A program made the position numbers and the translations under genes. Below, one piece after another: positions 1 through 64,000 of a DNA stretch of 64,000 nucleotides. Where the stretch lies: positions 102,325 through 166,324 of the forward strand of contig CAVPHV010000017.1 of NCBI GenBank assembly GCA_963704825.1. The letters are read 5' to 3'. Source of the DNA: an uncultured Acidimicrobiia bacterium (lineage in GTDB: Bacteria; Actinomycetota; Acidimicrobiia; Spongiisociales; UBA5794). Below the pieces are notes generated by a model, which saw only the letters and a list, made by a program, of their open reading frames with translations, searched no databases and was not told the DNA's origin. Positions within the stretch are counted from its first letter, which is position 1. Each line of letters starts with the position of its first letter.

Positions 1-5
1 GCGAC

Positions 6-2567
6 GTGCGCGGCTTTGTGATTGCGGCAGCCGGACTCGGCCTTGTGCTCGCCGGCGTGTTTGTTCCAGACCGCAATGGCGGCAACGTGGCCGCGGTCGG
101 CCACGTCGTGGCTCTTTCAGCATTTGCCTTCGGCCCGCAGTCGTGGTGGCTGGTCGGCGTGCTCGCAGGTTGGGTGGCGGGTTGGGCGGCCGAGGTTGTC
201 ACTGAAGACCGTTCTCCACTGCAGCGGCTCAGTGGTGCCGAGGTGTCCGCAACCGACGTGAGCTGGGTGCAGGCGATCGTGCTCGTACTGAGTGTTCCCG
301 TCCTTGCCGCCTTCACGGCTCTCGAGATCTGGCCAGACGCGGAGTTCGTTGCCCTCACCTGGACCGCAGCCTTGCTCGGTATCGGGTACGCCGGTTGGGC
401 GGGATTTGTCGCGGTCCGGCCCCGCCTCGGAGAGATTGCCGCCGTCGGCAGCATCATTCTCACGATCGCCGCGATCGGCGTGGCCTTCGCTGAGTTTGAT
501 GTGCTCGTGGCGTCCGATCGGGTCATTCAGATGAGCGCCCTCACCTCCGGCATCGTCGCCGTCGGACTGGTCGGCGGGCGCCGCCGCCTGTGGATGCATT
601 GGTACGCCTGGTTCCTGTCCTTGCAGCTGACAGTTGTCGCTGCGATGGCGCTCGGCCTGGCGGAAGCGGATGTGCACTGGGCCCTGATTGGGTGGGGCGG
701 CGTGGCGTTGATCGGGTCGCTGGCCACGGACGAGATCCGTTGCGGGATCCGGCCGATCCGCACCGTGATGCGTGACGCTCGCCTCTGGCCACCACTCGTG
801 TTTGGCGCCGTCGCTTTTGTTGCCGGCATCGCCACCGGACTTGTCGTTCCCATCGAATCGGCATGGCCCGTCGCCGTCGCCGGACTGGCCGTCTCGGGCC
901 TCGTCTCCCTCCAATTGCGGTTGGGCGTCCTCTCTGCGCCGACCTGGGCGCTGGCGGCCTATGCCACCGCCTCTGGCCTCATCGCCGGCGGATACGACCT
1001 CGTTGCTGATCCCTGGCTGCTGGTGGCGCCGACCCTGGCGCTCCTCGCGGCTGCGGCGATGCTGCCGGGCCGCGGCGACTGGGCCATTCGCTGGGACCTG
1101 CCGCCATTGGTGGTCGGCCTACTGCTCGGTACTGCCACCGTCGGGCTTGGCTACGAAGCGGCATCCACTGCGACGACCTGGGTACCGATCGGGGTCGGCC
1201 TCGGTTTGGTAGCCCTCGTCAAGCGGTGGTGGGCATTGGCCCCGTTCGGTTTCCTGCTCGTATTGGGTGCGGCCTACCTGGCCGGCCACGGCTGGTTCGC
1301 CGCCGCTCTGGCCGCAACGATGATTGCCACCGGAATCGCCGCCCGGTTTGCCGAGGGGGAGATTGCCGCTGCGCTGCAGTGGTTGTCGGCCGGGTTCGGG
1401 GCCGCCGCCTGGGTCGAGCTCACGCTTGCTCTCGGTTTGTCGGAAGACGAGACCTTGACGGCGAGCGCCGTCGCCAGCGCAGTGATCGCCGTTCTCGTCG
1501 CCGGGGTCGCCTGGACCCGACCCAGCGGAGAACGACTGATGCGTTGGACGGTGCCGTGGGTGTCCGTCGCCTGGGTCGGCTACGCCTTTGTCGCCTTGGT
1601 CGCCGTCTCCTTGGACGTCCCGTCCGCAGTGGCGGCGACGGTGGCTGCGGCCGGCTGGGTCTGGGCGCTGGCTGTGGTCGTGAGCGTGGTTCGGCTCGAC
1701 GTGTCCGAGTTGCAGATCCTCGCCGTGGGCCAGACCTTCGTCGCTATTGGATTGACCGGCTGGAGCCTCGGCCTCGACGCCATCGGCTGGGTGACCTGGC
1801 TGACCAGCGTCGCCGCCGTGAGCACTGCAACCATGATGGCCGTGTCGCTGCGGGCCTCCTCGGCTCGCTGGGTTCCTGCAGTGGCCTCAGTCGCCGGTGG
1901 TTCGTTGATTGCCGCAGGGGGGGCGGCAGCAACCCTGTGGCCGGAGCGCGGCTCGCTCATCACCGTGCTGATCGCCGCCACCGGTTTCACCTTGGTGGCC
2001 GGGGTCGCCACGCGGGATCGCCGCTGGTTCTACCTTGCCCCCGGGCTCGTCTTTGCCGCCTGGGCCATCTTCGCCTCCGAGGCGATGGGAGGGAACGTCC
2101 AGTGGATCTCAACCCCGCTCGCACTCGCCCTGCTCGTCGACGTCGAGCTTGCCCGTTACGACCGGCGCCGCCGCGGCCTCGAGGCTTCGAGCCAGGAACT
2201 CGTGCTTGTCGAGTTGATGGCGATGGCGCTGTTTGTCGGACCGGCGTTGGCCCAGACTCTCCTGGTTTCGACCGCCTACGGGTTGCTCGGCATCGTCCAA
2301 GGCGTTCTGCTCGCCATCTGGGGCACGGCAACCCGGGTACGGCGCAGGGCCTTGGGTGGATTCCTGGCCGCCGCGGTGGCGGCGTTGCTGATGATCGCCG
2401 TGCCGTTGGCCGAGCTGATCCCGCAATTCCGTGGCCCGGCCCTGTGGGCCACCATCTTCGGGATCGGTGCCGTCCTCATCGTGATTGCATCGACCATCGA
2501 GCAGACTCGGCGCCGCTTCGTTGAGATCCGCACCTCCGTCGAGTCGATGATGCAGGGGTGGGAGTGA
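6..2567 (+). CDS. Large polytopic integral membrane protein (more than 20 predicted TM helices), function unknown; may be 5' partial
   Basis: 853-aa ORF beginning with GTG at the window edge with no upstream stop. It is uniformly hydrophobic and Ala/Gly/Leu/Val rich with regularly spaced charged loops. No recognisable catalytic motif. Many overlapping antisense ORFs are high-GC artefacts. Confidence 0.45.
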   Translation: MRGFVIAAAGLGLVLAGVFVPDRNGGNVAAVGHVVALSAFAFGPQSWWLVGVLAGWVAGWAAEVVTEDRSPLQRLSGAEVSATDVSWVQAIVLVLSVPVLAAFTALEIWPDAEFVALTWTAALLGIGYAGWAGFVAVRPRLGEIAAVGSIILTIAAIGVAFAEFDVLVASDRVIQMSALTSGIVAVGLVGGRRRLWMHWYAWFLSLQLTVVAAMALGLAEADVHWALIGWGGVALIGSLATDEIRCGIRPIRTVMRDARLWPPLVFGAVAFVAGIATGLVVPIESAWPVAVAGLAVSGLVSLQLRLGVLSAPTWALAAYATASGLIAGGYDLVADPWLLVAPTLALLAAAAMLPGRGDWAIRWDLPPLVVGLLLGTATVGLGYEAASTATTWVPIGVGLGLVALVKRWWALAPFGFLLVLGAAYLAGHGWFAAALAATMIATGIAARFAEGEIAAALQWLSAGFGAAAWVELTLALGLSEDETLTASAVASAVIAVLVAGVAWTRPSGERLMRWTVPWVSVAWVGYAFVALVAVSLDVPSAVAATVAAAGWVWALAVVVSVVRLDVSELQILAVGQTFVAIGLTGWSLGLDAIGWVTWLTSVAAVSTATMMAVSLRASSARWVPAVASVAGGSLIAAGGAAATLWPERGSLITVLIAATGFTLVAGVATRDRRWFYLAPGLVFAAWAIFASEAMGGNVQWISTPLALALLVDVELARYDRRRRGLEASSQELVLVELMAMALFVGPALAQTLLVSTAYGLLGIVQGVLLAIWGTATRVRRRALGGFLAAAVAALLMIAVPLAELIPQFRGPALWATIFGIGAVLIVIASTIEQTRRRFVEIRTSVESMMQGWE

Positions 2568-2586
2568 CTGCGGCACTGCTTCGGGC

Positions 2587-3648
2587 ATGCGGACACGTAT
2601 GCTCGGGCGTATGACCGACTGGCCATTTGCCTCACCGATCAAACCCATGAAGGCCCGGGTGAAGGAAACTCCGCCGCAGGGCGAAGGTTGGGTGTACGAG
2701 CCCAAGTGGGATGGCTTTCGCGCCATCGCCTGGGGTGGGGCCGAACCAATGCTGGAGAGCCGCAACGGCAAGCCACTGCTGCGCTACTTCCCCGAGCTGC
2801 TTCCGGCGCTCGAGCAACTTCCGGCCGGGACGGTGATTGACGGCGAGGTCGTGGTGGTGGTCGACGACGTCACCCAATTCGACCAGCTCCAACTTCGGAT
2901 CCATCCGGCCGCCTCGCGGATCGAGAGGCTCTCCGGCGAGATCCCCGCCGAGTTGGTGGCCTTCGATCTGCTTGCCGTTGGTGGAGAAGACCTGCGCGCC
3001 ACGCCGTGGGTCGAACGTCGGGAGCGGCTCGAGGAGCTCTTCGCCGGGCTCGAGCTCCCCTGGCATCTCACGCCGGTGACCAGTGACTTCGCTGAGGCCG
3101 AGCGGTGGTTCTCCGAATACGAGGGCGCCGGCTGCGACGGGATCATCTGCAAGCTCGACGACGGCGCCTACGTCGAGGACAAGCGGGTGTGGATCAAGTG
3201 GAAACACCGGCGCGATTGTGACTGCGTGGTCGGCGGCTACCGGGTCCACAAAGACGGTGACAAGATCGGGTCGATTCTGCTCGGTCTCTTCAACGACGAA
3301 GGCAACTTCCACTTCATGGGCCATTGCTCCGGATTCTCCGACCACGACCGGGTCGAGTTGTTGCGCCAATTCGAGCAGATCCGTTCAGACGAGAGCTTTG
3401 GCGGCGATGACGACGTCAGGGTGCCGGGCGCCCAGAGTCGATGGTCGACCGGCAAGGAACTCGACTGGATCCCGGTCACGCCCGGTGTTGTGGTCCAGAT
3501 CAGCTACGACCAGCTCGAGGGTGGCCGGTTCCGTCATGCCACCCGTTTCGAGCGGTGGCGTCCCGACAAGCCGGCCGACGAATGCACCCTGGACCAGTTG
3601 GAACGACCCGAAGGGGCCGGCTTCGCCGAGGTGGTCGATACCTCGTAA
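2587..3648 (+). CDS. ATP-dependent DNA ligase, stand-alone ligase domain (LigC/LigD-ligase-like)
   Basis: Lysine-adenylation motif EPKWDGFR (KxDG) near the N-terminus. Length and motifs fit nucleotidyltransferase plus OB domains. The true start may be an internal Met (MTDWPF...). Confidence 0.8.
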   Translation: MRTRMLGRMTDWPFASPIKPMKARVKETPPQGEGWVYEPKWDGFRAIAWGGAEPMLESRNGKPLLRYFPELLPALEQLPAGTVIDGEVVVVVDDVTQFDQLQLRIHPAASRIERLSGEIPAELVAFDLLAVGGEDLRATPWVERRERLEELFAGLELPWHLTPVTSDFAEAERWFSEYEGAGCDGIICKLDDGAYVEDKRVWIKWKHRRDCDCVVGGYRVHKDGDKIGSILLGLFNDEGNFHFMGHCSGFSDHDRVELLRQFEQIRSDESFGGDDDVRVPGAQSRWSTGKELDWIPVTPGVVVQISYDQLEGGRFRHATRFERWRPDKPADECTLDQLERPEGAGFAEVVDTS

Positions 3649-3706
3649 CGCAGAACGACCCGCCCGACGTCTGGCATGGTCGAGCGGGTCGTCGTGGTTT
3701 GCTACT

Positions 3707-5005
3707 TCACGAAGAGTCGTCGCCGCCGGCCGCTGCGTTGCTTGCAGCTTCGGCGTCGGTCGGCGGAGGATCGCCGGCGTCGGCTTTCGCTAACGCCTCT
3801 GGATCGTCGTAGATCGACGTGTACACGACCGGTTGTACGGTCCGGTAGTGCGACAGGAAGGACGTGATCAGCGCCGCGACCGGCAGGGCCATGAAGGCGC
3901 CCATCGGCCCGGCAATTGCACCGCCGGCCAGGGCGGCTCCAAAGGCGACCCCGCCGTTGAGTGTCATGGTCTTGGCACTCAACCTGGGACTCAGCCAGTA
4001 GTTCTCGACCTGCTGATAGATCAGCACATAGGCCAGCACGATCAGCGCCTGAATGAAGCCCTGGAGGGCCAGGGTCATCAGCACCGGGACGGCGCCGCCG
4101 ATGTACGTGCCGATGGCGGGAATGAACTCGGAAACAAACCCGGCAAAGATCGCAAGTGGTATGGCAATCAACACCGGCAACCCGACGAGGACCATCGTGA
4201 AGAAGAAGCCGAGGCCGTTGATCCCCATCAGGATGATGCGGGAATAGAAGTAGCCACCGGTTTGCTCGATCGCCTGATCAAACGTCCACCCGAGCCGTTC
4301 CTGATGTTTCGGCGGGAACATCGAGAGAACCAATTGCTCGATCCGCTGATGGTCGGCGGTGAAGTAGAACGTGAACAGCGCGATGGTCATTGCGCTGAAG
4401 ATGAGACCGATCCCGGTAGCGAAAACCCCGACGATGCCACCGAGGGCTTGCTTGGCCCAATCCTCGGCGGCTCCGGCCGCATCTTCGCCTGCGGCGGCCG
4501 TCGATGAGGTGTCGCTGAGGCTGACGCCGAAGGTGTCCGCGAGCCAATCGTTGGCATTGTTGACCCACTCCGACCAGTTGTCGCCGATGGTCTGCGCGAC
4601 TTGGACGATCATCGGGATCAGGAAGACCACCATGACGATCATGAAGAGTGCGCCGGCGGCATAGACCACGCCGACGGCGGCCCCACGTTTCCAGCCGCGC
4701 TTACGGTGGATACGTTCGACGAGTGGAATCAGCGCCAGACTGAAGAAGATCGAGATGATCAGCATTCCGACGAGATCGCGAGCACGATCGAAAATGATGT
4801 AGCCGGAAACGGTGAGCAGGACCGCACCGATCACCCGCCAGATCGATCTGGTGCTGATCTCGTACACGATTGGCGGTGGCGCGGCCGGTGGACTCGATGG
4901 AGCGGCAGACACCGCTGCATCGTCGGATGGTGTCGTGCTGTGCGGATCGCTCATGTCACCTCGAGTGTTGACGTTGACTGCATTCTGGCTGAATGCTCGC
5001 CGCAT
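3707..5005 (-). CDS. AI-2E family transporter (PerM/UPF0118 family permease)
   Basis: Seven or eight TM helices with the characteristic C-terminal core (GLPVLIAIPLAIFAGFVSEFIPAIGTYIGG...QQVENYWLSPRLS). The N-terminal region is Pro/Ala-rich. Confidence 0.8.
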   Translation of the reverse strand: MRRAFSQNAVNVNTRGDMSDPHSTTPSDDAAVSAAPSSPPAAPPPIVYEISTRSIWRVIGAVLLTVSGYIIFDRARDLVGMLIISIFFSLALIPLVERIHRKRGWKRGAAVGVVYAAGALFMIVMVVFLIPMIVQVAQTIGDNWSEWVNNANDWLADTFGVSLSDTSSTAAAGEDAAGAAEDWAKQALGGIVGVFATGIGLIFSAMTIALFTFYFTADHQRIEQLVLSMFPPKHQERLGWTFDQAIEQTGGYFYSRIILMGINGLGFFFTMVLVGLPVLIAIPLAIFAGFVSEFIPAIGTYIGGAVPVLMTLALQGFIQALIVLAYVLIYQQVENYWLSPRLSAKTMTLNGGVAFGAALAGGAIAGPMGAFMALPVAALITSFLSHYRTVQPVVYTSIYDDPEALAKADAGDPPPTDAEAASNAAAGGDDSS

Positions 5006-5036
5006 TTCCTCTCACGGCGCGGGCGTTGCTGCGCGC

Positions 5037-6035
5037 CTACTCGTCTTCCCAGTTCTCGGCCCGCTTTTTCGAGGGCTGCACCCGGGGCGGCTCGCCGGGC
5101 ATCTTGGGGTAGTGCGGTGGCCAGGGGGCATCGCCGATGCCCTGTTCCTCGTCGGCGGCAACCAGGGCCATGGCGGCCTCGAGCGAGCAGGCAGCCTCGT
5201 CGATGCCCTCGGTGAGGTCGCCAACCTCGGCCCAGCGCTCCTTGAACGCCATGATGTCCATCGCCCGGTGGTCGATGGTGGCGAGTTCGTTCCAGCGGAA
5301 TGGGGTCGACACCCATCCGGTGTGCCGGATCGAATAGGCGCTGGCGATGGTTTTGTCCCAGGCGTTCTGGTTGAAGTCGAGGAAAACGCCGTCGCGCTCC
5401 TCCTTCCACCATGCCGTGGTGGCCAGCTCGTGGCGGCGTTCCACCTCGCGGGCGATGGCGAGTCCGGCACGGCGCAGCTCGAAGTAGTCCCAGGATCGTT
5501 CGACTCTTGTGTAGATGTGAATCCCGCGGTTCCCCGATGTCTTGGGCCAGCCGATCAGCCCGAGTTCGTCGAGTACCTCTTTGACGATGGCGGCGACCTC
5601 TCGGGCTGCCTCGAAGTCGTAGTCGTCGGTCGGGTCGAGATCGATCCGCAGCTCGTCGGGATGATCGATGTCGTCGGCGCGGGCGTTCCACGGGTTGAGG
5701 TCGATGCAGTTCATCTGTGCCATCCAGATGACGTCGCCCTCATCCAGGGGAGCGAACATGCGCCCCGGCCGAGCTGAGGGAAACCGGACGTCGACCAGGT
5801 TGCTGGCGCTCTTGGGGCGCTTCACGAACAGGGGTGGCTCAGTAACGCCGCGGTTCCAACGTTTGAGCAGCGACGGCCGGTTATAGACCCCGCGCAGCGC
5901 TCCGGTGGCGCACATCAGGTAGTGCTCGACGACATCGAGCTTGGTCCAGCCCTGTTCGGGGAACATGACCTTGCTCGCGCTCGAGATTCGAATCTCCCGC
6001 CCGGCGGCCTCAACAAAGGTCTCGTCTGAGGCCAC
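5037..6035 (-). CDS. Stand-alone LigD-type polymerase/primase domain protein (NHEJ PolDom, archaeo-eukaryotic primase fold)
   Basis: Motifs KTSGNRGIHIY and DFNQNA are typical of the LigD polymerase domain, as are the length (~330 aa) and acidic residues. Confidence 0.8.
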   Translation of the reverse strand: MASDETFVEAAGREIRISSASKVMFPEQGWTKLDVVEHYLMCATGALRGVYNRPSLLKRWNRGVTEPPLFVKRPKSASNLVDVRFPSARPGRMFAPLDEGDVIWMAQMNCIDLNPWNARADDIDHPDELRIDLDPTDDYDFEAAREVAAIVKEVLDELGLIGWPKTSGNRGIHIYTRVERSWDYFELRRAGLAIAREVERRHELATTAWWKEERDGVFLDFNQNAWDKTIASAYSIRHTGWVSTPFRWNELATIDHRAMDIMAFKERWAEVGDLTEGIDEAACSLEAAMALVAADEEQGIGDAPWPPHYPKMPGEPPRVQPSKKRAENWEDE

Positions 6036-6041
6036 GATCGG

Positions 6042-6368
6042 TCAGTTGCCGTACTGGAGGGTTTCGGGCCGTTCGAGCAGCACGGCGTGCGCTGGGGCGT
6101 CGGCTATTGGGCGGTGCTCGACTCCGGCGGGAACCACAACGACATCACCGGGTGCGAGGGCGACTGGTTCCGAGCCTTCCATCTCGATGCGGAAGGTGCC
6201 GTCCCAGCACAAGAAGAGCTCGTCCTCTTCGTGGTGATGCCAGGGAAACTCGCCGTCGAGGCGGGTGACGCGGACGACGGCGTCATTGACCCGAACGACA
6301 TCGGCCGGCTGCCACGGTCCCTGCAGGGAGCCGATGAGGACGGGAAGGGAAACCACACGACTGTTCAT
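6042..6368 (-). CDS. Cupin domain protein
   Basis: 108-aa product with a two-His/Glu cupin motif (FPWHHHEEDELFLCWDG...PAGVEHRP). ATG at 6368-6366. Confidence 0.7.
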   Translation of the reverse strand: MNSRVVSLPVLIGSLQGPWQPADVVRVNDAVVRVTRLDGEFPWHHHEEDELFLCWDGTFRIEMEGSEPVALAPGDVVVVPAGVEHRPIADAPAHAVLLERPETLQYGN

Positions 6369-6403
6369 ATGGCGAGCGTAGCGATCGCTTCCGGCCCAAG
6401 CCG

Positions 6404-6841
6404 CTACGTCAGCGAGTAGCGGTAGACGTTGGTCTCGCGTCGTTCGAAGCCCATCCGCTGGTACAGCCGATTGGCGGCTTCGCGGCTCGGACGGGAGGTG
6501 AGACCAACCGACTTGGCGCCGGCGTTGCGGGCCCGCTCGATCGCCTCTTCGGTGAGGAGGGCGCCGACGCCGCGACCTCGCACCTCGCCGTCGACGACGA
6601 CATCCTCGATGCGGGCCTGGAGCCCGGTCGGGATGCGGTAGAAGGCAAGGGTGAGGCTGCCGACGAACCGTCCGGTGTCGGTATCCCGAGCCACCAGAAG
6701 ATGCGTATGCGGATTGGCTGCCATGTCGGATAGGGCGTCTGCGTCCGGCGGCGGATTCGACGACGAGAGCTGAGGAATGAGTTGGGCAAAGGCGGCGACG
6801 ACCTCGTCGGTGACGTCGACGATCTCGGTGACGTGGATCAT
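6404..6841 (-). CDS. GNAT family N-acetyltransferase
   Basis: Acetyl-CoA binding motif VVVDGEVRGRGVGALLTEEAIERAR. Start chosen at the internal ATG (MIHVTEIV) at 6841. Confidence 0.75.
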   Translation of the reverse strand: MIHVTEIVDVTDEVVAAFAQLIPQLSSSNPPPDADALSDMAANPHTHLLVARDTDTGRFVGSLTLAFYRIPTGLQARIEDVVVDGEVRGRGVGALLTEEAIERARNAGAKSVGLTSRPSREAANRLYQRMGFERRETNVYRYSLT

Positions 6842-6962
6842 GGCCCGGCAGTGTACGGGAATCGGGACACGGTGGGGCAAACGCGACGGCGTGCAACGGA
6901 GACGGCCCCCGCTCGAGTGGAGCGGGGGCCGTCGGTACAGCGGTGTGGGAGGGAGGGGAGAA

Positions 6963-7379
6963 CTACCGCTGAACGTCCACAGTCACCCTGCGGGGCAGGA
7001 CTTCTGGCTTCATCGGAACGACGATCTCGAGAATGCCATCGTTCGAACTGGCCGCGATGGACTCCTGGTCGGCGCCTTCGGGCAGGACGATGGTCCGCTT
7101 GAAGTCGCCTTCGAAGATCTCCTTGCGGCGATAGCCGTTGCCGGCCTCTTCGGTCTCGAAGCTGCGGGTGCCGGCAATGGTGAGGGTGCCTCCTTCGACG
7201 GTCACCTCGACGTTCTCGGGATCCACGCCGGGCAACTCGGCCCGGATGACGAGTGCGTCGCTCTTCTCGAAGACGTCGACCCGTGGCATCCACGGTCCTG
7301 TGGCAAACCCCTTGTCCTCGAACAAACGATCAAACTCGGTCATGAAGCCCCAGGGGTCAAAGCGCACCAGATTGGCCAT
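6963..7379 (-). CDS. hsp20: Hsp20/alpha-crystallin family small heat shock protein
   Basis: 138 aa with an alpha-crystallin domain (VDVFEKSDALVIRAELPGVDPENVEVTVEGGTLTIAG...GILEIVVPM). Confidence 0.9.
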   Translation of the reverse strand: MANLVRFDPWGFMTEFDRLFEDKGFATGPWMPRVDVFEKSDALVIRAELPGVDPENVEVTVEGGTLTIAGTRSFETEEAGNGYRRKEIFEGDFKRTIVLPEGADQESIAASSNDGILEIVVPMKPEVLPRRVTVDVQR

Positions 7380-7433
7380 GTTGTGGTCCTCCTTGTTGGA
7401 CAGTCAAGTTCTACTTATCATACAACATAATGA

Positions 7434-7458
7434 AATCTGAGTCTATTCCACTCAGATA
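7434..7458 (-). promoter_or_regulatory. HAIR-like inverted repeat (candidate HspR operator) in the hsp20 promoter region
   Basis: aTCTGAGT-ctattcc-ACTCAGAt has an 8-bp perfect inverted repeat with a 7-nt spacer. It matches the HAIR pattern CTTGAGT-N7-ACTCAAG. It lies ~55-80 nt upstream of the hsp20 start in a locally AT-rich stretch. Confidence 0.55.
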
Positions 7459-7500
7459 AGCAGAAGAGCGCAAGTGGCGAAAGGTCCGAGTGCGCACAGA

Positions 7501-7530
7501 GAGGGGGCCCCGTCGCTGACGGGGCCCCTC
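7501..7530. terminator. GC-rich hairpin, probable terminator of the upstream 798-aa gene that insulates the hsp20 promoter
   Basis: GAGGGGGCCCCGTC-gctg-ACGGGGCCCCTC is a perfect 12-14 bp stem directly after the stop at 7558. A T-rich tail is present only on the plus strand. Confidence 0.5.
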
Positions 7531-7557
7531 TTGTCTTGGTGAGTCGGGTCGACCGGT

Positions 7558-9954
7558 TCAGTTGGTCACGATCGAGAACCGGCGATTGGCCTTTTGGGGG
7601 TCCTTGTTGCCGGCCCGGTCCACAACGTGGGCGAGGACCTTGAAGTTCCCGTCCTTCTTCAGGTTGCGGGTGAAGGTCCACGTGGTATCGGTACCGCCGG
7701 GATCGGCCAGGGTGACCCTCGGCAGCTTGACCTTCGGTCCCCACGACCCGTCGGGCTGCAGATACTTTCCGGTGTTGGTGTCCTTGACGATGAGTCTGAC
7801 AAAACCAACCCCGAGGTTGTCGGTTGCCCTTCCCTCGAACTGCACCGTCCGGGATGACAACGTCTGGTCCTTCTTGGGCTTCTTGAAGGTGGCGTTGGGA
7901 GCCGTCGTATCGACGCTGAAGGTGGCGGAGGCCTTGGCAGGGTCTTTGTTGCCCGCCAGGTCCTTGACCTGGACCCACACCTCGAAGTTGCTCTCCGGGA
8001 GTGTGCCATTCCAGTCCCAATTCGTTGTCGGTGTGTTGGGGGATGTCAGATTGGCGGGGACCGCGTTCCAGGCTCCCCAGGTGGTGCCGTTGTCCTGGAG
8101 GTAGTCACCCGTCTCCTTGTCCTTGATGATCAGGTTGACCTCGGCGACCGCAATGTTGTCGGTGGCACCGCCGCTCATGGCGACCGAGGTCGTCGCGAAC
8201 GCTTGGTCCGGGGCCGGGACATCGAGTGTCCCGTCCGGCTCAACCGTGTCGTTGCCGGAGGTCACGACGAACGATCGCGTCGCCGGCGAACCATCCACGT
8301 TGCCGACGATGTCTTCGGCCCTGACCGTGACGGTGTAGCTGCCGTTGGGGAGGTCGCCCGACCAGCCGAACGCGGTCGATGTGGCCTGATACTCGTGGAC
8401 GAAGGAAGGAATCTGGGCCCACGTCCCCGCCCACGTCAAGTCCGGCTGCAGATACTGGTCGTTGCCGGTGTTCTTGACCACCACATAGACCTCGGCGACA
8501 CCCCTGTTGTCGGAGGCGGTGCCGGTGACCGTGACCCGACCGTTGTATACCTGACCGTTGGTCGGCACCGTCAGGCTTCCGTTTGGTGCGGTGGTGTCGC
8601 TGGGTGGGGTCGTGCTCGGGAGCTCGAAGAGGGCGTGACGGAAGGTCTGGAGCCCGCCGAACCGTTCACCGTCGCTGCCGGCGAGGAGCCCAACCGGAGT
8701 GGCCTCGAGGGCGAGGACCCCGCGTTGGCCGGAGGCTCCCGGGTCCCATGGCAAGGCGGTGCCGTTGGCGGGATTGATGGCGCCGATCTGGTTCCGGTCC
8801 ACCGTGTTGGCAGGCTGCGTGTTGGTGTTGCCGTTCCCCCAGTCGGTCCACACCGTTCCCGGCTGCTGGAACCAGCGCATGTGGCCACCGACATAGATCG
8901 CCTCGTCGGTGATGGCGACGGCTTCGGGAGTGTCAAACATGCGAGATACCCACGTTGGGTTCACGCCGTTGCCCCCTGCGGTTGGGAAACGCACTGCGAC
9001 ATCGCATCCTGGGGCGAAGTTGCCGAGAGACGACACGGCTACGAAGTAGGAGCCGTCGGGCGAGAACTGCGCGTCGCGCATCAGCGGCCGGATGAACGAC
9101 TCGAACCACGGCTGGCAGTCGTAGTCGTAGTTGGTGGTCTTCCAGGGCAGCAGGCTGGGGGCTCCGTCGATGTCGATCAGGGCCACGCTTTGGCGCGCCT
9201 CACCGCCGACCTTGCGCGAGTTGTGGACGACCAGCAATGTCTTGCCGTCGGGGGTCACGTCGAGGGCCCGTACCGCACCTGCCCTGTTGTTGGGATCCCC
9301 ATCGATCCAGTACCCGGTTTCCTCGGTGACCGGGAAGTTGAAGTCCGCCGCGACCGCTCCGGTTTGCAGATCAACTGCGGCGAGCTTCTCGCGGGCTGTT
9401 CCGTTGACCTGTGCGAAGCCCCCGCCGAAGTAGACCCGATTGCCCGCAACGACAACGTCGTTGACCACTGCTGTGGCGTTCGCTTTGAAGGCGGTCACGA
9501 CGGATCCGTCGACCACGTTGAGCTTCACGACTCGCTTGCGGCTGAGCCCATTTACCGTGTTGAACTGGCCGACGGCGATGATTGTGCCGTCGCCGGCATC
9601 GGCCAGGGCAAAGACGGGGCCGCTCAGCTCGGGTCGGAATGCCATGTCGAGCCGGCCGGTGGCGATGTCGTAGGCAGCGAGATACGGCTGGTTGACCACA
9701 CCGAAGGTGTTGTCGCGCACCTGGGTGTAGCCCCCGCCGACGATGATGCGGTTGCCGACCTGGACGTGGCCGCGTACCTCGTCGTCGAGGAACTCGGGCG
9801 TATTGGCCCGAGGAACCTCTTTCACCACGTCACCGTGGTTGACTCCAGTGGCGGCTGCTTCGTCAATGGTCAGCGCCATGGTCAACGCTGTTGCCAGCGC
9901 CAGCACGACGACGAAGCCGGAACGAGCGCGGCCCTGTGTGAATCCGATCCCCAT
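7558..9954 (-). CDS. Secreted protein with an N-terminal beta-propeller-like region and three C-terminal ~100-aa Ig-like repeats
   Basis: N-terminal signal peptide (VVVLALATALTMALT). Three tandem repeats each contain ...TDN(R/L/I)GV(A/G)EV/FV...K(N/D)T(G/N).(D/K)YLQ(P/D)(D/N)G.W... . Confidence 0.7.
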   Translation of the reverse strand: MGIGFTQGRARSGFVVVLALATALTMALTIDEAAATGVNHGDVVKEVPRANTPEFLDDEVRGHVQVGNRIIVGGGYTQVRDNTFGVVNQPYLAAYDIATGRLDMAFRPELSGPVFALADAGDGTIIAVGQFNTVNGLSRKRVVKLNVVDGSVVTAFKANATAVVNDVVVAGNRVYFGGGFAQVNGTAREKLAAVDLQTGAVAADFNFPVTEETGYWIDGDPNNRAGAVRALDVTPDGKTLLVVHNSRKVGGEARQSVALIDIDGAPSLLPWKTTNYDYDCQPWFESFIRPLMRDAQFSPDGSYFVAVSSLGNFAPGCDVAVRFPTAGGNGVNPTWVSRMFDTPEAVAITDEAIYVGGHMRWFQQPGTVWTDWGNGNTNTQPANTVDRNQIGAINPANGTALPWDPGASGQRGVLALEATPVGLLAGSDGERFGGLQTFRHALFELPSTTPPSDTTAPNGSLTVPTNGQVYNGRVTVTGTASDNRGVAEVYVVVKNTGNDQYLQPDLTWAGTWAQIPSFVHEYQATSTAFGWSGDLPNGSYTVTVRAEDIVGNVDGSPATRSFVVTSGNDTVEPDGTLDVPAPDQAFATTSVAMSGGATDNIAVAEVNLIIKDKETGDYLQDNGTTWGAWNAVPANLTSPNTPTTNWDWNGTLPESNFEVWVQVKDLAGNKDPAKASATFSVDTTAPNATFKKPKKDQTLSSRTVQFEGRATDNLGVGFVRLIVKDTNTGKYLQPDGSWGPKVKLPRVTLADPGGTDTTWTFTRNLKKDGNFKVLAHVVDRAGNKDPQKANRRFSIVTN

Positions 9955-10036
9955 ACTCCTACCCCCGACGCGATGTAGCTGCCGTCGACCAATCCTCGTG
10001 CGGTGCGAAGCATGGCCGCCGTTGCTCCCACTCTAA

Positions 10037-10912
10037 TTGCGGAGGGGACTAGTTGGAGTGGGAGTTTTGGGGGCGCGCCGGAGGTCTAGTCTCGGCGGTG
10101 TGACGTTCTATCTGCTCACCAATGACGACGGGGTGGAGTCTCCTGCGCTTGTACCGTTTGCCCGGACATTGCGTCGCCTCGGGCGGGTCGAGGTGGTGGT
10201 GCCGGACCGAGAGCGAAGCTGGATCGGCAAGGCCATCACTCGTCACGACGAGATTCGGGTCGAGGTGGTCGAACGTGATGGGGTGCGCATCCACACCGCG
10301 ACCGGTTACCCGGCCGACTGCACCCAACTCGGGGTACATCTGCTCTTCGATGAGACGCCTGCCATGGTGGTTTCCGGGATCAACATCGGGTACAACCACG
10401 GGGCTGGATTCCTCCTGTCGAGTGGCACCGTCGGGGCGGCCATCGAGGGGTGGATCAGCGGGGTGCCGGCCATGGCGTTCTCCGCAGGAACCCGCGGGGA
10501 CTGGGACTACTGGAGTCACTTCGTGTGGACGGAAGACGCCACCGAGATGTGGAACCGTCTCGCCGGTCTTGCCACCGACATCATCGAATCGGTCATTGCC
10601 GCCGGTGGTGCCGCCGGGGCTGATGTGCTCAGCGTGAATCTTCCCGGCGACGCCGACACCACCACCCCGCGTCGGGTCACCTCGGTGGCGCGGGTGGGGT
10701 ACGACCACCTGTTTCGGCAGGTCGGCGATGGTGTCTTCAGTCACAGTTTTGGCGGTGGGTTTCGGCACATGGGTGGCCTCGTCGGCACAGATATCGAGGC
10801 GGCGGAGGATGGCATCATCTCCATCACGCCGATCCTCGTTCCCCAAGCCGGCACAATGACCCCGGACTTCGTCGCAATGTTGGAGCGCGGTGGTCGGGCC
10901 CCCGGCAGCTGA
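10037..10912 (+). CDS. surE: 5'/3'-nucleotidase SurE
   Basis: LLTNDDG motif plus conserved GINIGYNHG and SGTVGAA segments. The likely true start is GTG at 10100 (VTFYLLTNDDG). Confidence 0.85.
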   Translation: MRRGLVGVGVLGARRRSSLGGVTFYLLTNDDGVESPALVPFARTLRRLGRVEVVVPDRERSWIGKAITRHDEIRVEVVERDGVRIHTATGYPADCTQLGVHLLFDETPAMVVSGINIGYNHGAGFLLSSGTVGAAIEGWISGVPAMAFSAGTRGDWDYWSHFVWTEDATEMWNRLAGLATDIIESVIAAGGAAGADVLSVNLPGDADTTTPRRVTSVARVGYDHLFRQVGDGVFSHSFGGGFRHMGGLVGTDIEAAEDGIISITPILVPQAGTMTPDFVAMLERGGRAPGS

Positions 10913-10932
10913 GGCTCGTGCACCTGAGGGGG

Positions 10933-11021
10933 TGTTGAACAAGCGCCGTGCGGGATTGCGCCGTCGAGCAAGCGCCTGGTCTTGGACTTCGCGGCAAGCC
11001 CAAGCTGGCGTTGTTCAACAC
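10933..11021. terminator. Long imperfect inverted repeat between convergent surE and the downstream minus-strand gene (bidirectional terminator candidate)
   Basis: GTGTTGAACAAGCGCC at 10933-10948 pairs with GGCGTTGTTCAACAC at 11007-11021 (15/16) around a ~58-nt loop. Confidence 0.4.
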
Positions 11022-11023
11022 CT

Positions 11024-11776
11024 CTATGGGATGGTGGGGAGAAGTGCCCGAATCCGCTCGAGTACGCCGTCGAGAGTCACCACGGTGAAGCGGAAGGTTG
11101 GCGTCTCCGCCGGTTCGGTGGCCACCACCCAATAGCCGAGGTGTCCGGCGTCGAGCACTCGAAGTTCGGCGTCATGGTGAGAGTGGTCGATCTCGGTCCA
11201 CAGACTCGAAACACACCACGTGCGAAGCCGCGACCGATGGGCGAGCACCAGGCGCTTCGCCCAGTGGGCCTCGACGCCGGCGTCGGCGATGATTGCGGTG
11301 GCCGCGGCCGGATCGGTCATCCAGAGGTCCTCGGCGATCTCGATCGTTTCAACCGGGACGATGACCGAGCCATTGAAGCTGGGGTCGGGACGGGCGACGA
11401 TCTTGGTGAGCTGGGCGAGGTGGAACGGGAGGAGGACGGGTTCGATCGAGAAGAGTGCGAAGGCGTCATGGTCGCTCGGTTGGCCGAGGACGGCCTTTCC
11501 GTTGTGGTGCCAGATGGTTGCGATCTCGGTGTGCTCTTCCGTCACCTCGGTGGACACAACGGTGGTTGGTCCGGTCACGACCGAGAGCAGGTCGGCCGCC
11601 AGCGGGTGCAGGATGCCGCCACGGCTGATTCCGGCCCGCTCCAGCTCGGAGATCGCTCGAGTAATGGTCGGGTCTGCGTCGGTGGCGCCCCCGGTTCGCA
11701 GCAACATCGCCACCGGAACCAGGCGGCGGGGCAAGGTGAGGGCGCGTCGCCCGGCGTCGAGTATCGGCTGGGTCAC
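11024..11776 (-). CDS. Hypothetical cytoplasmic protein, third gene of the LysM/membrane-protein operon divergent from the esx-eccC operon
   Basis: ~250 aa, no TM helices. Probable GTG start at 11776 overlaps the upstream stop (GTGA coupling). EspG-like chaperone role considered but not supportable from sequence alone. Confidence 0.5.
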   Translation of the reverse strand: MTQPILDAGRRALTLPRRLVPVAMLLRTGGATDADPTITRAISELERAGISRGGILHPLAADLLSVVTGPTTVVSTEVTEEHTEIATIWHHNGKAVLGQPSDHDAFALFSIEPVLLPFHLAQLTKIVARPDPSFNGSVIVPVETIEIAEDLWMTDPAAATAIIADAGVEAHWAKRLVLAHRSRLRTWCVSSLWTEIDHSHHDAELRVLDAGHLGYWVVATEPAETPTFRFTVVTLDGVLERIRALLPTIP

Positions 11777-12708
11777 TGAGTGGCAGATCCGTGTGAGGCC
11801 GGAGGGCCGGGGAGGATGTCGGCCACTTCCCATTCGCCCCCGTTGCTGGAGAGCTCCAGTGTGTAGGCCACGACATGGACGATTCCGTTTGGCGTGGTTG
11901 CGTTGACGACGGTGCTCACGTAGGTCCGGCCATCGACAACACCTGTCGCCAGCTCAGACAGGGCAACCGCCTGATAGGGGAACGGCTCGATTGCCCGGAT
12001 GTCGCTGCCTGCGACGGTGTAACGCGACAGACGGTGCGACCCAACGAGCATGGCGTCGAGGAACTCTGCGGTGAACTCGGCCAGCTCGGCGTCGACCTCG
12101 TCTGCGAGGGGCGGGATAGGCGGCGGCGTCGGGGCGGGCGGCCCAGCAACTCGTGCCGGGATCTCGGTCACGATGAGCCGCCCATCGACCTTCATGACTC
12201 CGACTTGGTAGTGCTCGATCCCTGCCGAGACGTATCCGTTCTCGGTACGCTCCATGACCTCGGTGGCCACGGTCACATCCCAGTAGGCGCCGCCGAGCGT
12301 CCGGATCTCGATAGTGGCTGCTCGAGTCACATACCGATCGAGTGGTGACATCGCCGCCATCGTCGCCTGGGGTGCCATGAAGGTCTCAACGGACTGGCCG
12401 TTGGTCCCGCCTCCCGTCAGATAGGTCGCGATGAAGAGTTCGGCGAACCCGTCGACGCCGGAGGGCGGAGCAGGGGGTGCCGACACGGTGGCGCTCTGCG
12501 CTGCTCGGGATGCCCACAGCCCCGCCGCGGCGGCGAGCAGAGCGCCGATGGCGAGCGCGACGATGAGACCCCTGGTAGGTCTGCCCGCACGGTGTCTTGG
12601 GTACGGCGGGGCCGGTTCGATTTCCGCTTCGGTTGAGGGCTGAGTCTCCGCCCCGAAATAGTCCTCGATGTCGGTGACGGGTCTCCCAAAATCGAAGTGC
12701 GTGGTCAT
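11773..12708 (-). CDS. Single-pass membrane protein with a ~35-aa cytoplasmic N-terminus, one TM helix and a ~250-aa extracytoplasmic domain
   Basis: ATG at 12708 with GAGGA SD. It overlaps the LysM gene stop (ATGA). TM segment GLIVALAIGALLAAAAGLWA followed by a Pro-rich stretch and a globular domain. Confidence 0.6.
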   Translation of the reverse strand: MTTHFDFGRPVTDIEDYFGAETQPSTEAEIEPAPPYPRHRAGRPTRGLIVALAIGALLAAAAGLWASRAAQSATVSAPPAPPSGVDGFAELFIATYLTGGGTNGQSVETFMAPQATMAAMSPLDRYVTRAATIEIRTLGGAYWDVTVATEVMERTENGYVSAGIEHYQVGVMKVDGRLIVTEIPARVAGPPAPTPPPIPPLADEVDAELAEFTAEFLDAMLVGSHRLSRYTVAGSDIRAIEPFPYQAVALSELATGVVDGRTYVSTVVNATTPNGIVHVVAYTLELSSNGGEWEVADILPGPPASHGSATQ

Positions 12709-13487
12709 GGCTGTTCCTCGGCAACGGCGGGCAACACAACGATCTCGCCGGGATAGATGAGGTCGGGGTCGCTCGAGCGGATGACGTCTTGGTTGGCGAC
12801 GACAACGCGGTGCCAGTACTCGCCGACATCGGGCAGTTGGGCCCCCGAGGCCGCGAAGGTACCGAGGTGTTGTTCGGCAATAGTCCACAGGTTGTCGCCG
12901 GGGGCCACGGTCCACTGCGCCGGCTCGGTGATCACCATGGAGGTGGGCGCCGCAGTTGCCGGGCTGGGCACTCCTGCTGGGGTGGGGGTCCATCCGACTC
13001 GGGTGGCTCCCTGTGGCAAGGTCTCGGCCGGCTCGGGGTCTTCGCTGCCGACAAACGGCGGAATGGGGAGGCCGTCCTCGCCGATTCCTACGACGATCGG
13101 AGAGGGTCCGTCGGTGGCGATGGCGGACATGGCCGGTCCGGCGACGGTCGCGGCGACGATGGTCAGTGCCGCCGTGCCGTCAACGACCCTGCGCACCGCC
13201 GGGAGCGTTGCCCACTCGATCGCCCGTGCCGCGCCCGGAATCCTGGCCAACCGGGCCAGGGCGTAGAGCGCCGTTGAGATCGCAAGCCAGTAGGCAAGAG
13301 CCAGCGCGACGATCCGGAGTAGTGCCGGCAGCGACTCGTCGGCGGGAGTCTGCTGGAGCCAGTTTCCCAGCTGACGCCATGGAATCTGGAGCCACTCAAC
13401 CTCTCCGATGGCGTGTAGGGCCACGAGCGCGCCGGCCTCGAAGACGATCAGCGTGGCCGCCCGGACCCCTCTCGATTCTCGTTCCAT
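12705..13487 (-). CDS. Membrane-anchored LysM domain (peptidoglycan-binding) protein
   Basis: 2-3 N-terminal TM helices, a Pro-rich linker and a C-terminal LysM (WTVAPGDNLWTIAEQHLG...IYPGEIVVLP). Start ATG at 13487 (MERESRG); an upstream alternative TTG start exists at 13523. Confidence 0.65.
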   Translation of the reverse strand: MERESRGVRAATLIVFEAGALVALHAIGEVEWLQIPWRQLGNWLQQTPADESLPALLRIVALALAYWLAISTALYALARLARIPGAARAIEWATLPAVRRVVDGTAALTIVAATVAGPAMSAIATDGPSPIVVGIGEDGLPIPPFVGSEDPEPAETLPQGATRVGWTPTPAGVPSPATAAPTSMVITEPAQWTVAPGDNLWTIAEQHLGTFAASGAQLPDVGEYWHRVVVANQDVIRSSDPDLIYPGEIVVLPAVAEEQP

Positions 13488-13489
13488 TG

Positions 13490-13580
13490 AGTCATCATAT
13501 GCATTGCTAAATGTGTTTGTCAATAGTCAACAATCGTTATACTATATTGACAATTGTTAAATACCTTACATAATCTTCAA
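13490..13580. promoter_or_regulatory. AT-rich (~30% GC) divergent promoter island between the LysM operon and the WXG100-EccC operon
   Basis: Plus-strand promoter: -35 TTGACA at 13547-13552, 17-nt spacer, -10 CATAAT/ATAATC at ~13569-13575. Minus-strand promoter: -35 TTGACA (complement of 13516-13521), 17-nt spacer, -10 ATATGA (13493-13498) for a near-leaderless LysM gene. Near-palindromes TTGTCAATAGTCAACAA and TTGACAATTGTTAA overlap the -35 boxes. Confidence 0.55.
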
Positions 13581-13643
13581 CTATGACCAAGTCGACCGGC
13601 CCTGCGGTCGGTCGACTCGAGCAAGGAAGGAAGGACCAGCACA

Positions 13644-13916
13644 ATGGCGAATATGTTTGGGGCGGATCTGTCGGATCTCGCGGCCCTGCGGGGGACGTTT
13701 GAGACAAAGGCGGGCGAGGTCCAGGCGCTGACCGGAGAACTGTCGGCAAAGGTGGACCCGGCCGCAACGGCGTGGCAGGGGCCGGGCGCCGACAACTTCC
13801 GGGCGGCATGGAACGGCGACTTCAAGCCGGCACTCACCAAGCTCGAGACGGCCCTCGAGGAAGCCGCAGTTGCCGTCGGCAAGTACCGCGAGAACATCGA
13901 GGCGGCTACCCGGTAA
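13644..13916 (+). CDS. WXG100 family type VII secretion target (EsxA/EsxB-like), 90 aa
   Basis: Helical hairpin with central WQGPGADNF (WxG) motif. Size ~90 aa. SD GGAAGGAAGGA upstream. Confidence 0.85.
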   Translation: MANMFGADLSDLAALRGTFETKAGEVQALTGELSAKVDPAATAWQGPGADNFRAAWNGDFKPALTKLETALEEAAVAVGKYRENIEAATR

Positions 13917-13946
13917 CCCTGAGTCTCGAGATCGGGAGGGGAAACC

Positions 13947-14309
13947 GTGACCCCGCACCAGCTCCGGCAATTGGCCGACCGCAATCGGGCGGAGGCGGAC
14001 GCACTGACGGCGTCCGCCGCCCGACTGCGGACGACTGCCGAGTCGTTCCGCGATCTGCTGGAGGGGATTCCCGACCAATCCCGCCGGGTCTGGCAGGGAC
14101 CGGCCGCGACCGACTTCGAGGACAAGGCGCAGGCCGCAGACCGTGATCTCCGCCAACAGGCTCAGGTTCTGTTGAGCACCGCGAGCGACTTCGATCGGGA
14201 GGCGGCAGATCTCAGGGCAGCGGCCCGCGGGCTCGAGGTGCGAGCTGCTGCTGAGGAGGCGGCGACCGTTCCGGGTGAATCGGGTCCGCCTCCAACCGGC
14301 GTGTGGTGA
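13947..14309 (+). CDS. WXG100 family protein, 120 aa, second Esx-like gene
   Basis: Central WQGPAATDFE (WxG) motif. Paired with the upstream WXG100 gene and immediately followed by eccC. Confidence 0.8.
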   Translation: MTPHQLRQLADRNRAEADALTASAARLRTTAESFRDLLEGIPDQSRRVWQGPAATDFEDKAQAADRDLRQQAQVLLSTASDFDREAADLRAAARGLEVRAAAEEAATVPGESGPPPTGVW

Positions 14310-17300
14310 GTGATGCAGATCGTTGTGCACCGCGCCGGAGCCGAGTTCGAGGTGGTACTCGCCGTCGGCGACGAATCGGCCTCACTCGGCGAGATCGTGG
14401 CCGGGTGGTTCGAGGATGCCCCGGCGGCATTTGTCATCGACGGTGTGGTGCGATCGGGAGATACTCCCCTCGCAGCAAGTGGTCTGAGATCTGGATCAGT
14501 GCTCATTCCGCTGGCAGCAGCAGGCCCTATCCCCGAACTGACGGAGGGTGGGCTGGGCGCGGTCGGGCGGCCGTCCTCCTCCTCTCGCATTCCCTTCAAC
14601 CGCCCGCCGCGGCCAGAGTATCCGGTGTCGCTGCCGGCCATCGAGGTGCCGGCCGCACCGCCGGTGGCCAAAGCCTCGACCCGTTTTGGCTGGGGAGCGC
14701 TGGTCGTTCCGCTGATACTCGGACTGGTCATGGCGGTGTTCTTTCACCCCCGGATGGCGCTGTTCGCTCTCTTCAGCCCGGCCATGATGCTGGCCAACTG
14801 GATGGAAGACCGCAGGCGCAGCCGGCGCGAGCGCAGGAGCAGCCAAGCCGACCTCGATCGCAGTCTCGCCGGATTCGGGGACCGGCTCGACGACCTCGCC
14901 ACCGCCGCCGCCCGACTCAAACGCCGCGAGGTGCCGCATCCCGATGGGCTGATTGCATCTCTTGTCGCCGGGAGTCTGCGGATGTGGGAGCGTCGGGTCC
15001 ATCACCCCGACGCCATGGTGCTCGGAATTGGCAGCGGCGACGTCGCGTGGAGCCCGGCCCTGATCACCCCACCTGGGGGCGCCGCGGAGGAGGCGCTGGC
15101 ATTGCTGGCGACGCGCCGCGAGTTGCGCGGGGTTCCGGTCGAAGTCGAGTTGCGGCCCGGTGAGGTGACGGGACTGGTCGGCGATCGCCGCCGCGCCCTT
15201 GGCATGGCACGCTCGCTCCTGATTCAGGCTGCGATCCTCCACGGTCCGGCTGATCTCGAGCTCACGGTGGTCACCGACGCTCCGGATGTGTGGGATTGGA
15301 TCAAGTGGCTGCCTCACGCCGACCTCGACCCGGTGGCTGGGCTGCGCCGGCTCGGAGCCGACCGTGAGGACGTCGGCCCGGTCGTTACCGCCCTGTTGGA
15401 GTCGATTGAGCGGGATCCCGGAGGCAGCGGGCCGATGCGATTGCTCGTCGCCGATGTTGTGGATGTTGCCGCCGAAAGGTGGCAGCGGGTGCGAGAGGGG
15501 CTGAGCGCCGCGGCTCGGGGCAAGGCCGCCGCCATCGCGATTGCCCGCTCGATGAGCGAGTTGCCGTCGGTGTGTACTTCGATTGTTGCGGTTGGTGCCG
15601 GCGGGCCAGCACAGCTGCGGGCTCCCGCAGAGAATCGAAACGTCGGCGGGATTGCGCCGTGGGTCGTTGCTGCGGCGACGGCGCGCCGTGCGGCACGGGC
15701 GCTCGCCGGGTTTCGGGATCCCGATGTTGTCGCCGGTGCAGCAGAGCTTCCCCACCAGGTTCGTCTGCCTGATCTTCTTGGAATCTCCGATCCAACGCCG
15801 GACGCCATCCTGCGCCGCTGGCAGGCCGCAGGCGCCGCCCCGCGCCCGGCGGCCCCCATCGGCATGACCGCCGACGGTCCGCTTCTTGTCGACTTTGTGT
15901 CGGATGGACCCCACGCTCTGTTGGCCGGGACCACCGGCGCCGGTAAGTCCGAGCTGCTGCGCACGTTGGTCGCCTCCCTGGCGGCAACGAACGACCCCGA
16001 CCACCTCACCTTCGTGCTGATCGACTACAAGGGAGGGAGCGCCTTCGACGTCTGCGCCGACCTGCCCCACACCGTTGGTCTGGTAACGGATCTCGATGGG
16101 CACCTGGCGTCGCGGGCGCTCACCTGCCTGGAAGCCGAACTGCGCTACCGCGAGCAGCGTTTGCGCGCTGCGGGGGCATCTGATCTTGCCGCGTACTTGG
16201 CGGGTGGCGAGCCGGAGCCGCTGCCCCGGCTGCTGGTTGTCATCGACGAGTTCGCTGCCCTGGCCAAGGAACTGCCGGCGTTCATGGCGTCCCTCGTCGA
16301 CATCGCCCAGCGCGGCCGCAGCCTTGGGGTGCACCTCTTGCTCGCCACCCAACGGCCCGGGGGTGTGATCAGCGACAGCATCCGCGCCAACACCAACCTG
16401 CGGATGGCGCTGCGAGTCCAGGATGGGTCCGACTCGACCGACGTCCTGGGCATCCCGGACGCGGCAACGATTGGTCGGATGCAGCCGGGCCGTGGCCTGG
16501 TGCGGCGCGGACCCGGTGATGTGGTGCCGTTCCAGACGGCGCTGGTCACTACACCAAGGGGCGATGGCGCGGCAACCGCAGCTGCGGTGCGGCCGTTTGT
16601 CTTCGGCTACGAGCAGCCTGCGGCGGCAGGCACCGACCGCACCGAAACCGGTCCGACCGACCTGGGGGCGCTGGTCGACGCGGTGACTGGGGCGACCGCC
16701 ACCCTCGGGCTCGAGCCACCGCGTCGACCGTGGCCGGACCCGCTCGAAACCAACGTGGCCGCCAAGCTTCTCGACGCGACCCCGCCCGATCAGGTGCGCG
16801 GCGCGCGGATCGCGGTGCCGCTCGGGCTCGCCGACGAGCCCACCCACCAGCGGCAGCGGACCGCGTGGTGGTCAAGTGAGGATGGCAATCTGCTCCTGTA
16901 CGGCGTGCCTGGTTCGGGAACGACGACTGCTCTGGCGACCATCGCGCTTGGGGTGGCGGGACGCCACTCGCCGGACGATGTGCACGTGTACGTCATGGAC
17001 TTCGACGACCAGCGCTTGGCCCCATTGGCCGGTCTCCCCCACGTCGGGGCGGTGGTCGGGGCAGGGGAGCGAGAGCGTCAGCTGCGCCTCCTGCGGTTTC
17101 TCCAGGCCGAGGTGGAGGAGCGCCGGGTGGCGGTGGCGGCCGATCCGGCAGTCCTCGGGGAATTGCCCGCCCTGCTGGTGCTGGTGGACAATTACGCCGG
17201 TCTGGCGGCGGCCTTCGACGAGCCGGCCGACATGGCGGTGCGGACCATTCTCCCCCGGGTCGCGGCTGATGGCCCCGGCGTCGCCATCCATGTCGTGGCC

Positions 17301-18221
17301 ACGGCAAAACAGCCCATCGACATACCCGCCCAGCTGGGTTCTCTGGTCCCCGCCAAGCTGGCCTTTCGCCTCACCGATCGCTACGAGTACGGCGGGCTCG
17401 GCATCCCCATCGAAGAGGTGCCAAGGATCCCGGGACGCGCTCACCAATCGGGGACGGGGCAGGAGATCCAGATCGCTCGAGCCCATCCCGGTGGTGTCGC
17501 CGCGGCCGTAGACGCGCATGCCGACCAGGCAGTGGCGCGGCCACCGCATCGCATCGAGGTACTCCCCACCGAAGTCAAGGTGCCCGACATCGTCGATGCG
17601 GCGCGCGTCTTCGACCTCGAGTGGTCCCTGCCGATCGGGATCGGAGATCACGACCTCAGCCCGGTGGGGTTCGTGCTCGGCGAGGGAGATCACGTTGTGG
17701 TCGCCGGGCCGCCACGGTCGGGCAAGTCGACGGCGCTGATGACCATGGCTGCGATCGTGGCGAGCCACCGGCCCGACGTGATCATCACCGCGGTGGCTCT
17801 GCGGCGCTCTCCATTGCGAGACTGCCCGCAGGTGACGCGGCTCGTCACGGATCCTGAGCAGCTCGAGGATGCCCTTGGTTCGGTGCCCAACGGCGATGGG
17901 TCGCCCCATCTCGTGCTGGTCGATGACGCCGGGATGGTCGACGACGAGGGCGGCTGGCTATCCGCAATGGTCGCTTGCCGTCGGCCCGGGGTGCATCTGG
18001 TGGCGGCCGACCAGGCGGACACGCTGCGGGCCGCCTACGGGCATTGGACCAAGGATGTGCGACGTTCCCGTCTCGGACTCGCCCTCAAGCCGAACGCAGG
18101 CTCCGACGGGGATCTATGGCTAACGCCACTGCCGCGTCGAGGTCCGCCTCACTTCCCTCCCGGGCGGGGCTACCTGTTGGCGGATGGCCGCTGTGAGCTG
18201 GTGCAGACGGCATGGCAGTGA
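14310..18221 (+). CDS. eccC: EccC-like type VII secretion FtsK/SpoIIIE family ATPase with three P-loop NTPase domains
   Basis: 1303 aa. N-terminal soluble domain then two TM helices (~aa 125-165). Three Walker A sites: LLAGTTGAGKSE, LLLYGVPGSGTTT (degenerate) and VVVAGPPRSGKST. Start directly abuts the second WXG100 gene. Confidence 0.9.
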   Translation: MMQIVVHRAGAEFEVVLAVGDESASLGEIVAGWFEDAPAAFVIDGVVRSGDTPLAASGLRSGSVLIPLAAAGPIPELTEGGLGAVGRPSSSSRIPFNRPPRPEYPVSLPAIEVPAAPPVAKASTRFGWGALVVPLILGLVMAVFFHPRMALFALFSPAMMLANWMEDRRRSRRERRSSQADLDRSLAGFGDRLDDLATAAARLKRREVPHPDGLIASLVAGSLRMWERRVHHPDAMVLGIGSGDVAWSPALITPPGGAAEEALALLATRRELRGVPVEVELRPGEVTGLVGDRRRALGMARSLLIQAAILHGPADLELTVVTDAPDVWDWIKWLPHADLDPVAGLRRLGADREDVGPVVTALLESIERDPGGSGPMRLLVADVVDVAAERWQRVREGLSAAARGKAAAIAIARSMSELPSVCTSIVAVGAGGPAQLRAPAENRNVGGIAPWVVAAATARRAARALAGFRDPDVVAGAAELPHQVRLPDLLGISDPTPDAILRRWQAAGAAPRPAAPIGMTADGPLLVDFVSDGPHALLAGTTGAGKSELLRTLVASLAATNDPDHLTFVLIDYKGGSAFDVCADLPHTVGLVTDLDGHLASRALTCLEAELRYREQRLRAAGASDLAAYLAGGEPEPLPRLLVVIDEFAALAKELPAFMASLVDIAQRGRSLGVHLLLATQRPGGVISDSIRANTNLRMALRVQDGSDSTDVLGIPDAATIGRMQPGRGLVRRGPGDVVPFQTALVTTPRGDGAATAAAVRPFVFGYEQPAAAGTDRTETGPTDLGALVDAVTGATATLGLEPPRRPWPDPLETNVAAKLLDATPPDQVRGARIAVPLGLADEPTHQRQRTAWWSSEDGNLLLYGVPGSGTTTALATIALGVAGRHSPDDVHVYVMDFDDQRLAPLAGLPHVGAVVGAGERERQLRLLRFLQAEVEERRVAVAADPAVLGELPALLVLVDNYAGLAAAFDEPADMAVRTILPRVAADGPGVAIHVVATAKQPIDIPAQLGSLVPAKLAFRLTDRYEYGGLGIPIEEVPRIPGRAHQSGTGQEIQIARAHPGGVAAAVDAHADQAVARPPHRIEVLPTEVKVPDIVDAARVFDLEWSLPIGIGDHDLSPVGFVLGEGDHVVVAGPPRSGKSTALMTMAAIVASHRPDVIITAVALRRSPLRDCPQVTRLVTDPEQLEDALGSVPNGDGSPHLVLVDDAGMVDDEGGWLSAMVACRRPGVHLVAADQADTLRAAYGHWTKDVRRSRLGLALKPNAGSDGDLWLTPLPRRGPPHFPPGRGYLLADGRCELVQTAWQ

Positions 18222-19753
18222 GCGGCTTTCGCGGGATTGATCCCGACGGGCTCGTTGGGTTGAGCCGGATGATGGAGGGCACTGCGGCTGAGGTGCTCGC
18301 CGCAGGCAACCTGGGCTACGCGGTGCTCGTCCGCCGCGACCGGGAGTCCGCCGGCGACCGCTTCGGGATGGCGATGAGTCGCCTCGCCCGGCAACTCGAC
18401 GACGAGGCGGCGGAAATGAGCTGGCGGGCTGAGGCAATTCGACGGGGTCAGCTGATGACCTCCTCGTCGATGCCCTCGATGGTGGTTGCCGAACTCCTCT
18501 GGGAAGAGGCTGAGTTCGCCGCGGCCGCCAGGTTCACCGTCGGCGACCGTCAGGTGAGCTTCGAACAGTGGCGCCAACGCCCGCCGGTCCGCGCCCTGAG
18601 GAAGATGCGGCCGGACCAGGTGTCGGCGGCCTTGGCGGCCATGTCTCTCGCGGCAGTCGATCGCCTCCTGCTCGAAGAGCCAACCCTGGTGGGGGGGTTG
18701 GACGGAGCCCCCGCTTGGCTGCGGTGTACCGCAAACGACATGCTGATCGGGCGGGAGGTGAATCGGCTCGCCGGACTTGCCGCCGAGATCGCGGATGAGA
18801 TCAACCAGTTGGAGGATCTCGAGTGGTCGGGCCGCACCACGCAGCAGCGTCTGGTGCGCGAGGTGTACCTCGACGAACTCGAGCGGATCGAGGCGCGCAT
18901 CGCCATGTTCGGTCGGTGGTTGGCCGAGGATCGCCAGATCCTGCTGTTCGACCCTCGAGGTGACGGCCGAGTCGCTGAGGTGTTCGGAGACCTCGACCAA
19001 GCTGGTTTTGTCGCCGTGGTGGTGCCGGGGATCACCAACGACATCGACAACTTCGGTCCGATCGACGGTGGGGGGTTTCGAGCCAACGCCGGACAGCTCT
19101 ACGAGGAGGCGGCGAGGCTCGAGCCCGACGTGGCCACAATCGCCTGGCTGGGCTACGACACGCCCGATGGCGCCGATGCGGCGCTAGCCGGTGCCGCTGA
19201 GGACGGTCACCGCCACCTCGTTGCCTTCACCAAGGGTCTTGCCGCAGCGACTCCCGAACCGCACCTCACCGTCATCGGTCACAGCTACGGTTCGCTGGTC
19301 ACCGGGATGGCGGCGGGTGCCGGCATGGCGGTTGACGATGTTGTGTTCGTCGGAAGCCCCGGAACCAGCCTCGACCGGGCAAGCGAGGCGATCATCGACA
19401 GGGGGGGACGGGTGTGGGCGGGCTTGGCGCACAAGGACCCGATCGGGGCGGGCATCGATCCCCTTCCCGACTCGGCATGGGAGTTCATGCTCGGCCCAAT
19501 CGGCTCGTACGTATGGGACAGCTTTGGGACCGGTGACTACGCGACGGAGGACCTGTGGCATGGCCGCAACCCCGTTCACGAGTCGTTCGACGCCATCGAG
19601 TTCACTACCGATGGCGCCGCGGGTCATTCGCAGTACTTCGCCGCCGGCACCGAATCGTTGGCCAACCTGGCGCGCATCATCGCCGGTCTCGACTTCGCCG
19701 TCCGCTTGGTCGGTGGCGGCGAACTAGCAGCCGACTCAGTCGAAGACGATTGA
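18212..19753 (+). CDS. DUF1023-type alpha/beta hydrolase with N-terminal helical domain; candidate T7SS-associated substrate/effector
   Basis: 513 aa. GHSYGS nucleophile elbow and downstream Asp/His-containing segments in the C-terminal half. N-terminal ~250 aa helical. Start overlaps the eccC stop by 10 nt. Confidence 0.7.
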   Translation: MAVSGFRGIDPDGLVGLSRMMEGTAAEVLAAGNLGYAVLVRRDRESAGDRFGMAMSRLARQLDDEAAEMSWRAEAIRRGQLMTSSSMPSMVVAELLWEEAEFAAAARFTVGDRQVSFEQWRQRPPVRALRKMRPDQVSAALAAMSLAAVDRLLLEEPTLVGGLDGAPAWLRCTANDMLIGREVNRLAGLAAEIADEINQLEDLEWSGRTTQQRLVREVYLDELERIEARIAMFGRWLAEDRQILLFDPRGDGRVAEVFGDLDQAGFVAVVVPGITNDIDNFGPIDGGGFRANAGQLYEEAARLEPDVATIAWLGYDTPDGADAALAGAAEDGHRHLVAFTKGLAAATPEPHLTVIGHSYGSLVTGMAAGAGMAVDDVVFVGSPGTSLDRASEAIIDRGGRVWAGLAHKDPIGAGIDPLPDSAWEFMLGPIGSYVWDSFGTGDYATEDLWHGRNPVHESFDAIEFTTDGAAGHSQYFAAGTESLANLARIIAGLDFAVRLVGGGELAADSVEDD

Positions 19754-20401
19754 TTCGAGCATGGCTTCTCCCTCGGCAATCCGTTGCACGTTCAGATCGC
19801 CCTCATAGAGGAACGCGGCATATAGGGTGCCCGTTGCTGCCTCGATCAGGACAAAGCGGCTGACCGAAACCGTGCCGTCGTCATGGGAGATGGTGCGCTC
19901 CACGATATGGGCCGGAGCGCCGTCGATCGTCGCTTCCTCAGCCACGGTGACCTCGCTGGTGCCGGGGGTGGGGAAGAAGAACTCAGCGAAGAGGTCGGCA
20001 TTGGCGTCGGCGATCTCGGCTGGAGTTCCTGCGTCGGCGAAGTCGAGGTCTTCGGAGGCGAAGCCGATGAAGAGGACGCCGCCGGGCCCCTCCTCGGTGT
20101 CGATCAAGGCGGCAACACGCCCGTAGGTGATGCCGTCCTGGCGCACCACCCAGTCGCGTGGCACCGTGATCGAGATCCCGAGCGGCTCCACGGCAACCGG
20201 GTCGAGCGGGGCAGGCGCCGCGGCGCTCGACGTTGTCGGCGCCGCCGATGTCGTCGCACTGGGCGAGGCAGTGGTCGAAGTCGTCGTTGCTGTGGTTGTT
20301 GTGGTGGTGGCCGTGTCGGTTGCGGAGCACGCCGTCGCGGCGAGGACGACGACGGCGAGGGCTGCTGGCAACAACGTCCTACGGATGGGCATGGCCGCCA
20401 T
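19736..20401 (-). CDS. Secreted/lipo-protein with Thr-rich linker
   Basis: Signal peptide with LAATAC lipobox-like motif, poly-Thr linker and a globular C-terminal domain. It overlaps the yibE/F-like gene start, so the two are probably co-transcribed. Confidence 0.6.
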   Translation of the reverse strand: MAAMPIRRTLLPAALAVVVLAATACSATDTATTTTTTATTTSTTASPSATTSAAPTTSSAAAPAPLDPVAVEPLGISITVPRDWVVRQDGITYGRVAALIDTEEGPGGVLFIGFASEDLDFADAGTPAEIADANADLFAEFFFPTPGTSEVTVAEEATIDGAPAHIVERTISHDDGTVSVSRFVLIEAATGTLYAAFLYEGDLNVQRIAEGEAMLESIVFD

Positions 20402-21836
20402 CTTGGCCCGATGCGGTTCTGGCGGCGAGCCATGTGGTGATGGGCACTGCGGCTACAAGGCCGATGCTGCCAACCAGGGTCCTTACGATTTCGACGGCGA
20501 CGACCTCGCTGTTGGCGATCGACCCGAGCGATTGCTGGGCGAGCACAAAAAGGACGAGCAGCGGGAGCGAGGCTCCGGCGTAGGCGAGCAGCAGGGTGTT
20601 GACCGTCGAGGCGATGTGGTCCCGCCCGATCCTCAGGCCGCCGGCGAAGAGGCGGCCCCGGGTGAGAGCCGGGCTGGCCGCCTTCAGCTCCCACACCGCG
20701 GATGCCTGGGTCACGGTGACGTCGTCGATTGCGCCGGCGGCGCCAAGGACGATGCCGGCCAGCAGCAAACCCCGCACGTCGATCGACCCGAACAGTGTGA
20801 GGAACGAGCTCTCTTCGGTGGCGACCCCGGTGAAGTTCGCCAAGGCGACCACCACGGCGGAGAGCAGCGCGGTGAGGATCAGAGCCGACAGCGTACCGAG
20901 CAGGGCGACGGTGGTCATTCGCGAGAAACCATGGGCCAGATAGAGGGCAAGGTAGGCAATCGCAGAGGCACCGACCACGGCGACGAGCACCGGGCTGCGG
21001 CCATCGAGAATGGCAGGCAGCACAAAGAGCAAGAGCACCATCACGCTGGCGATAAGGCCGCCGAGTGCGGCAACTCCACGCAACCGCCCCAGGGCGACGA
21101 CGACCGCGGCAAAGAGCAGGGCCAGGGCGATCAGCAGCGGCCGCCGCTGGAAGTCGGCGAACTGGTAGAGGATGCTGGGGTCGACCGGCGCCACGGCGAG
21201 GATCTCGAGTTCATCGGCTTCATCTTGGAAGAACTCGATGACGGCCATGTCACCCGGCAGCAGCGTCTCGGCGTAGTCGCCGGGGAACAGTTCGTAGTCG
21301 ACATACCGGCCGGCGTCGCCATCGTCGATCAGGAGGGTGAGCGTTCGGCACACCTCCTCAGGATCGAACGAACATGGTACGTCGGTGACGTCGACCACGG
21401 TTGTGCTCGGGGAGAGGTACGACAGCACGACGGTCTGCCCGGCCGCAAAGTCGGGGATGGATCGTCCCTGGGTGTACTCCTGGACGAAGACGTACCCGAC
21501 GTCGGGCCCGCTGCTGAGCTCCATTTCGACCCGTAGGCAGGTCTCTGTTGGCAAGCCGCGGCAGGGGCGCTCCTCGGCGGTGAGCACGGTTGCCTCGTGG
21601 AACTGACTTGGCACGCCCAGGGCCACCAAGCGCTCGGCATCTCGACGCGACTCGCCGGTGGGGCGGAGGGCGATCATGCCCACGATGGTGAGGACGGCGC
21701 CGGCGATCGCGAGATAGGCAAGGACATCGAGGTCGACGCGAGGCCGCTTCTTCGCATCCGACTCTGGGGCGTACGCCATCCAGTCACCCAGGTCGGGATC
21801 GTGGGCGGGATCGTTCGGGACGTCCGGCGTCTCCAT
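20379..21836 (-). CDS. YibE/F family membrane protein
   Basis: N-terminal TM and extracytoplasmic domain, then a C-terminal multi-TM core rich in GxxxG/Ala (ILDGRSPVLVAVVGASAIAYLALYL...) typical of YibE/F. Confidence 0.65.
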   Translation of the reverse strand: METPDVPNDPAHDPDLGDWMAYAPESDAKKRPRVDLDVLAYLAIAGAVLTIVGMIALRPTGESRRDAERLVALGVPSQFHEATVLTAEERPCRGLPTETCLRVEMELSSGPDVGYVFVQEYTQGRSIPDFAAGQTVVLSYLSPSTTVVDVTDVPCSFDPEEVCRTLTLLIDDGDAGRYVDYELFPGDYAETLLPGDMAVIEFFQDEADELEILAVAPVDPSILYQFADFQRRPLLIALALLFAAVVVALGRLRGVAALGGLIASVMVLLLFVLPAILDGRSPVLVAVVGASAIAYLALYLAHGFSRMTTVALLGTLSALILTALLSAVVVALANFTGVATEESSFLTLFGSIDVRGLLLAGIVLGAAGAIDDVTVTQASAVWELKAASPALTRGRLFAGGLRIGRDHIASTVNTLLLAYAGASLPLLVLFVLAQQSLGSIANSEVVAVEIVRTLVGSIGLVAAVPITTWLAARTASGQDGGHAHP

Positions 21837-21924
21837 GGGGCAATGGTGGCACAGTCGGCGGGTGGAGTGGTCGCAAACTCCCGGTCGGGCGGGAACCCGA
21901 GGTGCGTGGGCCTAACATCCGTGG

Positions 21925-22755
21925 ATGCGACCGTCCGTTGCTGTTCTCGGAGCCGGCTCGATGGGGACCATCCTCGCCGAGGGGCTGGTGCGCGCCGGCT
22001 GGGATCCCGCCGACTTGGTGCTAGCGGTCCGGCGCAAGGAGCGGGCGGTCGAGACCGAGCGCCTCACCGGTATCACCACGCTGCTCGATGCTGCCGCCGC
22101 GGCGGCAGGCCGTGATGTGGTGGTCGTCGCGGTCAAGCCGAAGGACGTCGGCTCGTTGCTCCGCCAGGTCGCCGACACAATTACCTCCCACCAACTCGTT
22201 ATTTCGCTGGCGGCCGGCGTACCCATCTCGGTTTTCGAGGCGGCGTTGCCGGGCGTGCCGATCGTGCGGTCGATGCCGAACACGCCGGCCGCGGTTGATG
22301 AGGCGATGACGGCGTACTGCGGGGGAGCCCATACCGACGAAGCCTCGCTGGAGCTGGCGGCCGAGGTCCTCGCCGCCGTCGGCGACACCATCAACCTCAG
22401 CGAGGACCTGCTCGATGCCGTCACCGCCGTCTCGGGTACCGGGCCTGCCTACATCTTCTTGCTCGCCGAATCGCTCACCGAAGCCGCGATTCGCGAGGGC
22501 TTGCCCCATCATGCCGCGGAGCGCCTCGTCGACCAGACGCTGCGCGGCGCCGGCGTTCTGCTCCAAGGCTCGGAGAAGAGCGCCTTTCGGTTGCGGGCCG
22601 AGGTCACCTCGCCCGGCGGAACCACCGCGGCCGCAATGCACGTGCTCGAGAACGGCGGCTTTCGGGCGTTGGTCGAGGACGCAGTCCGGGCCGCCTCGCA
22701 GCGTTCCAACGAGCTGGGGGCCGCCGCGGCCGAAGCAGCCGGTGAGGAGAGCTGA
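21925..22755 (+). CDS. proC: Pyrroline-5-carboxylate reductase
   Basis: NAD(P)-binding VAVLGAGSMG motif and a conserved C-terminal P5CR segment (EVTSPGGTTAAAMHVLENGGFR). Confidence 0.9.
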   Translation: MRPSVAVLGAGSMGTILAEGLVRAGWDPADLVLAVRRKERAVETERLTGITTLLDAAAAAAGRDVVVVAVKPKDVGSLLRQVADTITSHQLVISLAAGVPISVFEAALPGVPIVRSMPNTPAAVDEAMTAYCGGAHTDEASLELAAEVLAAVGDTINLSEDLLDAVTAVSGTGPAYIFLLAESLTEAAIREGLPHHAAERLVDQTLRGAGVLLQGSEKSAFRLRAEVTSPGGTTAAAMHVLENGGFRALVEDAVRAASQRSNELGAAAAEAAGEES

Positions 22756-22757
22756 GC

Positions 22758-23675
22758 GTGACGTCGACACTGGGTCGCACCGTGTTGGCAATCACCGAGC
22801 AACCGCCCGTTCGCAAGGTCTTCACCGCTACCCGCCCCGGGCGCGCCCTGTCGACTCGCTTCGTTGCGGGTGAGACCATGGATGACGCTGTGGCGGCAGC
22901 CCTGGGGCTGAATCAACTCGGCGCCCAGGTTTCGCTCGATCATCTCGGCGAGCACGTAGCCGACACGACGCAGGCCGAGAGTGCACGTAACGACTACCTG
23001 GCGTGCCTCGATCGCATCGGGGTCGAGGGGATCGACGGCAACATCTCCGTGAAGCTCACCCAACTCGGTCTGGGCAACGACGACGGCCTCGCCGCCGAAT
23101 CGCTGGGAGCGCTGGCGGCCCGCGCCCAGGAGGTCGGCACGTCGGTCAGCGTCGACATGGAGGAGAGCGCCCTCACCGAGGCAACCATCACCATGTTCGA
23201 GCAGGTGCAAGCGGCGCACGGCAACCTGGGCCTTGCCCTCCAGGCGTATCTGCGGCGCACCCCGCGCGATCTCGATCGGGTCATCGCAGCCGGGGGCCAT
23301 GTGCGGCTGTGCAAGGGCGCCTACGCCGAACCGCCCGACCTGGCCTACCAGAGCAAGGCTGAGGTCAACGCCGCCTTCGACCGGCTGACCCGGTTGGTGA
23401 TGGGTAACGGCAGGATCTACCCGGCGATCGCTACCCACGACGACGAACGGATCGCGCTCGCCACCGAGTTGGGCCGGTCACGGAACAAGGGGTGGGAGTT
23501 CCAGATGCTCTACGGGGTCCGCACCAAGCTGCAGGAGGAGCTCCTGGCGGCCGGTCACAAGCTGCGGGTGTATGTGCCCTACGGCTCGGCTTGGTACCCG
23601 TACCTGACCCGCCGCCTCGCCGAACGCCCCGCCAACCTCTGGTTCTTCCTACGAGCCGCCGCCAGCCGGGGCTGA
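22758..23675 (+). CDS. Proline dehydrogenase (monofunctional PutA-like proline oxidase)
   Basis: 305 aa TIM-barrel PRODH signature (VSVKLTQLG...LALQAYLRR...VRLCKGAY...YVPYGSAWYPYLTRRLAERPAN). GTG start 3 nt after the proC stop. Confidence 0.85.
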   Translation: MTSTLGRTVLAITEQPPVRKVFTATRPGRALSTRFVAGETMDDAVAAALGLNQLGAQVSLDHLGEHVADTTQAESARNDYLACLDRIGVEGIDGNISVKLTQLGLGNDDGLAAESLGALAARAQEVGTSVSVDMEESALTEATITMFEQVQAAHGNLGLALQAYLRRTPRDLDRVIAAGGHVRLCKGAYAEPPDLAYQSKAEVNAAFDRLTRLVMGNGRIYPAIATHDDERIALATELGRSRNKGWEFQMLYGVRTKLQEELLAAGHKLRVYVPYGSAWYPYLTRRLAERPANLWFFLRAAASRG

Positions 23676-23685
23676 AGCCCTCCCT

Positions 23686-23739
23686 GTTCCGGCGTGGCCG
23701 AGGTACCAAAAACCGCGCCCTGGCCACGCAAGAACAGAA
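23686..23739 (+). repeat. Copy A of a ~55-nt palindromic 3'-end element
   Basis: CTGTTCCGGCGTGG...CCACGCAAGAACAG arms (11/12 bp stem) enclosing a ~28-nt core. Lies 10 nt after the proline dehydrogenase stop. Confidence 0.6.
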
Positions 23740-23993
23740 AACGCCACGTACGCCCCGGTTGTGTGGAGCGTGATGTCCGAGGCGTTGTCGAACCCTGTGG
23801 TGCCGGACTGTCGGGTCCACACCGGTTCACCATCCGTAGTGAATCTGCGGACATAGCCGTCCAGACGCCGACGTTGGTCTGGCTGGGCAGCGCCCCTTCA
23901 GTCGTCACACGGTCCTAGGACCCTGGACCGGTGGGTCAGCGCAGCCGCAGAATGCGGAGAGGACCTGCGTGGCGATCTCGTGGAGGATCTGAG

Positions 23994-25271
23994 ATGAACA
24001 CCTCAAGGGTGGCGAAGCTTCTTGTCGCGGTTGCCCTGTTGACTGGATGGATGCTGTTGCCGGGCGGGGCCGAGGCAGCCGGCGGGGACTTCGAGGGTCC
24101 CAATTTCCGTATCAGCGGCAGCTCCGACACTGGGCACGAGTGGTTCCCCTCGGTGGCCTACAACTCGACCGATGACGAGTATCTCGTCGTCGGTCAAGAC
24201 GGCAGCGGACACGTCATCGGGCAGCGGATTGCGCCCGATGGCCGCCGCTTGGGTGAGATGTTCGGTATCAGCGGCAACCGGGCTGTCGGCGTGTCCGTCC
24301 CAGCCGTCGTTCACAATCCCGTTGACAGTGAGTATCTGGTCGTGTGGTGGGACGCCCGGCGCGCCAAGGGTGGCGACGGTGACCCGACAGGCGACATTTT
24401 CGCCCAGCGGATCGCCGCCGATGGCAGTCGAATCGGGTGGAATCTGAGAATCAGCGGGAAGGAGATCACATGGCGCTGGGACCCTGATCTGGTCCACAAT
24501 GTCGTCCGCAACGAGTATCTCGTCGTCTGGGAAAGCTCGCGGGATATCGTCGGTCAACGACTCTCGTCAAGTGGCGAGCGGATTGGCAGGAGGATTCCCA
24601 TCAGCGCTGCCGACAGCGTGCAGGCGGCGTATCCATCGGTTGCCCATGACGCAGCCCACAACAGGTACCTGGTGGTCTGGCAAGACGGCAGGAACCTCGA
24701 CGTGTCCGACTGGGATGTCTATGGCCAGCGGATCGCTGCCAAGGGCAGACTCGTGGATGCCAACTTCCGGATCAGCGGTGCAGCCGCGACCGCGTCGGAT
24801 CAGTATCCGGGTGTCGGGTTCAATACCAACCGCAACCAATACCTGGTCTTTTGGCATGACGAGCGGAGAAATCGACAAGTTGGCGCCGATGTCTACGGGC
24901 AGCGACTTTCGGCCAAGACAGAACGCTTGGGCGGCAACTTCCGGCTCACCAACGACATGACGAAGTCCAATGGCTGTTGCCAGTCGCACAACGTTGCCTA
25001 CAACCCAACAAGCGATCAGTACCTGGCGCTGCTGGCGCCCATCGATCAGGCCGGGCACGTCTACGGGCAAAGGATGCGGGCCAACGGAAAGCGCCTTGGT
25101 GCTGCCTTCCGCATCAGCGGCCCAAACGCCGATGTCTTTGGATACGGTTCGAACGCCGTTACCTGCCATCCGCTACGGAACGAGTACGTGGCCGTTTGGG
25201 CCGACGCCAGGAACGTGGACACCCGGGGGATCGACATCTATGGCCGGCGAGTCACCGGGGCGGCCCCGTAG
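23994..25271 (+). CDS. Secreted protein built from ~8 tandem ~45-aa repeats (beta-propeller-like)
   Basis: Signal peptide (MNTSRVAKLLVAVALLTGWMLLPGGAEA). Repeats share the pattern NFRISG...YLVVW.D.R...DIYGQR...G.R.G. SD GGAGG 8 nt upstream of ATG 23994. Confidence 0.65.
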   Translation: MNTSRVAKLLVAVALLTGWMLLPGGAEAAGGDFEGPNFRISGSSDTGHEWFPSVAYNSTDDEYLVVGQDGSGHVIGQRIAPDGRRLGEMFGISGNRAVGVSVPAVVHNPVDSEYLVVWWDARRAKGGDGDPTGDIFAQRIAADGSRIGWNLRISGKEITWRWDPDLVHNVVRNEYLVVWESSRDIVGQRLSSSGERIGRRIPISAADSVQAAYPSVAHDAAHNRYLVVWQDGRNLDVSDWDVYGQRIAAKGRLVDANFRISGAAATASDQYPGVGFNTNRNQYLVFWHDERRNRQVGADVYGQRLSAKTERLGGNFRLTNDMTKSNGCCQSHNVAYNPTSDQYLALLAPIDQAGHVYGQRMRANGKRLGAAFRISGPNADVFGYGSNAVTCHPLRNEYVAVWADARNVDTRGIDIYGRRVTGAAP

Positions 25272-25347
25272 CCAACTCTCTCAAGAGGCGTGTGCCGCTT
25301 TTGCGCAGCACCGGTGACCGCCTCCGGGTCCGGTATCCTGTCGCCGC

Positions 25348-26719
25348 GATGACATCACTGCGCAAGTTCTCCGCCCTGCTCGTTGTTGTGTTCGTTTTCT
25401 CTGCGTCGGTGGCCGCGGCTGTCGCGGTGGAGTCCGGCGAGATCGCCGAGGAGGTATTCACCCAGGGCTTCTACGTCGAGGAGGGTGCGTCCATCACCGA
25501 CGCGGAAGCGAGCGCGATCGTCTCGGCGGCTCGCAACGAAGGCTCGCGCTATCACCTCATCGTGCTCGTGGAGACCCCGCCGGGGGGCAATACGGTCTTT
25601 GCGGAGGCGGTTTACGACTTCATGGGGATCGACTCGGGCACCGTCTTTGTACTCAGCGAGGACGACACCGGATGGGTTTCGGTTGACGAATTCAGCGAAT
25701 CCGAGCTGGAAGACGCCTTCATTCTCGCCAGCGACGCCGGCGGAAGCGACGCCGCCTATGCCGCAAACTTCACCGGTGCTCTCTTCGGGCTCGACCTCAA
25801 CGTGGGCTCCACGGCCGGTGGTTCCGACGACCGTGCGAGTTCCACCACCAGCGCGGGGGGTTCCGCCACTGGGGGTAGTTCCGACGACGGTGGCGGCGGA
25901 GGCGGCTTCCTGTGGTTCATTCTGATCGTTGGCGGTCTGGTCTTGCTCGTGTGGTGGCTGATGCGGCGCAGCAAGGCCCAGGCTGCAAGGGCCGCAGAGA
26001 GCCAGTTCGCCAAGGCGCGTTCCGAGATTCAGGTCCAGCTCGACGGCATCGCCAACGACATTCTCGAGATGGAGAGCGAGGTCCGTGGCGCCGACAACGC
26101 CACGGTTGATGCCTTGTTCGACGAGGCCGGCACCACCTACAACGAGGCCTCGGATGAGCTGGCAGAGGCGGACAGTCCGCAGGAGTTGCTGGACCTCTCC
26201 AACAAGGTCGATCTGGCGGTGTGGCAACTGGACTCGTGCGAGGCGATCCTCGACGGCAAAGAGACGCCGCCGAAGCCTCAGCCGGAGAAGCTCGTGCCGC
26301 CGCCCCAGCCCAAACCGTCCCAGCCCGCGCCCGGCGGTGCGTCGTCGGGTTCATCATTGCCACCGCGGCCCTCCTACCCGCAGTACCAACGGCGTTCGAC
26401 CCGGCGCAGCTCAGGACTCTCCCCGGGGATGCTCGAGATGCTGATCGGGCTGGGGGCCGGAGCCATGATGGGCCGTCGCCGAGGACCGTCGCGCACCGGG
26501 TACTCGAGTAGCGGCGCCCGTTCGAGCGGTGGGGTGATTCCGGGACCGTCCCAGCGGTGGCAGCTCCTCATCGCGGAGGAGCTCATCTGGCCGGTCTCGC
26601 AGCACGGGCCGACGGGTACGCGGTGGTGGCAAACGCAGGCGTTGACAGAGTCTGGGAGGGCTCTTCCGGGACCGCCTAGACTCGACACAGACATCAAGTT
26701 CAGGGAAGGATCGGTATGA
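25348..26719 (+). CDS. Membrane protein with N-terminal extracytoplasmic TPM-like domain, one TM helix and a cytoplasmic coiled-coil/low-complexity tail
   Basis: Signal peptide, then TPM-like segment (TDAEASAIVSAARNEGSRYHLIVLVETPP...FVLSEDD), Gly/Ser-rich linker, TM FLWFILIVGGLVLLVWWL and a helical region. Stop overlaps the pspA start (ATGA). Confidence 0.5.
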
Positions 26720-27438
26720 GTTGGTTCAAGCGAGTTTGGGGCTATTTCGCCACGCTCTTCAAGCGCACTGCTGAGAACGCGATGGACCCTGAGATCGAGA
26801 TCGAGCAGGCGATCAACAACGCCAAGAAGCAGGACCAACAGCTGCGCAATCAGGCTGCCAAGGTCGTTGCCCACCGCACTCAGCTCGAGAGCAAGATGGA
26901 AAAGGCCGCGGATGCGGTTGGCGAGAACCGTGAGATGGCCAAGCAGGCAATCCTGCGCGCCGAGGACGCCAAGTCCAAGGGTGACGTCGAAGGTCAGACC
27001 AAGTGGGTGAAGACCGCCCAGGCATTGGCGATGAAGCTGCAGGCGTCCGAGAACAATCTGAATACGCTGAAGGTCCAGTATGAAACCGCCGCGGTCCAGG
27101 CCGACAAGGCAAAGGCGGCGGTAACCGCGAATGCGATGAAGGTTCAGGAACTGGCCGCCAAGCAGATGGAACTGCTCGGGACGCTGCAGGCCGCCAAGAT
27201 GCAGGAGTCGGTCAACAAGGCCGTCGACACCATGTCCAACACGATGGACTACGACGCGCCGTCGTTGGCGAAGGTCGAGGAGAAGATCGAGAAGCGCCAA
27301 GCGGAAGCCATGGCAAAGGCCGAACTGCGCGACGCCACCCCGGATGGTGCTGAGGCGGAGCTCAAGGAGGCCATCAACATGGTCCAGGCCGACGCCAAGC
27401 TCGAAGAGTTGAAGGCCGAGCTCGGCATCACCGAGTAG
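26716..27438 (+). CDS. pspA: PspA/IM30 (phage shock protein A/Vipp1) family protein
   Basis: 240 aa, entirely coiled-coil. Conserved N-terminal amphipathic helix and IM30 core (MDPEIEIEQAINNAKKQDQQLRNQAAKVVAHRTQLE...). Confidence 0.85.
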   Translation: MSWFKRVWGYFATLFKRTAENAMDPEIEIEQAINNAKKQDQQLRNQAAKVVAHRTQLESKMEKAADAVGENREMAKQAILRAEDAKSKGDVEGQTKWVKTAQALAMKLQASENNLNTLKVQYETAAVQADKAKAAVTANAMKVQELAAKQMELLGTLQAAKMQESVNKAVDTMSNTMDYDAPSLAKVEEKIEKRQAEAMAKAELRDATPDGAEAELKEAINMVQADAKLEELKAELGITE

Positions 27439-27497
27439 GAGGCTGTTGGACAATCGGCGTGAGCGGCGAGTAGCCAGACGCAGCTGAAGCGACATGA

Positions 27498-27528
27498 ACG
27501 GCCCTCGGATCACCGGGGGCCGTTTCAG
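27498..27528 (+). terminator. Hairpin terminator after pspA
   Basis: AACGGCCCTCGG-atca-CCGGGGGCCGTT (11/12 stem) followed by TTCAGCAG. Confidence 0.5.
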
Positions 27529-27543
27529 CAGAAACGGAGTGCC

Positions 27544-27870
27544 ATGTACGTGATCCGGAGAGTGTGGACCGTCAAGCCCGGCGAGGCGCGCCGCGCCGCC
27601 ACGATCGTGGCAGAGATCGGCAAGCACTACGAGGCCTCGGGCAAGCGCAGCGCCAGCCGGGTCTACTTCAACAATGGCACCGTGCCTGGCGCGAAGGACC
27701 GCGTCTACATGGAGTGGACCGAGGAGTCGATCGAGTCGCCCTACCGGCCGGGCACGTCCAGCCCAGAGATGACGCAAGCATTGGGCGCCAAGCTGCGAGA
27801 GCTGGCAATCGAGAGCCAGATCGAGTTCTACGAGATGATGACGCCCGAAAAGGCGATGGATATCTCTTGA
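27544..27870 (+). CDS. Hypothetical small soluble protein (108 aa)
   Basis: Clean ORF with start ATG preceded by GGAG. No recognisable motif. Confidence 0.45.
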   Translation: MYVIRRVWTVKPGEARRAATIVAEIGKHYEASGKRSASRVYFNNGTVPGAKDRVYMEWTEESIESPYRPGTSSPEMTQALGAKLRELAIESQIEFYEMMTPEKAMDIS

Positions 27871-27912
27871 GAGAGACTGCATGTCGCTGAACCGCCCGTA
27901 GGCTGCGGTGCC

Positions 27913-29493
27913 ATGTTCACGTCCGCCTCTCTTCGCCGACTCGCTGCGAATGTGGCTGTCGCCGCGTTGCTTGGTGCGGCGTGCTCGGCAGTCGGAGCCG
28001 GTGACACGACGCTGCCGCCGGCGGACCGGGCAACCACGACCTCGGTGCCGTCGGGACCAGCGGCTGCTGCGACGACGACCACCGTCGTGTCGCCGGCGGC
28101 CACAACGACGACGACCACCTCGGCCACGACCACGACCACGACGCTCCCGGCCCGGGCGGAAGGCGAGGTTCCCCCGTGGACCGTCGGTGCACCCTGGGGT
28201 GAGATCGAGGGCTTGACGATGTTCCGCGGCAACCCGACCCGCACGTTCTACGGCAGCGGACCAATCCCGCAGCAGCCCCGGGTGCTCTGGCGCTTCCCGG
28301 AGAGCCCGATGTGTGGCACCTCATCGGTGGCGGGCGAGGCGAAACAGTGGTGCGGCTCGGGATGGACCGGTCAGCCCGTCGTGTGGGAGCGAGACGACGG
28401 GGTCACCGAGGTCATCTTTGGGGCCTACGACAAGCGGATTCACTTCCTCGATGCCGACACCGGCGAGCGGCTCCGCCCCGATTTCTCGATGGGAGACATC
28501 ATCAAGGGCTCGGTCACGCTCGACCCCGACGGGTTCCCGTTGCTCTACGCCGGTTCGCGCGATCCCAACTACCGCATCATCGCCCTCGACCGTGACGAGC
28601 CAACCGAACTGTGGTCGCTCCCGGCGTCGGCGGTCAACGGCATGTGGAACAACGACTGGGATTCGAATGCGGTGATCATCGACGACGTGCTGCTCATCGG
28701 CGGCGAGAACAGCTGGTGGTTCGCCGTCGGGCTCAACCGCGGCTACGACGCCGCCGGCAAGGTCACCGTGGATCCCGAGATCCTCTACAGCATCCCGGCG
28801 TGGACCCAGGAGTTGGTCGGCCGGGTGGGGCGGCAGCAGAGCGTCGAGAGCTCGACGGCCGTCTTCGGCACCACCGCCTATTTCGCCAACTCGGCCGGCC
28901 GGGTGGTCGGAGTCGATACGTCCCAGGTGCGCTCCGGCGAGGGTGCGATCGTCTTCGATTTCTGGATGGGCGACGACGTCGACAGCACCATCGTGATCGA
29001 TGAAGCCGGCATGCTCTACGTGTCGGCTGAGGTGGACCTCAGCACTTCACGCGGTCGCGAGGTTGGTCAATTGGCGAAGCTGGATCCCTCCCGCCCCGAT
29101 GATCCACTGGTATGGAGTGTTGCCGTGCCCGCCACCACCGTCGACGGCGGTATCTGGGCAACTCCGGCGCTGGTCGGTGACGTGCTGTATGTGCCCACCA
29201 ACCCCGGCGACCTGCTGGCAGTCGACACCAAGACGGGCGAGGTCCTCTGGCATGATGAGATCGGCGTCAACGCCTGGTCGTCACCGGTGCATGTCGATGA
29301 CACGCTCGTGGTTGCCGTCAACTGCGAACCCAGCCCGGCGCTGCGCGCCTATGACGTGAGCGACCCTTCCCGTCCCCAGTTGCTGTGGGAGCTTCCTGTG
29401 GGCGGCGGCTGTATCGAGTCAACCCCCGCCGTCTGGAACGGCCGCATCTACGTGGGCTCCAGGGATGGCTACTTCTACGCAATCGGCGAGTAA
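27913..29493 (+). CDS. Lipoprotein with Thr-rich linker and PQQ-like beta-propeller repeats (BamB-like fold)
   Basis: Signal peptide with LLGAAC lipobox-like motif and poly-Thr linker. Repeated motifs (LYAGSRD...ALD, VLYVPTNPGDLLAVDTKTGEVLW, RIYVGSRDGYFYAIG) match PQQ-enzyme-like propeller blades. Confidence 0.7.
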   Translation: MFTSASLRRLAANVAVAALLGAACSAVGAGDTTLPPADRATTTSVPSGPAAAATTTTVVSPAATTTTTTSATTTTTTLPARAEGEVPPWTVGAPWGEIEGLTMFRGNPTRTFYGSGPIPQQPRVLWRFPESPMCGTSSVAGEAKQWCGSGWTGQPVVWERDDGVTEVIFGAYDKRIHFLDADTGERLRPDFSMGDIIKGSVTLDPDGFPLLYAGSRDPNYRIIALDRDEPTELWSLPASAVNGMWNNDWDSNAVIIDDVLLIGGENSWWFAVGLNRGYDAAGKVTVDPEILYSIPAWTQELVGRVGRQQSVESSTAVFGTTAYFANSAGRVVGVDTSQVRSGEGAIVFDFWMGDDVDSTIVIDEAGMLYVSAEVDLSTSRGREVGQLAKLDPSRPDDPLVWSVAVPATTVDGGIWATPALVGDVLYVPTNPGDLLAVDTKTGEVLWHDEIGVNAWSSPVHVDDTLVVAVNCEPSPALRAYDVSDPSRPQLLWELPVGGGCIESTPAVWNGRIYVGSRDGYFYAIGE

Positions 29494-29627
29494 GCCGGGG
29501 ACCCTGCGCGGCCGTTCGCGCCAGTCGCGGACCAAGTACCGAGGTCCGCTGTGACCTCCTGCCCTAGAGCTACGCCGCCTATGGTGGTCGAATAGCGCAA
29601 AACACATCCGGTCGAGGAGCAAACGCC

Positions 29628-32600
29628 GTGTCCACTGAATCTGCACCTCGCCGCTACGTCACCCTGGACGGGAACGAAGCGGCTGCCTCTATCGCGTTCA
29701 GGACCAATGAGGTCATCGCGATCTACCCCATCACCCCGGCATCGCCGATGGGCGAGCTATCCGACGCCTGGGCGGCGCGGGGAATGAAGAACATCTGGGG
29801 CACTATCCCCGAAGTCATCGAGATGCAAAGCGAGGCCGGGGCGGCTGGAACCGTTCACGGTGCGCTGCAAACCGGTGCGTTGACGACGACGTTCACCGCT
29901 TCGCAGGGCCTACTGCTGATGATCCCGAACATGTTCAAGATCGCCGGTGAGCTGACCCCGGCCGTCTTCCACATTGCGGCGCGCACCGTGGCCACCCACG
30001 CCCTGTCCATCTTTGGTGACCACAGCGACGTGATGTCGGTGCGCAGCACCGGCTGGGCGATGCTGGCCAGCGCCTCCGTACAAGAGGCTCACGACCTCGC
30101 CCTTGTCGCGCAGTCGGCGACGCTCGAGACCCGGGTGCCTTTCCTGCACTTCTTCGATGGCTTCCGCACGTCCCACGAAGTCGCCAAGATCGAGGAACTC
30201 ACCGACGACGACATCAGGCACATGGTGTCACTCGACGCCGTACTCGAACACCGGATGCGCCGCCTCGACCCGGATGCACCCGTGCTGCGCGGCACGGCGC
30301 AAAACGCCGACGTCTTCTTCCAGGCCCGTGAGGCGTGCAACCTGTACTACGACGCCGTCCCGGACAAGGTGCAGGCGGCGATGGATCGCCTCGCCGGCCT
30401 CGTCGACCGGCAATATCACCTGTTCGACTACGTGGGCGCCCCCGATGCCGAGACCGTGATCGTGCTGATGGGATCTGGTGTCGGCGCGGCCGAGGAGGCC
30501 GTCAACAAGCTCGTCGCCGAAGGCCGCAAGGTTGGGATGATCAAGGTCCGCCTCTACCGCCCCTTCGCCTCGGGCGCCTTTGTCGCCGCCCTGCCGCCGA
30601 CGGTCCGCACCGTTGTCGCCCTCGACCGGACCAAAGAGCCCGGCGCCGTCGGCGAGCCCCTCTACACCGACGTCGTTGCTGCCATCGTCGAGGAGACCCA
30701 CGACGAGCGCACCACATGGGCCGTGATGCCGCGGGTACTCGGCGGCCGCTACGGGCTTTCCAGCAAGGAGTTCACGCCGGCGATGGTCAAGGCCGTGTTC
30801 GACGCCGCCGAGACCGATGATGCGCCGCGCGAGTTCACCATCGGCATTTTCGACGACGTGACCAATCTCAGCCTCGATTGGGACCCGGAGTGGTCGGCCG
30901 AACCCGATGGTGTGAAGGCAGTGTTCTTCGGCCTTGGCGCGGACGGCACGGTGGGCGCCAACAAGAACTCAGTGAAGATCGTCGGCGAGAACACGGATCA
31001 GCACGCCCAAGGCCATTTCGTCTACGACTCCCGCAAGTCGGGAGCCGTCACGATCTCTCACCTGCGGTTTGCTTCGCAGGAGATCCAGTCCACCTATCTG
31101 ATCACCGACGCCGACTTCGTGGCCTGCCACAACTTCGGTTTCCTCGAAAAGATGGACGTACTGGGCGTGGCCCGCTTTGGGGCGACGTTCCTCCTCAACA
31201 GCCCGTATGGGCCCGACGAGGTGTGGGACAAGATCCCGCGTGAGGTACAGGAGCAGATCGTCTCCAAGCAGCTCGACTTCTACATCGTCGATGGACACGG
31301 CGTCGCCGAGAAGGCTGGGCTCGGAGGGCGCATCAACACGGTGCTGCAGACCTGCTTCTTCTACCTCAGCGGGATCTTGCCCCGCGACGAATCAATCGCC
31401 GCCATCAAGAAGGCCATCGAGAAGAGCTATGCCCGCTTCGGCGAATCGGTGCTCGAACGCAACTACGCCGCTGTCGATGGGGCCATTGAAGCGATCCACA
31501 AGGTCGAGGTTCCGGCGAGCGCATCATCGGAAATCGAGATGCGGCCGGTGGTGCCTCCCACCGCTCCTGACTTCGTGAAGCGGGTCACGGCGATGATGCT
31601 AGAGGGCAAAGGCGACCTGCTTCCGGTCAGCGCATTGCCGGTTGACGGTACCTTCCCAACGGCGACCACGCAGTACGAGCTGCGCAGCATCGCCAGGGAG
31701 ATTCCGATCTTCGACGCCGAAATCTGCATCCAGTGCGCCAAATGCACCATCGTGTGTCCCCATGCGGCGATTCGGATGAAGGCGTTCCCGGCCGAATTGG
31801 CCGAAAATGCCCCCGACGCCCTCCAGGTGTTGCCGTTCCGCTCCAAGGAACTCGAAGGCCACGTGATGACCATTCAGGTCGCTCCCGACGATTGCACGGG
31901 TTGTGGCGTCTGCGTCAACGTGTGCCCGGCCAAGTCCAAGGAGGTGGTCAAGCACAAGGCCATCAACATGGAGCCGAAGGAAGACCACCTGGAGGTCGAG
32001 CGGGCCAATTGGGACTTCTTCAAGACGATTCCAGAGCCGGACCGCACCTTGATCAACATCAACAATGTGAAGGGCTCCCAGCTGCTCGATCCGTTGTTCG
32101 AGTTCTCGGGCGCCTGCTCGGGGTGTGGCGAAACGCCGTACATCAAGCTCCTCACTCAGTTGTTCGGCGATCGCATCATGGTGGCCAACGCCACCGGTTG
32201 CTCGTCGATCTACGGCGGGAACCTGCCGACGACGCCCTATGCCGTCAACTCCGAAGGACGGGGACCGACCTGGGCCAACTCGTTGTTCGAGGACAACGCC
32301 GAGTTTGGGCTCGGGATGCGACTGGCGCTCGATCAGGAAGTCGATGCTGCGCGGCGCTTGGTGGCGGCGCTGTCGGGCGAGATCGGCGAAGACCTCGCCA
32401 CTGCTTTGCTCGATGCGGACCAGTCGGATCAGGCGGGTCTTGACGCTCAGCGGGCCCGTGTCGCCGAGCTGGTCGGGAAGCTGAAAACCGTCGACGACTC
32501 CCGGGCCCGCAGGCTCGAAGTAATCGCAGGCACTCTGGTGCGCAAGAGCGTTTGGATCGTGGGTGGCGACGGCTGGGCCTACGACATCGGTTTTGGCGGT

Positions 32601-33233
32601 GTCGACCACGCCATGGCGTCGGGCAGGAACATCAACATTCTGGTGCTCGACACCGAGGTCTATTCCAACACCGGCGGTCAGGCGTCGAAGGCGACGCCCC
32701 GGGGAGCCGTGGCCAAGTTTGCCGCCAGCGGCAAGACCGTTGCCAAGAAGGACCTCGGTCAGATCGCGATGGCCTACAAGAACGTCTACGTCGCCCAAAT
32801 TGCCGTTGGGGCCAACAACATCCAAACGGTCAAGGCGTTCCAGGAGGCCGAAGCGTTCGACGGCCCGTCGCTCATCGTCGCCTACAGCACCTGTATCGCT
32901 CACGGGATCGACATGGAGACCAGCATGGAGCACCAGAAGGATCTGGTGAGCTCGGGATTCTGGCCGCTGTATCGATACGACCCGCGGGTGACGCTCGAGG
33001 GCAAACACGCCTTCCATCTCGACAGTCGAAAACCGACGTTGGCGTTTGCGGAGGTGGCCAAGACCGAGGGCCGCTTTGCGATGCTGATGCGGTCGGCTCC
33101 CGAGACCGCCGAGCGACTGTTTGCCATGGCGCAGGAGGACATCGACGAACGGTGGAATCTGTACGAGCAATTTGAAGACATGGACCGGACCATTCTCGGC
33201 GAGGAGGCCAGCGTGGAGGAGCCGCAGTCATGA
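29628..33233 (+). CDS. nifJ: Pyruvate:ferredoxin (flavodoxin) oxidoreductase, single-polypeptide PFOR
   Basis: 1201 aa. Conserved N-terminal PFOR domain I, two 4Fe-4S ferredoxin motifs (CIQCAKCTIVCP, CTGCGVCVNVCP) and a TPP-binding region (GGDGWAYDIGFGG). Confidence 0.92.
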   Translation: MSTESAPRRYVTLDGNEAAASIAFRTNEVIAIYPITPASPMGELSDAWAARGMKNIWGTIPEVIEMQSEAGAAGTVHGALQTGALTTTFTASQGLLLMIPNMFKIAGELTPAVFHIAARTVATHALSIFGDHSDVMSVRSTGWAMLASASVQEAHDLALVAQSATLETRVPFLHFFDGFRTSHEVAKIEELTDDDIRHMVSLDAVLEHRMRRLDPDAPVLRGTAQNADVFFQAREACNLYYDAVPDKVQAAMDRLAGLVDRQYHLFDYVGAPDAETVIVLMGSGVGAAEEAVNKLVAEGRKVGMIKVRLYRPFASGAFVAALPPTVRTVVALDRTKEPGAVGEPLYTDVVAAIVEETHDERTTWAVMPRVLGGRYGLSSKEFTPAMVKAVFDAAETDDAPREFTIGIFDDVTNLSLDWDPEWSAEPDGVKAVFFGLGADGTVGANKNSVKIVGENTDQHAQGHFVYDSRKSGAVTISHLRFASQEIQSTYLITDADFVACHNFGFLEKMDVLGVARFGATFLLNSPYGPDEVWDKIPREVQEQIVSKQLDFYIVDGHGVAEKAGLGGRINTVLQTCFFYLSGILPRDESIAAIKKAIEKSYARFGESVLERNYAAVDGAIEAIHKVEVPASASSEIEMRPVVPPTAPDFVKRVTAMMLEGKGDLLPVSALPVDGTFPTATTQYELRSIAREIPIFDAEICIQCAKCTIVCPHAAIRMKAFPAELAENAPDALQVLPFRSKELEGHVMTIQVAPDDCTGCGVCVNVCPAKSKEVVKHKAINMEPKEDHLEVERANWDFFKTIPEPDRTLININNVKGSQLLDPLFEFSGACSGCGETPYIKLLTQLFGDRIMVANATGCSSIYGGNLPTTPYAVNSEGRGPTWANSLFEDNAEFGLGMRLALDQEVDAARRLVAALSGEIGEDLATALLDADQSDQAGLDAQRARVAELVGKLKTVDDSRARRLEVIAGTLVRKSVWIVGGDGWAYDIGFGGVDHAMASGRNINILVLDTEVYSNTGGQASKATPRGAVAKFAASGKTVAKKDLGQIAMAYKNVYVAQIAVGANNIQTVKAFQEAEAFDGPSLIVAYSTCIAHGIDMETSMEHQKDLVSSGFWPLYRYDPRVTLEGKHAFHLDSRKPTLAFAEVAKTEGRFAMLMRSAPETAERLFAMAQEDIDERWNLYEQFEDMDRTILGEEASVEEPQS

Positions 33234-34240
33234 GTGTCGATCTCAGCACCACCTATCTCGGCCTGAAACTGGCGAACCCGGTGATGGCATCCTCTTCGCC
33301 GCTCACGGGATCCGTCGACACGCTCAAACAACTCGAGGATGCCGGGGTCTCTGCGGTGGTGTTGCCTTCGCTATTCGAGGAGCAGATCGAGCACGAGGCG
33401 ATGGAAGCACACCGGCTCGTCGAGTACGGGGCAGAGAGCTTTGCCGAGGCGCTCGGTGGCTACTTCCCCGAATTGGACTCGTACAACACGGGGCCCCAGC
33501 TCTATCTCGACCAAGTCTCCGCGGCCAAGGAGGCACTGTCGGTCCCGGTGATCGCCAGTCTCAACGGCACGACCCGTGGCGGTTGGGTTCGCTACGCGAA
33601 GCGAATGGAAGAGGCCGGCGCAGACGCCCTGGAACTGAACGTGTACCTGATTCCGACCGACCCGTACGCCACGTCACTCGACGTCGAGCGTCGCTATCTC
33701 GACTTGCTCTCGGCAGTTGTCGAGACCGTCGATATTCCGGTGGCGATCAAGATCGGCCCCTACTTCTCGTCGCTGGCCCACGTGGCACGCGAGTTCGTGG
33801 AGGCCGGTGCGGCCGGGTTGGTGCTCTTCAACCGGTTCTATCAGCCGGACATCGACCTCGAAGACCTGCGGGTCCTGCCCAATCTCCAACTGAGCACCTC
33901 GGCAGAGTTGCGGCTTCCGCTGCGCTGGCTGGCGATCCTCCATGGCAAGTTGCGGGCCGACATGGCGGTCACCGGCGGCGTGCACACGTCGGATGATGTG
34001 CTGAAATCGCTGCTGGTAGGTGCGGACGCGGTGATGATGGCGTCGGCATTGCTCCAGGAGGGCCCGTATCACGCCGCTGCGGTGATCGGTGGGGTCAAGG
34101 CGTGGCTCGAGGAGCACGAATACGACTCGGTTGAGCAGATGAAGGGGTCGATGTCGATGGCTTCGGCCCCCAATCCCGACGGCTTCATCCGCTCCAACTA
34201 CATGCGGGTCCTCGCCAGCTACACGACGCCCGTTCCGTAG
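33230..34240 (+). CDS. Dihydroorotate dehydrogenase-like (DHOD/DPD family) flavoprotein, PFOR-associated
   Basis: TIM-barrel FMN-binding family signature (LKLANPVMASSSPLTGS...IKIGPYF...GGVHTSDDVLKSLLVGADAVMMASAL). Start overlaps the nifJ stop (ATGA). Confidence 0.7.
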   Translation: MSVDLSTTYLGLKLANPVMASSSPLTGSVDTLKQLEDAGVSAVVLPSLFEEQIEHEAMEAHRLVEYGAESFAEALGGYFPELDSYNTGPQLYLDQVSAAKEALSVPVIASLNGTTRGGWVRYAKRMEEAGADALELNVYLIPTDPYATSLDVERRYLDLLSAVVETVDIPVAIKIGPYFSSLAHVAREFVEAGAAGLVLFNRFYQPDIDLEDLRVLPNLQLSTSAELRLPLRWLAILHGKLRADMAVTGGVHTSDDVLKSLLVGADAVMMASALLQEGPYHAAAVIGGVKAWLEEHEYDSVEQMKGSMSMASAPNPDGFIRSNYMRVLASYTTPVP

Positions 34241-34415
34241 GGCTCAAGGCTGCTGCGAGTCGTGCTGCTGAGTAGGCTTTTGTGGACCTGTCGCCGACCC
34301 AACAAGAGGGTCTCTGCTGCGGTCTTGGCGACCGTGCTGATTCCGGCTGGCTCGGCGACGGCGCTGCGCCCACAACCGGCGTGATGACCGCGTAAGCATC
34401 GGTAGAGGGGGAGAC

Positions 34416-35832
34416 ATGTCCACCAGTCAGAGTTCGCACCCAAGAACGCCTCAGCTCCAGAAGGCCGTCAGTCCGCAGGATCGCCGCGCCAAGGGGAAGG
34501 CGATTCGCAAGGCGGTGCCACGTTCCAGCCACGGCGAATGGTCGGCGCCGGCCGACCGCCAAGACCCCGTCGCTGTGATCGCGAGTCAGGATACGGAGCG
34601 AGTGCAGTGGCTGGTCCCTATTCGACACGGTCGGATGTCGGATTCGCCCTTCACGTTCTACCGCGGCGCCGCCAAGATCATGGCGGCCGACCTATCTCAC
34701 ACCCCGAGGACCGGTCTAAACGCTCAGATATGCGGTGATGCTCACCTGGCCAACTTCGGCTCCTACGGTTCGCCCGATCGTCGTCAGGTGTTCGACGTCA
34801 ACGACTTCGACGAAACCCTTCCCGGCCCCTGGGAGTGGGATCTGAAGCGGTTGGCGACCAGCGTCGTGTTGGCAGGACGCGACAATGAATTGGACGACTC
34901 CGCCATCAGGACGGCGACGCTGGGATCGGTTGCGGCGTACCGCCGGGCAATGGCGGAATTCGGGAGCGCGAGGACACTTGACATCTGGTACTCACAGCTC
35001 TCGCTCGAGCAGATGGCGGCGGCGGCGCCCACCAAACACGACCAGAAACTGGTGGAGAAGAGGGCAAGGAAGGCTCGTTCCAAGGACAGCCTGACGGCCT
35101 TGTCGAAGCTCGCGGAGAAAGTGAACGGGACCTATCGGATCAAGAGCCAGCCGCCGTTGCTGTTGCCGATCGCGCGAACTGGCCGGTTCGAGAGATCTGG
35201 ACGAGATCAGGGCTGGGGTTGACGACAGCTTGTCGAGCTACCGGTTGACCCTCCCCGACGATCGTAGGCTCCTGTTCGACCGGTTCACCCTCGTCGATTT
35301 TGCGCTGAAGGTGGTGGGTGTCGGCAGTGTGGGAACTCGCTGCTTGATCGTGCTCTTTCAAGGGCGCGACGACGAAGACCCGCTTTTCTTGCAGATCAAG
35401 GAAGCCAGCAGCTCGGTGTTGGAAGGTCACCTGCCGCGGAGCCACTACGAAGAGCACGGCAAGCGGGTGGTGGAAGGGCAGCGACTCATGCAGGCGTCGA
35501 GCGACATCTTCCTGGGCTGGACGGTCCACCTCGACTCCAACTGGCACTTCTACTGGCGCCAGCTCCGCGATATGAAGGGCTCGGCCGACGTTGCGGCGAT
35601 GGGCCCGGCACGGTTGGCGGACTACGCGAGCTTGTGCGGATGGACGCTGGCTCACGCCCATGCCCGATCGGGGGATCCCATCGCGATAGCGGGATACCTC
35701 GGCTCGGCGGACGTCTTCGATCGTTCCGTTGCCGACTTCGCGTTTGCCTATGCCGATCAGAACGACAAGGACTATCAGGCGTTCGTGTCCGCCATCAAGT
35801 CGGGCAAGATCGAAGCCGTCACCGGCGAGTAG
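34416..35832 (+). pseudogene. DUF2252 family protein split by a +1 frameshift near 35180-35230 (two ORFs 34416-35222 and 35230-35832)
   Basis: Both ORFs together look like N- and C-terminal halves of a single ~470-aa DUF2252 protein. A frame change sits next to a G-run (GGCTGGGGTT). May be an assembly indel rather than true decay. Confidence 0.55.
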
Positions 35833-35855
35833 CGCGCTGCCGTGGCAGTGTCAGC

Positions 35856-37199
35856 TCAACCGGACGTCGCCGCGCCGTGGCACATTTTGAGTTTGCGCCC
35901 GCTCCCACATGGGCACGGGTCGTTGCGCCCGGCGGTGGCGAAGCGTTGCGCCTCTTCGGCGTCGAGGACGGCCGTGACGCCGGCAGGAGCGCGGCCTTGG
36001 CGCAGCAGGCCCGACATGATTCGCATTGGGTGATCGATGTGGTTGAAGAACGTCTTGTAGCCGGCGCAAAGGTAGTTCAGGCCGGGGTCCCCTTCGGGAG
36101 TGGTGGTGAAGCGGTTTCGGGGGCAACCACCGTGGCAGGCAAACCGGACCTCGCAACCCCGGCAGAACGGCGGAAGCGTGTCCCGCTTGTCGAGGCCGAA
36201 CTGGCGTTGTCGATCGGATGCGACCAAGTCGATCATCGGAGTCTCGTTGATGTTGCCGATTAGGTAGTCAGGCTCCACGTAGTGGTCGCAGGAGTACAAA
36301 TCGCCGTTGTGCTCGAGGGCCACGGCGAGGCCGCAGGTCTCCGAGAACACGCACACCCCCGGCGGCTCGCCGTGCCAATTGGCCAGAGCCGTGTCGAAGT
36401 GCTGCACGTAGACCTTCCCGACGTCGCCTTGGATCCATTCGTCGAACACGGCGCTGAGGAATCGCCCAAACCCTTCCGGGCTGACGCTGCGTTCGGTGAC
36501 ACAGCTTCCGGCTTGCACGTAGAGCGGTCGCTTCTCCTTGCTCCCGGTACTCCACCCGAGGTTGGCCAGCGGCAAGAGCGTCTCTGTGGCACGCTCGACG
36601 ATGGGAATGAACTGGATGAACTCGACGCCCATGTCGTCGCGGAAGAAGCGGTAGACCTCGGCCGGGTGATCCTGGTTGCCGGCATGGATAGTGCACAGGA
36701 CGTTGACGTCGACGCCGGCGGCACGAAGGTGCTCGTAGCCGGCCATCACCCGATCGAATGAGCCGTTGCCGCGCTTGTCGATTCGGTACCGATCATGCAG
36801 CTTTCGGGGGCCGTCAACCGAAATGCCGACGAGGAAATTGTTCTCCTCGAAGAAGGCCGCCCAGCGTTCGTCGATGAGGACGCCGTTGGTCTGGATGGTG
36901 TAGGCGATCCGCTGGTTCGGCTTCCTGAGTTCGTCGACCAACTCAACCGAGCGGCGGAAAAAGTCGAGGCCCATCATCGTGGGCTCCCCACCTTGCCAGG
37001 CGATGGTGACCTCGGGAGTGCGGTGCGATTCGAGCAACTGGCGCAAGTAGGTCTCCAGCATCTCGTCGGCCATGCGGAACCGATCGCCGGGATACAGCAT
37101 CTCCTTGGACAGGAAGAAGCAGTACTCGCAGTCGAGGTTGCAGATCGGTCCCGTCGGCTTGGCCAGCACGTGATACGCCGGCGGTCCCCCCCGCATCGT
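35856..37199 (-). CDS. Radical SAM/SPASM enzyme of the anaerobic sulfatase-maturating enzyme (anSME) family with C-terminal SEC-C motif
   Basis: CNLDCEYCF radical-SAM cluster motif, SPASM Cys clusters (CGLAVALEHNGDLYSCDHY, CRGCEVRFACHGGCP) and terminal CPCGSGRKLKMCHG. Start at internal ATG (MRGGPPAYHVLAKP). Confidence 0.8.
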   Translation of the reverse strand, partial: TMRGGPPAYHVLAKPTGPICNLDCEYCFFLSKEMLYPGDRFRMADEMLETYLRQLLESHRTPEVTIAWQGGEPTMMGLDFFRRSVELVDELRKPNQRIAYTIQTNGVLIDERWAAFFEENNFLVGISVDGPRKLHDRYRIDKRGNGSFDRVMAGYEHLRAAGVDVNVLCTIHAGNQDHPAEVYRFFRDDMGVEFIQFIPIVERATETLLPLANLGWSTGSKEKRPLYVQAGSCVTERSVSPEGFGRFLSAVFDEWIQGDVGKVYVQHFDTALANWHGEPPGVCVFSETCGLAVALEHNGDLYSCDHYVEPDYLIGNINETPMIDLVASDRQRQFGLDKRDTLPPFCRGCEVRFACHGGCPRNRFTTTPEGDPGLNYLCAGYKTFFNHIDHPMRIMSGLLRQGRAPAGVTAVLDAEEAQRFATAGRNDPCPCGSGRKLKMCHGAATSG

Positions 37200-37633
37200 C
37201 AACACATCGTCCTCCTGGAGTACTCGTCCTTGCCGCAGGTTATCGACACCGCTATGCCAAGGAGGGGCCGCGTTGGTGGCGGTAATGGGGCCTCGGGCTG
37301 GTCTCGGCACGCGAGGGGTCTGATCTGATCGCCGACGTTGTACACGGGGCGAATCGTGAGCAGGAGGTCGGCGGCAGCGTCTTCAACCATCGGCTTGATC
37401 GTAGGGACGCCAAAGGCGAGCAAGATGACCACGATGATTGTGGCCCAGCCGACACCGACGCGGAGTACCTACACCGACGTCACGGCGGTGGCCTGATCGC
37501 CACCAGAGACGCTGCTGAAGGCCTACGCCTGGTCGCTCACGTCGGCGGGCGTCGGCTAGATGCAACGACTCGAGGTCAGCCGGCGTCGGCGACCCGAAGA
37601 GCGGGCCGCCGACGGTTCGGACTGGATAGTGGG

Positions 37634-38167
37634 TTAGGAGTCGACGGCGTCGGCGATCTCGTCGTCGGACTTCGAGATGGCTTTCTGCAGTTTGTCGTAA
37701 TCGTCTTGGCTGATCGCCTTGTTGACCCGCTTGTCGGCGTCGGTCAGCGCAGCCTCAACCCGGTCGAGATACTTGTCGTCGACGACGACAACCACCGCAG
37801 ATGAGTTCGGTGGGAAGTACTCGTCGAGCTCAACGCCGAGTTCCTTCTCTTCGTGCTTCTTGGTCAGGTGTCCGAGCAGAGCACCGATGCCGGCACCGAT
37901 CGCGGTCGAGGCAAGCAGCGGAGGAGCGAACAGGCCAACAACGAGGCCAATCCCGCCGCCGATCCACGCACCGGCCGCGGTGTCTTCGTTGGCAGCGCCC
38001 TTCTCGAGCACGTCGACCTTACCGTTGGCGTCGCGGCTCATCACCACGGCGCCCACGACCTTGAAGTCGTCGCCCTCGGCGTCTTTGAGCAGTTGGAAAT
38101 CCGACTGCGCGGACGTTGCGTCGCTGTACGCAGCTACGTACAGAACAAGATTGTCACCTTCTGACAT
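37634..38167 (-). CDS. DUF1269-like small membrane protein (glycine-zipper TM pair)
   Basis: 177 aa. N-terminal soluble domain, a central Gly-rich TM hairpin (GAWIGGGIGLVVGLFAPPLLASTAIGAGIGALLG) and an acidic C-terminal tail. Confidence 0.5.
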   Translation of the reverse strand: MSEGDNLVLYVAAYSDATSAQSDFQLLKDAEGDDFKVVGAVVMSRDANGKVDVLEKGAANEDTAAGAWIGGGIGLVVGLFAPPLLASTAIGAGIGALLGHLTKKHEEKELGVELDEYFPPNSSAVVVVVDDKYLDRVEAALTDADKRVNKAISQDDYDKLQKAISKSDDEIADAVDS

Positions 38168-38399
38168 GTATGTGTCCTTTCTCTGACACGAGTCTTCCTG
38201 TCTCCCCGCCGAGTGATGCCACGACGGAAACCTTGTTGCGTGAGGATGTGGTCATGCGATGACCACGGTGACCGGTCCACCTGCAGGATTGAGTGAGCCG
38301 TCCGAGAGGTCTACTGCGTAGCTGAGGTGTCCATTCGACAGTTGGTGGTCACTGAGGACCACGATAGTGTTGCTGACGTTGCTGACGTCGGTGACGGGA

Positions 38400-38790
38400 G
38401 AAGCGCATTTGGCGGGTTCTCCGCAATCGTGTCGTCCCCTTCACCCCACGTCGAAACGCGGTGAGACCGTGGAGGAGCACACTCATCCCTACCGTGATGG
38501 CGGCGACCGCGGTGATCGTGGCTTGGCCGGCGAGATCGGCCTCCGTGACTACGAGAGCTGCTAAAACGATTGTCACCAGTCCTCGGGGACCGAACCACCC
38601 CATGTAGAGCACGGTCGGCCCGGCCGGCTTGGTCCCACCATGGACACGGCAACCGGGCCGATTCGAGCCACCGTGAGGGCGAGCACGGCCATAGGGACGA
38701 TCTGCCATGTCATCAGATCGAAGGTGCGATTCAGCACGAGCGCGAAGCCGAGCACGCAGATGGCAACGTGGAAGATGACACGTGCCATGC
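38400..38790 (-). pseudogene. Remnant of the C-terminal end of a CPA1-type Na+/H+ antiporter (frameshifted fragment)
   Basis: Two adjacent minus-strand frames encode antiporter-like TM segments (IVPMAVLALTVARIGPVAVSMVG and VLYMGWFGPRGLVTIVLAALVV...LLHGLTA). There is no intact N-terminal ~350 aa. Confidence 0.5.
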
Positions 38791-38829
38791 CCGGCCTCGT
38801 TCGCTACGTCTGTTCTCCTCCCCGCTGGG

Positions 38830-39042
38830 TCAGGCGGCGTGCAGCTCGCGGCCCTCGTAGGCGCTTGCCGAGTACGCGGCGATGTCGGCGATGACACCGA
38901 GGCCGATGATCACATCGTCAAACCCGGTGATCACCGTTCGCCTCACTTCTCCCGAAGGATGTCTCGCATTGCCCGCTGCGACCCCACCCGTTTCGCGTGG
39001 ATATCGCCGAAGATGCGCGGTGCTCCGGGCATCTGTAGTCAT
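38830..39042 (-). pseudogene. Truncated paralogous copy of the 3' end of the adjacent small membrane protein gene
   Basis: C-terminal 30 aa (ITGFDDVIIGLGVIADIAAYSASAYEGRE) and ~70 nt of DNA are near-duplicates of the end of the 39054-39335 gene. The N-terminal part is unrelated and non-hydrophobic. Confidence 0.4.
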
Positions 39043-39053
39043 CGGTTTGCTGT

Positions 39054-39335
39054 TCAGGCGGTCATGTACCGCTCACGGTTGGTGTAGCCACTGCCGGCGT
39101 ACGAGGCAATGTCGGCGAAGATGCCGAGGCCGAGGATCACGTAGTCGAAACCGGTGATGCCACCCGGTGCTACTGATGCCCACATGAGGGTGGTCCACGG
39201 TGCGAAGATGAAGCCGACGAATGCCCACCAGAAGCTGGAGAAGGCGGCTTCCCACCGCGCCGTGTCGATCAGCCACCACACCAGGATGGCGGCGCGGGGT
39301 CCGAGGAAGACCAAGCTTGTGAAGAAACAACACAT
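39054..39335 (-). CDS. Small membrane protein (93 aa, 2-3 TM helices), unknown family
   Basis: Trp/Phe-rich TM segments. C-terminal motif ITGFDYVILGLGIFADIASYAGSGYTNRE is shared with the downstream truncated copy. Confidence 0.5.
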   Translation of the reverse strand: MCCFFTSLVFLGPRAAILVWWLIDTARWEAAFSSFWWAFVGFIFAPWTTLMWASVAPGGITGFDYVILGLGIFADIASYAGSGYTNRERYMTA

Positions 39336-39475
39336 CCGTCCCGAACCTCCGTGCTGAGCCGCCGTTTACCACAGAGACGGTACTTCCATGCTCGGGCGCC
39401 TGGCAAGCCGGTGCCTCCCCTTCACCACGTCCTCAGGTCTAGTGTGATACTGAGACGAGGCGAGGAATCACCATC

Positions 39476-39823
39476 ATGAACGGCGACCCATCGAGCGAAG
39501 ATCGTGAACGCGAGGAACGGGCGGCGCAAGCGCGGTATGAAGTAGAGCGCAAGGCCAGCCACGACCGCTACGAAGCCGAACGTGAAGCCTCCCACGACCG
39601 TCACGAGGTGGAACGACAAGCTGGTCGTGACCTCGACGACTCTGCCCAGCGCAACGAGCGGGAACGTTTCGAACGGGAGCGTCGCGAAGAGCGTGAACGG
39701 ATCGATCAGATCCGCCGCGACGAGAGAGAGCAAGCCGATGCCCTCCGTCGCGAAGAGCGAGAACGCGATGATGTGGAACGGCGCGAGGCTCGCGATCAGA
39801 GACGAGCCGACCGAGAGGGCTGA
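39476..39823 (+). CDS. Small highly charged Arg/Glu/Asp-rich protein with three 11-residue (33-nt) tandem repeats
   Basis: 115 aa. Repeats RYEVERKASHD / RYEAEREASHD / RHEVERQAGRD. Preceded by GAGGCGAGGAA SD-like sequence and a TAGTGT...GATACT promoter-like stretch. The overlapping 389-aa minus-strand ORF has no support. Confidence 0.5.
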   Translation: MNGDPSSEDREREERAAQARYEVERKASHDRYEAEREASHDRHEVERQAGRDLDDSAQRNERERFERERREERERIDQIRRDEREQADALRREERERDDVERREARDQRRADREG

Positions 39824-39914
39824 GACCTGGTGATCACGCGCCGGACGTGAGGCGGTCGACGAAGGCGTTTGCGTGGCGGCGGTCCGGCACCGTCGCGACC
39901 CTCGGCCGACTTCC

Positions 39915-39968
39915 CTGTTCTGGCGTGGCTCAGGCGCGATTTCCTGGACCCGAACCACGCAAGAACGG
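39915..39968 (-). repeat. Copy B of the ~55-nt palindromic 3'-end element (core inverted relative to copies A and C)
   Basis: CTGTTCTGGCGTGG...CCACGCAAGAACGG arms. The core GGCGCGATTTCC is the reverse complement of GGAAACCGCGCC in copy C. It overlaps the last codons of the minus-strand GNAT gene. Confidence 0.6.
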
Positions 39969-40421
39969 ATTGGGTCGAGCGAACTCCACAACGTTGATAC
40001 CTGGAGCCACCTCACGTTCGTCGGTGCGATGAAAGCCGAGGGACTCGTAGAGGGCGCATGCCGGCTCGTTGCGAGCGCCGGTCGACACGGTGACGACGGG
40101 ATGATCGAGCACGGCCTCGACCAGGGCACGGCCGATTCCTCGTCTGGCCTGGTCCGGATCGACGATGAGCCGGTCGATGTCGCAGCTGCCGTCTGGTGCG
40201 ACGACAAATCCGATGGCACCGACGATGGCGTCACCCTCGAAAGCCGCCAGCCAATCGATGGGCTGCGACTGGAGTTCGTCGACCGTCTCGTCGAGCGGCG
40301 GAATCCCGTCGTAGCCGATGAGATCCGCCTCGATTTGGTAGGCGGCGTGCTGAATCGCCAGCAGGCGGGTGGCGATGGCGGTGTCGCCGACCTCGGGGGT
40401 TTGGATGGAGATGGTGGCCAT
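39930..40421 (-). CDS. GNAT family N-acetyltransferase
   Basis: Motif RLIVDPDQARRGIGRALVEAVL for acetyl-CoA binding. Start at the internal ATG (MATISIQTPE) at 40421. The extreme C-terminus is encoded by the palindromic repeat. Confidence 0.7.
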   Translation of the reverse strand: MATISIQTPEVGDTAIATRLLAIQHAAYQIEADLIGYDGIPPLDETVDELQSQPIDWLAAFEGDAIVGAIGFVVAPDGSCDIDRLIVDPDQARRGIGRALVEAVLDHPVVTVSTGARNEPACALYESLGFHRTDEREVAPGINVVEFARPNPFLRGSGPGNRA

Positions 40422-40463
40422 CGCCGCCACCCTAGGCGGGGAATTCGCGCTTGACTGGTCGAT

Positions 40464-41633
40464 GTGATTTCGATCAACTCTGCAGAGCGAAGGGCCCGGC
40501 TCGCCGTTCGCCACCGGCTGGCGCGGCCCGCCGATAGCGTCGTTACCGCAGCAGCCGACATGGTTGGTCTGCACTCGAGCGATCCCGCCACGGTCTACCT
40601 GTCGGCGTGGGCCCGGGTGCCCGGGTTCGTTCACGGTGACCTCGAGGCAGCCCTCTACGACGATCGAGCTTTGCTGCGCATGCTCGGGATGCGGCGCACG
40701 ATGTTTGTGGTTCCTCCAGACCTTGCCGCGGTGATGCAGTCCGCCTGCACGGACGCCCTGCTTGCCCCGGAGCGCCGCCGGTTGGTCAAGATGCTGGGGG
40801 AGCAGGGCATCGCCACCGATCCCGAGGCCTGGCTGGTCGACGTCGAGTCCCGAGTCCTGTCGGCACTGGAGGGCCGTGGTGAGGCGACCGCCGTCGAACT
40901 GACCGAGGATGTACCCGAGCTCGGCACCAAGCTGATGTTTGGTGCGGGCAAGAAGTGGGGCGGGACCATAGGCCTATCAACCCGCGTTCTCTTTCTTCTC
41001 GCCACCGCCGGTTCGATCGTGCGCGGCCGGCCCCGGGGCACGTGGCTGTCGAGCCAATACCGCTGGGCGCCGACTACAACCTGGGTGGGGGCGCCGCTTC
41101 CCGAGTTGGACCGAGCCGAGGCGCAGGCCGATCTCCTGAGCCGGTGGCTGTCGGCCTTCGGCCCGGGCACGCTCACCGATCTCAGGTGGTGGACCGGATG
41201 GACGGTGCGCGACACCAAGGCGGCGCTTGCCGCCAACGGTGCGATCGAGGTCGAACTCGAGACCGGGACCGGGTGGGTGCTGCCGGACGATCTGGAGCCG
41301 GTACCGGCAGCGGGGGATTGGGTGGCGTTACTACCTGGGCTGGATCCGACCGTGATGGGCTGGAAGGAACGGGACTGGTACCTGGCCGATCACCAGGCAC
41401 TCTTGTTCGATCGCAACGGCAACGCCGGACCGACCGTCTGGTGCAACGGCCGCATCGTCGGCGGCTGGGCGCAACGCCGCGACGGTGAGATTTCGATTGA
41501 GTTGCTCGAAGACGTTGGCGCTGCCGCTGCCGCCGAGATCGAGGCCGAGGCCGCTCGCCTCCACGAGTGGCTCGGCGACACCCGGGTCACTCCGCGCTTC
41601 CGCTCTCCGCTGGACAAGCGTTTGAACGGCTGA
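40464..41633 (+). CDS. Winged-helix DNA-binding protein of the AlkZ/YcaQ family (putative interstrand-crosslink DNA glycosylase)
   Basis: 389 aa. N-terminal pattern LxRxRLxxxxD...VGLHSSDPATVYLSAWARVPGF and an overall layout resembling YcaQ/AlkZ-like proteins. Confidence 0.55.
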   Translation: MISINSAERRARLAVRHRLARPADSVVTAAADMVGLHSSDPATVYLSAWARVPGFVHGDLEAALYDDRALLRMLGMRRTMFVVPPDLAAVMQSACTDALLAPERRRLVKMLGEQGIATDPEAWLVDVESRVLSALEGRGEATAVELTEDVPELGTKLMFGAGKKWGGTIGLSTRVLFLLATAGSIVRGRPRGTWLSSQYRWAPTTTWVGAPLPELDRAEAQADLLSRWLSAFGPGTLTDLRWWTGWTVRDTKAALAANGAIEVELETGTGWVLPDDLEPVPAAGDWVALLPGLDPTVMGWKERDWYLADHQALLFDRNGNAGPTVWCNGRIVGGWAQRRDGEISIELLEDVGAAAAAEIEAEAARLHEWLGDTRVTPRFRSPLDKRLNG

Positions 41634-41652
41634 ACGCAGTGTCCGCACCGAT

Positions 41653-41703
41653 TCCTGCGTGGCCAGGGTGTCGGAAACCGCGCCTGAACCACGCAAGAAC
41701 GGG
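41653..41703 (+). repeat. Copy C of the ~55-nt palindromic 3'-end element
   Basis: TTCCTGCGTGG...CCACGCAAGAACGGG with core GGAAACCGCGCC. Lies 20 nt after the AlkZ-like gene stop. Confidence 0.6.
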
Positions 41704-41770
41704 TTCTCGCTGCAGAGGTCTGTGAGCTGCCGGGTACACTCGCTGGGAGGCCGACGGGATAGGAGGAGAC

Positions 41771-43949
41771 GTGGCAACGACCGCCACTCAGGAAGCTCCG
41801 GAGGACGCTGCCCCGAAGCAGCGCAAGATCACCGCCAGCGGAGCGCTTTTTGTGCTTTCCGGGCTCGCCGTTGTCGGCACGCTGCTGCTGTGGTGGATGG
41901 GCACGCTCCCCGACGAACCCGAGATCGAAGTCGGCCGGCTCGTCTTCGGCAACATTCCGGGGCCTGTCATCGCCCTGTTCTATGTCTCCGTTGCGGTGTT
42001 CCTCGGCGTCTCGATCTACCTGCTGGCACAGCGGGCCAAGAGCTGGGAACGCGGCTCGTGGGAGAACCGCAGCGGGATGATGAAGAAGCGGCTCCACGAG
42101 TTGCGCGAGGGTCTGTCGATGCGCACCCTGCTACGCGACCGCAACGCCGGGCTGATGCACTCGGCGATCTACTACGGGTTCATCGTGTTGTTCCTCGGAA
42201 CCGTCACGCTCGAGATCGACCACCTGCTGCCCAACAACCTCAAGTTCCTCTACGGCGCCTTCTACCAAGGCTTCTCGTTTGTCCTCGACCTGTTTGCCGT
42301 GATCTTCCTGGTCGGCATCGTCTGGGCGGCGGTGCGTCGCTACGGCATGAAGCCATGGCGGCTGCGCTCGAAGACCAAGCCGGAAGACGCCGGCATCCTC
42401 ATCACCCTCGGGCTCATCGGCGTCACCGGACTGCTGGTCGAGGCCGCCCGTGTCGCCGAGATTGGAAGACCGGACTTCGAGAAATGGTCGTTTGTCGGCT
42501 ACCCGCTGAGCTACCTCGTCCCCGAGAGCTCAGCCGCCGGCATCCATCAGGTGTTCTGGATCACCCACGTCGTGGTGTTCATCGCGTTCCTGGTGATGCT
42601 GCCGACCACCAAGCTGCGACACATGGTGTCGTCGCCGGTCAACATGTTTCTCTCGCCCCATGAGCGGCCGAAGGGCGCGATGCGGGAGGTGCCGAACCTG
42701 ATGGAAGCGACCGACATCGAGACCATCGGCGCCGCCACGGTTGGGGAGTTCACCTGGAAGCAGCTCTTCGACACCGACGCCTGCACCATCTGCGGGCGGT
42801 GCACGTCGGTGTGCCCCGCCAACACCACCGGCAAGTCGCTCGATCCACGCGAGATCGTGCTCAAACTCGGAGAGGTTGCCGACCGCACTGCGGCCGACCC
42901 CGTCTCGCCGCCGGTGTCGGTCGACCAGGCGATCACGGTGACCTCGGACAACGTCTTCGAGCGGATCACCGCCGAGGAGCTGTGGGCGTGCACGACGTGC
43001 CGGGCCTGCGACGAGATCTGCCCGGTCAACATCGAGATCGTCGACAAGATCCTCGACATGCGCCGCTACCTGTCGCTGATGGAGGCCGACTTCCCCAGCG
43101 AGCTCGGCAAGGCCTACGTCTCGATGGAGAACTCATCGAACGTGTACGGCATGGACCAGAGTTCTCGGGGCGACTGGACCGATGAACTCGGCTTCCCGGT
43201 CAAGGTCCTCGGCGAACCCGGTGTCGAAGCCGAGTACCTCTACTGGGTGGGGTGTGCCGGATCGTTCGACGATCGCAACCGCAAGGTCACCATCTCGACC
43301 GCCCGCCTGCTCAACGAGGCAGGAGTCGACTTCGCCATCCTGGGGCCCCGTGAGCTGTGCACCGGCGACCCGGCTCGCCGCACCGGCAACGAATACGTGT
43401 TCCAAGGGCTTGGCGCTGCAGAACATCGAGACGCTCAACGATCTCGGGGTGACCAAGATCATCACCCAGTGCCCCCACTGCTTCAACACGCTCGGCAACG
43501 AGTACCCGCAGTTCGGCGGCGACTACGAGGTGGTGCACCACAGCGAACTGCTGATGCATCTCGTCGATAGCGGCAAGATCACCCCGAAGTCGAACGGTCA
43601 GTCGATCACCTATCACGACCCCTGCTACCTGGGCCGCTACAACGATGTGTTCATGGCGCCGCGCGAAGTGCTCGACACCGTGGGCAGGCGGGTCGAGATG
43701 CCCCGCAACGGCACCGGCTCGTTCTGTTGTGGCGCCGGCGGGGGCCGGATGTGGATGGAGGAGCAGACCGGCAAGAAGGTCAACATCGAGCGCACCGAGG
43801 AGGCGATCGCCACCGGCGCCGATGTCATCGCGGTTGGGTGCCCGTTCTGCTTCGTGATGATCGACGACGGAGTCAAGGAACTCGGCAAGGACGAGGACGT
43901 CGAGGTGAAGGACCTGTCGATGCTGCTCGCCGAACGCTCACTCGACTGA
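41771..43949 (+). CDS. Membrane-bound (Fe-S)-binding reductase with N-terminal multi-TM domain, two 4Fe-4S motifs and C-terminal CCG (HdrD/GlpC-like) domains; frameshifted near 43400
   Basis: [12 protein letters not shown] and [12 protein letters not shown] ferredoxin motifs. CCG-domain cysteines in the downstream frame (ITQCPHCFN..., CYLGRY..., FCCGAGGG..., AVGCPFCF). Resembles the actinobacterial Rv0338c-type iron-sulfur reductase. Reading frames 41771-43570 and 43182-43949 join if one G is removed from GGG at ~43398. Confidence 0.7.
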
Positions 43950-43958
43950 ATCTGCACC

Positions 43959-44735
43959 GTGACGGAGCCCATCAGCGCTGCCGGAGCGATCGCCTCCGTC
44001 ACCCTGGTCTTGCTGGCGGCCGGTCTTTCGTGGTGGCGTGGAGTCGGGGTCGAGAAGTCGGTGCTGTGGGCGGCCTTTCGTGCGGCAGTTCAGTTGCTCG
44101 CAGTCGGCGCCGTGCTCGCCGTGATCTTCACGTCGGGCGGGGCGATGGTCTTCGCCTGGTTGTGGGTGGTCTTCATGGTGGTTGTGGCAGCAGAGACCGC
44201 CCGGCGCCGCGCTCCCGAGGTGCCCGGGCTGCGGACGACCGTGTTTCTCGCCATCGGCGGATCGGCCGCTGTGGCGCTTGCCGTGGTATTCGGGTTCCAG
44301 ATTCTCGACCTGACCCCGGTGACGGTGGTGGTGACGGCGGGGATCACCATCGGCAACACCATGCCGTCGACCGTGCTCGCCAGTGACCTGGTGGTGTCCT
44401 ATCTCCAGGACAACCGGCTCCAGATCGAGGGTCTGCTCTCCCTCGGGTTCGATGAGCGGGGTGCCTCGCAGTTCCTGGTTCGCACCACCTCCCGCACCGC
44501 TCTCATCCCCCAGATCGAGCGCACCAAGGTCGTGGGCTTGATTGCCCTCCCCGGGGCCATGACCGGGCTGCTGCTGGCAGGCGTCGAACCGATTCCCGCC
44601 GTGCTCGTGCAGCTCGTCGTGATGTACCTGGTGCTTGCTGCAGTCGTGGTTGCGGTCCTCGTGGTGGTGTCCACGATCTCCCGGAGAGCCTTCACCCCCG
44701 ACCTCCGACTCGAGTCCTGGACGGTGCGGACCTAG
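43959..44735 (+). CDS. FetB/YbbM (UPF0014) family ABC transporter permease
   Basis: 258 aa, ~7 TM helices with family-typical segments. No adjacent ATPase gene in the window. Confidence 0.6.
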   Translation: MTEPISAAGAIASVTLVLLAAGLSWWRGVGVEKSVLWAAFRAAVQLLAVGAVLAVIFTSGGAMVFAWLWVVFMVVVAAETARRRAPEVPGLRTTVFLAIGGSAAVALAVVFGFQILDLTPVTVVVTAGITIGNTMPSTVLASDLVVSYLQDNRLQIEGLLSLGFDERGASQFLVRTTSRTALIPQIERTKVVGLIALPGAMTGLLLAGVEPIPAVLVQLVVMYLVLAAVVVAVLVVVSTISRRAFTPDLRLESWTVRT

Positions 44736-44924
44736 CGGGCATGTGGGGTGGGGCCAACCGCACCGCGGGGTTGGTCGGGTGGTGGGGGTGCCCGAGGGGG
44801 CGGGCCTTGCCCCGGCCCCCTCGGCTCGATCGGCCCGGCTGAGCCGGGGCGATCGGCAATGAGGGCGGCCGGGAGGCCGCACGAATACGAGCCGGAGCCC
44901 CTTTGGGGCGGAGGCGAGAACTCA

Positions 44925-44947
44925 GAGGACAACCGGAGGTTGTCCTC
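44925..44947. terminator. Perfect hairpin between convergent FetB-like and malG-like genes
   Basis: GAGGACAACC-gga-GGTTGTCCTC, a 10-bp perfect stem 8 nt from the malG-like stop. Preceded by additional GC hairpins (CCCGGCT-ga-GCCGGG). Confidence 0.55.
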
Positions 44948-44955
44948 TGAAGGCC

Positions 44956-45882
44956 CTAGCCCTTGACGGCGCCTGAGGTCAGGCCGCCGACGAGCTGATC
45001 CTGCATCGGGACGTAGACGGCGATCACGGGAATCGACGCCAGCACCGACGCCGCGGCGAGGCCACCCCAGTTGGCGGTGTAGCTGTCGGAGATCATCAAG
45101 AACAGACCGCGCGGCAGCGTGTAGAGGTTGGTATCGGACAGCAACACCGAGGCGAGGATGTACTCGCCGTAGATGAAGACGAACGTGATGATGAACACCA
45201 CGCCGAGAATCGGTCGGGTCAGCGGCAGGATCACGCGGTAGAAGATGTCGAAGTGGCTGGCACCGTCGACGACCGCCGCCTCGTCGAGCGAGAACGGGAT
45301 GGTGTCCATGAAGCCCTTGATCAGCCAGGTATTGATCCCGATCGAACCGCCGAGGTAGACGAGGATCAACCCGAGGTGGGTGTTGAGTCCGGCGATCGGG
45401 AAGATGTCACCGATGCCCCGTACCAGCAGCAGGATGGCGACAAACGCCAAATACTGCGGGAACACCTGGATCAGCAGGACGATCAGCAGCCCAGCCCGGC
45501 GGCCGCGCCACTCCAACCGGGAGAAGGCAAAGGCGGCAGATGCCGACATGAGGACCTGGATGGTGGCCACCACAAAGGCGATGTAGAAGCTGTTCCACAG
45601 CCAGCGGCCGACGGGGAGCAAGGGGTCGGTGAACAACTCTTTGAAGTTGTTCAACGTGACCGAGGTCGGAATGAGGTTAGAGGCGCCCAGGGTGTTGAAG
45701 GTGTTGAACGCCGCCGAGACCATCCACAGCACCGGGTAGATGGCGAATGCCATCGCCACCCACATCACGGCATGACGCCATCCCTTGTTGCGCAGCCAGA
45801 CCTTGAAGCTGGTCTTGTTCTTGGTACCGAGACTTATCTGCCCGGCGACGACCTTGCTGTCGGTCGGCTTAGAGGTTGCCAT
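44956..45882 (-). CDS. Carbohydrate ABC transporter permease (MalG-like)
   Basis: Six TM helices with EAA-like loop motif (FSLDEAAVVDGASHFDIFYRVILP). Confidence 0.85.
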   Translation of the reverse strand: MATSKPTDSKVVAGQISLGTKNKTSFKVWLRNKGWRHAVMWVAMAFAIYPVLWMVSAAFNTFNTLGASNLIPTSVTLNNFKELFTDPLLPVGRWLWNSFYIAFVVATIQVLMSASAAFAFSRLEWRGRRAGLLIVLLIQVFPQYLAFVAILLLVRGIGDIFPIAGLNTHLGLILVYLGGSIGINTWLIKGFMDTIPFSLDEAAVVDGASHFDIFYRVILPLTRPILGVVFIITFVFIYGEYILASVLLSDTNLYTLPRGLFLMISDSYTANWGGLAAASVLASIPVIAVYVPMQDQLVGGLTSGAVKG

Positions 45883-47452
45883 AGAGTCTCTCCAGGCGTT
45901 TGGTGAACCGGAAACTGAAGGCCGAGATCAGAGCCACGATGATGAAGATGAGGATGGCGAATGTGGCGGCGAGCGCAAACCTTCCGGCGTTCTGCGACAG
46001 CGAGAACGTGAAGGTGATGAGGAGATCGGTTTCGCCGACCGGTACGTCATAGGTGAGTAGCTGCGGTCCGCCGTTGGTCAGGAGGAAGATGTTGATGAAG
46101 TTGTTGAAATTGAAGGCAAACGATGCGATGAGCAACGGGGCGATGATCACCATCAGCATCGGGAAGGTGACCTTGCGGAACGTCTGGAACCCGTTGGCGC
46201 CGTCGACCTTGGCCGCCTCGATCAGCGACGTCGGTATCGACTGGAGCGCCCCCATCGAGATCAGCATCATGTAGGGGAAACCCTGCCACACGGTGACCAG
46301 GATCACCGACACCTTGGCCCAGAACCCATTGGTGAGCCACGGAACCGCAAACCCCGTCCACGCCAGCAGGTCGTTGTTGATCGGTCCGAAGTTGGTGTCC
46401 ATCAGCCCACGCCAGATCAGCACCGAGATGAAGGCGGGGATGGCGTAGGGCAAGATCAGGATCGATCGGTAGAACTTGATGCCGCGCAGTTGAACGTTGT
46501 GCAGGGTCAACGCCAGCCCGAGGCCGAGCGCCAACTGGAGGAGCACAACGGAGATGGCGAAGATGACGTTCCAGGTGAACACTCGCAGCAGCGGCCCCCC
46601 TACCCGTCGGTCGGTCAGGGCATCGACGTAATTGTCGGCTCCGATGAAGATGCGCCAACCCGGAGTGAGTACCCGCCCGTCTCCGCAGACGTAGTTGCCC
46701 TCAACCGGCACACATTCGGTGTCCTCGATGTTGTCGACCATCAGGTCGCGTGCCGCGTCGTATGTGTACCGCTGGATCTGGCCGGCCTGGGCCGTGGTTG
46801 CCGTCACCACGACGGCCTCGCCGACCGGCGTGTCGATCGCAGACGCCAGTAACTCACCCTCGACTGCGATCAGGTCGATCAATCTGAGCTTGCTGAAGCC
46901 GTCGATCTCGTCGGGTGGGGCGGCCGGATCATCGAGGGGGACTGGCTCACAGGTGCTCTCGCTGGGTGGATCCGTCTTGAGGCGTGGTGCCCCGAAACAC
47001 GTAGTGCCCTCGTCATCGACGAGGAGGAATTGAAGGTCGCCGTTCGGCGCCTGATAGACGGTGAGGGCGAACTGCGCCGGATCGTCGGAGATGACCTTGA
47101 TGCTCTCGAGCGAGGCCGTCGCCTGCTCCTTGTTGACGTTGTTCGGTTGGGCGAAGTTCGTCATCGAGAGGTAGATGGTGTACCCGATGGGGTAGACGAC
47201 AAAGACGAGAAGGAAGACCAGGCCGGGTGCGATGTAGCGCAACGGGATGGCCTTGCTGGAGAAGTAGATGAAGTTGAGCCCGACGGCGCCGACCGCCAAC
47301 AGCGCCATGACGAGCCATTGCTCTTGGTCGATCAGGCTGTACATCGCCCACAGGGCCATGGCATCGACGATCGCCATCGACCCGAAGCGGAACCAGAAGC
47401 CCGGTCCCAGGCTTCCGAATCGTCCGGAACGCGCCGAGGACGGGGCCGTCAT
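45869..47452 (-). CDS. Carbohydrate ABC transporter permease with large extracytoplasmic loop (MalF-like)
   Basis: 527 aa. N-terminal TM pair, ~230-aa periplasmic loop, then a core with EAA motif (SLIEAAKVDGANGFQTFRKVTFP). Overlaps the malG-like gene. Confidence 0.85.
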   Translation of the reverse strand: MTAPSSARSGRFGSLGPGFWFRFGSMAIVDAMALWAMYSLIDQEQWLVMALLAVGAVGLNFIYFSSKAIPLRYIAPGLVFLLVFVVYPIGYTIYLSMTNFAQPNNVNKEQATASLESIKVISDDPAQFALTVYQAPNGDLQFLLVDDEGTTCFGAPRLKTDPPSESTCEPVPLDDPAAPPDEIDGFSKLRLIDLIAVEGELLASAIDTPVGEAVVVTATTAQAGQIQRYTYDAARDLMVDNIEDTECVPVEGNYVCGDGRVLTPGWRIFIGADNYVDALTDRRVGGPLLRVFTWNVIFAISVVLLQLALGLGLALTLHNVQLRGIKFYRSILILPYAIPAFISVLIWRGLMDTNFGPINNDLLAWTGFAVPWLTNGFWAKVSVILVTVWQGFPYMMLISMGALQSIPTSLIEAAKVDGANGFQTFRKVTFPMLMVIIAPLLIASFAFNFNNFINIFLLTNGGPQLLTYDVPVGETDLLITFTFSLSQNAGRFALAATFAILIFIIVALISAFSFRFTKRLERLYGNL

Positions 47453-47511
47453 TTCGACCCCGTCCTCTGGTGTCCTCCAAACATGCTGTTGGAGGTTAGT
47501 CGGTTGCTACG

Positions 47512-48859
47512 TCAGGCTCCGATCAGACCGTCGATCTGTTCGCCGGCCGCGGTGAGCGCGGTCGTCGGGTCGGATTCGCCGTTGCGGATCTGGAGCATGG
47601 CGGCGCCCCACGAGTCCCAGACATCACCGGTCATCTGCGGGATGTTGGGCATCGGCTGACCGTTGGCGATCGACTCCGTGAAGGCGGCAACGATCGGGTC
47701 ACTCGACACGGCCTCGGCCACGGTCTTGTTGGCCGGGAGGCGCGGGTCGGCGTCATAGAGTGCCTGCTGCACCTCAGGCGTGGCGGCGTAGTCGTAGATG
47801 AAGGTCTTGGCGACGAGCACCTGGGTGGTCTGCGAGCTCAGGTAGATACCCCTGTGCGCCGAAGAACGGACGGGGCGTGTTGCCCTCCATCGTCGGGATA
47901 CTGATCACCTGGATTTCGAAGCCATTCTCGGCGGCGCCGGTCTCGGCATCACCACGGGCCCACGGGCCGGTCATCCAGAACAGCGCATTGCCCTGTTGGA
48001 AGGCTTCCTGCGCATTGCCGTAGTTGTAGGACGGGATGTACCCGGCGTCGACAAGTCCGGCCATGAAGTCGGCGCCGGCGATGGACTCGGGGGAGTCGAT
48101 GCCGGCGGTGTCGGCCGTGTAGCCCGTTGCCGGGTCGAACGTGAAGATCGAACCACCGAAGGCGGATTGGAACGGGAACATGTGGTAGGCGTCGGCTGCG
48201 TCGGCGCCACCGGGCAGCGCGATGCAGACCTGGTCACCGCTGAGCACGCTGTCACACAGCGCCGTCAGGTCCTCGAACGTTGCCGGGGCGTCGGTGGTGG
48301 CAGCCAGCGTGGTGTTCATCCACATGGCGATGCCCTCCATCTGGAACGGCAAGGCGTAGAGCGAGCCACCCAGGGTGAAGGCGGTGAGTGAAGGATCGAA
48401 GAAGTCCGCGGCTCTGTCGGCCGGGAGATCGTTCATCGGAGCGATCACGCCGGCGTCCGACAGCGGCCCGGTCCAGTCGTGGGCGCCGATGAAGACGTCG
48501 GGGCCTTCGCCGGTCGGGATCAGCTGAATCGCCTCGTCGCGGATCGAGCCGAAGTCCTTCTGCACCACCTCGATGGCGACGCCGGTTGCTGCCTCGAACT
48601 CAGGTGCGATGGCGATGATGGCCGGGGCACGGCTCTCGTCGGCCCACACCACCAGCGCCTCGGCTGCTGCGGCCGTGGTTGTCGTCTCAGGGGCAGCCGT
48701 GGTCGTTGTCTCTTCCATGGCTTCGGTCGTTGTCGTTGTGTCTTCCGTGGCTTCGGTGGTCGTTGTCGTGTCGCCAGCGCTGTCATCGTCGCCACAGGCG
48801 GCAGCGATCAGAGCAAAGGCAAGAACAAGGCCAACCAGAATCCGGTACCGACTTCTCAC
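47512..48859 (-). CDS. Maltose/maltodextrin-type solute-binding lipoprotein (MalE-like), interrupted by a 1-nt frameshift at ~47848
   Basis: GTG start at 48859 with GGAGGAGG SD. Lipobox-like LIAAAC and Thr-rich linker. N-terminal part in ORF 47774-48997 and C-terminal part in ORF 47512-47820. Frames join if one G is removed from CAGGGG, giving ...GAQGIYLSSQTTQVLVAKTF... Confidence 0.75.
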
Positions 48860-48954
48860 AAGAAGTCCTCCTCCGTTATCCAATGGGGTTGCGCGGGGCA
48901 TCTCGAGTGAGTGCCTCCGATGCTGGTAGTAAACCAGCAAACGCGAGTAAAGCA

Positions 48955-49010
48955 CGTTCCTTGCAGGATTTCCAATCACTTTCTGCAAGTCTTGCAAGAA
49001 CTTGCAAAGT
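48955..49010. promoter_or_regulatory. Candidate LacI-family operators in the divergent region between the mal operon and the LacI regulator gene
   Basis: Perfect 8-bp palindrome CTTGCAAG at 48991-48998 flanked by CTGCAAG (48983-48989), CTTGCAAA (49001-49008) and CTTGCAGG (~48958). Confidence 0.5.
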
Positions 49011-49026
49011 GGGGGATAGTAGGGGG

Positions 49027-50025
49027 ATGCGTCCCAAGCTCCAGGAAGTCGCCGCGCTCACCGGCGTGAGTGAAGCCACCGTCAGCCGCGTGATGAACGC
49101 CAAGCCCGGCGTGTCGGAACACACCCGCCGGTTGGTGCTCGACGTGCTCAGCGACCTCGGCTACCGCGAGGTCCCGGTGCGCACGGCGCGTTCGGGGGTC
49201 GTCGGCATCATCACCCCCGAGTTGGAGAATCCCATCTTCTCGCTGCTCGCTCAGACCATCGAGGCGCGGTTGGCCCGCCACGGGATCATGTCGGTCGTCT
49301 GTCCGTCGACATCTGAGACGATCCACGAAGACGACTACCTGGATCATTTGGTCGACATCGGGGCCACCGGTGTCGTGGTCGTCAACGGTCGTTACGCCCA
49401 GGCCGGCATCGGATACGAACCGTACGAGCGTCTACTCGACAAGGGGATTCCGACGGTGCTGGTCAACGGGATCTTCCCCGACTGCACCGTTCCGGCCGTG
49501 TCGATCGACGTCGCCGGTGCCGCAGCGTCGGGAGTGCAACACCTCACCCGTCTCGGCCACACCACGATCGGTTGTCTGATCGGCCCCCGTCGCTACAGCA
49601 CGTCACAGCTCCTGGTCGAGGGCTACCAGGAGGCAATCGCCGCAGCGGGGCTCAGGAACGGCAGCCGTCTCATTTCCGAGACTCTCTTCACGCTCGAGGG
49701 CGGCCATGCCGGCATGGCCAAGCTGCTCGAGGCCGGCGCCACGGGAGTCATCACCGGTGGTGATCTCATGGCCATCGGCGCCATCGGCGCCGTTCGGGCC
49801 TGGGGCGCCAAGGTGCCCGACGACGTCTCGGTTATCGGTCTCGATGGCACTCCAATCGCCGCCCTCACCAACCCGGCGCTCACCACCATGCGTCAACCGG
49901 TCGATCGCATGGCCGCCGCGGTTGCTTCGATGATCGTGGCCCAAGCCACCGACCAAAGCCGTCCCCGGCCCCAATTGTTCCGCCCCGAGTTGGTGGTAGG
50001 CGGCTCTGCCGCGGCGGCGCCGTAG
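49027..50025 (+). CDS. LacI family transcriptional regulator
   Basis: N-terminal HTH (LQEVAALTGVSEATVSRVMN) and periplasmic-binding-protein-like effector domain. ATG 49027 preceded by AGGGGGA. Confidence 0.85.
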   Translation: MRPKLQEVAALTGVSEATVSRVMNAKPGVSEHTRRLVLDVLSDLGYREVPVRTARSGVVGIITPELENPIFSLLAQTIEARLARHGIMSVVCPSTSETIHEDDYLDHLVDIGATGVVVVNGRYAQAGIGYEPYERLLDKGIPTVLVNGIFPDCTVPAVSIDVAGAAASGVQHLTRLGHTTIGCLIGPRRYSTSQLLVEGYQEAIAAAGLRNGSRLISETLFTLEGGHAGMAKLLEAGATGVITGGDLMAIGAIGAVRAWGAKVPDDVSVIGLDGTPIAALTNPALTTMRQPVDRMAAAVASMIVAQATDQSRPRPQLFRPELVVGGSAAAAP

Positions 50026-50048
50026 CGATCTGCGCAGCCAAACGGGTG

Positions 50049-50966
50049 TCAGTCTCGTTCGACGCGATCGTGATCGCTGGTCACGGTGACGGGACCATGC
50101 AGGTAGGTTCGGACGGTCGGGTAGGCGAGCTCGACCCGGTCGGTGCCGTCGATTCCGTCGAGAATGGCCTCCCAGACCGCCTGGGCGATGTCACGCTGCT
50201 GGCGCGCCCCCACCAGAAAACGGCACGTGAACATCACGCCGCTGTTGTCGACCGACAGGTACACGATGGGGGTGAGCGTCCCGACCTTGATGTGGTAGTC
50301 GCGGGCCGTCTCCCGAATCCGGGTTCCAGCTACTTCCTCGACATTCGCTGTGTTGTTGATCACGGCTCGTTCGAGGATCTGGCGCGCTTCGGTCCGATCA
50401 GACTCAAAGGTGACGAGGACGGGAATCTCGTACCAGATGAACTCAAAGCCCTCCGTGTAGTTCGCCACCTTCTTGGTGAACAGCAGGCCGTTGGGGATGT
50501 GAATGAGGCGTCCCGTCGACTGATCGGCGTCGACCCAATTCCCCACTTCCATCAAGGAGAAGCGGAAGAGGCGGACGTCGATGACGTCACCCTTGGTCCC
50601 ATCGATCTCGATGCGGTCTCCGAGTCGAAACGGTCTGCGGCTCAAGATGAAGAACCACCCGGCGAGGTTCTTGAGGACGTCTGAAAGTGCAATGGCGATA
50701 CCCGCAGACAGCAGGCCGAGGAAGGTGGGCAGATTGTCAAAGGCATCTATCCAGATCCAGGCCAACGACATGAGTCCAATGATCGTGGCCGTGTAGGTGA
50801 TCATCTTGCCGGCCCGATAGGCACTCCATAGATCGTCGGAGACCTTGGGTAGGGTGCGCAGGACGAGCCATCTGCCGATGAAGAGAGCCGCGATCACGAC
50901 AACGGAAGCGAGGAGCTTGCCCTGTGTGTCCGGCGAGATTCCGAGTTGTTCGGTGATCCACTCCAT
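50049..50966 (-). CDS. Small-conductance mechanosensitive channel (MscS family)
   Basis: Three TM helices followed by the MscS beta-domain signature (FRLGDRIEIDGTKGDVIDVRLFRFSLMEVGNW). Start at internal ATG (MEWITEQLG). Confidence 0.8.
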   Translation of the reverse strand: MEWITEQLGISPDTQGKLLASVVVIAALFIGRWLVLRTLPKVSDDLWSAYRAGKMITYTATIIGLMSLAWIWIDAFDNLPTFLGLLSAGIAIALSDVLKNLAGWFFILSRRPFRLGDRIEIDGTKGDVIDVRLFRFSLMEVGNWVDADQSTGRLIHIPNGLLFTKKVANYTEGFEFIWYEIPVLVTFESDRTEARQILERAVINNTANVEEVAGTRIRETARDYHIKVGTLTPIVYLSVDNSGVMFTCRFLVGARQQRDIAQAVWEAILDGIDGTDRVELAYPTVRTYLHGPVTVTSDHDRVERD

Positions 50967-50967
50967 G

Positions 50968-51465
50968 TCACTCGTCTCCCAGGCTGACGAGAAGACGCCG
51001 CAACAGTTGAGCGAGCGCATCCCGCTCGTCGGGATCGAGTGCCGCGAGCAGGTAGTCCTGCCTATCGAGATTTGATACGAGGATCTGATCGACCAGATGG
51101 CATCCCTCATCGGTGAGGCGGATAACGAGGGCCCGTCGATCTGACGGGTCGGCATGGCGTTCCACCAGGGCGGCATCCTCGAGTCGATCGAGACGGCTCG
51201 TCATGCCGCCCGTCGTGATGAGCGCTGCTTCGGCGAGTTGCGTGGGGGATAGCTCGTGGCGAGGCGTTTGCCGGCGGAGGGCGGCCAGTGTGTCGTAGTC
51301 GCCCTTGGTGCTCAGCCCGGCCTCGATGGCGCCCTGTTCGAGCTCAGTCTGTAGGTAACTGGCCAAACGGAGGATTCTGGCAACAACTTCGGTGGTTGAA
51401 GCATCGAGATCGGGACGCGCGGCTCCCCACTCGTCGATGACTCGGTCCGTGAAGTCGCGCTCCAT
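50968..51465 (-). CDS. MarR family transcriptional regulator
   Basis: 165 aa winged-helix segment (LSPTQLAEAALITTGGMTSRLDRLEDAALVERHADPSDRRALVIRLTDEG). Stop 1 nt before the mscS start. Confidence 0.75.
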   Translation of the reverse strand: MERDFTDRVIDEWGAARPDLDASTTEVVARILRLASYLQTELEQGAIEAGLSTKGDYDTLAALRRQTPRHELSPTQLAEAALITTGGMTSRLDRLEDAALVERHADPSDRRALVIRLTDEGCHLVDQILVSNLDRQDYLLAALDPDERDALAQLLRRLLVSLGDE

Positions 51466-51519
51466 TCGATACCCCTTACCACAAGATTACTTGAGATATT
51501 ACTATCATATCCCGAGGAG

Positions 51520-53088
51520 TCAACGTGGGGTGACGAGCCGGCCGCGAAACTTCCCCCACCGCCATTCGGCCGAGGTCTGGTCGACCCGCCACTCCACCGG
51601 CGTCTGGGGCGGTTCTGCGTTCTCGACTCGAGCTCGCACCGCTGCTCGGACTCGGTCCCTGAGATCGTCGGATCCGCTGAAGCGCATCGGGACTCTGCCG
51701 ACCTCGAGACCACCGGCGAGGGCGGAGGTTGTGTGGGTCAACGCCTGCTCGGTGCCGTAGAAGATGGCGGGCACCCCGGGGAGGGCGAGCACGGCATCCG
51801 TCGCGGCGGCCAGTCGCGCCGAGTCGCCGCTCCAGCGGTGCAGGCCACGACCCATGTCGTGGTTGTCGAAGAAGCGAACCCACGAGAAGTCTTCGTGGGC
51901 GAGCACGGCAGCCGCCTCTTGCTCGACCTCGACCAAACCGGCGGGGTCCAACTCGCCCCCGAGGAAGTCACGCAACGCATAGGCGAAGAGGAAGTCGGTC
52001 ACCCCGTCGAGCACTCCGCCGTAGCGTCGACAGAATGCCGGCGTCGCGGTGGCTTCTCCAAACAGCCAGGCCTCGGGATGGGTGCGGTTGAGTTCGCTCG
52101 ACAGGTCGGCAAAGAACGATTCGCTCGGCCCGAGCACATGGTCGATCCGGTAGCCGGCGACTCCGTACTCATCGAGCCAGTGCCGGGCGGCGGCGATCAG
52201 CGCGGCCCTCGCCTCGGGATGGTTCACGTTGACCTTGGGCATCCCGGGGTTCCCGAAGAACGTGTCGTAGCTGCCGTCTTCGTGGATGAAGAACCAGTCC
52301 CGGGTATCGCCACCTCGGCGGGCTTCGGTGAACCACGGGTGCTCATTCGAAACATGGTTGGGCACGAAGTCGAGCAGGACCCGGATGCCGGAGTTTCCCG
52401 CTGCGATCACCAGGTCGTTGAGGGCGGTGTTGCCCCCGAAGCGTGGATCGACCTGGCCGAAGTCCCTGGTGTCGTACCCGTGATAGCTGCTGCAGGTGAA
52501 GATTGGGGTGAGCCAGATCGTGTTGATCCCGAGGTCTGCGAGGTAGGGGACCTGTGCGGTGACTCCGGCGAGATCACCTCCGGCCCACGCTTTGGGGTGT
52601 TCGGGCTCGGGAACGGGACCGCTTGGGGTGGCGAATCGGTCGACGAAGATCTGATACACGACCGCATCGTGAGTCCATGGGGGCGGGCGTCGTGAGGTGA
52701 CGCGGTGGGTGAAGACGGTGGCGGCTCGCTGAGGTCTGCGGCCGTCGGCGTACCAGGCGCGTTCGGTCCCGTCCAAGCTGCGCACGACGTAGTTGACGAT
52801 GGTGCCGTCCGGCATCCCCGGCATCACCGCCTCCCAATGAGACCCGACCCGTCGGGCCGGGTATTCAACGCCGCTTGTTTCGATCGCTTGGGGCGTGACG
52901 GCGGCGGGGTCATCGGCGGCAACGATGGTGACCCGGCGCGCGTCCGATGTTGTGGTGACTCGCAGCACAATCGGTCGCCCCGGCCGAGGGACACTGGGGA
53001 TCCGGTCGTACTGGTGATCGACGGCCAGGCCTTGCTGGAGGTCGAACATGCCGAAGAGGAAGGCGGCTTGGGGGCGGCGGGGGAGCAT
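51520..53088 (-). CDS. GH13 alpha-amylase family glycoside hydrolase with N-terminal extra domain
   Basis: Conserved GH13 regions (DAVVYQIFVDRFA, GYDTRDF, VLLDFVPNHVS, GYRIDHV, EATA...). Confidence 0.8.
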   Translation of the reverse strand: MLPRRPQAAFLFGMFDLQQGLAVDHQYDRIPSVPRPGRPIVLRVTTTSDARRVTIVAADDPAAVTPQAIETSGVEYPARRVGSHWEAVMPGMPDGTIVNYVVRSLDGTERAWYADGRRPQRAATVFTHRVTSRRPPPWTHDAVVYQIFVDRFATPSGPVPEPEHPKAWAGGDLAGVTAQVPYLADLGINTIWLTPIFTCSSYHGYDTRDFGQVDPRFGGNTALNDLVIAAGNSGIRVLLDFVPNHVSNEHPWFTEARRGGDTRDWFFIHEDGSYDTFFGNPGMPKVNVNHPEARAALIAAARHWLDEYGVAGYRIDHVLGPSESFFADLSSELNRTHPEAWLFGEATATPAFCRRYGGVLDGVTDFLFAYALRDFLGGELDPAGLVEVEQEAAAVLAHEDFSWVRFFDNHDMGRGLHRWSGDSARLAAATDAVLALPGVPAIFYGTEQALTHTTSALAGGLEVGRVPMRFSGSDDLRDRVRAAVRARVENAEPPQTPVEWRVDQTSAEWRWGKFRGRLVTPR

Positions 53089-53129
53089 CGGCGGAGCGTA
53101 GCTCGCGGGCGAAGCTGCGGAGTGCCAAC

Positions 53130-54746
53130 ATGGGGTCCGTGAAGGGTCGCCTTGTTTTCGTCATGCATGCCCACTTGCCCTATGTCTTGGGTCACGGCGA
53201 GTGGCCATACGGGGCGTCGTGGTTGTACGAGGCCGCGGCCGACACCTACCTCCCGCTGCTCGGATCGCTCGAGGCGCTCCAGGCCCACGGGGTGCGGCCT
53301 GCGTTGACACTCGAGTTCTCGCCGGTGCTCGGAGAGCAACTCGATGATGACCGCTTTCGAACGGGTTTGGTCGGCCACCTTGGGGCGCTCATTGCCGCCG
53401 CCATACGGAACCGAGATGACGCCGCGGCGTCGGGCGATACCGACCGGGCCGAAATCGCTGAAGGGTGGCGGGATCGGTACCAAGCGATGCAGGACGATTT
53501 CGAGCGGCGCAATCGTGACATCCTGAGCGGGTTCGGCGCTCTTGATGCTGTCGGCGCGATCGAGCTGTTCACCTGCGCCCGCACCCACGGCTTCCTGCCC
53601 CTGCTCGGCTCAGCGGAGCGCACCCGCTGCCAGATCGAGGACGGCGTGGATTGGTTCCTGGCGCGGTTTGGCCGCAAGCCGCGCGGGATGTGGATGCCGG
53701 AATGTGCGTACCGCCCTGGTGGTCCGTGGCAGCCTGCCGCAGGCCTGCCACTCGACGGTGAGCGTCCCGGAGTCGAGGCGTTCCTGCAGGCGGCAGGCAT
53801 CGACTGGACGATCATCGACGCTCACCTCGTGACCAAGGGGGCTCCGATCGGCAACTATCCGCCGTGGTCGGCGACTGCCGGGCAAGGGTTGTCACCCCAC
53901 CAGATCTACACCCTGGGAGATTCAACGGTTGCGGCGTTTCCCCGCGATCCGACGACGACGGTCCAGGTGTGGTCGGGCGACGTTGGCTACCCGGCCAATC
54001 CGTGGTTCCTCGAGTTCCATCGGCGCCATCACGAAGGTGGGCTGCGCTATTGGCGAGTCACCGATCGCGAGCTCGACATCGGTGAGAAGGCGCCGTACCA
54101 ACCAGGTCCTGCACGCGCGGCCGTTGCCGAGCAGGGCCACCACTTTGCCCGGCTCGTCGGTGAGACTATCGCCAACACGGTTGCGGCCGGAGTTGAAGAT
54201 CCTGTGGTCCTGGCGCCGTACGATGCCGAACTCTTCGGCCACTGGTGGCGCGAAGGCGTGGAGTGGTTCACCGCTGCCAGGCGCGAACTCGACGCCGCCG
54301 GGATCTCGGTTGCCACGGCCTCGGAGGCGCTCGACGCCTCAGGCACTGCCCAAGCGGTACGGGTCCCGGCAGGCTCTTGGGGGGACGGCGGCGACTACCG
54401 GGTGTGGGATGTGCCGGCGACCGCCGATCTGTGGCGCGCCATCTACGCCGCCGAGGTCGGCCTCGAACAAGCCGAGGCGGAGGATCCGGAACCGCAACGA
54501 ACGCTGCGGACCGTGCTCGACCAGCTCCGCCGGACGGTGTTGCTCATCGAGAGTTCGGACTGGGCATTCTTGATATCGACCGGTACCGCGGTCCGCTACG
54601 CCACCGAACGCTGGAGAGGGCACGCCGCCGACGCCACCTTTCTCGTCGGCCTCGCCGAACACCTGGCCGGAGGCGACGCCCTCGACGGAGACCAGGAACG
54701 TGGTCTTGCCGGCCTCGTGGAGCGAGATAGGGTGTGGCTGCCGTGA
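53130..54746 (+). CDS. GH57 family 1,4-alpha-glucan branching enzyme
   Basis: N-terminal LVFVMHAHLPYV signature of GH57 plus catalytic Glu/Asp regions (WMPECAY..., FGHWW). Confidence 0.8.
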   Translation: MGSVKGRLVFVMHAHLPYVLGHGEWPYGASWLYEAAADTYLPLLGSLEALQAHGVRPALTLEFSPVLGEQLDDDRFRTGLVGHLGALIAAAIRNRDDAAASGDTDRAEIAEGWRDRYQAMQDDFERRNRDILSGFGALDAVGAIELFTCARTHGFLPLLGSAERTRCQIEDGVDWFLARFGRKPRGMWMPECAYRPGGPWQPAAGLPLDGERPGVEAFLQAAGIDWTIIDAHLVTKGAPIGNYPPWSATAGQGLSPHQIYTLGDSTVAAFPRDPTTTVQVWSGDVGYPANPWFLEFHRRHHEGGLRYWRVTDRELDIGEKAPYQPGPARAAVAEQGHHFARLVGETIANTVAAGVEDPVVLAPYDAELFGHWWREGVEWFTAARRELDAAGISVATASEALDASGTAQAVRVPAGSWGDGGDYRVWDVPATADLWRAIYAAEVGLEQAEAEDPEPQRTLRTVLDQLRRTVLLIESSDWAFLISTGTAVRYATERWRGHAADATFLVGLAEHLAGGDALDGDQERGLAGLVERDRVWLP

Positions 54747-56080
54747 AGATCCTGATGTCGGCCGCCGAGCTCGCCCCATTCGTCCGCACCGGAGGTCTGG
54801 GGAACGCCGTCGAGGGACTGGCCGGAGCGCTGGCCCGACTCGGCCATGAGGTGACGGTCACCGTTCCCGGGTATCGCGATCTCGAACCGGAAGGCACCCC
54901 GATCGGTGGGAGCTGGTATCGGATCCCCGACCCCCTGCTCGACGTCCTTGCCTACCGAGACGCCTCGTTTGCCCGCCCCGGGGTCTATGGACCCGAGCCC
55001 GGCACCGGCTACGACGACAACTGGCTGCGCTTCGGCCGCTTCGCCCGGGCGACGGCGGACCTCGCCGGCGACTTCGACGTACTCCATCTCCACGATGCTC
55101 ACGTTGGTGCGGCGGCGCTGCTGGCGCCGGTTCCGACCGTGTTCACGATCCACAACGCGGCCCACCCGATGCTGGGGCCACTCGATGAAGCGGCCGCCTT
55201 GCTCGGAGTGGCTCCCGAGGCGGCGATGCCCGGCGGTGCCCTCGAGTGGTACGGCTCGGCCAACTATCTCAAGGCAGGCATGGTCGGTGCCGACCGGGTG
55301 ACGACGGTGAGTCCGGGGCACGCGGCTGAACTCGCCGTACCGGACACGTCGTTTGGCCTTTCCGGCATCGTTGGCTCCCTGGCCCACCCCATCGTGGGGA
55401 TCTTGAATGGGATCGACACCACGTCGTGGGATCCAACAACCGATGTCACGCTCCCGGCGCCGTTCAGCGCCGATGACCTGAAGGGCAAGAAGAAGTCGCG
55501 GGCGGCGTTGATGGGCGTGGCGGGCCTGAGCGACGGCCAGGTCTTCGGCAACGTAGGGAGGATGGCGCGCCAGAAGGGCCTCGGCCTTCTGGCGCCCACC
55601 ATCGACGATCTGGTGGCTGAAGGCTTCCGATTGGTGTTGGTCGGCAACGGCGAACTCGATGCCATGGTCGACGACTGGGTGCTGCGTCACCCGGGTGCTG
55701 TGGCTCACCTGCCCTACCAGGACTCGCTGTCGCGGCTGGTGTCGGCCGGCGCCGATGCCTACCTGATGCCGTCGGAGTTCGAGCCCTGCGGCCTCGGACA
55801 GTTGTACGCGATGCGCTACGGGACGCCGCCGGTCGTGCGCCTCACCGGGGGTCTCGCCGACAGCGTGCATGACATCGACGAGCACGACGATCGCGGCACC
55901 GGACTTGGGTTCCGCACGTTTGAGCCGGAATCGTTGGCCAAGACGATTCGCCGGGCCATGCGCTATCACCTTGGTTTGCCTCGGCTTTGGAATCGGATGC
56001 AGGTGAACGGGATGACCGTTGACTGGTCGTGGGAAGCCCGCGCCGCCGAGTATGAGGCGGTCTACGCCGCCTCCGGTTGA
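54734..56080 (+). CDS. glgA: Glycogen/alpha-glucan synthase (GT5, GlgA-like)
   Basis: N-terminal KILMSAAELAPFVRTGGLGNAV motif (KTGGL variant) and C-terminal GT-B domain. Start overlaps the GH57 gene end. Confidence 0.8.
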   Translation: MAAVKILMSAAELAPFVRTGGLGNAVEGLAGALARLGHEVTVTVPGYRDLEPEGTPIGGSWYRIPDPLLDVLAYRDASFARPGVYGPEPGTGYDDNWLRFGRFARATADLAGDFDVLHLHDAHVGAAALLAPVPTVFTIHNAAHPMLGPLDEAAALLGVAPEAAMPGGALEWYGSANYLKAGMVGADRVTTVSPGHAAELAVPDTSFGLSGIVGSLAHPIVGILNGIDTTSWDPTTDVTLPAPFSADDLKGKKKSRAALMGVAGLSDGQVFGNVGRMARQKGLGLLAPTIDDLVAEGFRLVLVGNGELDAMVDDWVLRHPGAVAHLPYQDSLSRLVSAGADAYLMPSEFEPCGLGQLYAMRYGTPPVVRLTGGLADSVHDIDEHDDRGTGLGFRTFEPESLAKTIRRAMRYHLGLPRLWNRMQVNGMTVDWSWEARAAEYEAVYAASG

Positions 56081-56172
56081 ATCTCTCCTCAGGCTGCGCT
56101 CCGGTCTGGTCGATGTTTCCTGGGAACCATGACGTGCACTTCCCCACGCCTTGACTGCGGGATGGCAGTGCG

Positions 56173-59016
56173 ATGACCTGGCACGGAGAACGATGGGAGG
56201 ACCGTCGCTTCCGGGCCTGGCTGATTCGTGCCGTCGTCTTCATTGTGCCCGTTGTGGCTGCGATCGTGGTGGCGACGGTCGTGGCCAACTCACTGCCCGA
56301 CCCCGAAGGACTCCCGGGCAGCTTGGCGTGGTGGGCGCTCGTACTCGGATCGTCGTTCGGAACCATGTGGCTGGTCGACCGCATCGCCCGGCAGCTTCTG
56401 CCGCTGGCAGCGCTCCTGCGGATGTCGCTGGTGTTCCCGGACAAGGCACCATCTCGGTTCAGCGTTGCGCTGCGGTCGCATTCGTCGCGTCGCATGCAAG
56501 CCGAGGTCGAGCAGGCGCGTGCTGCCGGGGTCGATGACGATCCCACCAGGGCCGCGGAGTTTGTCTTGGCGATGGTGGCCTCGCTGGGTGACCACGATCG
56601 TCTCACCCGCGGTCACGCCGAGCGGACCCGGGCCTATACCGATCTGCTCGCCGAGGAATTGGGCATTCCGGCGGACGACCGTGACCGCTTGCGATGGGTG
56701 GCCCTTTTGCACGATGTCGGCAAGCTGGGGGTTCCGGCCGAGGTTCTCAGCTCCGACCACAAGCTCACCGACGATGACTGGGCCCATGTCAGGAATCACC
56801 CCGCCGATGGGTTCGAGCTGACCCGCCCGATTCATGAGTTCCTGGGACCATGGGCCGTCACCATCCTCCACCATCACGAGCGGTACGACGGTTCAGGCTA
56901 TCCGGCGGGGATCGCAGGAGAAGATATCGCCTATGGTGCCAGGGTCGTCGCGGTCGGGGATGCCTACGACGCGATGACCGCGTTTCGCACCTATCAGCCG
57001 GCGCTGTCGACGGCTGCGGCCCGAAAGGAACTCGCTGCCGGCGCCGGATCCCAGTTCGACCCCCACGTGGTGCGGGCATTCCTCAGCCTCTCGATGGGAA
57101 GCCTGCGCCGGGTGGCCGGTCCGCTTGCCTTCCTCGGACAGTTGCCCTTCATTGGGGGCCTGCGGCGGCTCGGTGACACCGCGACTGCCGCTATTGCAAC
57201 CACGGCCGCATTGGGCGTAGCTCTCGTCGGCGGACTGATTCCCGGGCCAAACGGTGGAGTGAGCGTCGGCGACATCGTTCCTTCCTACGCCGGCCAGGAC
57301 GTATCCGAGTACCAGGTGAGCTGGGACGGCGACGGGACGTTCGACCCGAACAACATCGACCCCGACACGGTGTTGATCGTACAGAGCCCGACCGAAGGCG
57401 TCGTGGCGCCCAACGCCGATGGTGTCCTCGTCTACTTGCCGGGCCCGGGGCCGGTCACCGGTGACCGCTACGTGGTCAGGTTGTGCGACATGGATGGCGA
57501 CTGTGTGTCGCTTCCGGTTGTCGTACTCCCCGAAGATGACGTTGTGACCGCTCCTCCTGAGGGCGGCGCGACGCCGACCAACCCTCCGCCACCTGCAACG
57601 ACCACCACGTCGTCGACGACCACGACCTTGGCGACGACGACCACGGGATTCCCGACACCGAGCACGCTGCCTCCGCAGACGACGACCACCGCCCCGCCGA
57701 CCACAACCACGACGACGACCAAGCTTCCGCCGACCACCACGACCACCACGACAACGACGGTTCCGCCGACCACCACGACCACCACGACAACGACGGTTCC
57801 GCCCCACCACACGACCACGACCACCACGACAACGACAACCACCACAACAACGACGACGACGACGACGCTGCCACCGGCACCGCCCGATGCGGTGCCGGAT
57901 TCCGCCGCTACCGACGAGGACGTCCCGGTCGTGATCCCGGTGCTGGCGAACGATTCAGACCCCGACGGCGACCTCGATCCGGCCACTCTGGCCGTGACCT
58001 CGGCCGCGGCGCAGGGGACCGCCACCGTCGTCGGTTCGGAGATCGAATACGTCCCGGCTGCCGATATCTCGGGTGCAGATTCGTTCGACTACGAGATCTG
58101 TGACATGGGAGGCAGGTGCTCGACGGCTGCGGTCACGGTGACGATCGCCCCGGTGAACGACCCGCCTGTTGCTGTGGACGACACTGCGTCCGGGCAGCCG
58201 CGGACGGTCATCGTGATCGACGTGCTCAGCAACGACAGTGACATCGACGGCGGCCCGCTCACCATTTCTGGATCCGATCCCATATCGGCCTTGGGTGGCT
58301 CCGTTACCTGCGGCGCGCAATGCACTTACATCCCACCCGACCCGTGGACCGGACCCGACACTTTCAGCTACGTCGTGAGCGACGGCGCCGGGGGCGTCGA
58401 TGCGGCGACGGTGACGGTGACCCCTACGACGCCCGACACTGAGCTCTTTCTCCGCGCCGCCGGCGCCGGCAACCAAACCTCCACTCCGGTGCTGCCGCTC
58501 TCGACCGGGGCCGGCCCCACCAACGCGTCTCTGCCCAACTACGACACCAATCGTGATGCCGGACCGGGGCTGTTCTTGGAGCAGGTCAACGGCGGGATCG
58601 GGGTCCAAATCGCCGAGACCAACCCGGCTCGGTACCAGCTCTGGTCGTATCCGCTGGCGAGCGACCTCGTGCTCAATGGCGACGCCTCCATGGATCTCTG
58701 GGCAGGAATGGCCGCGCTCCAGTCGGGGGTGCACGGCCGGCTGCGTGTGTTCGTGCTCGACTGCCCGGCGGGTTCGATCGACGGCACAGACTGTATTCAG
58801 ATCGTGCGTGAGTATGACGACCGTGACCCGTGGACAACGGTGGATCTGCAATGGGAACGGGCCGTGTGGGATTTCGGCACACTCGCCTACACGATTCCGG
58901 CGGGCCGCTCCCTCACCTTGAAGGTGGTCGTGGCCGGCCCCAATGCCGACGACGACATGCGGGTTGGCTTTGATGCCGCCGGCTTCGAGAGCAGCTTCGT
59001 GCTCCGGGCGGGGTAG
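56173..59016 (+). CDS. Membrane HD-GYP domain protein fused to an extracellular Thr/Pro-rich linker, two cadherin-like/VCBS-type repeats and a C-terminal beta-rich domain
   Basis: Two N-terminal TM helices, then HD-GYP signatures HDVGK and HHERYDGSGYP (aa ~90-330) and a third hydrophobic segment. A long poly-Thr stretch follows. Repeats carry the motifs VPVVIPVLANDSDPDGDL and TVIVIDVLSNDSDIDGGPL. C-terminal ~180 aa domain. Confidence 0.7.
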   Translation: MTWHGERWEDRRFRAWLIRAVVFIVPVVAAIVVATVVANSLPDPEGLPGSLAWWALVLGSSFGTMWLVDRIARQLLPLAALLRMSLVFPDKAPSRFSVALRSHSSRRMQAEVEQARAAGVDDDPTRAAEFVLAMVASLGDHDRLTRGHAERTRAYTDLLAEELGIPADDRDRLRWVALLHDVGKLGVPAEVLSSDHKLTDDDWAHVRNHPADGFELTRPIHEFLGPWAVTILHHHERYDGSGYPAGIAGEDIAYGARVVAVGDAYDAMTAFRTYQPALSTAAARKELAAGAGSQFDPHVVRAFLSLSMGSLRRVAGPLAFLGQLPFIGGLRRLGDTATAAIATTAALGVALVGGLIPGPNGGVSVGDIVPSYAGQDVSEYQVSWDGDGTFDPNNIDPDTVLIVQSPTEGVVAPNADGVLVYLPGPGPVTGDRYVVRLCDMDGDCVSLPVVVLPEDDVVTAPPEGGATPTNPPPPATTTTSSTTTTLATTTTGFPTPSTLPPQTTTTAPPTTTTTTTKLPPTTTTTTTTTVPPTTTTTTTTTVPPHHTTTTTTTTTTTTTTTTTTTLPPAPPDAVPDSAATDEDVPVVIPVLANDSDPDGDLDPATLAVTSAAAQGTATVVGSEIEYVPAADISGADSFDYEICDMGGRCSTAAVTVTIAPVNDPPVAVDDTASGQPRTVIVIDVLSNDSDIDGGPLTISGSDPISALGGSVTCGAQCTYIPPDPWTGPDTFSYVVSDGAGGVDAATVTVTPTTPDTELFLRAAGAGNQTSTPVLPLSTGAGPTNASLPNYDTNRDAGPGLFLEQVNGGIGVQIAETNPARYQLWSYPLASDLVLNGDASMDLWAGMAALQSGVHGRLRVFVLDCPAGSIDGTDCIQIVREYDDRDPWTTVDLQWERAVWDFGTLAYTIPAGRSLTLKVVVAGPNADDDMRVGFDAAGFESSFVLRAG
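57726..57810 (+). repeat. Perfect 36-nt tandem repeat (2.3 copies) inside the poly-Thr linker of the HD-GYP gene
   Basis: TCCGCCGACCACCACGACCACCACGACAACGACGGT occurs twice in tandem (57726-57761 and 57762-57797), followed by a partial third copy. Encodes PPTTTTTTTTTV. Confidence 0.7.
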
Positions 59017-59526
59017 TCACCGCAGCGGGCGTTCCAGTTCCCAGACCGCTACGGCGAGCCCATCGACATCCTGGGTGCCCTGCTCGGTGCGGGTGAACTC
59101 GTGCAATTCGTAGAAGTCGAGGGCGCGTTCGTTGTCGGCTTCCGTTTTGACGATCATCTTTTGGTAGCCGGCGTCGTGACAGGAGGCCACCGTCGCCGCC
59201 ACGAGGGCGGTTCCGATGCCGTGCCCCAGCAGCGACTGCAACACCATGATCCCGGCCAACTCCACGGTGGCTTCGTCGATCCGGGTTGTGGCGGAGAACC
59301 CGACGACGCGCCCGCCCGACCGTGCCAGGAACATGCGCCGATCGGGTCCACCGAGACGCTCCACGATCGCCGCCTGGGTGGTGAGTTCGCGGATGACCTC
59401 ATCGGTGGCGCCGGCAAATCCGGGGGCGTCGGGGCCGGCCTGTTGCCACGCCTCCCAGAAGAACGCGGCGAAGGCGCCGGCGTCGTCGGCGGTGGCCTCG
59501 GCGACGGTGATCGGGCTGGCGTCCAT
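59017..59526 (-). CDS. GNAT family N-acetyltransferase
   Basis: Start at internal ATG (MDASPITVAE). Motif IMVLQSLLGHGIGTALVAATV. Confidence 0.7.
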   Translation of the reverse strand: MDASPITVAEATADDAGAFAAFFWEAWQQAGPDAPGFAGATDEVIRELTTQAAIVERLGGPDRRMFLARSGGRVVGFSATTRIDEATVELAGIMVLQSLLGHGIGTALVAATVASCHDAGYQKMIVKTEADNERALDFYELHEFTRTEQGTQDVDGLAVAVWELERPLR

Positions 59527-61070
59527 CACACGACGCGCCAGATGGACCCGGAGCGCGGTCCGATCGAGAGGCGGGCGTTGTTGTCCCCGGGTTCGACCAT
59601 GTCTTGACCCCACAGCACTTCCAGCCGGTCGCCGGCGAAATCGCTCAGCGGCAACACCAAGGTTTCGCGCTCCTCCCCGGCGTTGATGGCGACGATGATC
59701 TCCTCGCCGGGGGCGGTCCGTTCGATGACGGTGAGCATCGTGCCGTGCTGTCCGGGCGGCGGCCAGACGCGGCGGTAGTTGGCGGAGCGCAACGCCGGAT
59801 GGGCCTTGCGCAGCGCGATGAGTTGTCGGAAGGTTTCCAGCAGGTCGGTATTCCACTGCGCCTCGTCCCACGGGAAGCCCCCGCGGGAGCCGGGTTCCTT
59901 GGCACCATCCATTCCGACCTCGGTGCCGTAGTAGATGCTCGGTGCCCCGGGAAAGGTGAACAGCAGCAGGGCCGCCAGCTCGACGGTGGTGACGTCACCG
60001 CTGGCAATGGTACGGATCCGGGCGGTGTCGTGGGAGTCGAGCAAGTTGAGGTTGGCGAGGTGGGCGTGCTCGGGATATGAGGCGAGCAGTCGATCGATAC
60101 GATCGTTGTACCCGGCGGCATCGATCGGCGGCAGGATGTCGTACCACGGATTGTCGAGGGTCTGTTCGGGATCGACTCGCGAGCCGGCAGCGAAGGCGAT
60201 GATGGCGGTGGTGAGCAGGTAGTTCATCGTCCCGTCAAAGCGGGTGCCCGACGCGATGTAGTCGGAGGCGTTCGACCAGATCTCGCCGACGATATATGCG
60301 TCGGGATTGATGGCGCGAACCCGTTGGCGGAACTCCTCCCAGAAGCCGGGGGTTTGGATCTCCTCGGGCACATCGAGCCGCCAGCCGTCGATGCCGAGCC
60401 GCATCCAATGTTCGCCGACCTGCATCAGGTACTCCCGAACCTCAGGGTTGTCCGTGTTGAACTTGGGGAGTGCCTTGATGCCCCACCACGCGCCGTAGTT
60501 GGCCGGTTGATCGCCGTAGGGGTGCAGCGGCCAGTCGTAGATGTGGAACCAGTCGGCCCACGGTGAGCCCGCCCCGTTCTCCAACACGTCGTGGAACTGG
60601 AAGAAGCCACGGCTGGAGTGATTGAGTACGGCATCGAGCACGACCCGGATACCACGTTGGTGACACGCTTCGAGGAACTCGCGGAATGCTTCGTTGCCAC
60701 CGAGGAGTGGATCGACTTGGAAGTAGTCGTGGGTGTGATAGCGATGGTTGGAGCCGCTTTGGAAGATCGGGTTGAGGTAGATGGCGGTGATCCCGAGGTG
60801 GCTCAGGTGATCGAGCCGTTCGGTGATCCCGAGCAGATCACCCCCCTTGTACCCGTGGTGCGTCGGCGGTGACTCCCAATGCTCGAGCCCGTTTGGCTTG
60901 TCCAACCGAGACGAGCGGGCAAATCGATCCGGGAAGATCTGATAGAAGACTGCGGCGTTGGTGACCCACTCGGGCGGCCGGTGGAAGCGTTCTGGTTCCT
61001 GGGGGTGGGGTCGTTCGCAGTCGGCGCACCAGTGCCAACCCTCGCGGCTCCGCAGGTCTGGAGGTTCCAT
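59526..61070 (-). CDS. GH13 alpha-amylase family enzyme (alpha-glucosidase/cyclomaltodextrinase-like)
   Basis: AVFYQIFPDRFA, GITAIYLNPIF, VVLDAVLNHSS, GWRLDVPEE, GEIWS and LDSHDTAR conserved regions I-IV. Confidence 0.85.
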   Translation of the reverse strand: MEPPDLRSREGWHWCADCERPHPQEPERFHRPPEWVTNAAVFYQIFPDRFARSSRLDKPNGLEHWESPPTHHGYKGGDLLGITERLDHLSHLGITAIYLNPIFQSGSNHRYHTHDYFQVDPLLGGNEAFREFLEACHQRGIRVVLDAVLNHSSRGFFQFHDVLENGAGSPWADWFHIYDWPLHPYGDQPANYGAWWGIKALPKFNTDNPEVREYLMQVGEHWMRLGIDGWRLDVPEEIQTPGFWEEFRQRVRAINPDAYIVGEIWSNASDYIASGTRFDGTMNYLLTTAIIAFAAGSRVDPEQTLDNPWYDILPPIDAAGYNDRIDRLLASYPEHAHLANLNLLDSHDTARIRTIASGDVTTVELAALLLFTFPGAPSIYYGTEVGMDGAKEPGSRGGFPWDEAQWNTDLLETFRQLIALRKAHPALRSANYRRVWPPPGQHGTMLTVIERTAPGEEIIVAINAGEERETLVLPLSDFAGDRLEVLWGQDMVEPGDNNARLSIGPRSGSIWRVV

Positions 61071-61509
61071 GTCGCCGGGTCCCCTGTCTCGATTTCAATG
61101 ACTGCATCGGTCTTCTCGGCGAGCCACCGTAGCCAATCGACGGCCCATTGATCGAAGTCCGCCAACCGATCGCCCCACAGCGATGCCTCGGGCGACCCTC
61201 ATGACTCTCCTCGCAAGGTCGAGGAGGACCGTCTCCAGCGTTTCTGGGTCGGCTCGTTCGAGGAGGGGAGTCGGACTTCCCGCTTGGGGAGGCATACGGG
61301 TATCGAGTCGAATCGCTTCGGAATCTGACATTGTCCGGGTCGCCGCCGCTCGCAAACTGGTCACCTCAGTGTTCTACGGGATGTGTGACGGTGAGATCCG
61401 CTGCCTGAAGGAGGCGGGCCCGGGCGAGTGTCGAGACTTGGTGTTTGGAAAGGGTCTTGTGATTCTTGTCGTAAGAATCGGTGGCTGAGACCTTCTAGGG
61501 GGTGAGGTC

Positions 61510-61986
61510 GTGGAGGTGATGTTGGTTTCTTCGAAGTCCGTGGCAGTGGAGAGCTTCGAAGGGTTTTTCGCGGAGATAGAGCCGATGCTGCGGCACGCGT
61601 TGGTGGCGAGCTTGGGGTTCGAGACGGGGCGTGAAGCGGCAGCGGATGCGTTGGTGTATGCATGGGTTCATTGGGATCGTGTCGGTTCGATGGAGTATCC
61701 GGTGGCGTATCTGTATCGGGTTGGTCGCAGTGCCGCCAGGAAGTACCGGTGGAGACCGGCGGTCGTGGAACCGCCGGGGCCGGTGTCGTTGCCTTGGGTT
61801 GAGCCTGCGCTCGAACCGGCGTTGCGTCGCTTGTCGGACCGGCAGCGTCTTGCCGTGGTCCTCCGGTACAGCTTTGGGTACACATACGACGAGATCGCAC
61901 ACGTGATGGGAGTGTCGATCTCCACGGTCCAGAAGCACGCCGAACGCGCTCTGGTGAAACTGCGACGGCGATTGGAGGTGCCCTGA
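61510..61986 (+). CDS. ECF-type RNA polymerase sigma factor (sigma-70 regions 2 and 4)
   Basis: 158 aa. Region 4 HTH (LSDRQRLAVVLRYSFGYTYDEIAHVMGVSISTVQKHAERALVKLRR). Confidence 0.75.
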   Translation: MEVMLVSSKSVAVESFEGFFAEIEPMLRHALVASLGFETGREAAADALVYAWVHWDRVGSMEYPVAYLYRVGRSAARKYRWRPAVVEPPGPVSLPWVEPALEPALRRLSDRQRLAVVLRYSFGYTYDEIAHVMGVSISTVQKHAERALVKLRRRLEVP

Positions 61987-63455
61987 TGGTCCGTGACCTG
62001 ATCCAAGAGTTGGAAGGGTACGGTCACGCTGCCGAGGCGTTGGTTCCCCCGGTAGCGCTCGATGAGCTGTCGGACCGTGCGGGCGGTGCGGTGACTGGCG
62101 AGCGGACCGGGCCGACGAGAGCGACACGCGGTCCATGGTCGGGGTGGATTGTTGCGGCGGCAACGTCGGTCGTGGTGGTTGTGCTGGTTGGCGGTGTGGC
62201 ATGGTTGTGGCGTGGCGTGGGTGGTGAGGTGGCCGAGTCACCTGCTCCTCCGACGACGGCAATCGCGGTCGAGACGACCACGACCGAAACCGAGCCTGGC
62301 GAGGCTGTGACGTCGTCGGTCGATCCTTGGGGTCTTGCGGAGTTTGAGATGCCCTCGACGCAGGCCCAGGTGACGGCGGTGCTCTTGGGCATGCCGGATG
62401 AGATCGCTGGCATGGTGCGTCGGGGCGATGAGGGTGGCGACCACGTGGCGACTATCGAGTATCGCGGTGCGGGCGACGAGGCGACCTCCTTGTTCGCGCA
62501 GCCGGGGGATTCCCGTGATCGAACCCTCCCCGTTGAGTGGCTGACGATGATGGCTGAGGGCGAGGAATTGGCTATCACGTCGAGTGTCCTAGATCCGGCC
62601 AGCGACCTCGTATGGATATCGGGGTCGGTGATTCCACAAGAGGGCACCTTGTATTTCGCGGCATGGGCGAACCCCGAATCGGACTGGGTCTTCTACGTAG
62701 AAGCCGACTCGCCGCCAAGCCGCGACGCCACGGTCACTGCGTTTTCGGAGGCGAACCGAAATCGCTTGTCCGCATCCGGGGACCGGGAGGCGAAAGCCGT
62801 CACCCCAACACCTACGACAGTGCCACCCGGCTCGCTGTCGGACGAACTCATCGTGGTCGCGGACCTCCCGCCGATGGGGTCGTGGGAGATCGCTCCGATC
62901 GACCTCGAGTTCGGGGATCCGAACTCGGCCAATGCCAATGCGGTTTCGGTTCATTTCTGTGCGGACCCGACGATGCCGGAGGCGCCACGTCCTTGGAACC
63001 TCGTGGCAACGCCGCCGATGAGTGAGTTGGGTAGCGGACCGGTCGCCGTGGTATTCGAAACAGATCGTGTTGGGATCCAAGAGGTGATCTATGCCGATAC
63101 CGCACTTGCGGTCACTGCCGCGTTCGACAGCATCGTGTCTTCTTTGGAGAGATGCCTCGACCAATTCGACCCGACCTTCTCCTTCACCGACGATGCAGCA
63201 CATGAAGGGTGGCATTGGGAGGCGGACCGGCTCGACATGCTGCTTTTGGGAGACAACGTGTATGCCATTCAATTCAGCGCAGTGGATCCGGACGGCGTGG
63301 AGGGCAGCTATCAGATGGATCACAGCTTGGCGGTCGTTCGCAGTGGCGACCGTCTCGTGGTCATCGAGATGAACGAGGGCTACGCCAACGAGACGCTACG
63401 AGGCTCCGAGTTCTCCGACCTTGTCAACGCAGCGATTCAACGACTCGCAACCTGA
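61986..63455 (+). CDS. Membrane-anchored anti-sigma factor with large extracytoplasmic domain (cognate of the upstream ECF sigma)
   Basis: Start overlaps the sigma gene stop (TGATG). Short cytoplasmic N-terminus, one TM (WIVAAATSVVVVVLVGGVAWLW), Thr-rich linker and a ~380-aa extracellular domain. Confidence 0.6.
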   Translation: MVRDLIQELEGYGHAAEALVPPVALDELSDRAGGAVTGERTGPTRATRGPWSGWIVAAATSVVVVVLVGGVAWLWRGVGGEVAESPAPPTTAIAVETTTTETEPGEAVTSSVDPWGLAEFEMPSTQAQVTAVLLGMPDEIAGMVRRGDEGGDHVATIEYRGAGDEATSLFAQPGDSRDRTLPVEWLTMMAEGEELAITSSVLDPASDLVWISGSVIPQEGTLYFAAWANPESDWVFYVEADSPPSRDATVTAFSEANRNRLSASGDREAKAVTPTPTTVPPGSLSDELIVVADLPPMGSWEIAPIDLEFGDPNSANANAVSVHFCADPTMPEAPRPWNLVATPPMSELGSGPVAVVFETDRVGIQEVIYADTALAVTAAFDSIVSSLERCLDQFDPTFSFTDDAAHEGWHWEADRLDMLLLGDNVYAIQFSAVDPDGVEGSYQMDHSLAVVRSGDRLVVIEMNEGYANETLRGSEFSDLVNAAIQRLAT

Positions 63456-63479
63456 TCCGCACCGACCACACCGCCAACT

Positions 63480-63700
63480 GACCTCATCCGGCAAACCAAG
63501 CCGCCCATGCCAGGCAATATGGCGCACGCGAGTCGTGGATCGCTCCTCGGTCGCTGCGGGAGCAGGTGCGGTACCGCCACAAGTTGTCCCAGCTCCGTAC
63601 CGGGTTGAAGTCTCAGGTGCATTCGGTGTTGGGCAAACAGGGGGTGGTGCCGTCGTTGACGACGATGTGGGGTTTCTGGCGGGAACCGGTTCTTATGAGA
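63480..63700 (+). mobile_element. Possible transposase gene remnant (IS110-like central segment), degraded
   Basis: Frame encoding ...GSLLGSLREQVRYRHKLSQLRTGLKSQVHSVLGKQGVVPSLTTMWGF resembles the Arg/Leu-rich middle region of IS110-family transposases. No intact ORF; located after the sigma/anti-sigma pair at the window edge. Confidence 0.25.
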
Positions 63701-64000
63701 CACCGCTTGAGAAACCCCCTTGACATCCAAACAGGCATCGATGTGCGCGTGGGGCGGTCAGACGCTGAAGACGGGGACGGGTTGGGGGATTCCTTTGAGT
63801 GTCACTGGATCGGGCAGGGGGGTGGCTCGGATACCGGCTGCGGCGATCGTGCGCTGGCTTGCCAGGATCGTTCCAGGTTCGGCCCGGTCGCACAGTCGTG
63901 AGGCGAGGTTGACTGTGGTCCCTATGGGTGTGTAGTCGTAGCGACCTTCATATCCGATCCTTCCAAGAGTGGCATATCCAGTCGCGATACCAATCCCAAG

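Follow-up and report, generated by a model that had tools for sequence, protein, structure and literature searches.

A seven-gene type VII secretion-like locus with a TcpC/VirB8-like protein in an uncultured Acidimicrobiia bacterium

In the described loci of type VII secretion systems (T7SSs) of the T7SSa type, eccB, eccD, and mycP are clustered with eccC (PMC11217815). A chromosomal locus of an uncultured Acidimicrobiia bacterium, a monoderm actinobacterium, raises the question of whether a T7SS can be built with other membrane parts. The locus is contained in a 64-kb stretch of DNA that was analysed as a whole and is referred to here as the window. Its seven genes, probably for protein export, form two divergent operons with a single AT-rich promoter region between them. 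The plus operon encodes two WXG100 proteins, an EccC/EssC-type ATPase with three P-loops, and a serine hydrolase of the Abhydrolase_8 family. The minus operon encodes a LysM protein with three transmembrane (TM) segments, a TcpC/VirB8-like protein that spans the membrane once, and an EspG-family protein of the cytoplasm. The main reading of an earlier note on this DNA, that the locus represents an undescribed compact T7SS subtype with a peptidoglycan-binding and a single-pass protein in the roles of EccB and EccD, is the best fit and is supported by the EccC/EssC type of the ATPase and by the conserved gene set. We estimate at about 70% the probability that the locus is a self-contained T7SS variant specific to Acidimicrobiia, with a protein-export function deduced from sequence.

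All seven genes named in the earlier note are present, at coordinates that were exact or very nearly so (Table 1). The coordinates of the LysM gene and of the third gene of the minus strand have been corrected, and eccC is retained as a gene with its start moved from the GTG at 14310 to the most likely ATG at 14313, which gives a protein that begins with MQIVV and matches its homologues. The proposed translational coupling of the minus operon is borne out by the overlaps ATGA at 12705–12708 and GTGA at 11773–11776, and that of eccC and the hydrolase gene by a 10-nt overlap. The promoter region contains the matches TTGACA-18-TATGAT at 13523–13494 on the minus strand and TTGACA-16-CATAAT at 13547–13574 on the plus strand, which are the sole 11/12 promoter matches within 9.6 kb. 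It also includes an inverted repeat at 13591–13616 and the ribosome-binding site AAGGAAGGAAGGA 5' of the first WXG100 gene; the promoter hexamers and the ribosome-binding site are kept in eight related contigs. Both operons are driven from these predicted back-to-back promoters of one AT-rich intergenic region. The minus-strand -10 hexamer ends 6 nt ahead of the ATG of the LysM gene, and the transcript of this gene is probably leaderless.

Table 1 Features of the seven-gene locus, with positions in the window.
Feature	Position	Strand	Length and evidence
EspG-family cytoplasmic chaperone	11024..11776	-	250 aa; GTG start overlaps upstream stop codon (GTGA)
TcpC/VirB8-like bitopic membrane protein	11773..12708	-	311 aa; PF12642, profile match to PDB 3UB1
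Three-TM membrane protein with Pro-rich linker and C-terminal LysM peptidoglycan-binding domain	12705..13487	-	260 aa; PF01476, NF008399
AT-rich divergent promoter region	13488..13643	.	promoter matches, inverted repeat, ribosome-binding site
WXG100 protein A	13644..13916	+	90 aa; PF06013, TIGR03930
WXG100-like protein B	13947..14309	+	120 aa; PF06013 weaker, hhalign to protein A
EccC/EssC-type ATPase	14313..18221	+	1302 aa; PF01580, PDB 4NH0
Abhydrolase_8 (DUF1023) serine hydrolase	18212..19753	+	513 aa; PF06259

The EccC protein is, as had been proposed, a triple P-loop ATPase: it matches FtsK_SpoIIIE along three stretches (PF01580, E = 6e-57), and its Walker A motifs are located at residues 539, 864, and 1132 (positions 15927, 16902, and 17706). 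Residue 95 marks an FNRPPR motif. Two TM helices (approximately residues 125–165), a DUF-like region, and the three FtsK-type P-loop domains form an organization shared with the T7SSa/ESX systems (ESX-4-like ancestral type). The best matches in the PDB are T. curvata EccC (4NH0, E = 7e-75), EccC5 (2e-59), and YukB (4.5e-57), whereas the DNA motors FtsK and conjugative coupling protein reach 1e-16 and 5e-14, respectively. Because the scores are far better for EccC than for FtsK or the coupling protein, the objection that the ATPase might group with conjugative motors, which the earlier note had raised against its own reading, is removed. The protein scores 495 bits against TIGR03928 (T7SSb-type EssC, cutoff 778), 398.8 bits against TIGR03924 (cutoff 509), and 291 bits against TIGR03925 (cutoff 346.6), and lies under all three curated NCBIfam cutoffs; the last two set it apart from T7SSa. 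The nearest relatives of this EccC clade outside Acidimicrobiia are FHA-bearing EssC-like proteins, one of which, from Solirubrobacter soli (L019), has a membrane Ser/Thr kinase as its partner.

Residues 1–70 of EccC (14313–14522), when used as a profile, match ISG15 (best E = 1.4e-4), ubiquitin, SAMP2, and Ufm1 in the PDB with modest E-values, and the N-termini of individual EccC homologues match YukD (5e-3, a single member), ubiquitin, and SAMP2 in Pfam. The N-terminus of the window EccC alone has no Pfam match and no FHA domain. An N-terminal ubiquitin-like domain, which would be a T7SS module carried in cis, is supported but not proven by these matches. In T7SSa, EccD bears the ubiquitin-like module, and T7SSb has it as a separate protein, YukD/EsaB; here, a module of this kind, as in T7SSa, is probably present, but on EccC.

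The two proposed WXG100 genes stand, one of them as a weaker paralogue, and form a non-identical pair directly upstream of eccC as in T7SSa, which belongs to the same phylum. Protein A matches PF06013 (E = 1.7e-9), exceeds the cutoff of TIGR03930 (46.9 versus 44.85 bits), and contains the motif WQGPGA and, as the alignment indicates, a conserved C-terminal YRxNIEAATR. Its amino-acid sequence is 100% identical to those from loci L009 and L025, although dS is 0.32–0.47. Protein B has matches to PF06013 (E = 1.7e-3) and TIGR03930 (E = 4e-5), a weak PPE match, and a probability of 76% in the hhalign comparison with protein A. It contains the motif WQGPAA and an Ala/Glu-rich tail with PTGVW at its end; an aromatic residue (W/F) is the usual C-terminus among the homologues whose tails can be aligned in full.

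The WXG100 proteins, EccC, and the DUF1023 hydrolase had been regarded as the only canonical T7SS parts of the locus. This holds for the WXG100 proteins and EccC; however, EspG is also a canonical part of T7SSa, and the cytoplasmic protein of the minus strand is identified here, from its modelled structure and its homologues, as an EspG-family chaperone. The match of the window protein to PF14011 is weak (E = 6e-4), and the domain is found in 19 of its 25 homologues. Its AF2 model, the prediction of which had been proposed, is confident (pLDDT 92.9) and displays the EspG fold: the top 18 Foldseek matches in the PDB are all EspG1, EspG3, or EspG5 (probability 1.0, TM ~0.64, E down to 2e-12). 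The protein has no predicted TM segment. EspG-like chaperones also occur in T7SSc and T7SSh (PMC11217815).

The hydrolase is not a canonical part of T7SSs and is more likely a substrate. Its PF06259 domain (Abhydrolase_8/DUF1023, E = 1.5e-38) spans residues 247–411, 10 homologues retain the motifs GHSYGS, DPI, and GHSxYF, and the Ser-Asp-His set is intact. The protein has no signal peptide and no hydrophobic segment, and its N-terminal domain of approximately 250 residues, which is predicted to be helical, has no significant similarity to WXG100, LXG, or PE/PPE proteins, nor to any PDB or Pfam entry. Because of the position of its gene, the missing signal peptide, and the co-occurrence of EspG, the hydrolase is a probable secreted substrate. 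The locus L026 contains EspG and LysM genes but no hydrolase gene beside eccC.

The claim that EccB, EccD, EccE, and mycosin are absent holds for the open reading frames of at least 200 residues in the 64-kb window; Pfam scans of approximately 30 further window frames of this size detected no EccB (PF05108), EccD/YukD, EccE (PF11203), or Peptidase_S8. The precomputed annotation within about 10 kb of four related loci (L017, L018, L020, and L021), which are located on contigs of 2.2–4.2 Mb, likewise includes no EccB, EccD, EccE, or MycP. It is conceivable that the locus is an ordinary T7SSa of the ESX-4-like type with the EccB, EccD, and MycP genes elsewhere in the genome, and that the LysM and TcpC-like proteins are accessory or mere neighbours. 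T7SSa is the norm among actinobacteria, the EspG homologue and the WXG100 pair are T7SSa traits, and the region examined comprises 64 kb of this genome and flanks of about 10 kb in the relatives. Nevertheless, we consider this explanation unlikely. The genes eccB, eccD, and mycP normally cluster with eccC, and none of them lies within 10–45 kb of the locus in the five genomic contexts formed by the window and the four annotated relatives. Furthermore, the ubiquitin-like module appears to be fused to EccC, as a genuine lack of EccD would predict; EccC lies under the EccCa and EccCb cutoffs; and its nearest relatives outside Acidimicrobiia are the EssC-like proteins with FHA domains and a kinase partner rather than T7SSa EccC. 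EccB, EccD, and MycP are probably missing from the rest of the genome too.

Unlike in T7SSa, the putative membrane partners of EccC are a LysM and a TcpC/VirB8-like protein. The LysM membrane protein, which had been recognised before, matches PF01476 (E = 2e-3) and NF008399 (E = 1.3e-6), and has TM segments at residues 10–28, 56–74, and 106–124. The other had been described as a single-pass protein with a large extracytoplasmic part, and this topology agrees with the analysis: a cytoplasmic N-terminus of approximately 45 residues that contains a conserved PVxDIEDY motif, one TM segment at residues 48–66, and an extracytoplasmic part with two NTF2-like domains, predicted from sequence profiles. 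The structure model proposed for this 311-residue protein is of low confidence (pLDDT 44); in it, the TM helix precedes two repeats of a helix and four strands. The protein scores 32.5 bits against PF12642 (gathering score 27), and a profile of 12 homologues matches TcpC of pCW3 from Clostridium perfringens (PDB 3UB1, E = 4.5e-6) over both domains (chain residues 13–250). It is assigned here from these sequence features as a TcpC/VirB8-like conjugation-type scaffold, and shares with the pCW3 protein the PF12642 match, the short cytoplasmic N-terminus, the single TM segment, and the two outside domains.

The seven-gene arrangement is not due to chance, because it was found again in dozens of independent contigs from Acidimicrobiia genomes and metagenomes. 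In the comparison with relatives that the earlier note had proposed, the gene set is kept across divergent Acidimicrobiia in varied neighbourhoods, with no EccB, EccD, EccE, or MycP nearby. The full set occurs in L012, L015, L017, and L018, the EccC proteins of which are 47–55% and the TcpC-like proteins approximately 30–37% identical; a type I restriction system adjoins the locus in L018.

The TcpC-like family is otherwise conjugative. Its plasmid matches are all annotated as 'conjugal transfer protein' (75/75), and the one context examined has the gene order of a type IV secretion system (T4SS). Close relatives are found in TcpC-VirB4-VirB6-hydrolase-coupling protein loci of Acidimicrobiia and of Streptomyces and Rhodococcus plasmids, and in 17 loci from metagenomes or genomes the TcpC homologue adjoins VirB4 and related genes. 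The sister clade of the TcpC-like protein functions in genuine conjugative T4SSs of the Gram-positive type. The sister loci L011, L013, and L016 encode a relaxase and a peptidoglycan hydrolase together with a VirB4-type ATPase, a VirB6-like channel, and a coupling protein. In L013, which is a true T4SS, a VirB4-like AAA_10 protein is accompanied by a hydrolase of the M23/SLT type and a coupling protein of the VirD4 type. Of the loci with the LysM membrane gene, 23 are of the T7SS type and one, the VirB4 locus L037, is a T4SS; there, a gene for a full-length homologue (34% identity, E = 7e-29) is positioned directly upstream of TcpC. The minus operon could thus be left over from, or form part of, a conjugative T4SS or an integrated element next to an independent WXG100/EccC export module, without joint function. 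We regard this as quite unlikely, however, because the TcpC-like gene outside T4SSs is paired with WXG100/EccC in the same divergent orientation in 23/23 informative loci, which are those with enough upstream sequence (the other seven such loci end at a contig edge). The pairing holds in loci of four genes and across varied neighbourhoods, and the TcpC-like gene shares its operon with, and is translationally coupled to, the T7SS-specific EspG gene. Purifying selection acts on 7/7 genes (dN/dS 0.0–0.35 versus L009 and L025), the GC content of the window is uniform, and the T4SS-linked TcpC proteins form one clade apart from the T7SS-linked ones. By contrast with Gram-positive conjugative T4SSs, the T7SS-type loci contain none of the VirB4-type ATPase, coupling protein, VirB6-like channel, peptidoglycan hydrolase, or relaxase, and no VirB4, coupling protein, relaxase, integrase, or oriT-type genes were found in the 64-kb window.

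Mycobacterial conjugative plasmids encode VirB4, VirD4, and a TcpC-like VirB8 together with a T7SS, and conjugation needs both systems (Ummels 2014, via PMC13037476). The pRAW-type plasmids resemble the locus in combining a TcpC-like VirB8 and a T7SS in one actinobacterial genetic unit (PMC4173767; PMC13037476); however, they possess a complete T7SSa (EccB-E, MycP) and a T4SS (VirB4, VirD4, relaxase) and mediate conjugation, whereas the locus described here is chromosomal, the TcpC-like protein is its only T4SS part, and T7SSa membrane parts were not found in the window. The joint requirement of the plasmids for both systems would be in line with a hybrid machine for DNA transfer or cell-cell contact instead of dedicated protein secretion, as in these plasmids or in distributive conjugal transfer, which needs ESX functions. 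Such a role is very improbable for this locus, in the vicinity of which VirB4, VirD4, relaxase, and oriT-type genes were not found and the neighbours are the housekeeping genes surE, proC, putA, and LigD. In addition, hallmarks of protein export (WXG100, EspG, and the signal-less hydrolase) dominate the locus, and EccC is much nearer to EccC/EssC than to DNA translocases. The nearest polytopic protein is, as the earlier note had it, of the YibE/F family (20379–21836).

The reading of the locus as a new T7SS variant follows from comparison with the remaining subtypes. T7SSb (Ess/Yuk) combines an EssC that has two N-terminal FHA domains with EssA, the EssB pseudokinase, EsaA, and free EsaB. By contrast, the N-terminus of the window EccC has no FHA domain, the window includes no kinase-like or EsaA-like gene, and neither operon encodes a Pkinase or FHA domain or a large Ig-repeat membrane protein. 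In the systems T7SSc-j, lineage-specific partners accompany the conserved ATPase TsxC and the WXG100 protein TsxA (Garrett, Higginson and Palmer 2024; PMC11217815), a scheme that the locus shares. T7SSd from Olsenella/Bifidobacterium is likewise actinobacterial and compact, with five components (PMC11217815); however, its FHA-bearing TsdC, membrane Ser/Thr kinase TsdD, TsdH, and large Ig-like TsdI were not found here. The membrane Ser/Thr kinase beside the distant FHA-bearing relative from S. soli is reminiscent of T7SSc and T7SSd, whereas the locus itself has no kinase or phosphatase and its EccC no FHA domain. Furthermore, the ubiquitin-like module is probably fused to the ATPase, and not free or absent as in T7SSc-j. 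The subtypes T7SSa-j include no TcpC/VirB8-like or LysM component, the terms being missing from the text of PMC11217815. Because none of T7SSa-j has these parts, the locus is considered a new T7SS variant, and the combination of a T7SS without the usual membrane parts and a conjugation-type wall-spanning protein is new with respect to the published subtypes.

We lean modestly towards viewing the locus as a type VII/IV chimera, in which a VirB8/TcpC-like scaffold, often with a LysM anchor, replaced all lineage-specific membrane partners of EccC, and a ubiquitin-like regulator became fused to the motor. Hexamers of EccC would form the membrane translocon and motor, with the ubiquitin-like module supplied in cis. 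By analogy with the TcpC/VirB8 scaffolds of T4SSs, the TcpC-like protein may oligomerise outside the membrane and provide an extracytoplasmic scaffold or conduit in place of EccB/EccD/MycP of T7SSa or EssB/EsaA of T7SSb, and the LysM protein would anchor the assembly to peptidoglycan. We infer that the LysM and TcpC-like proteins functionally replace EccB and EccD. EspG may keep the hydrolase's helical targeting domain, WXG100 protein B, or both secretion-competent. The hydrolase would be the main cargo, co-exported with the WXG100 heterodimer, and the aromatic C-terminal tail of protein B might dock on EccC at its final ATPase domain.

A version of the locus with genes for only the TcpC-like protein, the two WXG100 proteins, and EccC is present in L014, L020, L021, L039, and L052. 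These four genes are probably the minimal working core; if the locus is indeed a type VII/IV chimera, a working T7SS would be possible with only a TcpC-like protein, two WXG100 proteins, and an EccC with a ubiquitin-like domain.

The seven-gene locus is a real, conserved feature and is best described as a type VII secretion system (T7SS) subtype of Acidimicrobiia with a scaffold of the type IV secretion system (T4SS) kind, as judged from the window and from the surroundings of related loci. The seven open reading frames claimed in an earlier note are present as described and form two divergent operons. The window is a chromosome segment with 62–70% GC and no compositional break around the locus. 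Housekeeping genes flank it: LigD/DNA ligase, HSP20, and surE lie to one side, with YibE/F, proC, and proline dehydrogenase to the other.

Features of the locus and of the rest of the window
Feature	Positions	Strand	Assignment
Polytopic ORF	3-2567		no Pfam match
DNA ligase gene	2551-3648		ATP-dependent DNA ligase
EspG-like	11024-11776	minus	EspG-family chaperone, by predicted structure
TcpC-like	11773-12708	minus	single-pass membrane protein, TcpC family
LysM	12705-13487	minus	LysM membrane protein
Inverted repeat	13591-13616		candidate regulatory hairpin or operator
WXG100-A	13644-13916	plus	WXG100
WXG100-B	13947-14309	plus	weaker WXG100 paralogue
eccC	14313 (probable start)	plus	EccC-type ATPase
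Hydrolase	18212-19753	plus	Abhydrolase_8/DUF1023
Lipoprotein gene	19736-20401		lipoprotein
446-aa protein	23931-25271		no Pfam match
Rv1476-like, PspA/IM30	24860-27438		membrane protein gene, then PspA/IM30 gene
DUF2252, part 1	34341-35222		profile 1-191
DUF2252, part 2	35125-35832		profile 192-392

The plus-strand operon carries the T7SS core. WXG100-A is a bona fide member of its family (PF06013, E 1.7e-9; TIGR03930 above cutoff), and WXG100-B is its weaker paralogue, with an hhalign probability of 76% against WXG100-A. The large gene that follows contains three FtsK_SpoIIIE stretches, in line with the triple P-loop ATPase proposed earlier. Its product scores strongly against the EssC, EccCa, and EccCb models, yet stays under the curated cutoffs of all of them. 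Among solved structures, it matches EccC of T. curvata (7e-75), EccC5 (2e-59), and YukB of B. subtilis (4.5e-57), whereas the values in the PDB comparison are 1e-16 for FtsK and 5e-14 for a conjugative coupling protein. Because the EccC/YukB matches far exceed the other two, the alternative that the ATPase is a conjugative motor of the FtsK/TraB type is not upheld. Translation of eccC probably begins at an ATG (MQIVV..., 1302 aa, as in homologues) rather than at the GTG at 14310. In some related assemblies eccC is split into two ORFs (544 + 766 aa in loci L001 and L006; positions 4488-8400 of locus L008), and several genes of the long-read-style contig L002 are fragmented too; these breaks look like assembly frameshifts, not real pseudogenes.

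Residues 1-70 of EccC are kept throughout the clade. A profile of 22 EccC N-termini matches ISG15 (1.4e-4), ubiquitin, SAMP2, the Ubl domain of a CTD phosphatase, and Ufm1, and individual N-termini of the clade match YukD, ubiquitin, SAMP2, Rad60-SLD, and ThiS in Pfam. The N-terminus of the window EccC as a single sequence has no Pfam match, and a 76-aa phmmer query against 1.8 billion representatives gave just two, uninformative matches. The segment can be read as a beta-grasp domain of the ubiquitin-like type, joined to the ATPase; the support for the fold is modest and falls short of proof. Longer EccC relatives have an FHA domain, recognisable or weak, after the N-terminal domain and ahead of the TM helices. 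T7SSa carries the ubiquitin-like module as the N-terminus of EccD, and in T7SSb it is the free protein YukD/EsaB (PMC11217815). A ubiquitin-like domain in cis on EccC is consistent with a true absence of EccD from the system.

Neighbouring minus-strand genes overlap at ATGA and GTGA. The LysM protein, reported previously as a membrane protein, has three hydrophobic segments, a Pro-rich linker, and a C-terminal LysM domain. The single-pass protein downstream of it proved to belong to the TcpC family (PF12642, 32.5 bits; gathering score 27 bits), and a profile of 12 TcpC-like homologues matches the TcpC crystal structure of pCW3 (3UB1) with an E of 4.5e-6, covering both domains. An AF2 model built from nine close homologues is poor (pLDDT 44); the secondary structure in it, a TM helix and then two repeats of one helix plus four strands, is compatible with a pair of NTF2-like domains. 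The third protein, noted before as cytoplasmic, is an EspG-family chaperone according to its AF2 model and its homologues. On its own it matches EspG weakly (E 6e-4), and PF14011 is present in 19 of 25 homologues. The model is confident (pLDDT 92.9), and its first 18 PDB structure matches are EspG1, EspG3, and EspG5 only (probability 1.0, TM ~0.64, E down to 2e-12). The EspG-like profile had no match among PDB sequences; the relation came from structure comparison.

The DUF1023-type alpha/beta hydrolase is coupled to eccC, as had been claimed: it matches Abhydrolase_8/DUF1023 with an E of 1.5e-38, and the first 10 nt of its gene are shared with the end of eccC. The motifs GHSYGS, DPI, and GHSxYF are retained in all ten hydrolase homologues, and the protein has neither a signal peptide nor a TM segment. 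Its N-terminal domain of ~250 aa is conserved; Pfam gave nothing for it, the PDB only helical-bundle noise, and hhalign insignificant probabilities of 4–10% against both WXG100 families. Since none of these searches gave a significant match, the domain is not assigned to WXG100, LXG, or PE-PPE. There is modest support for the hydrolase as a cargo or substrate of the system.

The partner genes of T7SSa (ESX) and T7SSb (Ess/Yuk) are absent nearby. Pfam scans of ~30 other ORFs in the window, each 200 aa or longer, detected only housekeeping families and no EccB, EccD/YukD, EccE, or subtilisin-like mycosin, in agreement with the initial description. Two neighbours were rejected as hidden components. 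The lipoprotein has a weak match to TIGR03931 (Rv3446c; E 2e-4), which is attributed to low complexity; its gene overlaps and accompanies YibE/F, and it is missing from loci of the L018 type. The polytopic ORF, considered as a hidden EccD, has no Pfam match, contains 15 TM segments or more, and lies 8.5 kb off, coupled to a DNA ligase gene. The left border of the window truncates this ORF (at least 854 aa, with hydrophobic segments numbering ~15 or more). Its terminal part overlaps the first bases of the ligase gene, which adjoins the LigD primase-polymerase. Elsewhere in the window, the 446-aa protein has one N-terminal hydrophobic segment and about nine propeller-like repeats of an 'N.YLVVW'-type motif. 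The Rv1476-like and PspA/IM30 genes adjoin proC and proline dehydrogenase in an order shared with locus L017. The DUF2252 gene, in two overlapping ORFs, is a pseudogene with a frameshift, or else the assembly is wrong there.

Genes identical or near-identical to those of the locus occur in 19 metagenomic contigs and one NCBI MAG, and the closest relatives are placed among uncultured Acidimicrobiia/Acidimicrobiaceae. A word-indexed search with the TcpC-like protein gave 10 close matches, and distant relatives were collected by pattern scans of genome and metagenome contigs. Nine genomic and 42 metagenomic loci from pattern scans with TcpC-like alignments were compared, together with five further contexts reached through EccC homologues, and phmmer classification sorted the loci into three groups. 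The full-set group has hydrolase-EccC-WXG-WXG divergent from LysM-TcpC-EspG, so the seven-gene arrangement, whose conservation in relatives the earlier note proposed to check, is conserved. The full set is retained at only 47–55% EccC and ~30–37% TcpC-like identity (L012, L015, L017, and L018). Loci of the L018 type lie in other surroundings, next to a type I restriction system, and one sub-lineage (L018, positions 6242-7495; L029, L030, and L031) has an extra conserved 417-aa gene without a Pfam match between the TcpC-like and EspG-like genes. The four-gene group has a TcpC-like gene divergent from WXG-WXG-EccC and unrelated neighbours (L014, L020, L021, L039, and L052). The remaining group (n = 17) consists of true Gram-positive-type conjugative T4SS loci, which carry a TcpC homologue and, after it, two small genes, an AAA_10 ATPase similar to VirB4, a VirB6-like protein, a hydrolase of the M23/SLT type, and a coupling protein of the VirD4 type. 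In all 23 non-T4SS loci with enough upstream sequence, the TcpC-like gene is paired with WXG100/EccC; seven other non-T4SS loci end at a contig edge and are outside this count. Several signs point to a functional locus. For the window genes, dN/dS relative to two relatives is 0.0–0.35 in seven of seven, which corresponds to purifying selection, and the WXG100-A protein is 100% identical to those of the relatives despite a dS of 0.32–0.47.

In a neighbour-joining tree the T4SS-linked TcpC proteins form one clade, separate from the T7SS-linked ones. All 75 TcpC-like matches in a plasmid collection are annotated as conjugal transfer proteins (Streptomyces, Rhodococcus, and others), and the one plasmid context examined has the same gene order as the T4SS loci. 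The T4SS locus L037 (7901-12823, with VirB4-like AAA_10) has, immediately ahead of TcpC, a gene for a full-length 3-TM LysM homologue (34% identity, E 7e-29). Therefore, the LysM-TcpC pair is a module common to both types of machine. More distant EccC relatives, with 42–47% identity, are FHA-bearing and come from Iamia, Solirubrobacteraceae, and Actinoplanes. At locus L019 of Solirubrobacter soli (AUIK01000008.1, 8312-14173), an EssC-like ATPase has the same conserved, putatively ubiquitin-like N-terminal domain followed by FHA. It is divergent from a 556-aa membrane Ser/Thr kinase; WXG100 and RHS genes lie close by and TcpC is lacking, a layout that resembles T7SSc/d.

Subtypes T7SSa-j were defined by Garrett, Higginson and Palmer in 2024 (PMC11217815), whose text does not mention LysM, TcpC, VirB8, NTF2, or Acidimicrobiia. 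The only other actinobacterial variant is T7SSd, which combines an ATPase that bears FHA with a kinase, TsdH, and TsdI and has no ubiquitin-like protein (PMC11217815). The literature searched contains no earlier account of such a locus. In it, no subtype is named beyond 'j', T7SS is linked to neither Acidimicrobiia nor DUF1023, and VirB8/TcpC is linked to WXG100/EssC nowhere outside mycobacterial plasmids. Those plasmids hold complete T4SS and T7SSa sets, according to PMC4173767 and PMC13037476, whereas the window locus is without complete sets. By comparison of features with known systems, the locus fits the generic definition of a T7SS and none of T7SSa, T7SSb, T7SSd, or conjugative T4SS.

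A working model can be set beside what is established for the locus: gene identities, operon structure, the strict association of TcpC-like protein and EccC, the lack of T7SSa/b partner genes nearby, purifying selection, and T4SS sister loci. A hexamer of EccC would be both motor and channel, with the ubiquitin-like regulator in cis. The TcpC-like protein may oligomerise outside the membrane as an envelope scaffold, in the role of EccB/EccD/MycP or EssB/EsaA, and the LysM protein would anchor it to peptidoglycan. This anchoring is comparable to the recruitment of a dedicated cell-wall hydrolase, EssH, by the T7SSb of S. aureus, as described in PMC13059805. EspG may chaperone the helical domain of the hydrolase, WXG100-B, or both. 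The WXG100 pair would be co-secreted, with the hydrolase as exported cargo. The aromatic C-terminal tail of WXG100-B may be the EccC-docking signal, by analogy with EsxB/CFP-10.

Knowledge of T7SSs comprises two well-studied architectures, ESX and Ess/Yuk, and eight subtypes known from bioinformatics alone. If the description holds, the locus adds an actinobacterial subtype whose sole constant membrane partner is from a family otherwise of conjugative T4SSs. The EccC motor would then be modular and compatible with very different envelope scaffolds, and the locus would be direct evidence of parts shared between T4SS and T7SS, an idea recently raised for TraF and EssB/YukC (PMC13037476). Of candidate T7SSs, the four-gene version would be the simplest, which would make it attractive for reconstitution and for structural studies of channel formation by EccC alone. 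The locus would also offer a first handle on protein secretion in the abundant but uncultured Acidimicrobiia, including a candidate secreted effector of the lipase or esterase type. If T7SSd ATPases carry the N-terminal domain found in Solirubrobacter soli, it would explain the missing free ubiquitin-like protein of T7SSd (PMC11217815). The interest for secretion-system specialists is moderate to high.

The AT-rich intergenic region of 156 bp between the operons contains two back-to-back 11-of-12 matches to sigma-70-type promoters, the sole ones in 9.6 kb. The minus-strand -10 hexamer ends 6 nt upstream of the LysM ATG, which suggests that the mRNA of this operon is leaderless. A strong ribosome-binding site, AAGGAAGGAAGGA, precedes WXG100-A, and it is kept with the promoter hexamers in eight related contigs. 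Downstream of the predicted promoter and ahead of the ribosome-binding site, the 5' UTR of WXG100-A contains an inverted repeat (GTCGACCG...CGGTCGAC), mostly kept in related contigs, which could be a regulatory hairpin or operator.

Follow-up and report, generated by a model that had tools for sequence, protein, structure and literature searches.

Acidimicrobiia are an abundant, mostly uncultured class of environmental Actinomycetota, and a literature search on T7SS in this class found nothing. In a stretch of 64,000 nucleotides from an uncultured Acidimicrobiia bacterium, which is the whole of the DNA analyzed here (the window), three minus-strand genes, designated P1, P2, and P3, lie divergent from an esx-eccC cluster. 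The question raised by this locus is whether the three genes belong to the esx-eccC system and, if so, in what capacity. An initial annotation had proposed that they contribute wall-anchoring or chaperone components.

P1 (12705 to 13487), P2 (11773 to 12708), and P3 (11024 to 11776) were predicted to be 260, 311, and 250 aa long, respectively, by the independent gene caller of the public ENA record. The ATGA at 12705 to 12708 (sequence CAGCCATGACCACG) contains the stop codon of P1 and the ATG of P2, and the GTGA at 11773 to 11776 (sequence ACTCAGTGACCCAG) contains the stop codon of P2 and the GTG of P3. The arrangement of three minus-strand genes with these overlaps, as first annotated, was confirmed in the sequence and recurred in orthologous loci. 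Overlaps of 4 nt were also found in L005 and L031, and the junctions in L001 and L002 were 1-nt overlaps or gaps of 13 to 26 nt. The GC3 values of the three genes (0.77 to 0.82) and their dN/dS values (0.15 to 0.39, against three orthologous loci) indicate that P1, P2, and P3 are real genes under selection, and this selection is purifying.

The intergenic island at 13524 to 13643 has a GC content of 44%, against ~65% in the window, and carries two sigma-70-like promoters placed back to back, each matching 11 of 12 consensus positions; a consensus scan of the promoter region gave 3 sites, where 0.2 were expected from shuffles. The P1-P2-P3 promoter (13494 to 13523, minus strand) is composed of a -35 hexamer TTGACA (13523 to 13518), an 18-nt spacer, and a -10 hexamer TATGAT (13499 to 13494). 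The esx-eccC promoter (13547 to 13574, plus strand) is composed of TTGACA (13547 to 13552), a 16-nt spacer, and CATAAT (13569 to 13574). In the trio promoter, six loci share an unchanged TTGACAA box and an unchanged TA in the -10 hexamer, even at a P2 identity of only 33%, and the box AAC..TTGTCAA of the esx-eccC promoter was likewise invariant in six loci. The low GC content and the paired promoters bear out the AT-rich divergent promoter island that had been described as common to the trio and the WXG100 genes. The start codon assigned to P1 at the same time, TTG 13523, was not supported: because this TTG opens the conserved TTGACA -35 hexamer, P1 most likely starts at ATG 13487. The latter lies six nucleotides after the -10 hexamer of the trio promoter, and, judged from the sequence, the P1-P2-P3 mRNA is probably leaderless. 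We considered whether the conserved -35 boxes could together form a single palindromic operator but rejected this as the main reading, since the spacing of the boxes varies by 10 nt, being shorter by this amount in L002 and L031 than in the other loci.

Analysis of P1 by hydropathy, Pfam, and NCBIfam, together with the ENA gene call, characterized it as a membrane protein with a probable LysM domain. Hydropathy of P1 and five orthologs predicted three TM helices, at about 13395 to 13466, 13248 to 13334, and 13113 to 13175. A Pro-rich linker leads from this membrane part to an extended LysM domain at the C terminus (residues ~191 to 254; 12726 to 12917). The membrane location and the LysM domain originally ascribed to P1 were thereby supported, and the single anchor was not. 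The LysM domain appears to be divergent in sequence. P1 scored 18.3 bits against Pfam PF01476, below the cut-off of 20.9, which we attribute to an insertion within the domain; three orthologs scored 18.2 to 19.9 bits and two had no match. The same region matched the NCBIfam model PRK11198 LysM (E 1.3e-6) and is 42% identical (E 4e-11) to one LysM repeat of a LysM-BTAD protein in L027, another repeat of which scores 34.7 bits, above the Pfam LysM cut-off. Among the parts of P1, only the LysM domain matched LysM-BTAD proteins. A relationship between the three-TM domain and the proteins encoded upstream of T4SS-type TcpC genes was considered and rejected on account of differing TM topology, as the upstream proteins of L008, L009, and L023 have 0 or 1 predicted TM segment, judged by inspection rather than by alignment to P1.

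P2 was analyzed with Pfam, an AF2 model, and Foldseek, and it passes Pfam PF12642 with 33.6 bits (cut-off, 27); profile positions 1 to 230 of 231 are matched by residues 88 to 295. Hydropathy placed a TM helix at about residues 44 to 68 (12505 to 12579) behind a cytoplasmic N-terminal tail; with one TM helix and, in the AF2 model, ~245 aa outside, the protein conforms to the bitopic topology with an outside domain of ~250 aa foreseen for it. The model predicts two extracytoplasmic NTF2-like domains (residues 85 to 187 and 207 to 299; 12148 to 12456 and 11812 to 12090), each a helix with a curved sheet, at a pLDDT of 81 to 96 in the domains and a moderate 72 overall. Foldseek matched TcpC (3UB1, the best match, E 6e-11), OrfG (7PKW, E 2e-8), and TraM (4EC6, TMt 0.72). 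The whole-chain TM-scores against TcpC were low (0.28 to 0.38), owing to a different orientation of the domains in the two proteins. The structural relatives of both P2 and P3 were found by structure prediction and Foldseek; a sequence-profile search of the two families against PDB sequences found nothing. Word-indexed protein searches reached only 10 to 27 homologs, and an exhaustive HMM search showed the wider TcpC-like family to be large, with 1697 clusters.

P2 has a layout in common with TcpC of Clostridium perfringens pCW3 (3UB1), comprising a cytoplasmic N terminus, one TM helix, and two tandem NTF2-like domains outside, and its closest known relatives are the VirB8-like scaffolds of Gram-positive T4SS (OrfG of ICESt3, 7PKW; TraM of pIP501, 4EC6; PrgL, 7AED). 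However, the gene partners of P2 are WXG100, EccC, and EspG, whereas those of the T4SS scaffolds are TcpE, VirB4/TcpF, a VirB6-like protein, and a CHAP hydrolase. The T7SS-linked P2 proteins form one clade, apart from the T4SS-type proteins, and their cytoplasmic tail carries a clade-specific acidic motif (G-x-P-V-x-D-I-E-D-Y; 12658 to 12687) that is absent from the T4SS-type proteins, in which the N-terminal tail is basic. To our knowledge, every characterized TcpC/VirB8-like protein has its role in DNA transfer rather than in protein secretion by a T7SS. Since its profile family otherwise acts in conjugative type IV secretion, P2 looks like a component that was taken over rather than a classical T7SS part, the source probably being the T4SS conjugation modules often found in Actinomycetota.

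P3 proved to be a soluble protein of 250 aa without a TM segment, as annotated. Its AF2 model reached a pLDDT of 91.6 and a pTM of 0.85, and the top 18 Foldseek matches in the PDB were all EspG5, EspG3, or EspG1 (E 1e-12 to 4e-9, TM 0.53 to 0.68, probability 1.00), the next match having an E value of only 4e-3. P3 itself scored 20.9 bits against Pfam PF14011, below the cut-off of 27 and over the N-terminal part only; the orthologs in L001 and L002 scored 35.9 and 41.7 bits over their full length, above the cut-off, and a precomputed PF14011 match was present in 24 of 27 database homologs. The model, the Foldseek matches, and the ortholog scores indicate that P3 has the EspG chaperone fold. This fold is common to P3 and the EspG proteins of mycobacterial ESX-1/3/5 (4KXR, 4L4W, 5VBA; Foldseek E 1e-12, TM 0.63 to 0.68), and both are encoded in T7SS loci, but P3 is only 12 to 17% identical to the solved EspGs, and translational coupling links its gene to a VirB8-like one. 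We know of no EspG chaperone outside T7SS. PE/PPE genes were not found in the P3 locus, except for a sub-threshold PPE match of the second WXG100-like protein described below. EspG-fold proteins, EsaE/TsxG, have been reported for some other T7SS subtypes (PMC11217815).

On the plus strand, the first gene beyond the island (13644 to 13916) encodes a 90-aa EsxA/B-like WXG100 protein, which exceeds the cut-offs of PF06013 (38.2 bits) and TIGR03930 (46.9 bits). The second (13947 to 14309) encodes a 120-aa WXG100-like protein with a WQG motif; its scores for WXG100 (19 bits), TIGR03930 (23.7 bits), and PPE (19.7 bits) are all below the cut-offs, and the gene is kept at the same position in every locus. 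The third (14310 to 18221) encodes an EccC/EssC-type ATPase of 1303 aa, as judged by NCBIfam and hydropathy. The ATPase domains are of the FtsK/SpoIIIE type, the N-terminal domain measures ~70 aa, and residues 124 to 155 form a hydrophobic stretch that could accommodate two TM helices. Its NCBIfam scores (EccCa 398.8, EccCb 291, EssC 495 bits) fall below every equivalog cut-off, suggesting a divergent lineage. The N terminus of EccC (197 aa) had no Pfam match to FHA or YukD at E values up to 1, and a PDB profile search with it gave only insignificant ubiquitin-like matches (ISG15, ubiquilin, RAD23; E 0.8 to 1.8). Overlapping the eccC stop codon is the start of a gene (18212 to 19753) for a 513-aa Abhydrolase_8 (DUF1023) protein (Pfam PF06259, 132.6 bits) with an uncharacterized N-terminal portion of ~240 aa. 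This gene follows eccC in L001, L002, L005, L006, and L031 and is absent in L041. No Pfam match to a T7SS signal, LXG domain, or WXG domain was found in the N-terminal 240 to 250 aa of the protein and two orthologs, and its gene position makes it a candidate secreted substrate. An EccC-type FtsK-like ATPase and a WXG100 protein, the combination by which a T7SS is generally recognized, thus occur in one locus.

We then examined gene neighborhoods in just over 60 loci, covering the 64 kb of the source genome and at most 20 kb of each other locus. The LysM/TcpC-like/EspG-like trio was present in 16 retrieved loci in addition to the window (L001 to L007, L031, L032, L037, L039, L040, L041, and L046 are those listed for the co-occurrence), with P2 identities from 84% down to 33%. 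Two WXG100 genes adjoined the trio in 13 of the 13 loci with enough upstream flank, and EccC followed them in all 12 whose flank reaches that far. Many of the supporting loci also have SurE and YibE/F flanks and are not fully independent witnesses. The cassette was nevertheless intact under varying flanks: L002 has an insertion of MMPL and TetR genes, and L041 lacks the hydrolase. In the more divergent clade member L033, a TcpC-like gene and a WXG-like pair are neighbors in a different setting (SpoU methylase, amylase), where neither a LysM nor an EspG gene accompanies them. T4SS markers were found in none of the trio loci; specifically, VirB4/TcpF, TcpE, a VirB6-like protein, and a wall hydrolase were not seen beside P2, either in the window or among the T7-type loci. 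The more distant TcpC homologs are of the T4SS type, and their loci, where the flank suffices, have a module of TcpE, VirB4, and a membrane protein, with a CHAP hydrolase shown in L008 and L044; neither EccC nor WXG genes were found in them. EccB, EccD, EccE, MycP, VirB4, and relaxase were absent from the 45 window proteins scanned, which are essentially all predicted genes over ~200 aa; EccB, EccD, EccE, and MycP were also absent from the precomputed annotation of L001 to L004 and L031. EssA, EssB, EsaA, and EsaB/YukD were not found near the cassette in the locus, and the T7SS-type loci have no gene over ~200 aa left unassigned within ~10 kb. These observations support the assignment of the operon to the esx-eccC system as wall-anchoring or chaperone components, in respect of co-occurrence with eccC and of folds, the suggested EspG-like, TcpC-like, and NTF2-like folds having all been recovered (EspG in P3; TcpC-like, with two NTF2-like domains, in P2). 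Within the clade, the operon was not seen without WXG100 and EccC in loci with enough flank; the profile family of P2, with its role in conjugative type IV secretion, adds a qualification.

We consider it likely that the locus encodes an undescribed T7SS subtype of Acidimicrobiia that has a VirB8-like scaffold and a LysM anchor in place of the canonical membrane partners. From the gene content, folds, and co-occurrence described above, we infer the remainder of the mechanism as follows. The trio would be the accessory half of a compact chromosomal T7SS specific to Acidimicrobiia, built without the actinobacterial EccB, EccD, EccE, and MycP and without the firmicute EssA, EssB, EsaA, and EsaB. 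Of the two sigma-70-type promoters, one would drive esxA-esxB-eccC-hydrolase and the other, facing the opposite way, a leaderless P1-P2-P3 mRNA, with translational coupling keeping P1, P2, and P3 in proportion. The membrane-anchored EccC ATPase would power export. By analogy with VirB8-type scaffolds in T4SS, P2 may oligomerize on the extracytoplasmic side of the membrane via its two NTF2-like domains, and we speculate that it forms a collar above EccC, with the acidic GxPVxDIEDY tail as a candidate EccC contact. P1, whose association with EccC is equally speculative, would use its extracellular LysM domain to fasten the complex to peptidoglycan, and P1 and P2 together may take the role thought to be that of the large extracytoplasmic domain of EccB in ESX. 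P3 would hold a helical substrate in the cytoplasm and deliver it to EccC, the candidates being the WXG100 pair and the N-terminal domain of the Abhydrolase_8 protein. It is conceivable, if doubtful, that the EccC motor, a VirB8-type scaffold ring, and the LysM wall anchor assemble directly into a minimal channel across the envelope, made of no more than three membrane proteins, which could also move DNA or nucleoprotein besides WXG100 proteins; in that case, T4SS and T7SS parts would be interchangeable modules.

Other explanations of the locus were weighed. One is an ordinary ESX-type system (T7SSa) with EccB, EccD, EccE, and MycP elsewhere in the genome, P1 and P2 being lineage-specific additions rather than replacements. 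The part of the genome examined is 64 kb, so EccB, EccD, or MycP could be located elsewhere, and EccC scores highest against the actinobacterial EccCa and EccCb models combined. However, the core genes of a T7SS usually form a cluster, and none of EccB, EccD, EccE, and MycP was found within ~10 kb in any locus, and the divergence of EccC, below all equivalog cut-offs, also argues against this explanation, which we regard as improbable. We find it very unlikely that P1, P2, and P3 form an independent envelope module, or a decaying conjugative remnant, that sits beside esx-eccC through inherited synteny. The T7SS-specific EspG fold of P3, the purifying selection on all three genes, the persistence of the cassette under changed flanks (L002, L041), and the TcpC-like gene beside WXG genes in the different neighborhood of L033 are all at odds with it, as are the clade-specific cytoplasmic motif of P2, the conserved paired promoters, and the fact that no other T4SS gene survives nearby. 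In its favor are the SurE and YibE/F flanks of most supporting loci, such that the adjacency could be inherited rather than selected, and the nearest profile family of P2, which is a conjugation protein.

A further alternative is a chimeric apparatus in which EccC, the VirB8-like scaffold, and the wall-binding protein transfer DNA or nucleoprotein from cell to cell. ESX-1/ESX-4-dependent distributive conjugal transfer provides a precedent, the TcpC family otherwise occurs only in conjugation modules here, and EccC belongs to the FtsK/SpoIIIE family. In addition, mycobacterial plasmids such as pRAW reportedly encode a T7SS alongside VirB4, VirD4, and a TcpC-like protein, and conjugation needs both the T4SS and the T7SS genes (PMC4173767, PMC12857230, PMC13037476). 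We nonetheless give this alternative little credence, as no relaxase, VirB4, VirD4, primase, or ParA was found in the window or the T7-type loci, the position is a conserved chromosomal housekeeping one and not a mobile element, and WXG100 proteins, an EspG chaperone, and a hydrolase are the standard content of a T7SS dedicated to protein secretion.

Two T7SS architectures (a and b) are well studied, and eight more were inferred in 2024 from gene neighborhoods (PMC11217815). None of the known architectures is described as having a VirB8/TcpC-like or LysM component. Should the Acidimicrobiia locus function in the proposed way, its T7SS would be very small, with one ATPase, one three-TM protein, and one single-TM protein, and would offer a convenient case for defining the minimal EccC partners of a working channel. 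Such a system would likewise clearly exemplify the adoption of a T4SS scaffold by a T7SS and would extend T7SS biology to the Acidimicrobiia. The opposite case was reportedly described in 2026, the T4SS protein TraF being a structural homolog of the T7SS protein EssB/YukC, and both cases bear on the evolution of Gram-positive secretion machines.

Among known systems, T7SSa (ESX) of Actinomycetota resembles the window system in its actinobacterial host and in combining an EccC-type ATPase with a WXG100 pair and an EspG chaperone. It differs in EccB, EccD, EccE, and MycP, which were not found in the locus or window, where P1 (LysM, three TM helices) and P2 stand instead; EccE is also absent from some ESX-4 systems. 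In comparison with T7SSb, EssA, the pseudokinase EssB, EsaA, and EsaB/YukD are absent from the locus, and EccC has no FHA match. T7SSd, the only other actinobacterial type besides T7SSa, has the Ser/Thr kinase TsdD, TsdH, the giant Ig-rich TsdI, and the FHA-bearing TsdC (PMC11217815), whereas TsdD, TsdH, and TsdI are absent from the window locus, which has no kinase and no FHA domain. A 798-aa Big_7 Ig-domain protein (7558 to 9954) was considered as a TsdI-like component and rejected, as SurE lies between it and the cassette and the protein is absent in L001. The pRAW-type conjugative plasmids of mycobacteria (Ummels et al. 2014, PMC4173767) reportedly resemble the window in having a TcpC-like protein and a T7SS on one replicon, functionally linked in pRAW; pRAW, however, carries a complete ESX with VirB4, VirD4, and relaxase on a plasmid, none of which was found here, at a chromosomal housekeeping site. 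TcpC, VirB8, NTF2, and LysM have zero mentions as terms in the account of T7SSb to T7SSj (Garrett, Higginson and Palmer 2024, PMC11217815), and the window system has no separate gene for the ubiquitin-like TsxB and no kinase, phosphatase, or FHA protein. Some of these subtypes also have an EspG-fold protein (PMC11217815), and the window system follows the same logic as they do, in which a conserved ATPase and WXG100 protein are combined with lineage-specific membrane partners.

The three minus-strand genes encoding the LysM membrane protein (P1), the TcpC-like protein (P2) and the EspG-like protein (P3) overlap in the manner proposed in the initial annotation: an ATGA at 12705-12708 holds both the P1 stop codon and the P2 ATG, and a GTGA at 11773-11776 holds the P2 stop codon and the P3 GTG. 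An independent gene call on the corresponding ENA contig gave products of 260, 311 and 250 aa. The window has a GC content of ~65%, and the public sequences most closely related to it come from Acidimicrobiia MAGs. GC3 of the three genes was 0.77 to 0.82, and comparison with three orthologous loci by the Nei-Gojobori method gave dN/dS values of 0.15 to 0.39 for all of them. On the basis of the ENA gene call, GC3 and dN/dS, P1, P2 and P3 are real genes under purifying selection.

P2 (11773-12708, minus strand) matched the full Pfam TcpC profile at 33.6 bits, above the cut-off of 27. Its AF2 model consists of one transmembrane helix and two tandem domains, each a helix plus a curved sheet (domain pLDDT, 81 to 96), and its best PDB matches were TcpC of pCW3 (3UB1; E = 6e-11), the VirB8-like OrfG of ICESt3 (7PKW) and TraM of pIP501 (4EC6; TM 0.72 across one domain). 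P3 (11024-11776, minus strand; pLDDT, 91.6) adopts the EspG chaperone fold, and its top 18 PDB matches were all EspG chaperones (EspG5, EspG3 and EspG1; E = 1e-12 to 4e-9). The P3 sequence in the window scored 20.9 bits, below the Pfam EspG cut-off of 27, and its orthologues in the retrieved homologous loci L001 and L002 scored above it over their full length (35.9 and 41.7 bits). The structural searches for EspG-, TcpC- and NTF2-like folds suggested initially thus identified P3 as an EspG fold and matched P2 to TcpC, OrfG and TraM.

In P1 (12705-13487, minus strand), three predicted transmembrane helices are followed by a Pro-rich linker and, at the C terminus, by a LysM domain carrying an insertion. 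The protein had been described as LysM bearing and membrane anchored, which stands, except that hydropathy predicts three hydrophobic helices and not one. Judging from the charged loops, the LysM domain is predicted to lie on the outer side of the membrane. P1 scored 18.3 bits against Pfam LysM, just below the cut-off of 20.9, as did three orthologues (18.2 to 19.9 bits); NCBIfam PRK11198 matched the LysM part at E = 1.3e-6. The domain was also 42% identical (E = 4e-11) to one repeat of a LysM-BTAD protein, which clears the Pfam cut-off through a different LysM repeat. The start codon first assigned, TTG 13523, is probably wrong: it is the first base of a conserved -35 hexamer, TTGACA, and the ENA call is 260 aa. 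An 18-nt spacer separates TTGACA from a -10 element, TATGAT, which ends six bases ahead of ATG 13487, a geometry also seen in L002, L005 and L006. This proximity suggests that the operon mRNA is probably leaderless, with P1 starting at ATG 13487 as a 260-aa protein.

The shared AT-rich divergent promoter island proposed between P1 and the esx genes is present as 120 bp of 44% GC containing two back-to-back promoter-like sites, each with 11/12 consensus positions. A promoter scan of the region found 3 sites against 0.2 expected from shuffles, and neither -35 box varies across six loci that share only 33 to 84% P2 identity. Within the 5' leader predicted for the first WXG100 gene lies a 12-nt inverted repeat (AGTCGACCGGCC / GGTCGGTCGACT; 13590-13617; 92% complementary; 4-nt loop), which is kept in L005 and L006, both close relatives, and may act as a regulatory stem-loop.

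Transcribed away from the trio are genes for a WXG100 protein above the Pfam and TIGR cut-offs (13644-13916), a second WXG100-like protein below them (13947-14309), a 1303-aa EccC/EssC-type ATPase (14310-18221; EccCa, 399 bits; EccCb, 291; EssC, 495; all below the equivalog cut-offs) and a 513-aa Abhydrolase_8 (DUF1023) protein (18212-19753; PF06259, 132.6 bits). The hydrolase gene overlaps the eccC stop by 10 nt and is translationally coupled to it; the N-terminal ~240 aa of its product have no Pfam match. EccC residues 1 to 70 (14310-14520) form a small domain ahead of the transmembrane helices, and the locus lacks a standalone gene of the YukD/EsaB type. A five-orthologue profile gave only insignificant PDB matches, three of the top five being ubiquitin-like (ISG15, ubiquilin 3 and RAD23; E = 0.8 to 1.8); the domain may be a fused ubiquitin-like module, such as EccD has in ESX systems. 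In L005, the EccC orthologue is split across two reading frames at residue 171/172 (L005 7886-7888), which reflects a frameshift or a fault in the assembly.

Further copies of this cassette were found in Acidimicrobiia genomes and metagenomic contigs (L001 to L007, L031, L032, L037 to L043, L046 and L047; P2 identity, 84% down to 33%), with LysM-3TM, TcpC-like and EspG-like genes facing one way and WXG100, WXG100-like, EccC and usually hydrolase genes the other. WXG100 genes were present wherever the contig reached far enough and EccC wherever the flank extended to its position, which bears out the expected co-occurrence with eccC. The hydrolase gene follows eccC in most loci and is missing in L041, where YibE/F lies directly 3' of eccC; in L002, MMPL and TetR genes are inserted beside EspG and the cassette is intact. 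In the more divergent L033 (1-2099; P2 identity, 32%), whose contig stops 136 aa into the presumed EccC, the TcpC-like gene is directly divergent from two WXG-like genes, without LysM or EspG genes; it lies in an unrelated neighborhood and is followed by SpoU methylase and alpha-amylase genes. T7-linked P2 proteins, encoded beside WXG100/EccC, form one clade in an NJ tree, and only they carry an acidic cytoplasmic motif, G-x-P-V-x-D-I/L-E/D-D-Y/F, whereas the tails of T4-type proteins, encoded in conjugation modules, are basic. Where cassette P2 has PVxDIEDY, the L033 subclade has PLLELLE. An exhaustive HMM search put the wider family at 1697 clusters; among 147 newly listed 50%-identity clusters, the acidic motif occurred in at least 11 and the PLLELLE variant in 3 more.

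The remaining window genes are housekeeping (SurE, HSP20, LigD, YibE/F, ProC, proline dehydrogenase, PFOR, glycogen genes and others). A probably secreted 798-aa protein (7558-9954, minus strand) has a hydrophobic N-terminal segment, Big_7/Big_13 Ig-like repeats and beta-propeller matches all below cut-off. It is encoded two genes from the cassette and probably does not belong to it, since it lies near SurE in L002 and L075 and is absent in L001. The gene at 19736-20401 (minus strand) encodes a probable lipoprotein of 221 aa whose linker is rich in Thr, Ser and Ala. It is convergent with the hydrolase gene, sharing 18 nt with it, overlaps YibE/F by 23 nt, and keeps its position in L001, L002 and L005 (26 to 78% identity); it may belong either to the T7SS cassette or to a YibE/F operon. 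Two open reading frames with coding-like GC3, 6-2567 (853 aa) and 23931-25271 (446 aa), had no Pfam match at E = 1e-4; a 580-aa frame (24977-26719), ahead of a PspA/IM30 gene, had only a weak Rv1476-like membrane-protein match. The NHEJ genes for ATP-dependent DNA ligase and LigD primase-polymerase (2587-3648 and 5037-6035) are split by an AI-2E transporter gene, and the pair is syntenic in L001.

Distant P2 homologues (at most 36% identity; Acidimicrobiales, Streptomyces, Actinomadura, Kitasatospora and Limnocylindria) lay in a Gram-positive conjugation module in every locus with enough flank. The order was TcpC, a small transmembrane protein, TcpE, a VirB4-like ATPase (AAA_10), a protein of ~800 aa without a Pfam match (VirB6-like in its position alone) and, in the loci checked for it, a CHAP hydrolase. 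Primase-helicase and ParA genes lie upstream in L008, the sole T4-type locus with annotated upstream genes, and L034 also has a ParA-type gene; EccC and WXG100 were found in none of these distant loci. LysM-BTAD proteins (686 to 1378 aa) adjoin T4-type TcpC genes in L027 (5465-9601) and L035 (461-2521), LysM-type matches lie a few kilobases from TcpC in L026, L067, L068 and L073, and these repeats share the extended form of that in P1 (39 to 42% identity), so that the LysM-TcpC pairing may predate recruitment into the T7SS locus.

Among the 45 window proteins scanned, essentially all predicted genes longer than ~200 aa, none matched EccB, EccD, EccE, mycosin, EssB, VirB4, VirD4 or a relaxase. 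We consider it unlikely that this is an ordinary ESX system whose core genes lie outside the window. A chimeric DNA-transfer machine, toward which the TcpC fold would point and the absence of VirB4, VirD4 and a relaxase among the scanned window proteins would not, is also unlikely, and to the same degree so is an unrelated or decaying module kept by synteny, a reading that conserved gene order would allow and that purifying selection and the invariant promoters speak against. The locus is best described as a predicted, undescribed Acidimicrobiia-specific T7SS variant in which a VirB8/TcpC-like protein would be the scaffold and a LysM protein the anchor. The LysM, TcpC-like and EspG folds, together with co-occurrence, support the original view of the trio as a wall-anchoring or chaperone part of the esx-eccC system.

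The analysis establishes the gene content, the folds, the predicted topologies, the coupling of the genes, the conservation of the promoters and a strict co-occurrence. In the proposed mechanism, P2 would oligomerize outside the membrane, like VirB8-type scaffolds, and form a collar over the EccC ATPase, which its acidic tail may contact. P1 would attach the complex to peptidoglycan, and P3 would chaperone a helical substrate to EccC, the candidates being the WXG pair and the hydrolase N-domain. Cell-wall binding has been proposed for the extracytoplasmic domain of EccB; by analogy, P1 and P2 together would be its functional analogue.

Subtypes T7SSc to T7SSj were defined from EssC neighborhoods by Garrett, Higginson and Palmer (2024; PMC11217815), whose text never mentions TcpC, VirB8, NTF2, LysM or peptidoglycan. 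The literature searched, with most subscription journals outside its coverage, yielded nothing on T7SS in Acidimicrobiia, on "T7SSk" or from MAG-based surveys. The only other actinobacterial subtype, T7SSd, is characterized by a kinase, TsdH and TsdI, all absent from the window locus. A link between TcpC-like proteins and T7SS has been made only for mycobacterial plasmids of the pRAW type, which, unlike the locus described here, carry a full ESX system together with VirB4 and VirD4.

Follow-up and report, generated by a model that had tools for sequence, protein, structure and literature searches.

The locus studied here raises the question of how two sets of genes, which diverge from a single short intergenic region of an uncultured Acidimicrobiia bacterium and are both associated with type VII secretion (T7SS), are controlled. 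Apart from mycobacteria and a few Firmicutes, regulation of T7SS has, to our knowledge, hardly been described, and among the papers searched none was found that mentions both type VII secretion and Acidimicrobiia. Here, the intergenic region was analyzed within the window, namely the whole 64-kb stretch of DNA, and compared with orthologous regions from related lineages. The AT-rich island at the core of this region may well serve both sides of a compact type VII secretion-like locus as a common region for the control of transcription, comprising two promoters and a candidate operator, a reading to which a probability of roughly 0.55 is assigned.

Flanking Genes and Type of Locus

Searches with Pfam and NCBIfam bore out the T7SS-associated genes that the initial annotation had described on both sides of the region, as listed in Table 1. 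On the minus strand, the LysM-like gene comes first and is followed by the TcpC-like and EspG-like genes with overlapping stop and start codons, and the minus-strand genes of lineage L001 display 4-nt overlaps. Each flank looks like an operon, because its genes abut or overlap. The large ATPase encoded on the plus strand matched the EssC and EccC models of NCBIfam with E = 1e-148 and 1e-119, respectively, at scores under the equivalog cut-offs. WXG100 gene(s) located beside a multi-domain FtsK/SpoIIIE ATPase identify the cluster as a T7SS locus. EccB, EccD and mycosin were not detected by Pfam, either among the predicted genes scanned at 3.7-38 kb of the window or in the 20-kb locus of lineage L028. 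The cluster is a non-canonical one, for which LysM-, TcpC- and EspG-like proteins may be the partners. Furthermore, neither the window genes at 3.7-38 kb that were scanned with Pfam nor the Pfam annotations of the 20-kb L028 locus included a DNA-binding regulator domain. The closest genome record to the LysM-like protein belongs to an uncultured Acidimicrobiaceae MAG (81% identity), and more distant matches were obtained from Acidimicrobiia and Actinomycetota MAGs. The locus keeps its synteny from lineage to lineage, and it appears neither foreign nor recently acquired.

Table 1. Positions of the genes and of the observed or predicted control features, numbered along the window.
Feature	Positions	Strand	Evidence or remark
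EspG-like gene	11024-~11776	-	Pfam EspG 6e-4
TcpC-like gene	11773-12708	-	Pfam TpcC 1e-7
Gene of LysM-like membrane protein, 260 aa	12705-13487	-	Pfam LysM E = 0.002, below cut-off; NCBIfam LysM 1.2e-6
ATG of LysM-like gene	13485-13487	-	7 nt past -10; predicted transcription start; no Shine-Dalgarno
AT-rich island, 28% GC	13485-13584	.	core of 156-nt intergenic control region 13488-13643
P_lysM -10 TATGAT	13494-13499	-	18-nt spacer; TAnnnT at same distance in relatives
P_lysM -35 TTGACA	13518-13523	-	promoter scan; invariant in 23/23 orthologous regions
Second, weaker block copy CAATAGTCAACAATCGTT	13521-13538	+	30 nt upstream of the block, same strand; overlaps P_lysM -35
AT-rich DNA between the -35 boxes, 23 nt	13524-13546	.	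where an UP element of either promoter would sit, about -36 to -58
P_esx -35 TTGACA	13547-13552	+	exact match in promoter scan; invariant in 23/23 orthologous regions
Operator-like block CAATTGTTAAATACCTTA	13551-13568	+	family consensus CAATCGTTAAATATCGTy
P_esx -10 CATAAT	13569-13574	+	16-nt spacer; promoter scan
GC-rich hairpin, 12-bp stem, 4-nt loop	13590-13617	+	in predicted ~62-nt 5' UTR of WXG100 mRNA
Shine-Dalgarno region AAGGAAGGAAGGA	13623-13635	+	upstream of WXG100 ATG at 13644
Plus-strand operon, four genes	13644-19753	+	
WXG100 gene	13644-13916	+	Pfam WXG100 1.7e-9; NCBIfam WXG100_ESAT6 above cut-off
WXG100-like gene	13947-14309	+	
EccC/EssC-type ATPase, 1303 aa	14310-18221	+	Pfam FtsK_SpoIIIE 6e-57, three stretches
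Abhydrolase_8 protein (alpha/beta-hydrolase)	18212-19753	+	Pfam 1.5e-38

Orthologous Regions

Orthologous regions were collected from contigs carrying an identical WXG100, from a metagenome scan, and from contigs encoding WXG100 homologues with identities as low as ~67%. The resulting footprint set contained 23 distinct intergenic sequences, representing 18 lineages at <85% identity; these lineages are related, so that the counts given below are not independent events. The divergent gene arrangement is identical in all 23 regions. The LysM-like loci L007-L019 were uninformative, being more distant, located in different contexts and without an adjacent WXG100 gene.

Two Divergent Promoters

The promoter scan returned P_esx on the plus strand and P_lysM on the minus strand, each matching the sigma-70 consensus at 11/12 positions and each possessing the -35, the -10 and the 16-18 nt spacing of the sigma-70/SigA type. 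On both strands of the 64 kb, these are the only two sites with at least 10/12 matches overall and at least 5/6 in the -35, and the only two that fit TTGACA-N16-18-TAnnnT. At a threshold of at least 11/12, two near-consensus promoters were observed versus 0.04 expected, the latter being the mean of shuffles of the 64 kb. At the position of the P_esx -10, relatives carry CATACT, TAGGGT, TATGGT or TACGGT, and a -10 of the form TAnnnT is retained across the orthologous regions. Back-to-back sigma-70-type promoters between two T7SS-associated operons had been proposed in the initial annotation, and this arrangement is upheld by hexamers kept in 23/23 orthologous regions. As for its details, the plus-strand TTGACA had been placed exactly, at 13547-13552, and the accompanying CATAAT is present, but with a spacing of 16 nt and not 17 nt. 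On the minus strand, TTGACA does occur, but at 13523-13518, the earlier 13516-13521 being off by 2; the -10 proposed there, ATATGA, can be found at 13500-13495 with a 17-nt spacer, but TATGAT with an 18-nt spacer provides the better register, at 11/12. From their sequence and its conservation, P_esx and P_lysM are very probably the functional promoters. A third promoter-like site on the plus strand (13517, TTGTCA/17/TACTAT, 9/12) falls between the -35 boxes, where the DNA is not conserved, and was set aside as probably a chance match.

Actinobacterial promoters of the SigA type have a -10 of the form TAnnnT, perfect TTGACA -35 boxes are unusual among them, and leaderless mRNAs have been mapped in mycobacteria. 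The present promoters resemble the mycobacterial ones in the TAnnnT -10 and in the lysM start codon located at the predicted transcription start, and differ from them in their perfect TTGACA -35 boxes, which are unique within the window. As a separate observation, such near-consensus promoters could serve as expression parts in high-GC hosts.

Predicted Transcript Starts and the WXG100 Leader

The lysM mRNA is predicted to be leaderless, starting at the A of the ATG. The start of the LysM-like gene is called identically in lineages L001, L002 and L005, and in at least 14/18 lineages the start codon is located 7-9 nt past the -10 with no Shine-Dalgarno sequence. A nearly leaderless lysM transcript had already been suggested on the basis of the window, and with the geometry of ATG and -10 kept to this extent the suggestion stands as a prediction.

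Transcription from P_esx is predicted to start at about 13580-13583 (+). The hairpin within the resulting leader has a minimum free energy of -24.8 kcal/mol, with z = -2.76 in the window and z from -1.5 to +0.3 in relatives. Covariation support was not obtained (covariation term +0.84, with 1 compensatory pair), and a role of the hairpin as a conserved RNA element was set aside as unproven, since it does not exceed shuffles in relatives and shows no covariation. The one match in an Rfam search of 13300-13800 was Rothia-sucC, a chance match that scored 19.3 bits where the gathering threshold is 64.5 (E = 0.31). The Shine-Dalgarno sequence upstream of the WXG100 gene appears in relatives as AAGGAAGGA or GGAGAGGAG. 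An upstream ORF from the ATG at 13583 was likewise discarded, its frame being broken by ACCAAG/ACAAG indels among close relatives. In M. smegmatis, esxB-esxA has its own promoters and a structured 5' UTR (PMC11728522), and the double stem-loop of the esxB 5' UTR failed to make a reporter transcript more stable (PMC11728522). The hairpin found here is therefore not to be assumed functional. The two loci are alike in having an esx-type gene pair with a proximal promoter and a stem-loop 5' UTR, the starts in the present one being predicted only.

A Conserved Block in the Spacer of P_esx

The 18-nt spacer of P_lysM is free, with a pairwise identity of 0.38 and 1/18 columns conserved in at least 80% of lineages. 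In contrast, the 16-nt spacer of P_esx is conserved, with a pairwise identity of 0.70 and 9/16 columns at or above the same 80% level, resulting in the family consensus TTGACA-ATCGTTAAATATCGTy-TAnnnT. Neither low divergence nor the general needs of a promoter can explain this block, because the sister promoter, with the same hexamers, has an unconstrained spacer. Its conservation thus goes beyond promoter function and ancestry (0.70 vs 0.38 for the P_lysM spacer and 0.38 for the DNA between the -35 boxes), as is expected of an operator. The balance tips slightly towards the block being a putative operator of a sequence-specific regulator.

The distribution of the block within the window is consistent with such a role. 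Using a PWM from 13 lineages built without the window, the best match in the 64 kb was obtained at 13551-13568, with 24.5 bits, and the second best at 13521-13538, with 15.8 bits; the maximum among shuffles was 15.5. An earlier PWM, prepared from relatives only, ranked the same two sites at the top of the 64 kb. Local AT-rich shuffles were chosen for the second copy because the PWM favours A/T, and they gave p of about 0.004-0.005, a result that holds with TGTCAA fixed. In lineage L029, the block is lost from the esx spacer and the promoter hexamers are retained. The sole PWM match of this lineage (19.7 bits, local p about 0.0003) lies in the register of the second copy of the window, and begins at the CAA of TGTCAA. 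In the groups with a significant second-position copy, the primary sites rank among the weakest, being degenerate in the window and L001 and absent in L029; in the window, the primary site reads ATTGTT...ACCTTA versus ATCGTT...ATCGTT. This shift in the position of the block looks like binding-site turnover, which would favour a trans-acting protein over a spacer element read by RNA polymerase.

Alternatively, the block could be an intrinsic promoter element, read by RNA polymerase, by sigma or by a factor associated with the polymerase, that tunes P_esx without any regulator. Its location exactly between the -35 and the -10, where it abuts the -10, would suit such an element, as would the fact that Pfam revealed no regulator gene nearby among the genes scanned. 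Moreover, PWM scans of the 64-kb window and of the remaining DNA of the fetched loci, the 20 kb of L028 among them, revealed the block nowhere else. However, the sister promoter has the same hexamers and a free spacer (0.38), L029 keeps its hexamers without a block in the spacer, and both the window and L029 carry significant copies outside any spacer, beside the other -35. Taken with these points, an intrinsic element appears unlikely. In further motif searches, ATCGTT-N4-ATCGT with 2 mismatches was not enriched in the window (19 matches vs 12.7 expected), matches to TTGACAATYGTTAA in the window were all inside the island except for one 3-mismatch match at 38563, and viral contigs scanned for the exact motif contained none.

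The Near-Palindromes

The initial annotation had drawn attention to two near-palindromes, TTGACAATTGTTAA and TTGTCAATAGTCAACAA, which could act as operators of a single dimeric regulator controlling both operons symmetrically. Both sequences are present in the window, the first at 13547-13560 with 6/7 complementary pairs and the second at 13517-13533 with 5/8 pairs by direct reading, and a TGAC-N4-GTTA half-palindrome occupies the same place in 18/23 regions. However, the 6/7 symmetry of the window is the highest of any lineage and arose by a lineage-specific C-to-T change. ACAATTGT occurs only in the window and L001; at that place, other lineages have ACAATCGT, which is the non-palindromic family consensus, or ACAAACGT. 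Averaged over lineages, the 14-mer palindrome reaches 4.4/7 pairs, three of which are supplied by the fixed -35, and a direct repeat ATCGTT-N4-ATCGTy (period 10) does roughly as well, at 4.2/6. The second sequence is conserved only in TTGTCAA. Furthermore, conservation runs 10 nt past the palindrome, through AAATATCGT, a stretch that the dimeric model leaves unexplained. Of the earlier proposal, the general idea that some regulator site overlaps the promoters is retained; the near-palindromes are not conserved units, because ACAATTGT is ACAATCGT elsewhere. Symmetric control by a dimer at these two sequences is considered quite improbable.

Composition of the Island

The AT-rich patch of ~100 nt reported initially is real. 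Positions 13485-13584 form the lowest-GC 100 nt of the 64-kb window, about 7.7 sd under its mean of 65.1% (sd 4.8), and the next lowest island has 40%; over 13488-13600, the GC content is 33.6%. The background of 68% GC given with the patch needs to be corrected to 65%. Such a sharp AT-rich island at a promoter in a GC-rich genome, with a contrast of 28% vs 65%, resembles targets of silencing by Lsr2 or H-NS. The island could accordingly be bound by a nucleoid protein of this kind, which would read AT composition and silence both operons, and Lsr2 is an actinobacteria-specific nucleoid protein (PMC4255298). In most lineages, the DNA that separates the two -35 boxes is rich in AT but variable in sequence (identity 0.38; GC 0.17-0.46 in all lineages but one), which would also suit such a protein. 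No Lsr2 annotation was found among the window proteins scanned with Pfam, a subset of the ORFs on 64 kb of the genome.

Several features differ from what silencing would lead one to expect. The island is very short, only about 100 nt, the sequence-specific blocks within it are conserved, and the locus is syntenic and not foreign-looking. The GC content of the core varies between 26% and 53% among lineages, with the specific motifs persisting; lineage L025, at 0.53 in the core and 0.57 between the -35 boxes, still has both hexamers and block. Because AT-richness fades in some lineages and the motifs persist, specific elements are favoured over general Lsr2-like binding. The AT-richness of the island is partly a by-product of AT-rich functional motifs, as the hexamers and the block account for much of it. 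UP-element-like DNA fits the AT-rich 23-nt segment as well as Lsr2 does, and the DNA between the -35 boxes probably provides UP-element-like or bendable DNA for both polymerases. The binding of an Lsr2-like protein suggested in the initial annotation is therefore unsupported by the range of core GC, the length of the island and the synteny of the locus, and it is judged very unlikely as the explanation of the island. As a side remark, the Lsr2 reading is compatible with the main explanation and does not exclude it.

Comparison with the BldD Box

BldD is reportedly a regulator of esxBA in S. coelicolor, and a literature search on esxBA and BldD found nothing. The BldD box of Streptomyces is the pseudo-palindrome 5'-TNAC(N)5GTNA-3' (PMC4151990). 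The block might be a variant operator of this type, bound by a c-di-GMP-dependent protein of the Xre family, which would bring the T7SS under developmental or second-messenger control. The half-site letters TGAC and GTTA, which 18/23 regions carry as TGAC-N4-GTTA in one fixed place, do resemble TNAC and GTNA, and overlap of the site with a promoter is what a repressor would call for; a convincing bldD orthologue has been reported in Acidimicrobium (PMC4255298), and the flexible DBD-CTD linker is reported to let BldD adjust to multiple pseudo-palindromic boxes (PMC4151990). However, the spacing is N4 and not N5, the canonical TNAC(N)5GTNA form being found in 1/23 regions and at an unrelated position, the TGAC half-site is merely part of the -35, and conservation extends well beyond the 12-mer into AAATATCGT, which a BldD box does not explain, so that this is the least probable of the readings, kept as a faint lead.

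Proposed Mode of Control

In the main reading, both promoters would be of the housekeeping sigma (sigma-70/SigA) type, firing divergently from a phase-constrained AT-rich core. In 15 lineages the two -35 boxes lie 23 nt apart, in the other 3 they lie 13 nt apart, and no further value occurs; the difference is one helical turn. P_esx would drive the WXG100, WXG100-like, EccC and hydrolase genes through the ~62-nt leader and a strong ribosome-binding site, supplying a Shine-Dalgarno-dependent mRNA for the secreted WXG100 pair and the EccC motor, and P_lysM would drive the LysM-like, TcpC-like and EspG-like genes, producing a leaderless mRNA for envelope-associated partners. The perfect TTGACA -35 in both promoters suggests high intrinsic strength, and with strong promoters control would most likely be exerted by repression. 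A protein sitting on the block, and so between the two hexamers of P_esx, would keep RNA polymerase off this promoter by occlusion. The second, weaker copy, which covers the P_lysM -35, is found three helical turns further upstream in this genome, so that the same protein could shut both operons at once.

The components of this scheme differ in strength. The sequence elements, how rare they are in the window, how they are conserved and the shift of the block in L029 were observed directly. We infer from the DNA alone the existence and identity of the regulator as well as the repressive sign of its action, and the transcription starts at which it would act are predicted in the same way. That control is repressive and common to both operons is offered tentatively, being somewhat doubtful. 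With slightly more confidence, though short of even odds, the 18-nt block may be the operator of a new dedicated regulator, and the 13/23-nt phasing may reflect one nucleoprotein complex switching both operons of a non-canonical T7SS found widely among uncultured Acidimicrobiia.

Relation to Known Systems and Significance

Back-to-back divergent promoters with shared operators are said to form a general class, described by Beck & Warren in 1988. The element analyzed here is an ordinary divergent promoter/operator arrangement, but a clearly delimited one; being familiar in kind, it would not surprise a specialist. In M. marinum and M. tuberculosis, the whiB6-espM intergenic region is bound by EspM and WhiB6 (PMC7002343). 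That region and the present one are both short intergenic regions beside a T7SS locus, with two divergent promoters and with site(s), putative in the present case, for regulator(s) that could act on both sides. In the mycobacterial case, however, two regulator genes diverge and the regulator is encoded on the site, whereas structural or substrate genes diverge here and no regulator was detected nearby. The motif found here is also unrelated, and its binding is deduced from sequence.

The significance of the region lies in what it offers for a compact, non-canonical T7SS locus of an abundant uncultured actinobacterial class, namely two promoters, a leaderless start and an 18-nt candidate operator, all of which are testable. 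The candidate operator could be used as bait for its regulator. If the main reading is true, the block would provide, through DNA-affinity capture, the first experimental handle on how T7SSs are regulated in bacteria other than Mycobacteria, Streptomyces and Firmicutes.

Make-up of the cluster and its esx leader

The T7SS-like cluster is non-canonical. Its genes encode two WXG100 proteins, an Abhydrolase_8 protein, an EccC/EssC-like ATPase whose scores fall short of the equivalog cut-offs of NCBIfam, and LysM-like, TcpC-like and EspG-like proteins, as well as a 221-aa protein with a weak Rv3446c-like match. Among the genes scanned by Pfam in the region of 3.7-38 kb of the window, no EccB, EccD or mycosin was found. 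The gene arrangement is conserved in many Acidimicrobiia metagenome contigs, one counterpart being listed in the table below. Where the esx mRNA is predicted to begin, the window carries a short motif that recurs at orthologous positions in L002, L004, L005 and L022 and is restricted to this group of near relatives. It was rejected as a conserved upstream ORF, since indels break every reading frame.

Features of the window discussed in the text
Feature	Position	Strand	Remark
hsp20 gene	6963-7379	minus	
Inverted repeat CTGAGT-N7-ACTCAG	7440-7456		upstream of hsp20
GC-rich stem-loop	~7500-7530		after the inverted repeat
T7SS-like cluster	11024-20401		counterpart in related locus L028, 7237-16638
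Motif (A/G)TGAC(C)AAG	13582-13592		predicted 5' end of esx mRNA
DUF2252 ORFs	34416-35222 and 35230-35832	same strand	neighbouring; profile match

Other low-GC islands and further features

At locus L008, a LysM-like homologue from Acidimicrobiia that is only distantly related (32% identity) likewise has an island of 40% GC (~3850-3930) directly upstream, but this locus has neither an adjoining WXG100 gene nor the conserved 18-nt candidate operator. Outside the AT-rich island of the window, the sole match to TTGACAATYGTTAA is GTGACAATCGTTTT (38563-38576, minus strand; three mismatches), a site where a small predicted ORF on the minus strand (38573-38788) has its 3' end. This match is probably due to chance, because the full 18-nt PWM gives the site no score. 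The second-lowest-GC island (7366-7465) contains the inverted repeat upstream of hsp20, which is similar to HAIR, the actinobacterial HspR operator (CTTGAGT-N7-ACTCAAG). As for the DUF2252 ORFs, one corresponds to the N-terminal half of the profile (1-191) and the other to the C-terminal half (202-392), which could reflect an error in the assembly or a gene that is split or carries a frameshift.

Spacing of the divergent promoters

The segment between the divergent -35 hexamers (13524-13546 in the window) has its counterparts in the related loci L024, L027 and L030. Across 18 lineages, the hexamers are separated by either 23 or 13 nt, with no third value, and these distances differ by exactly one helical turn, which suggests that the relative faces of the two divergent promoters are constrained.
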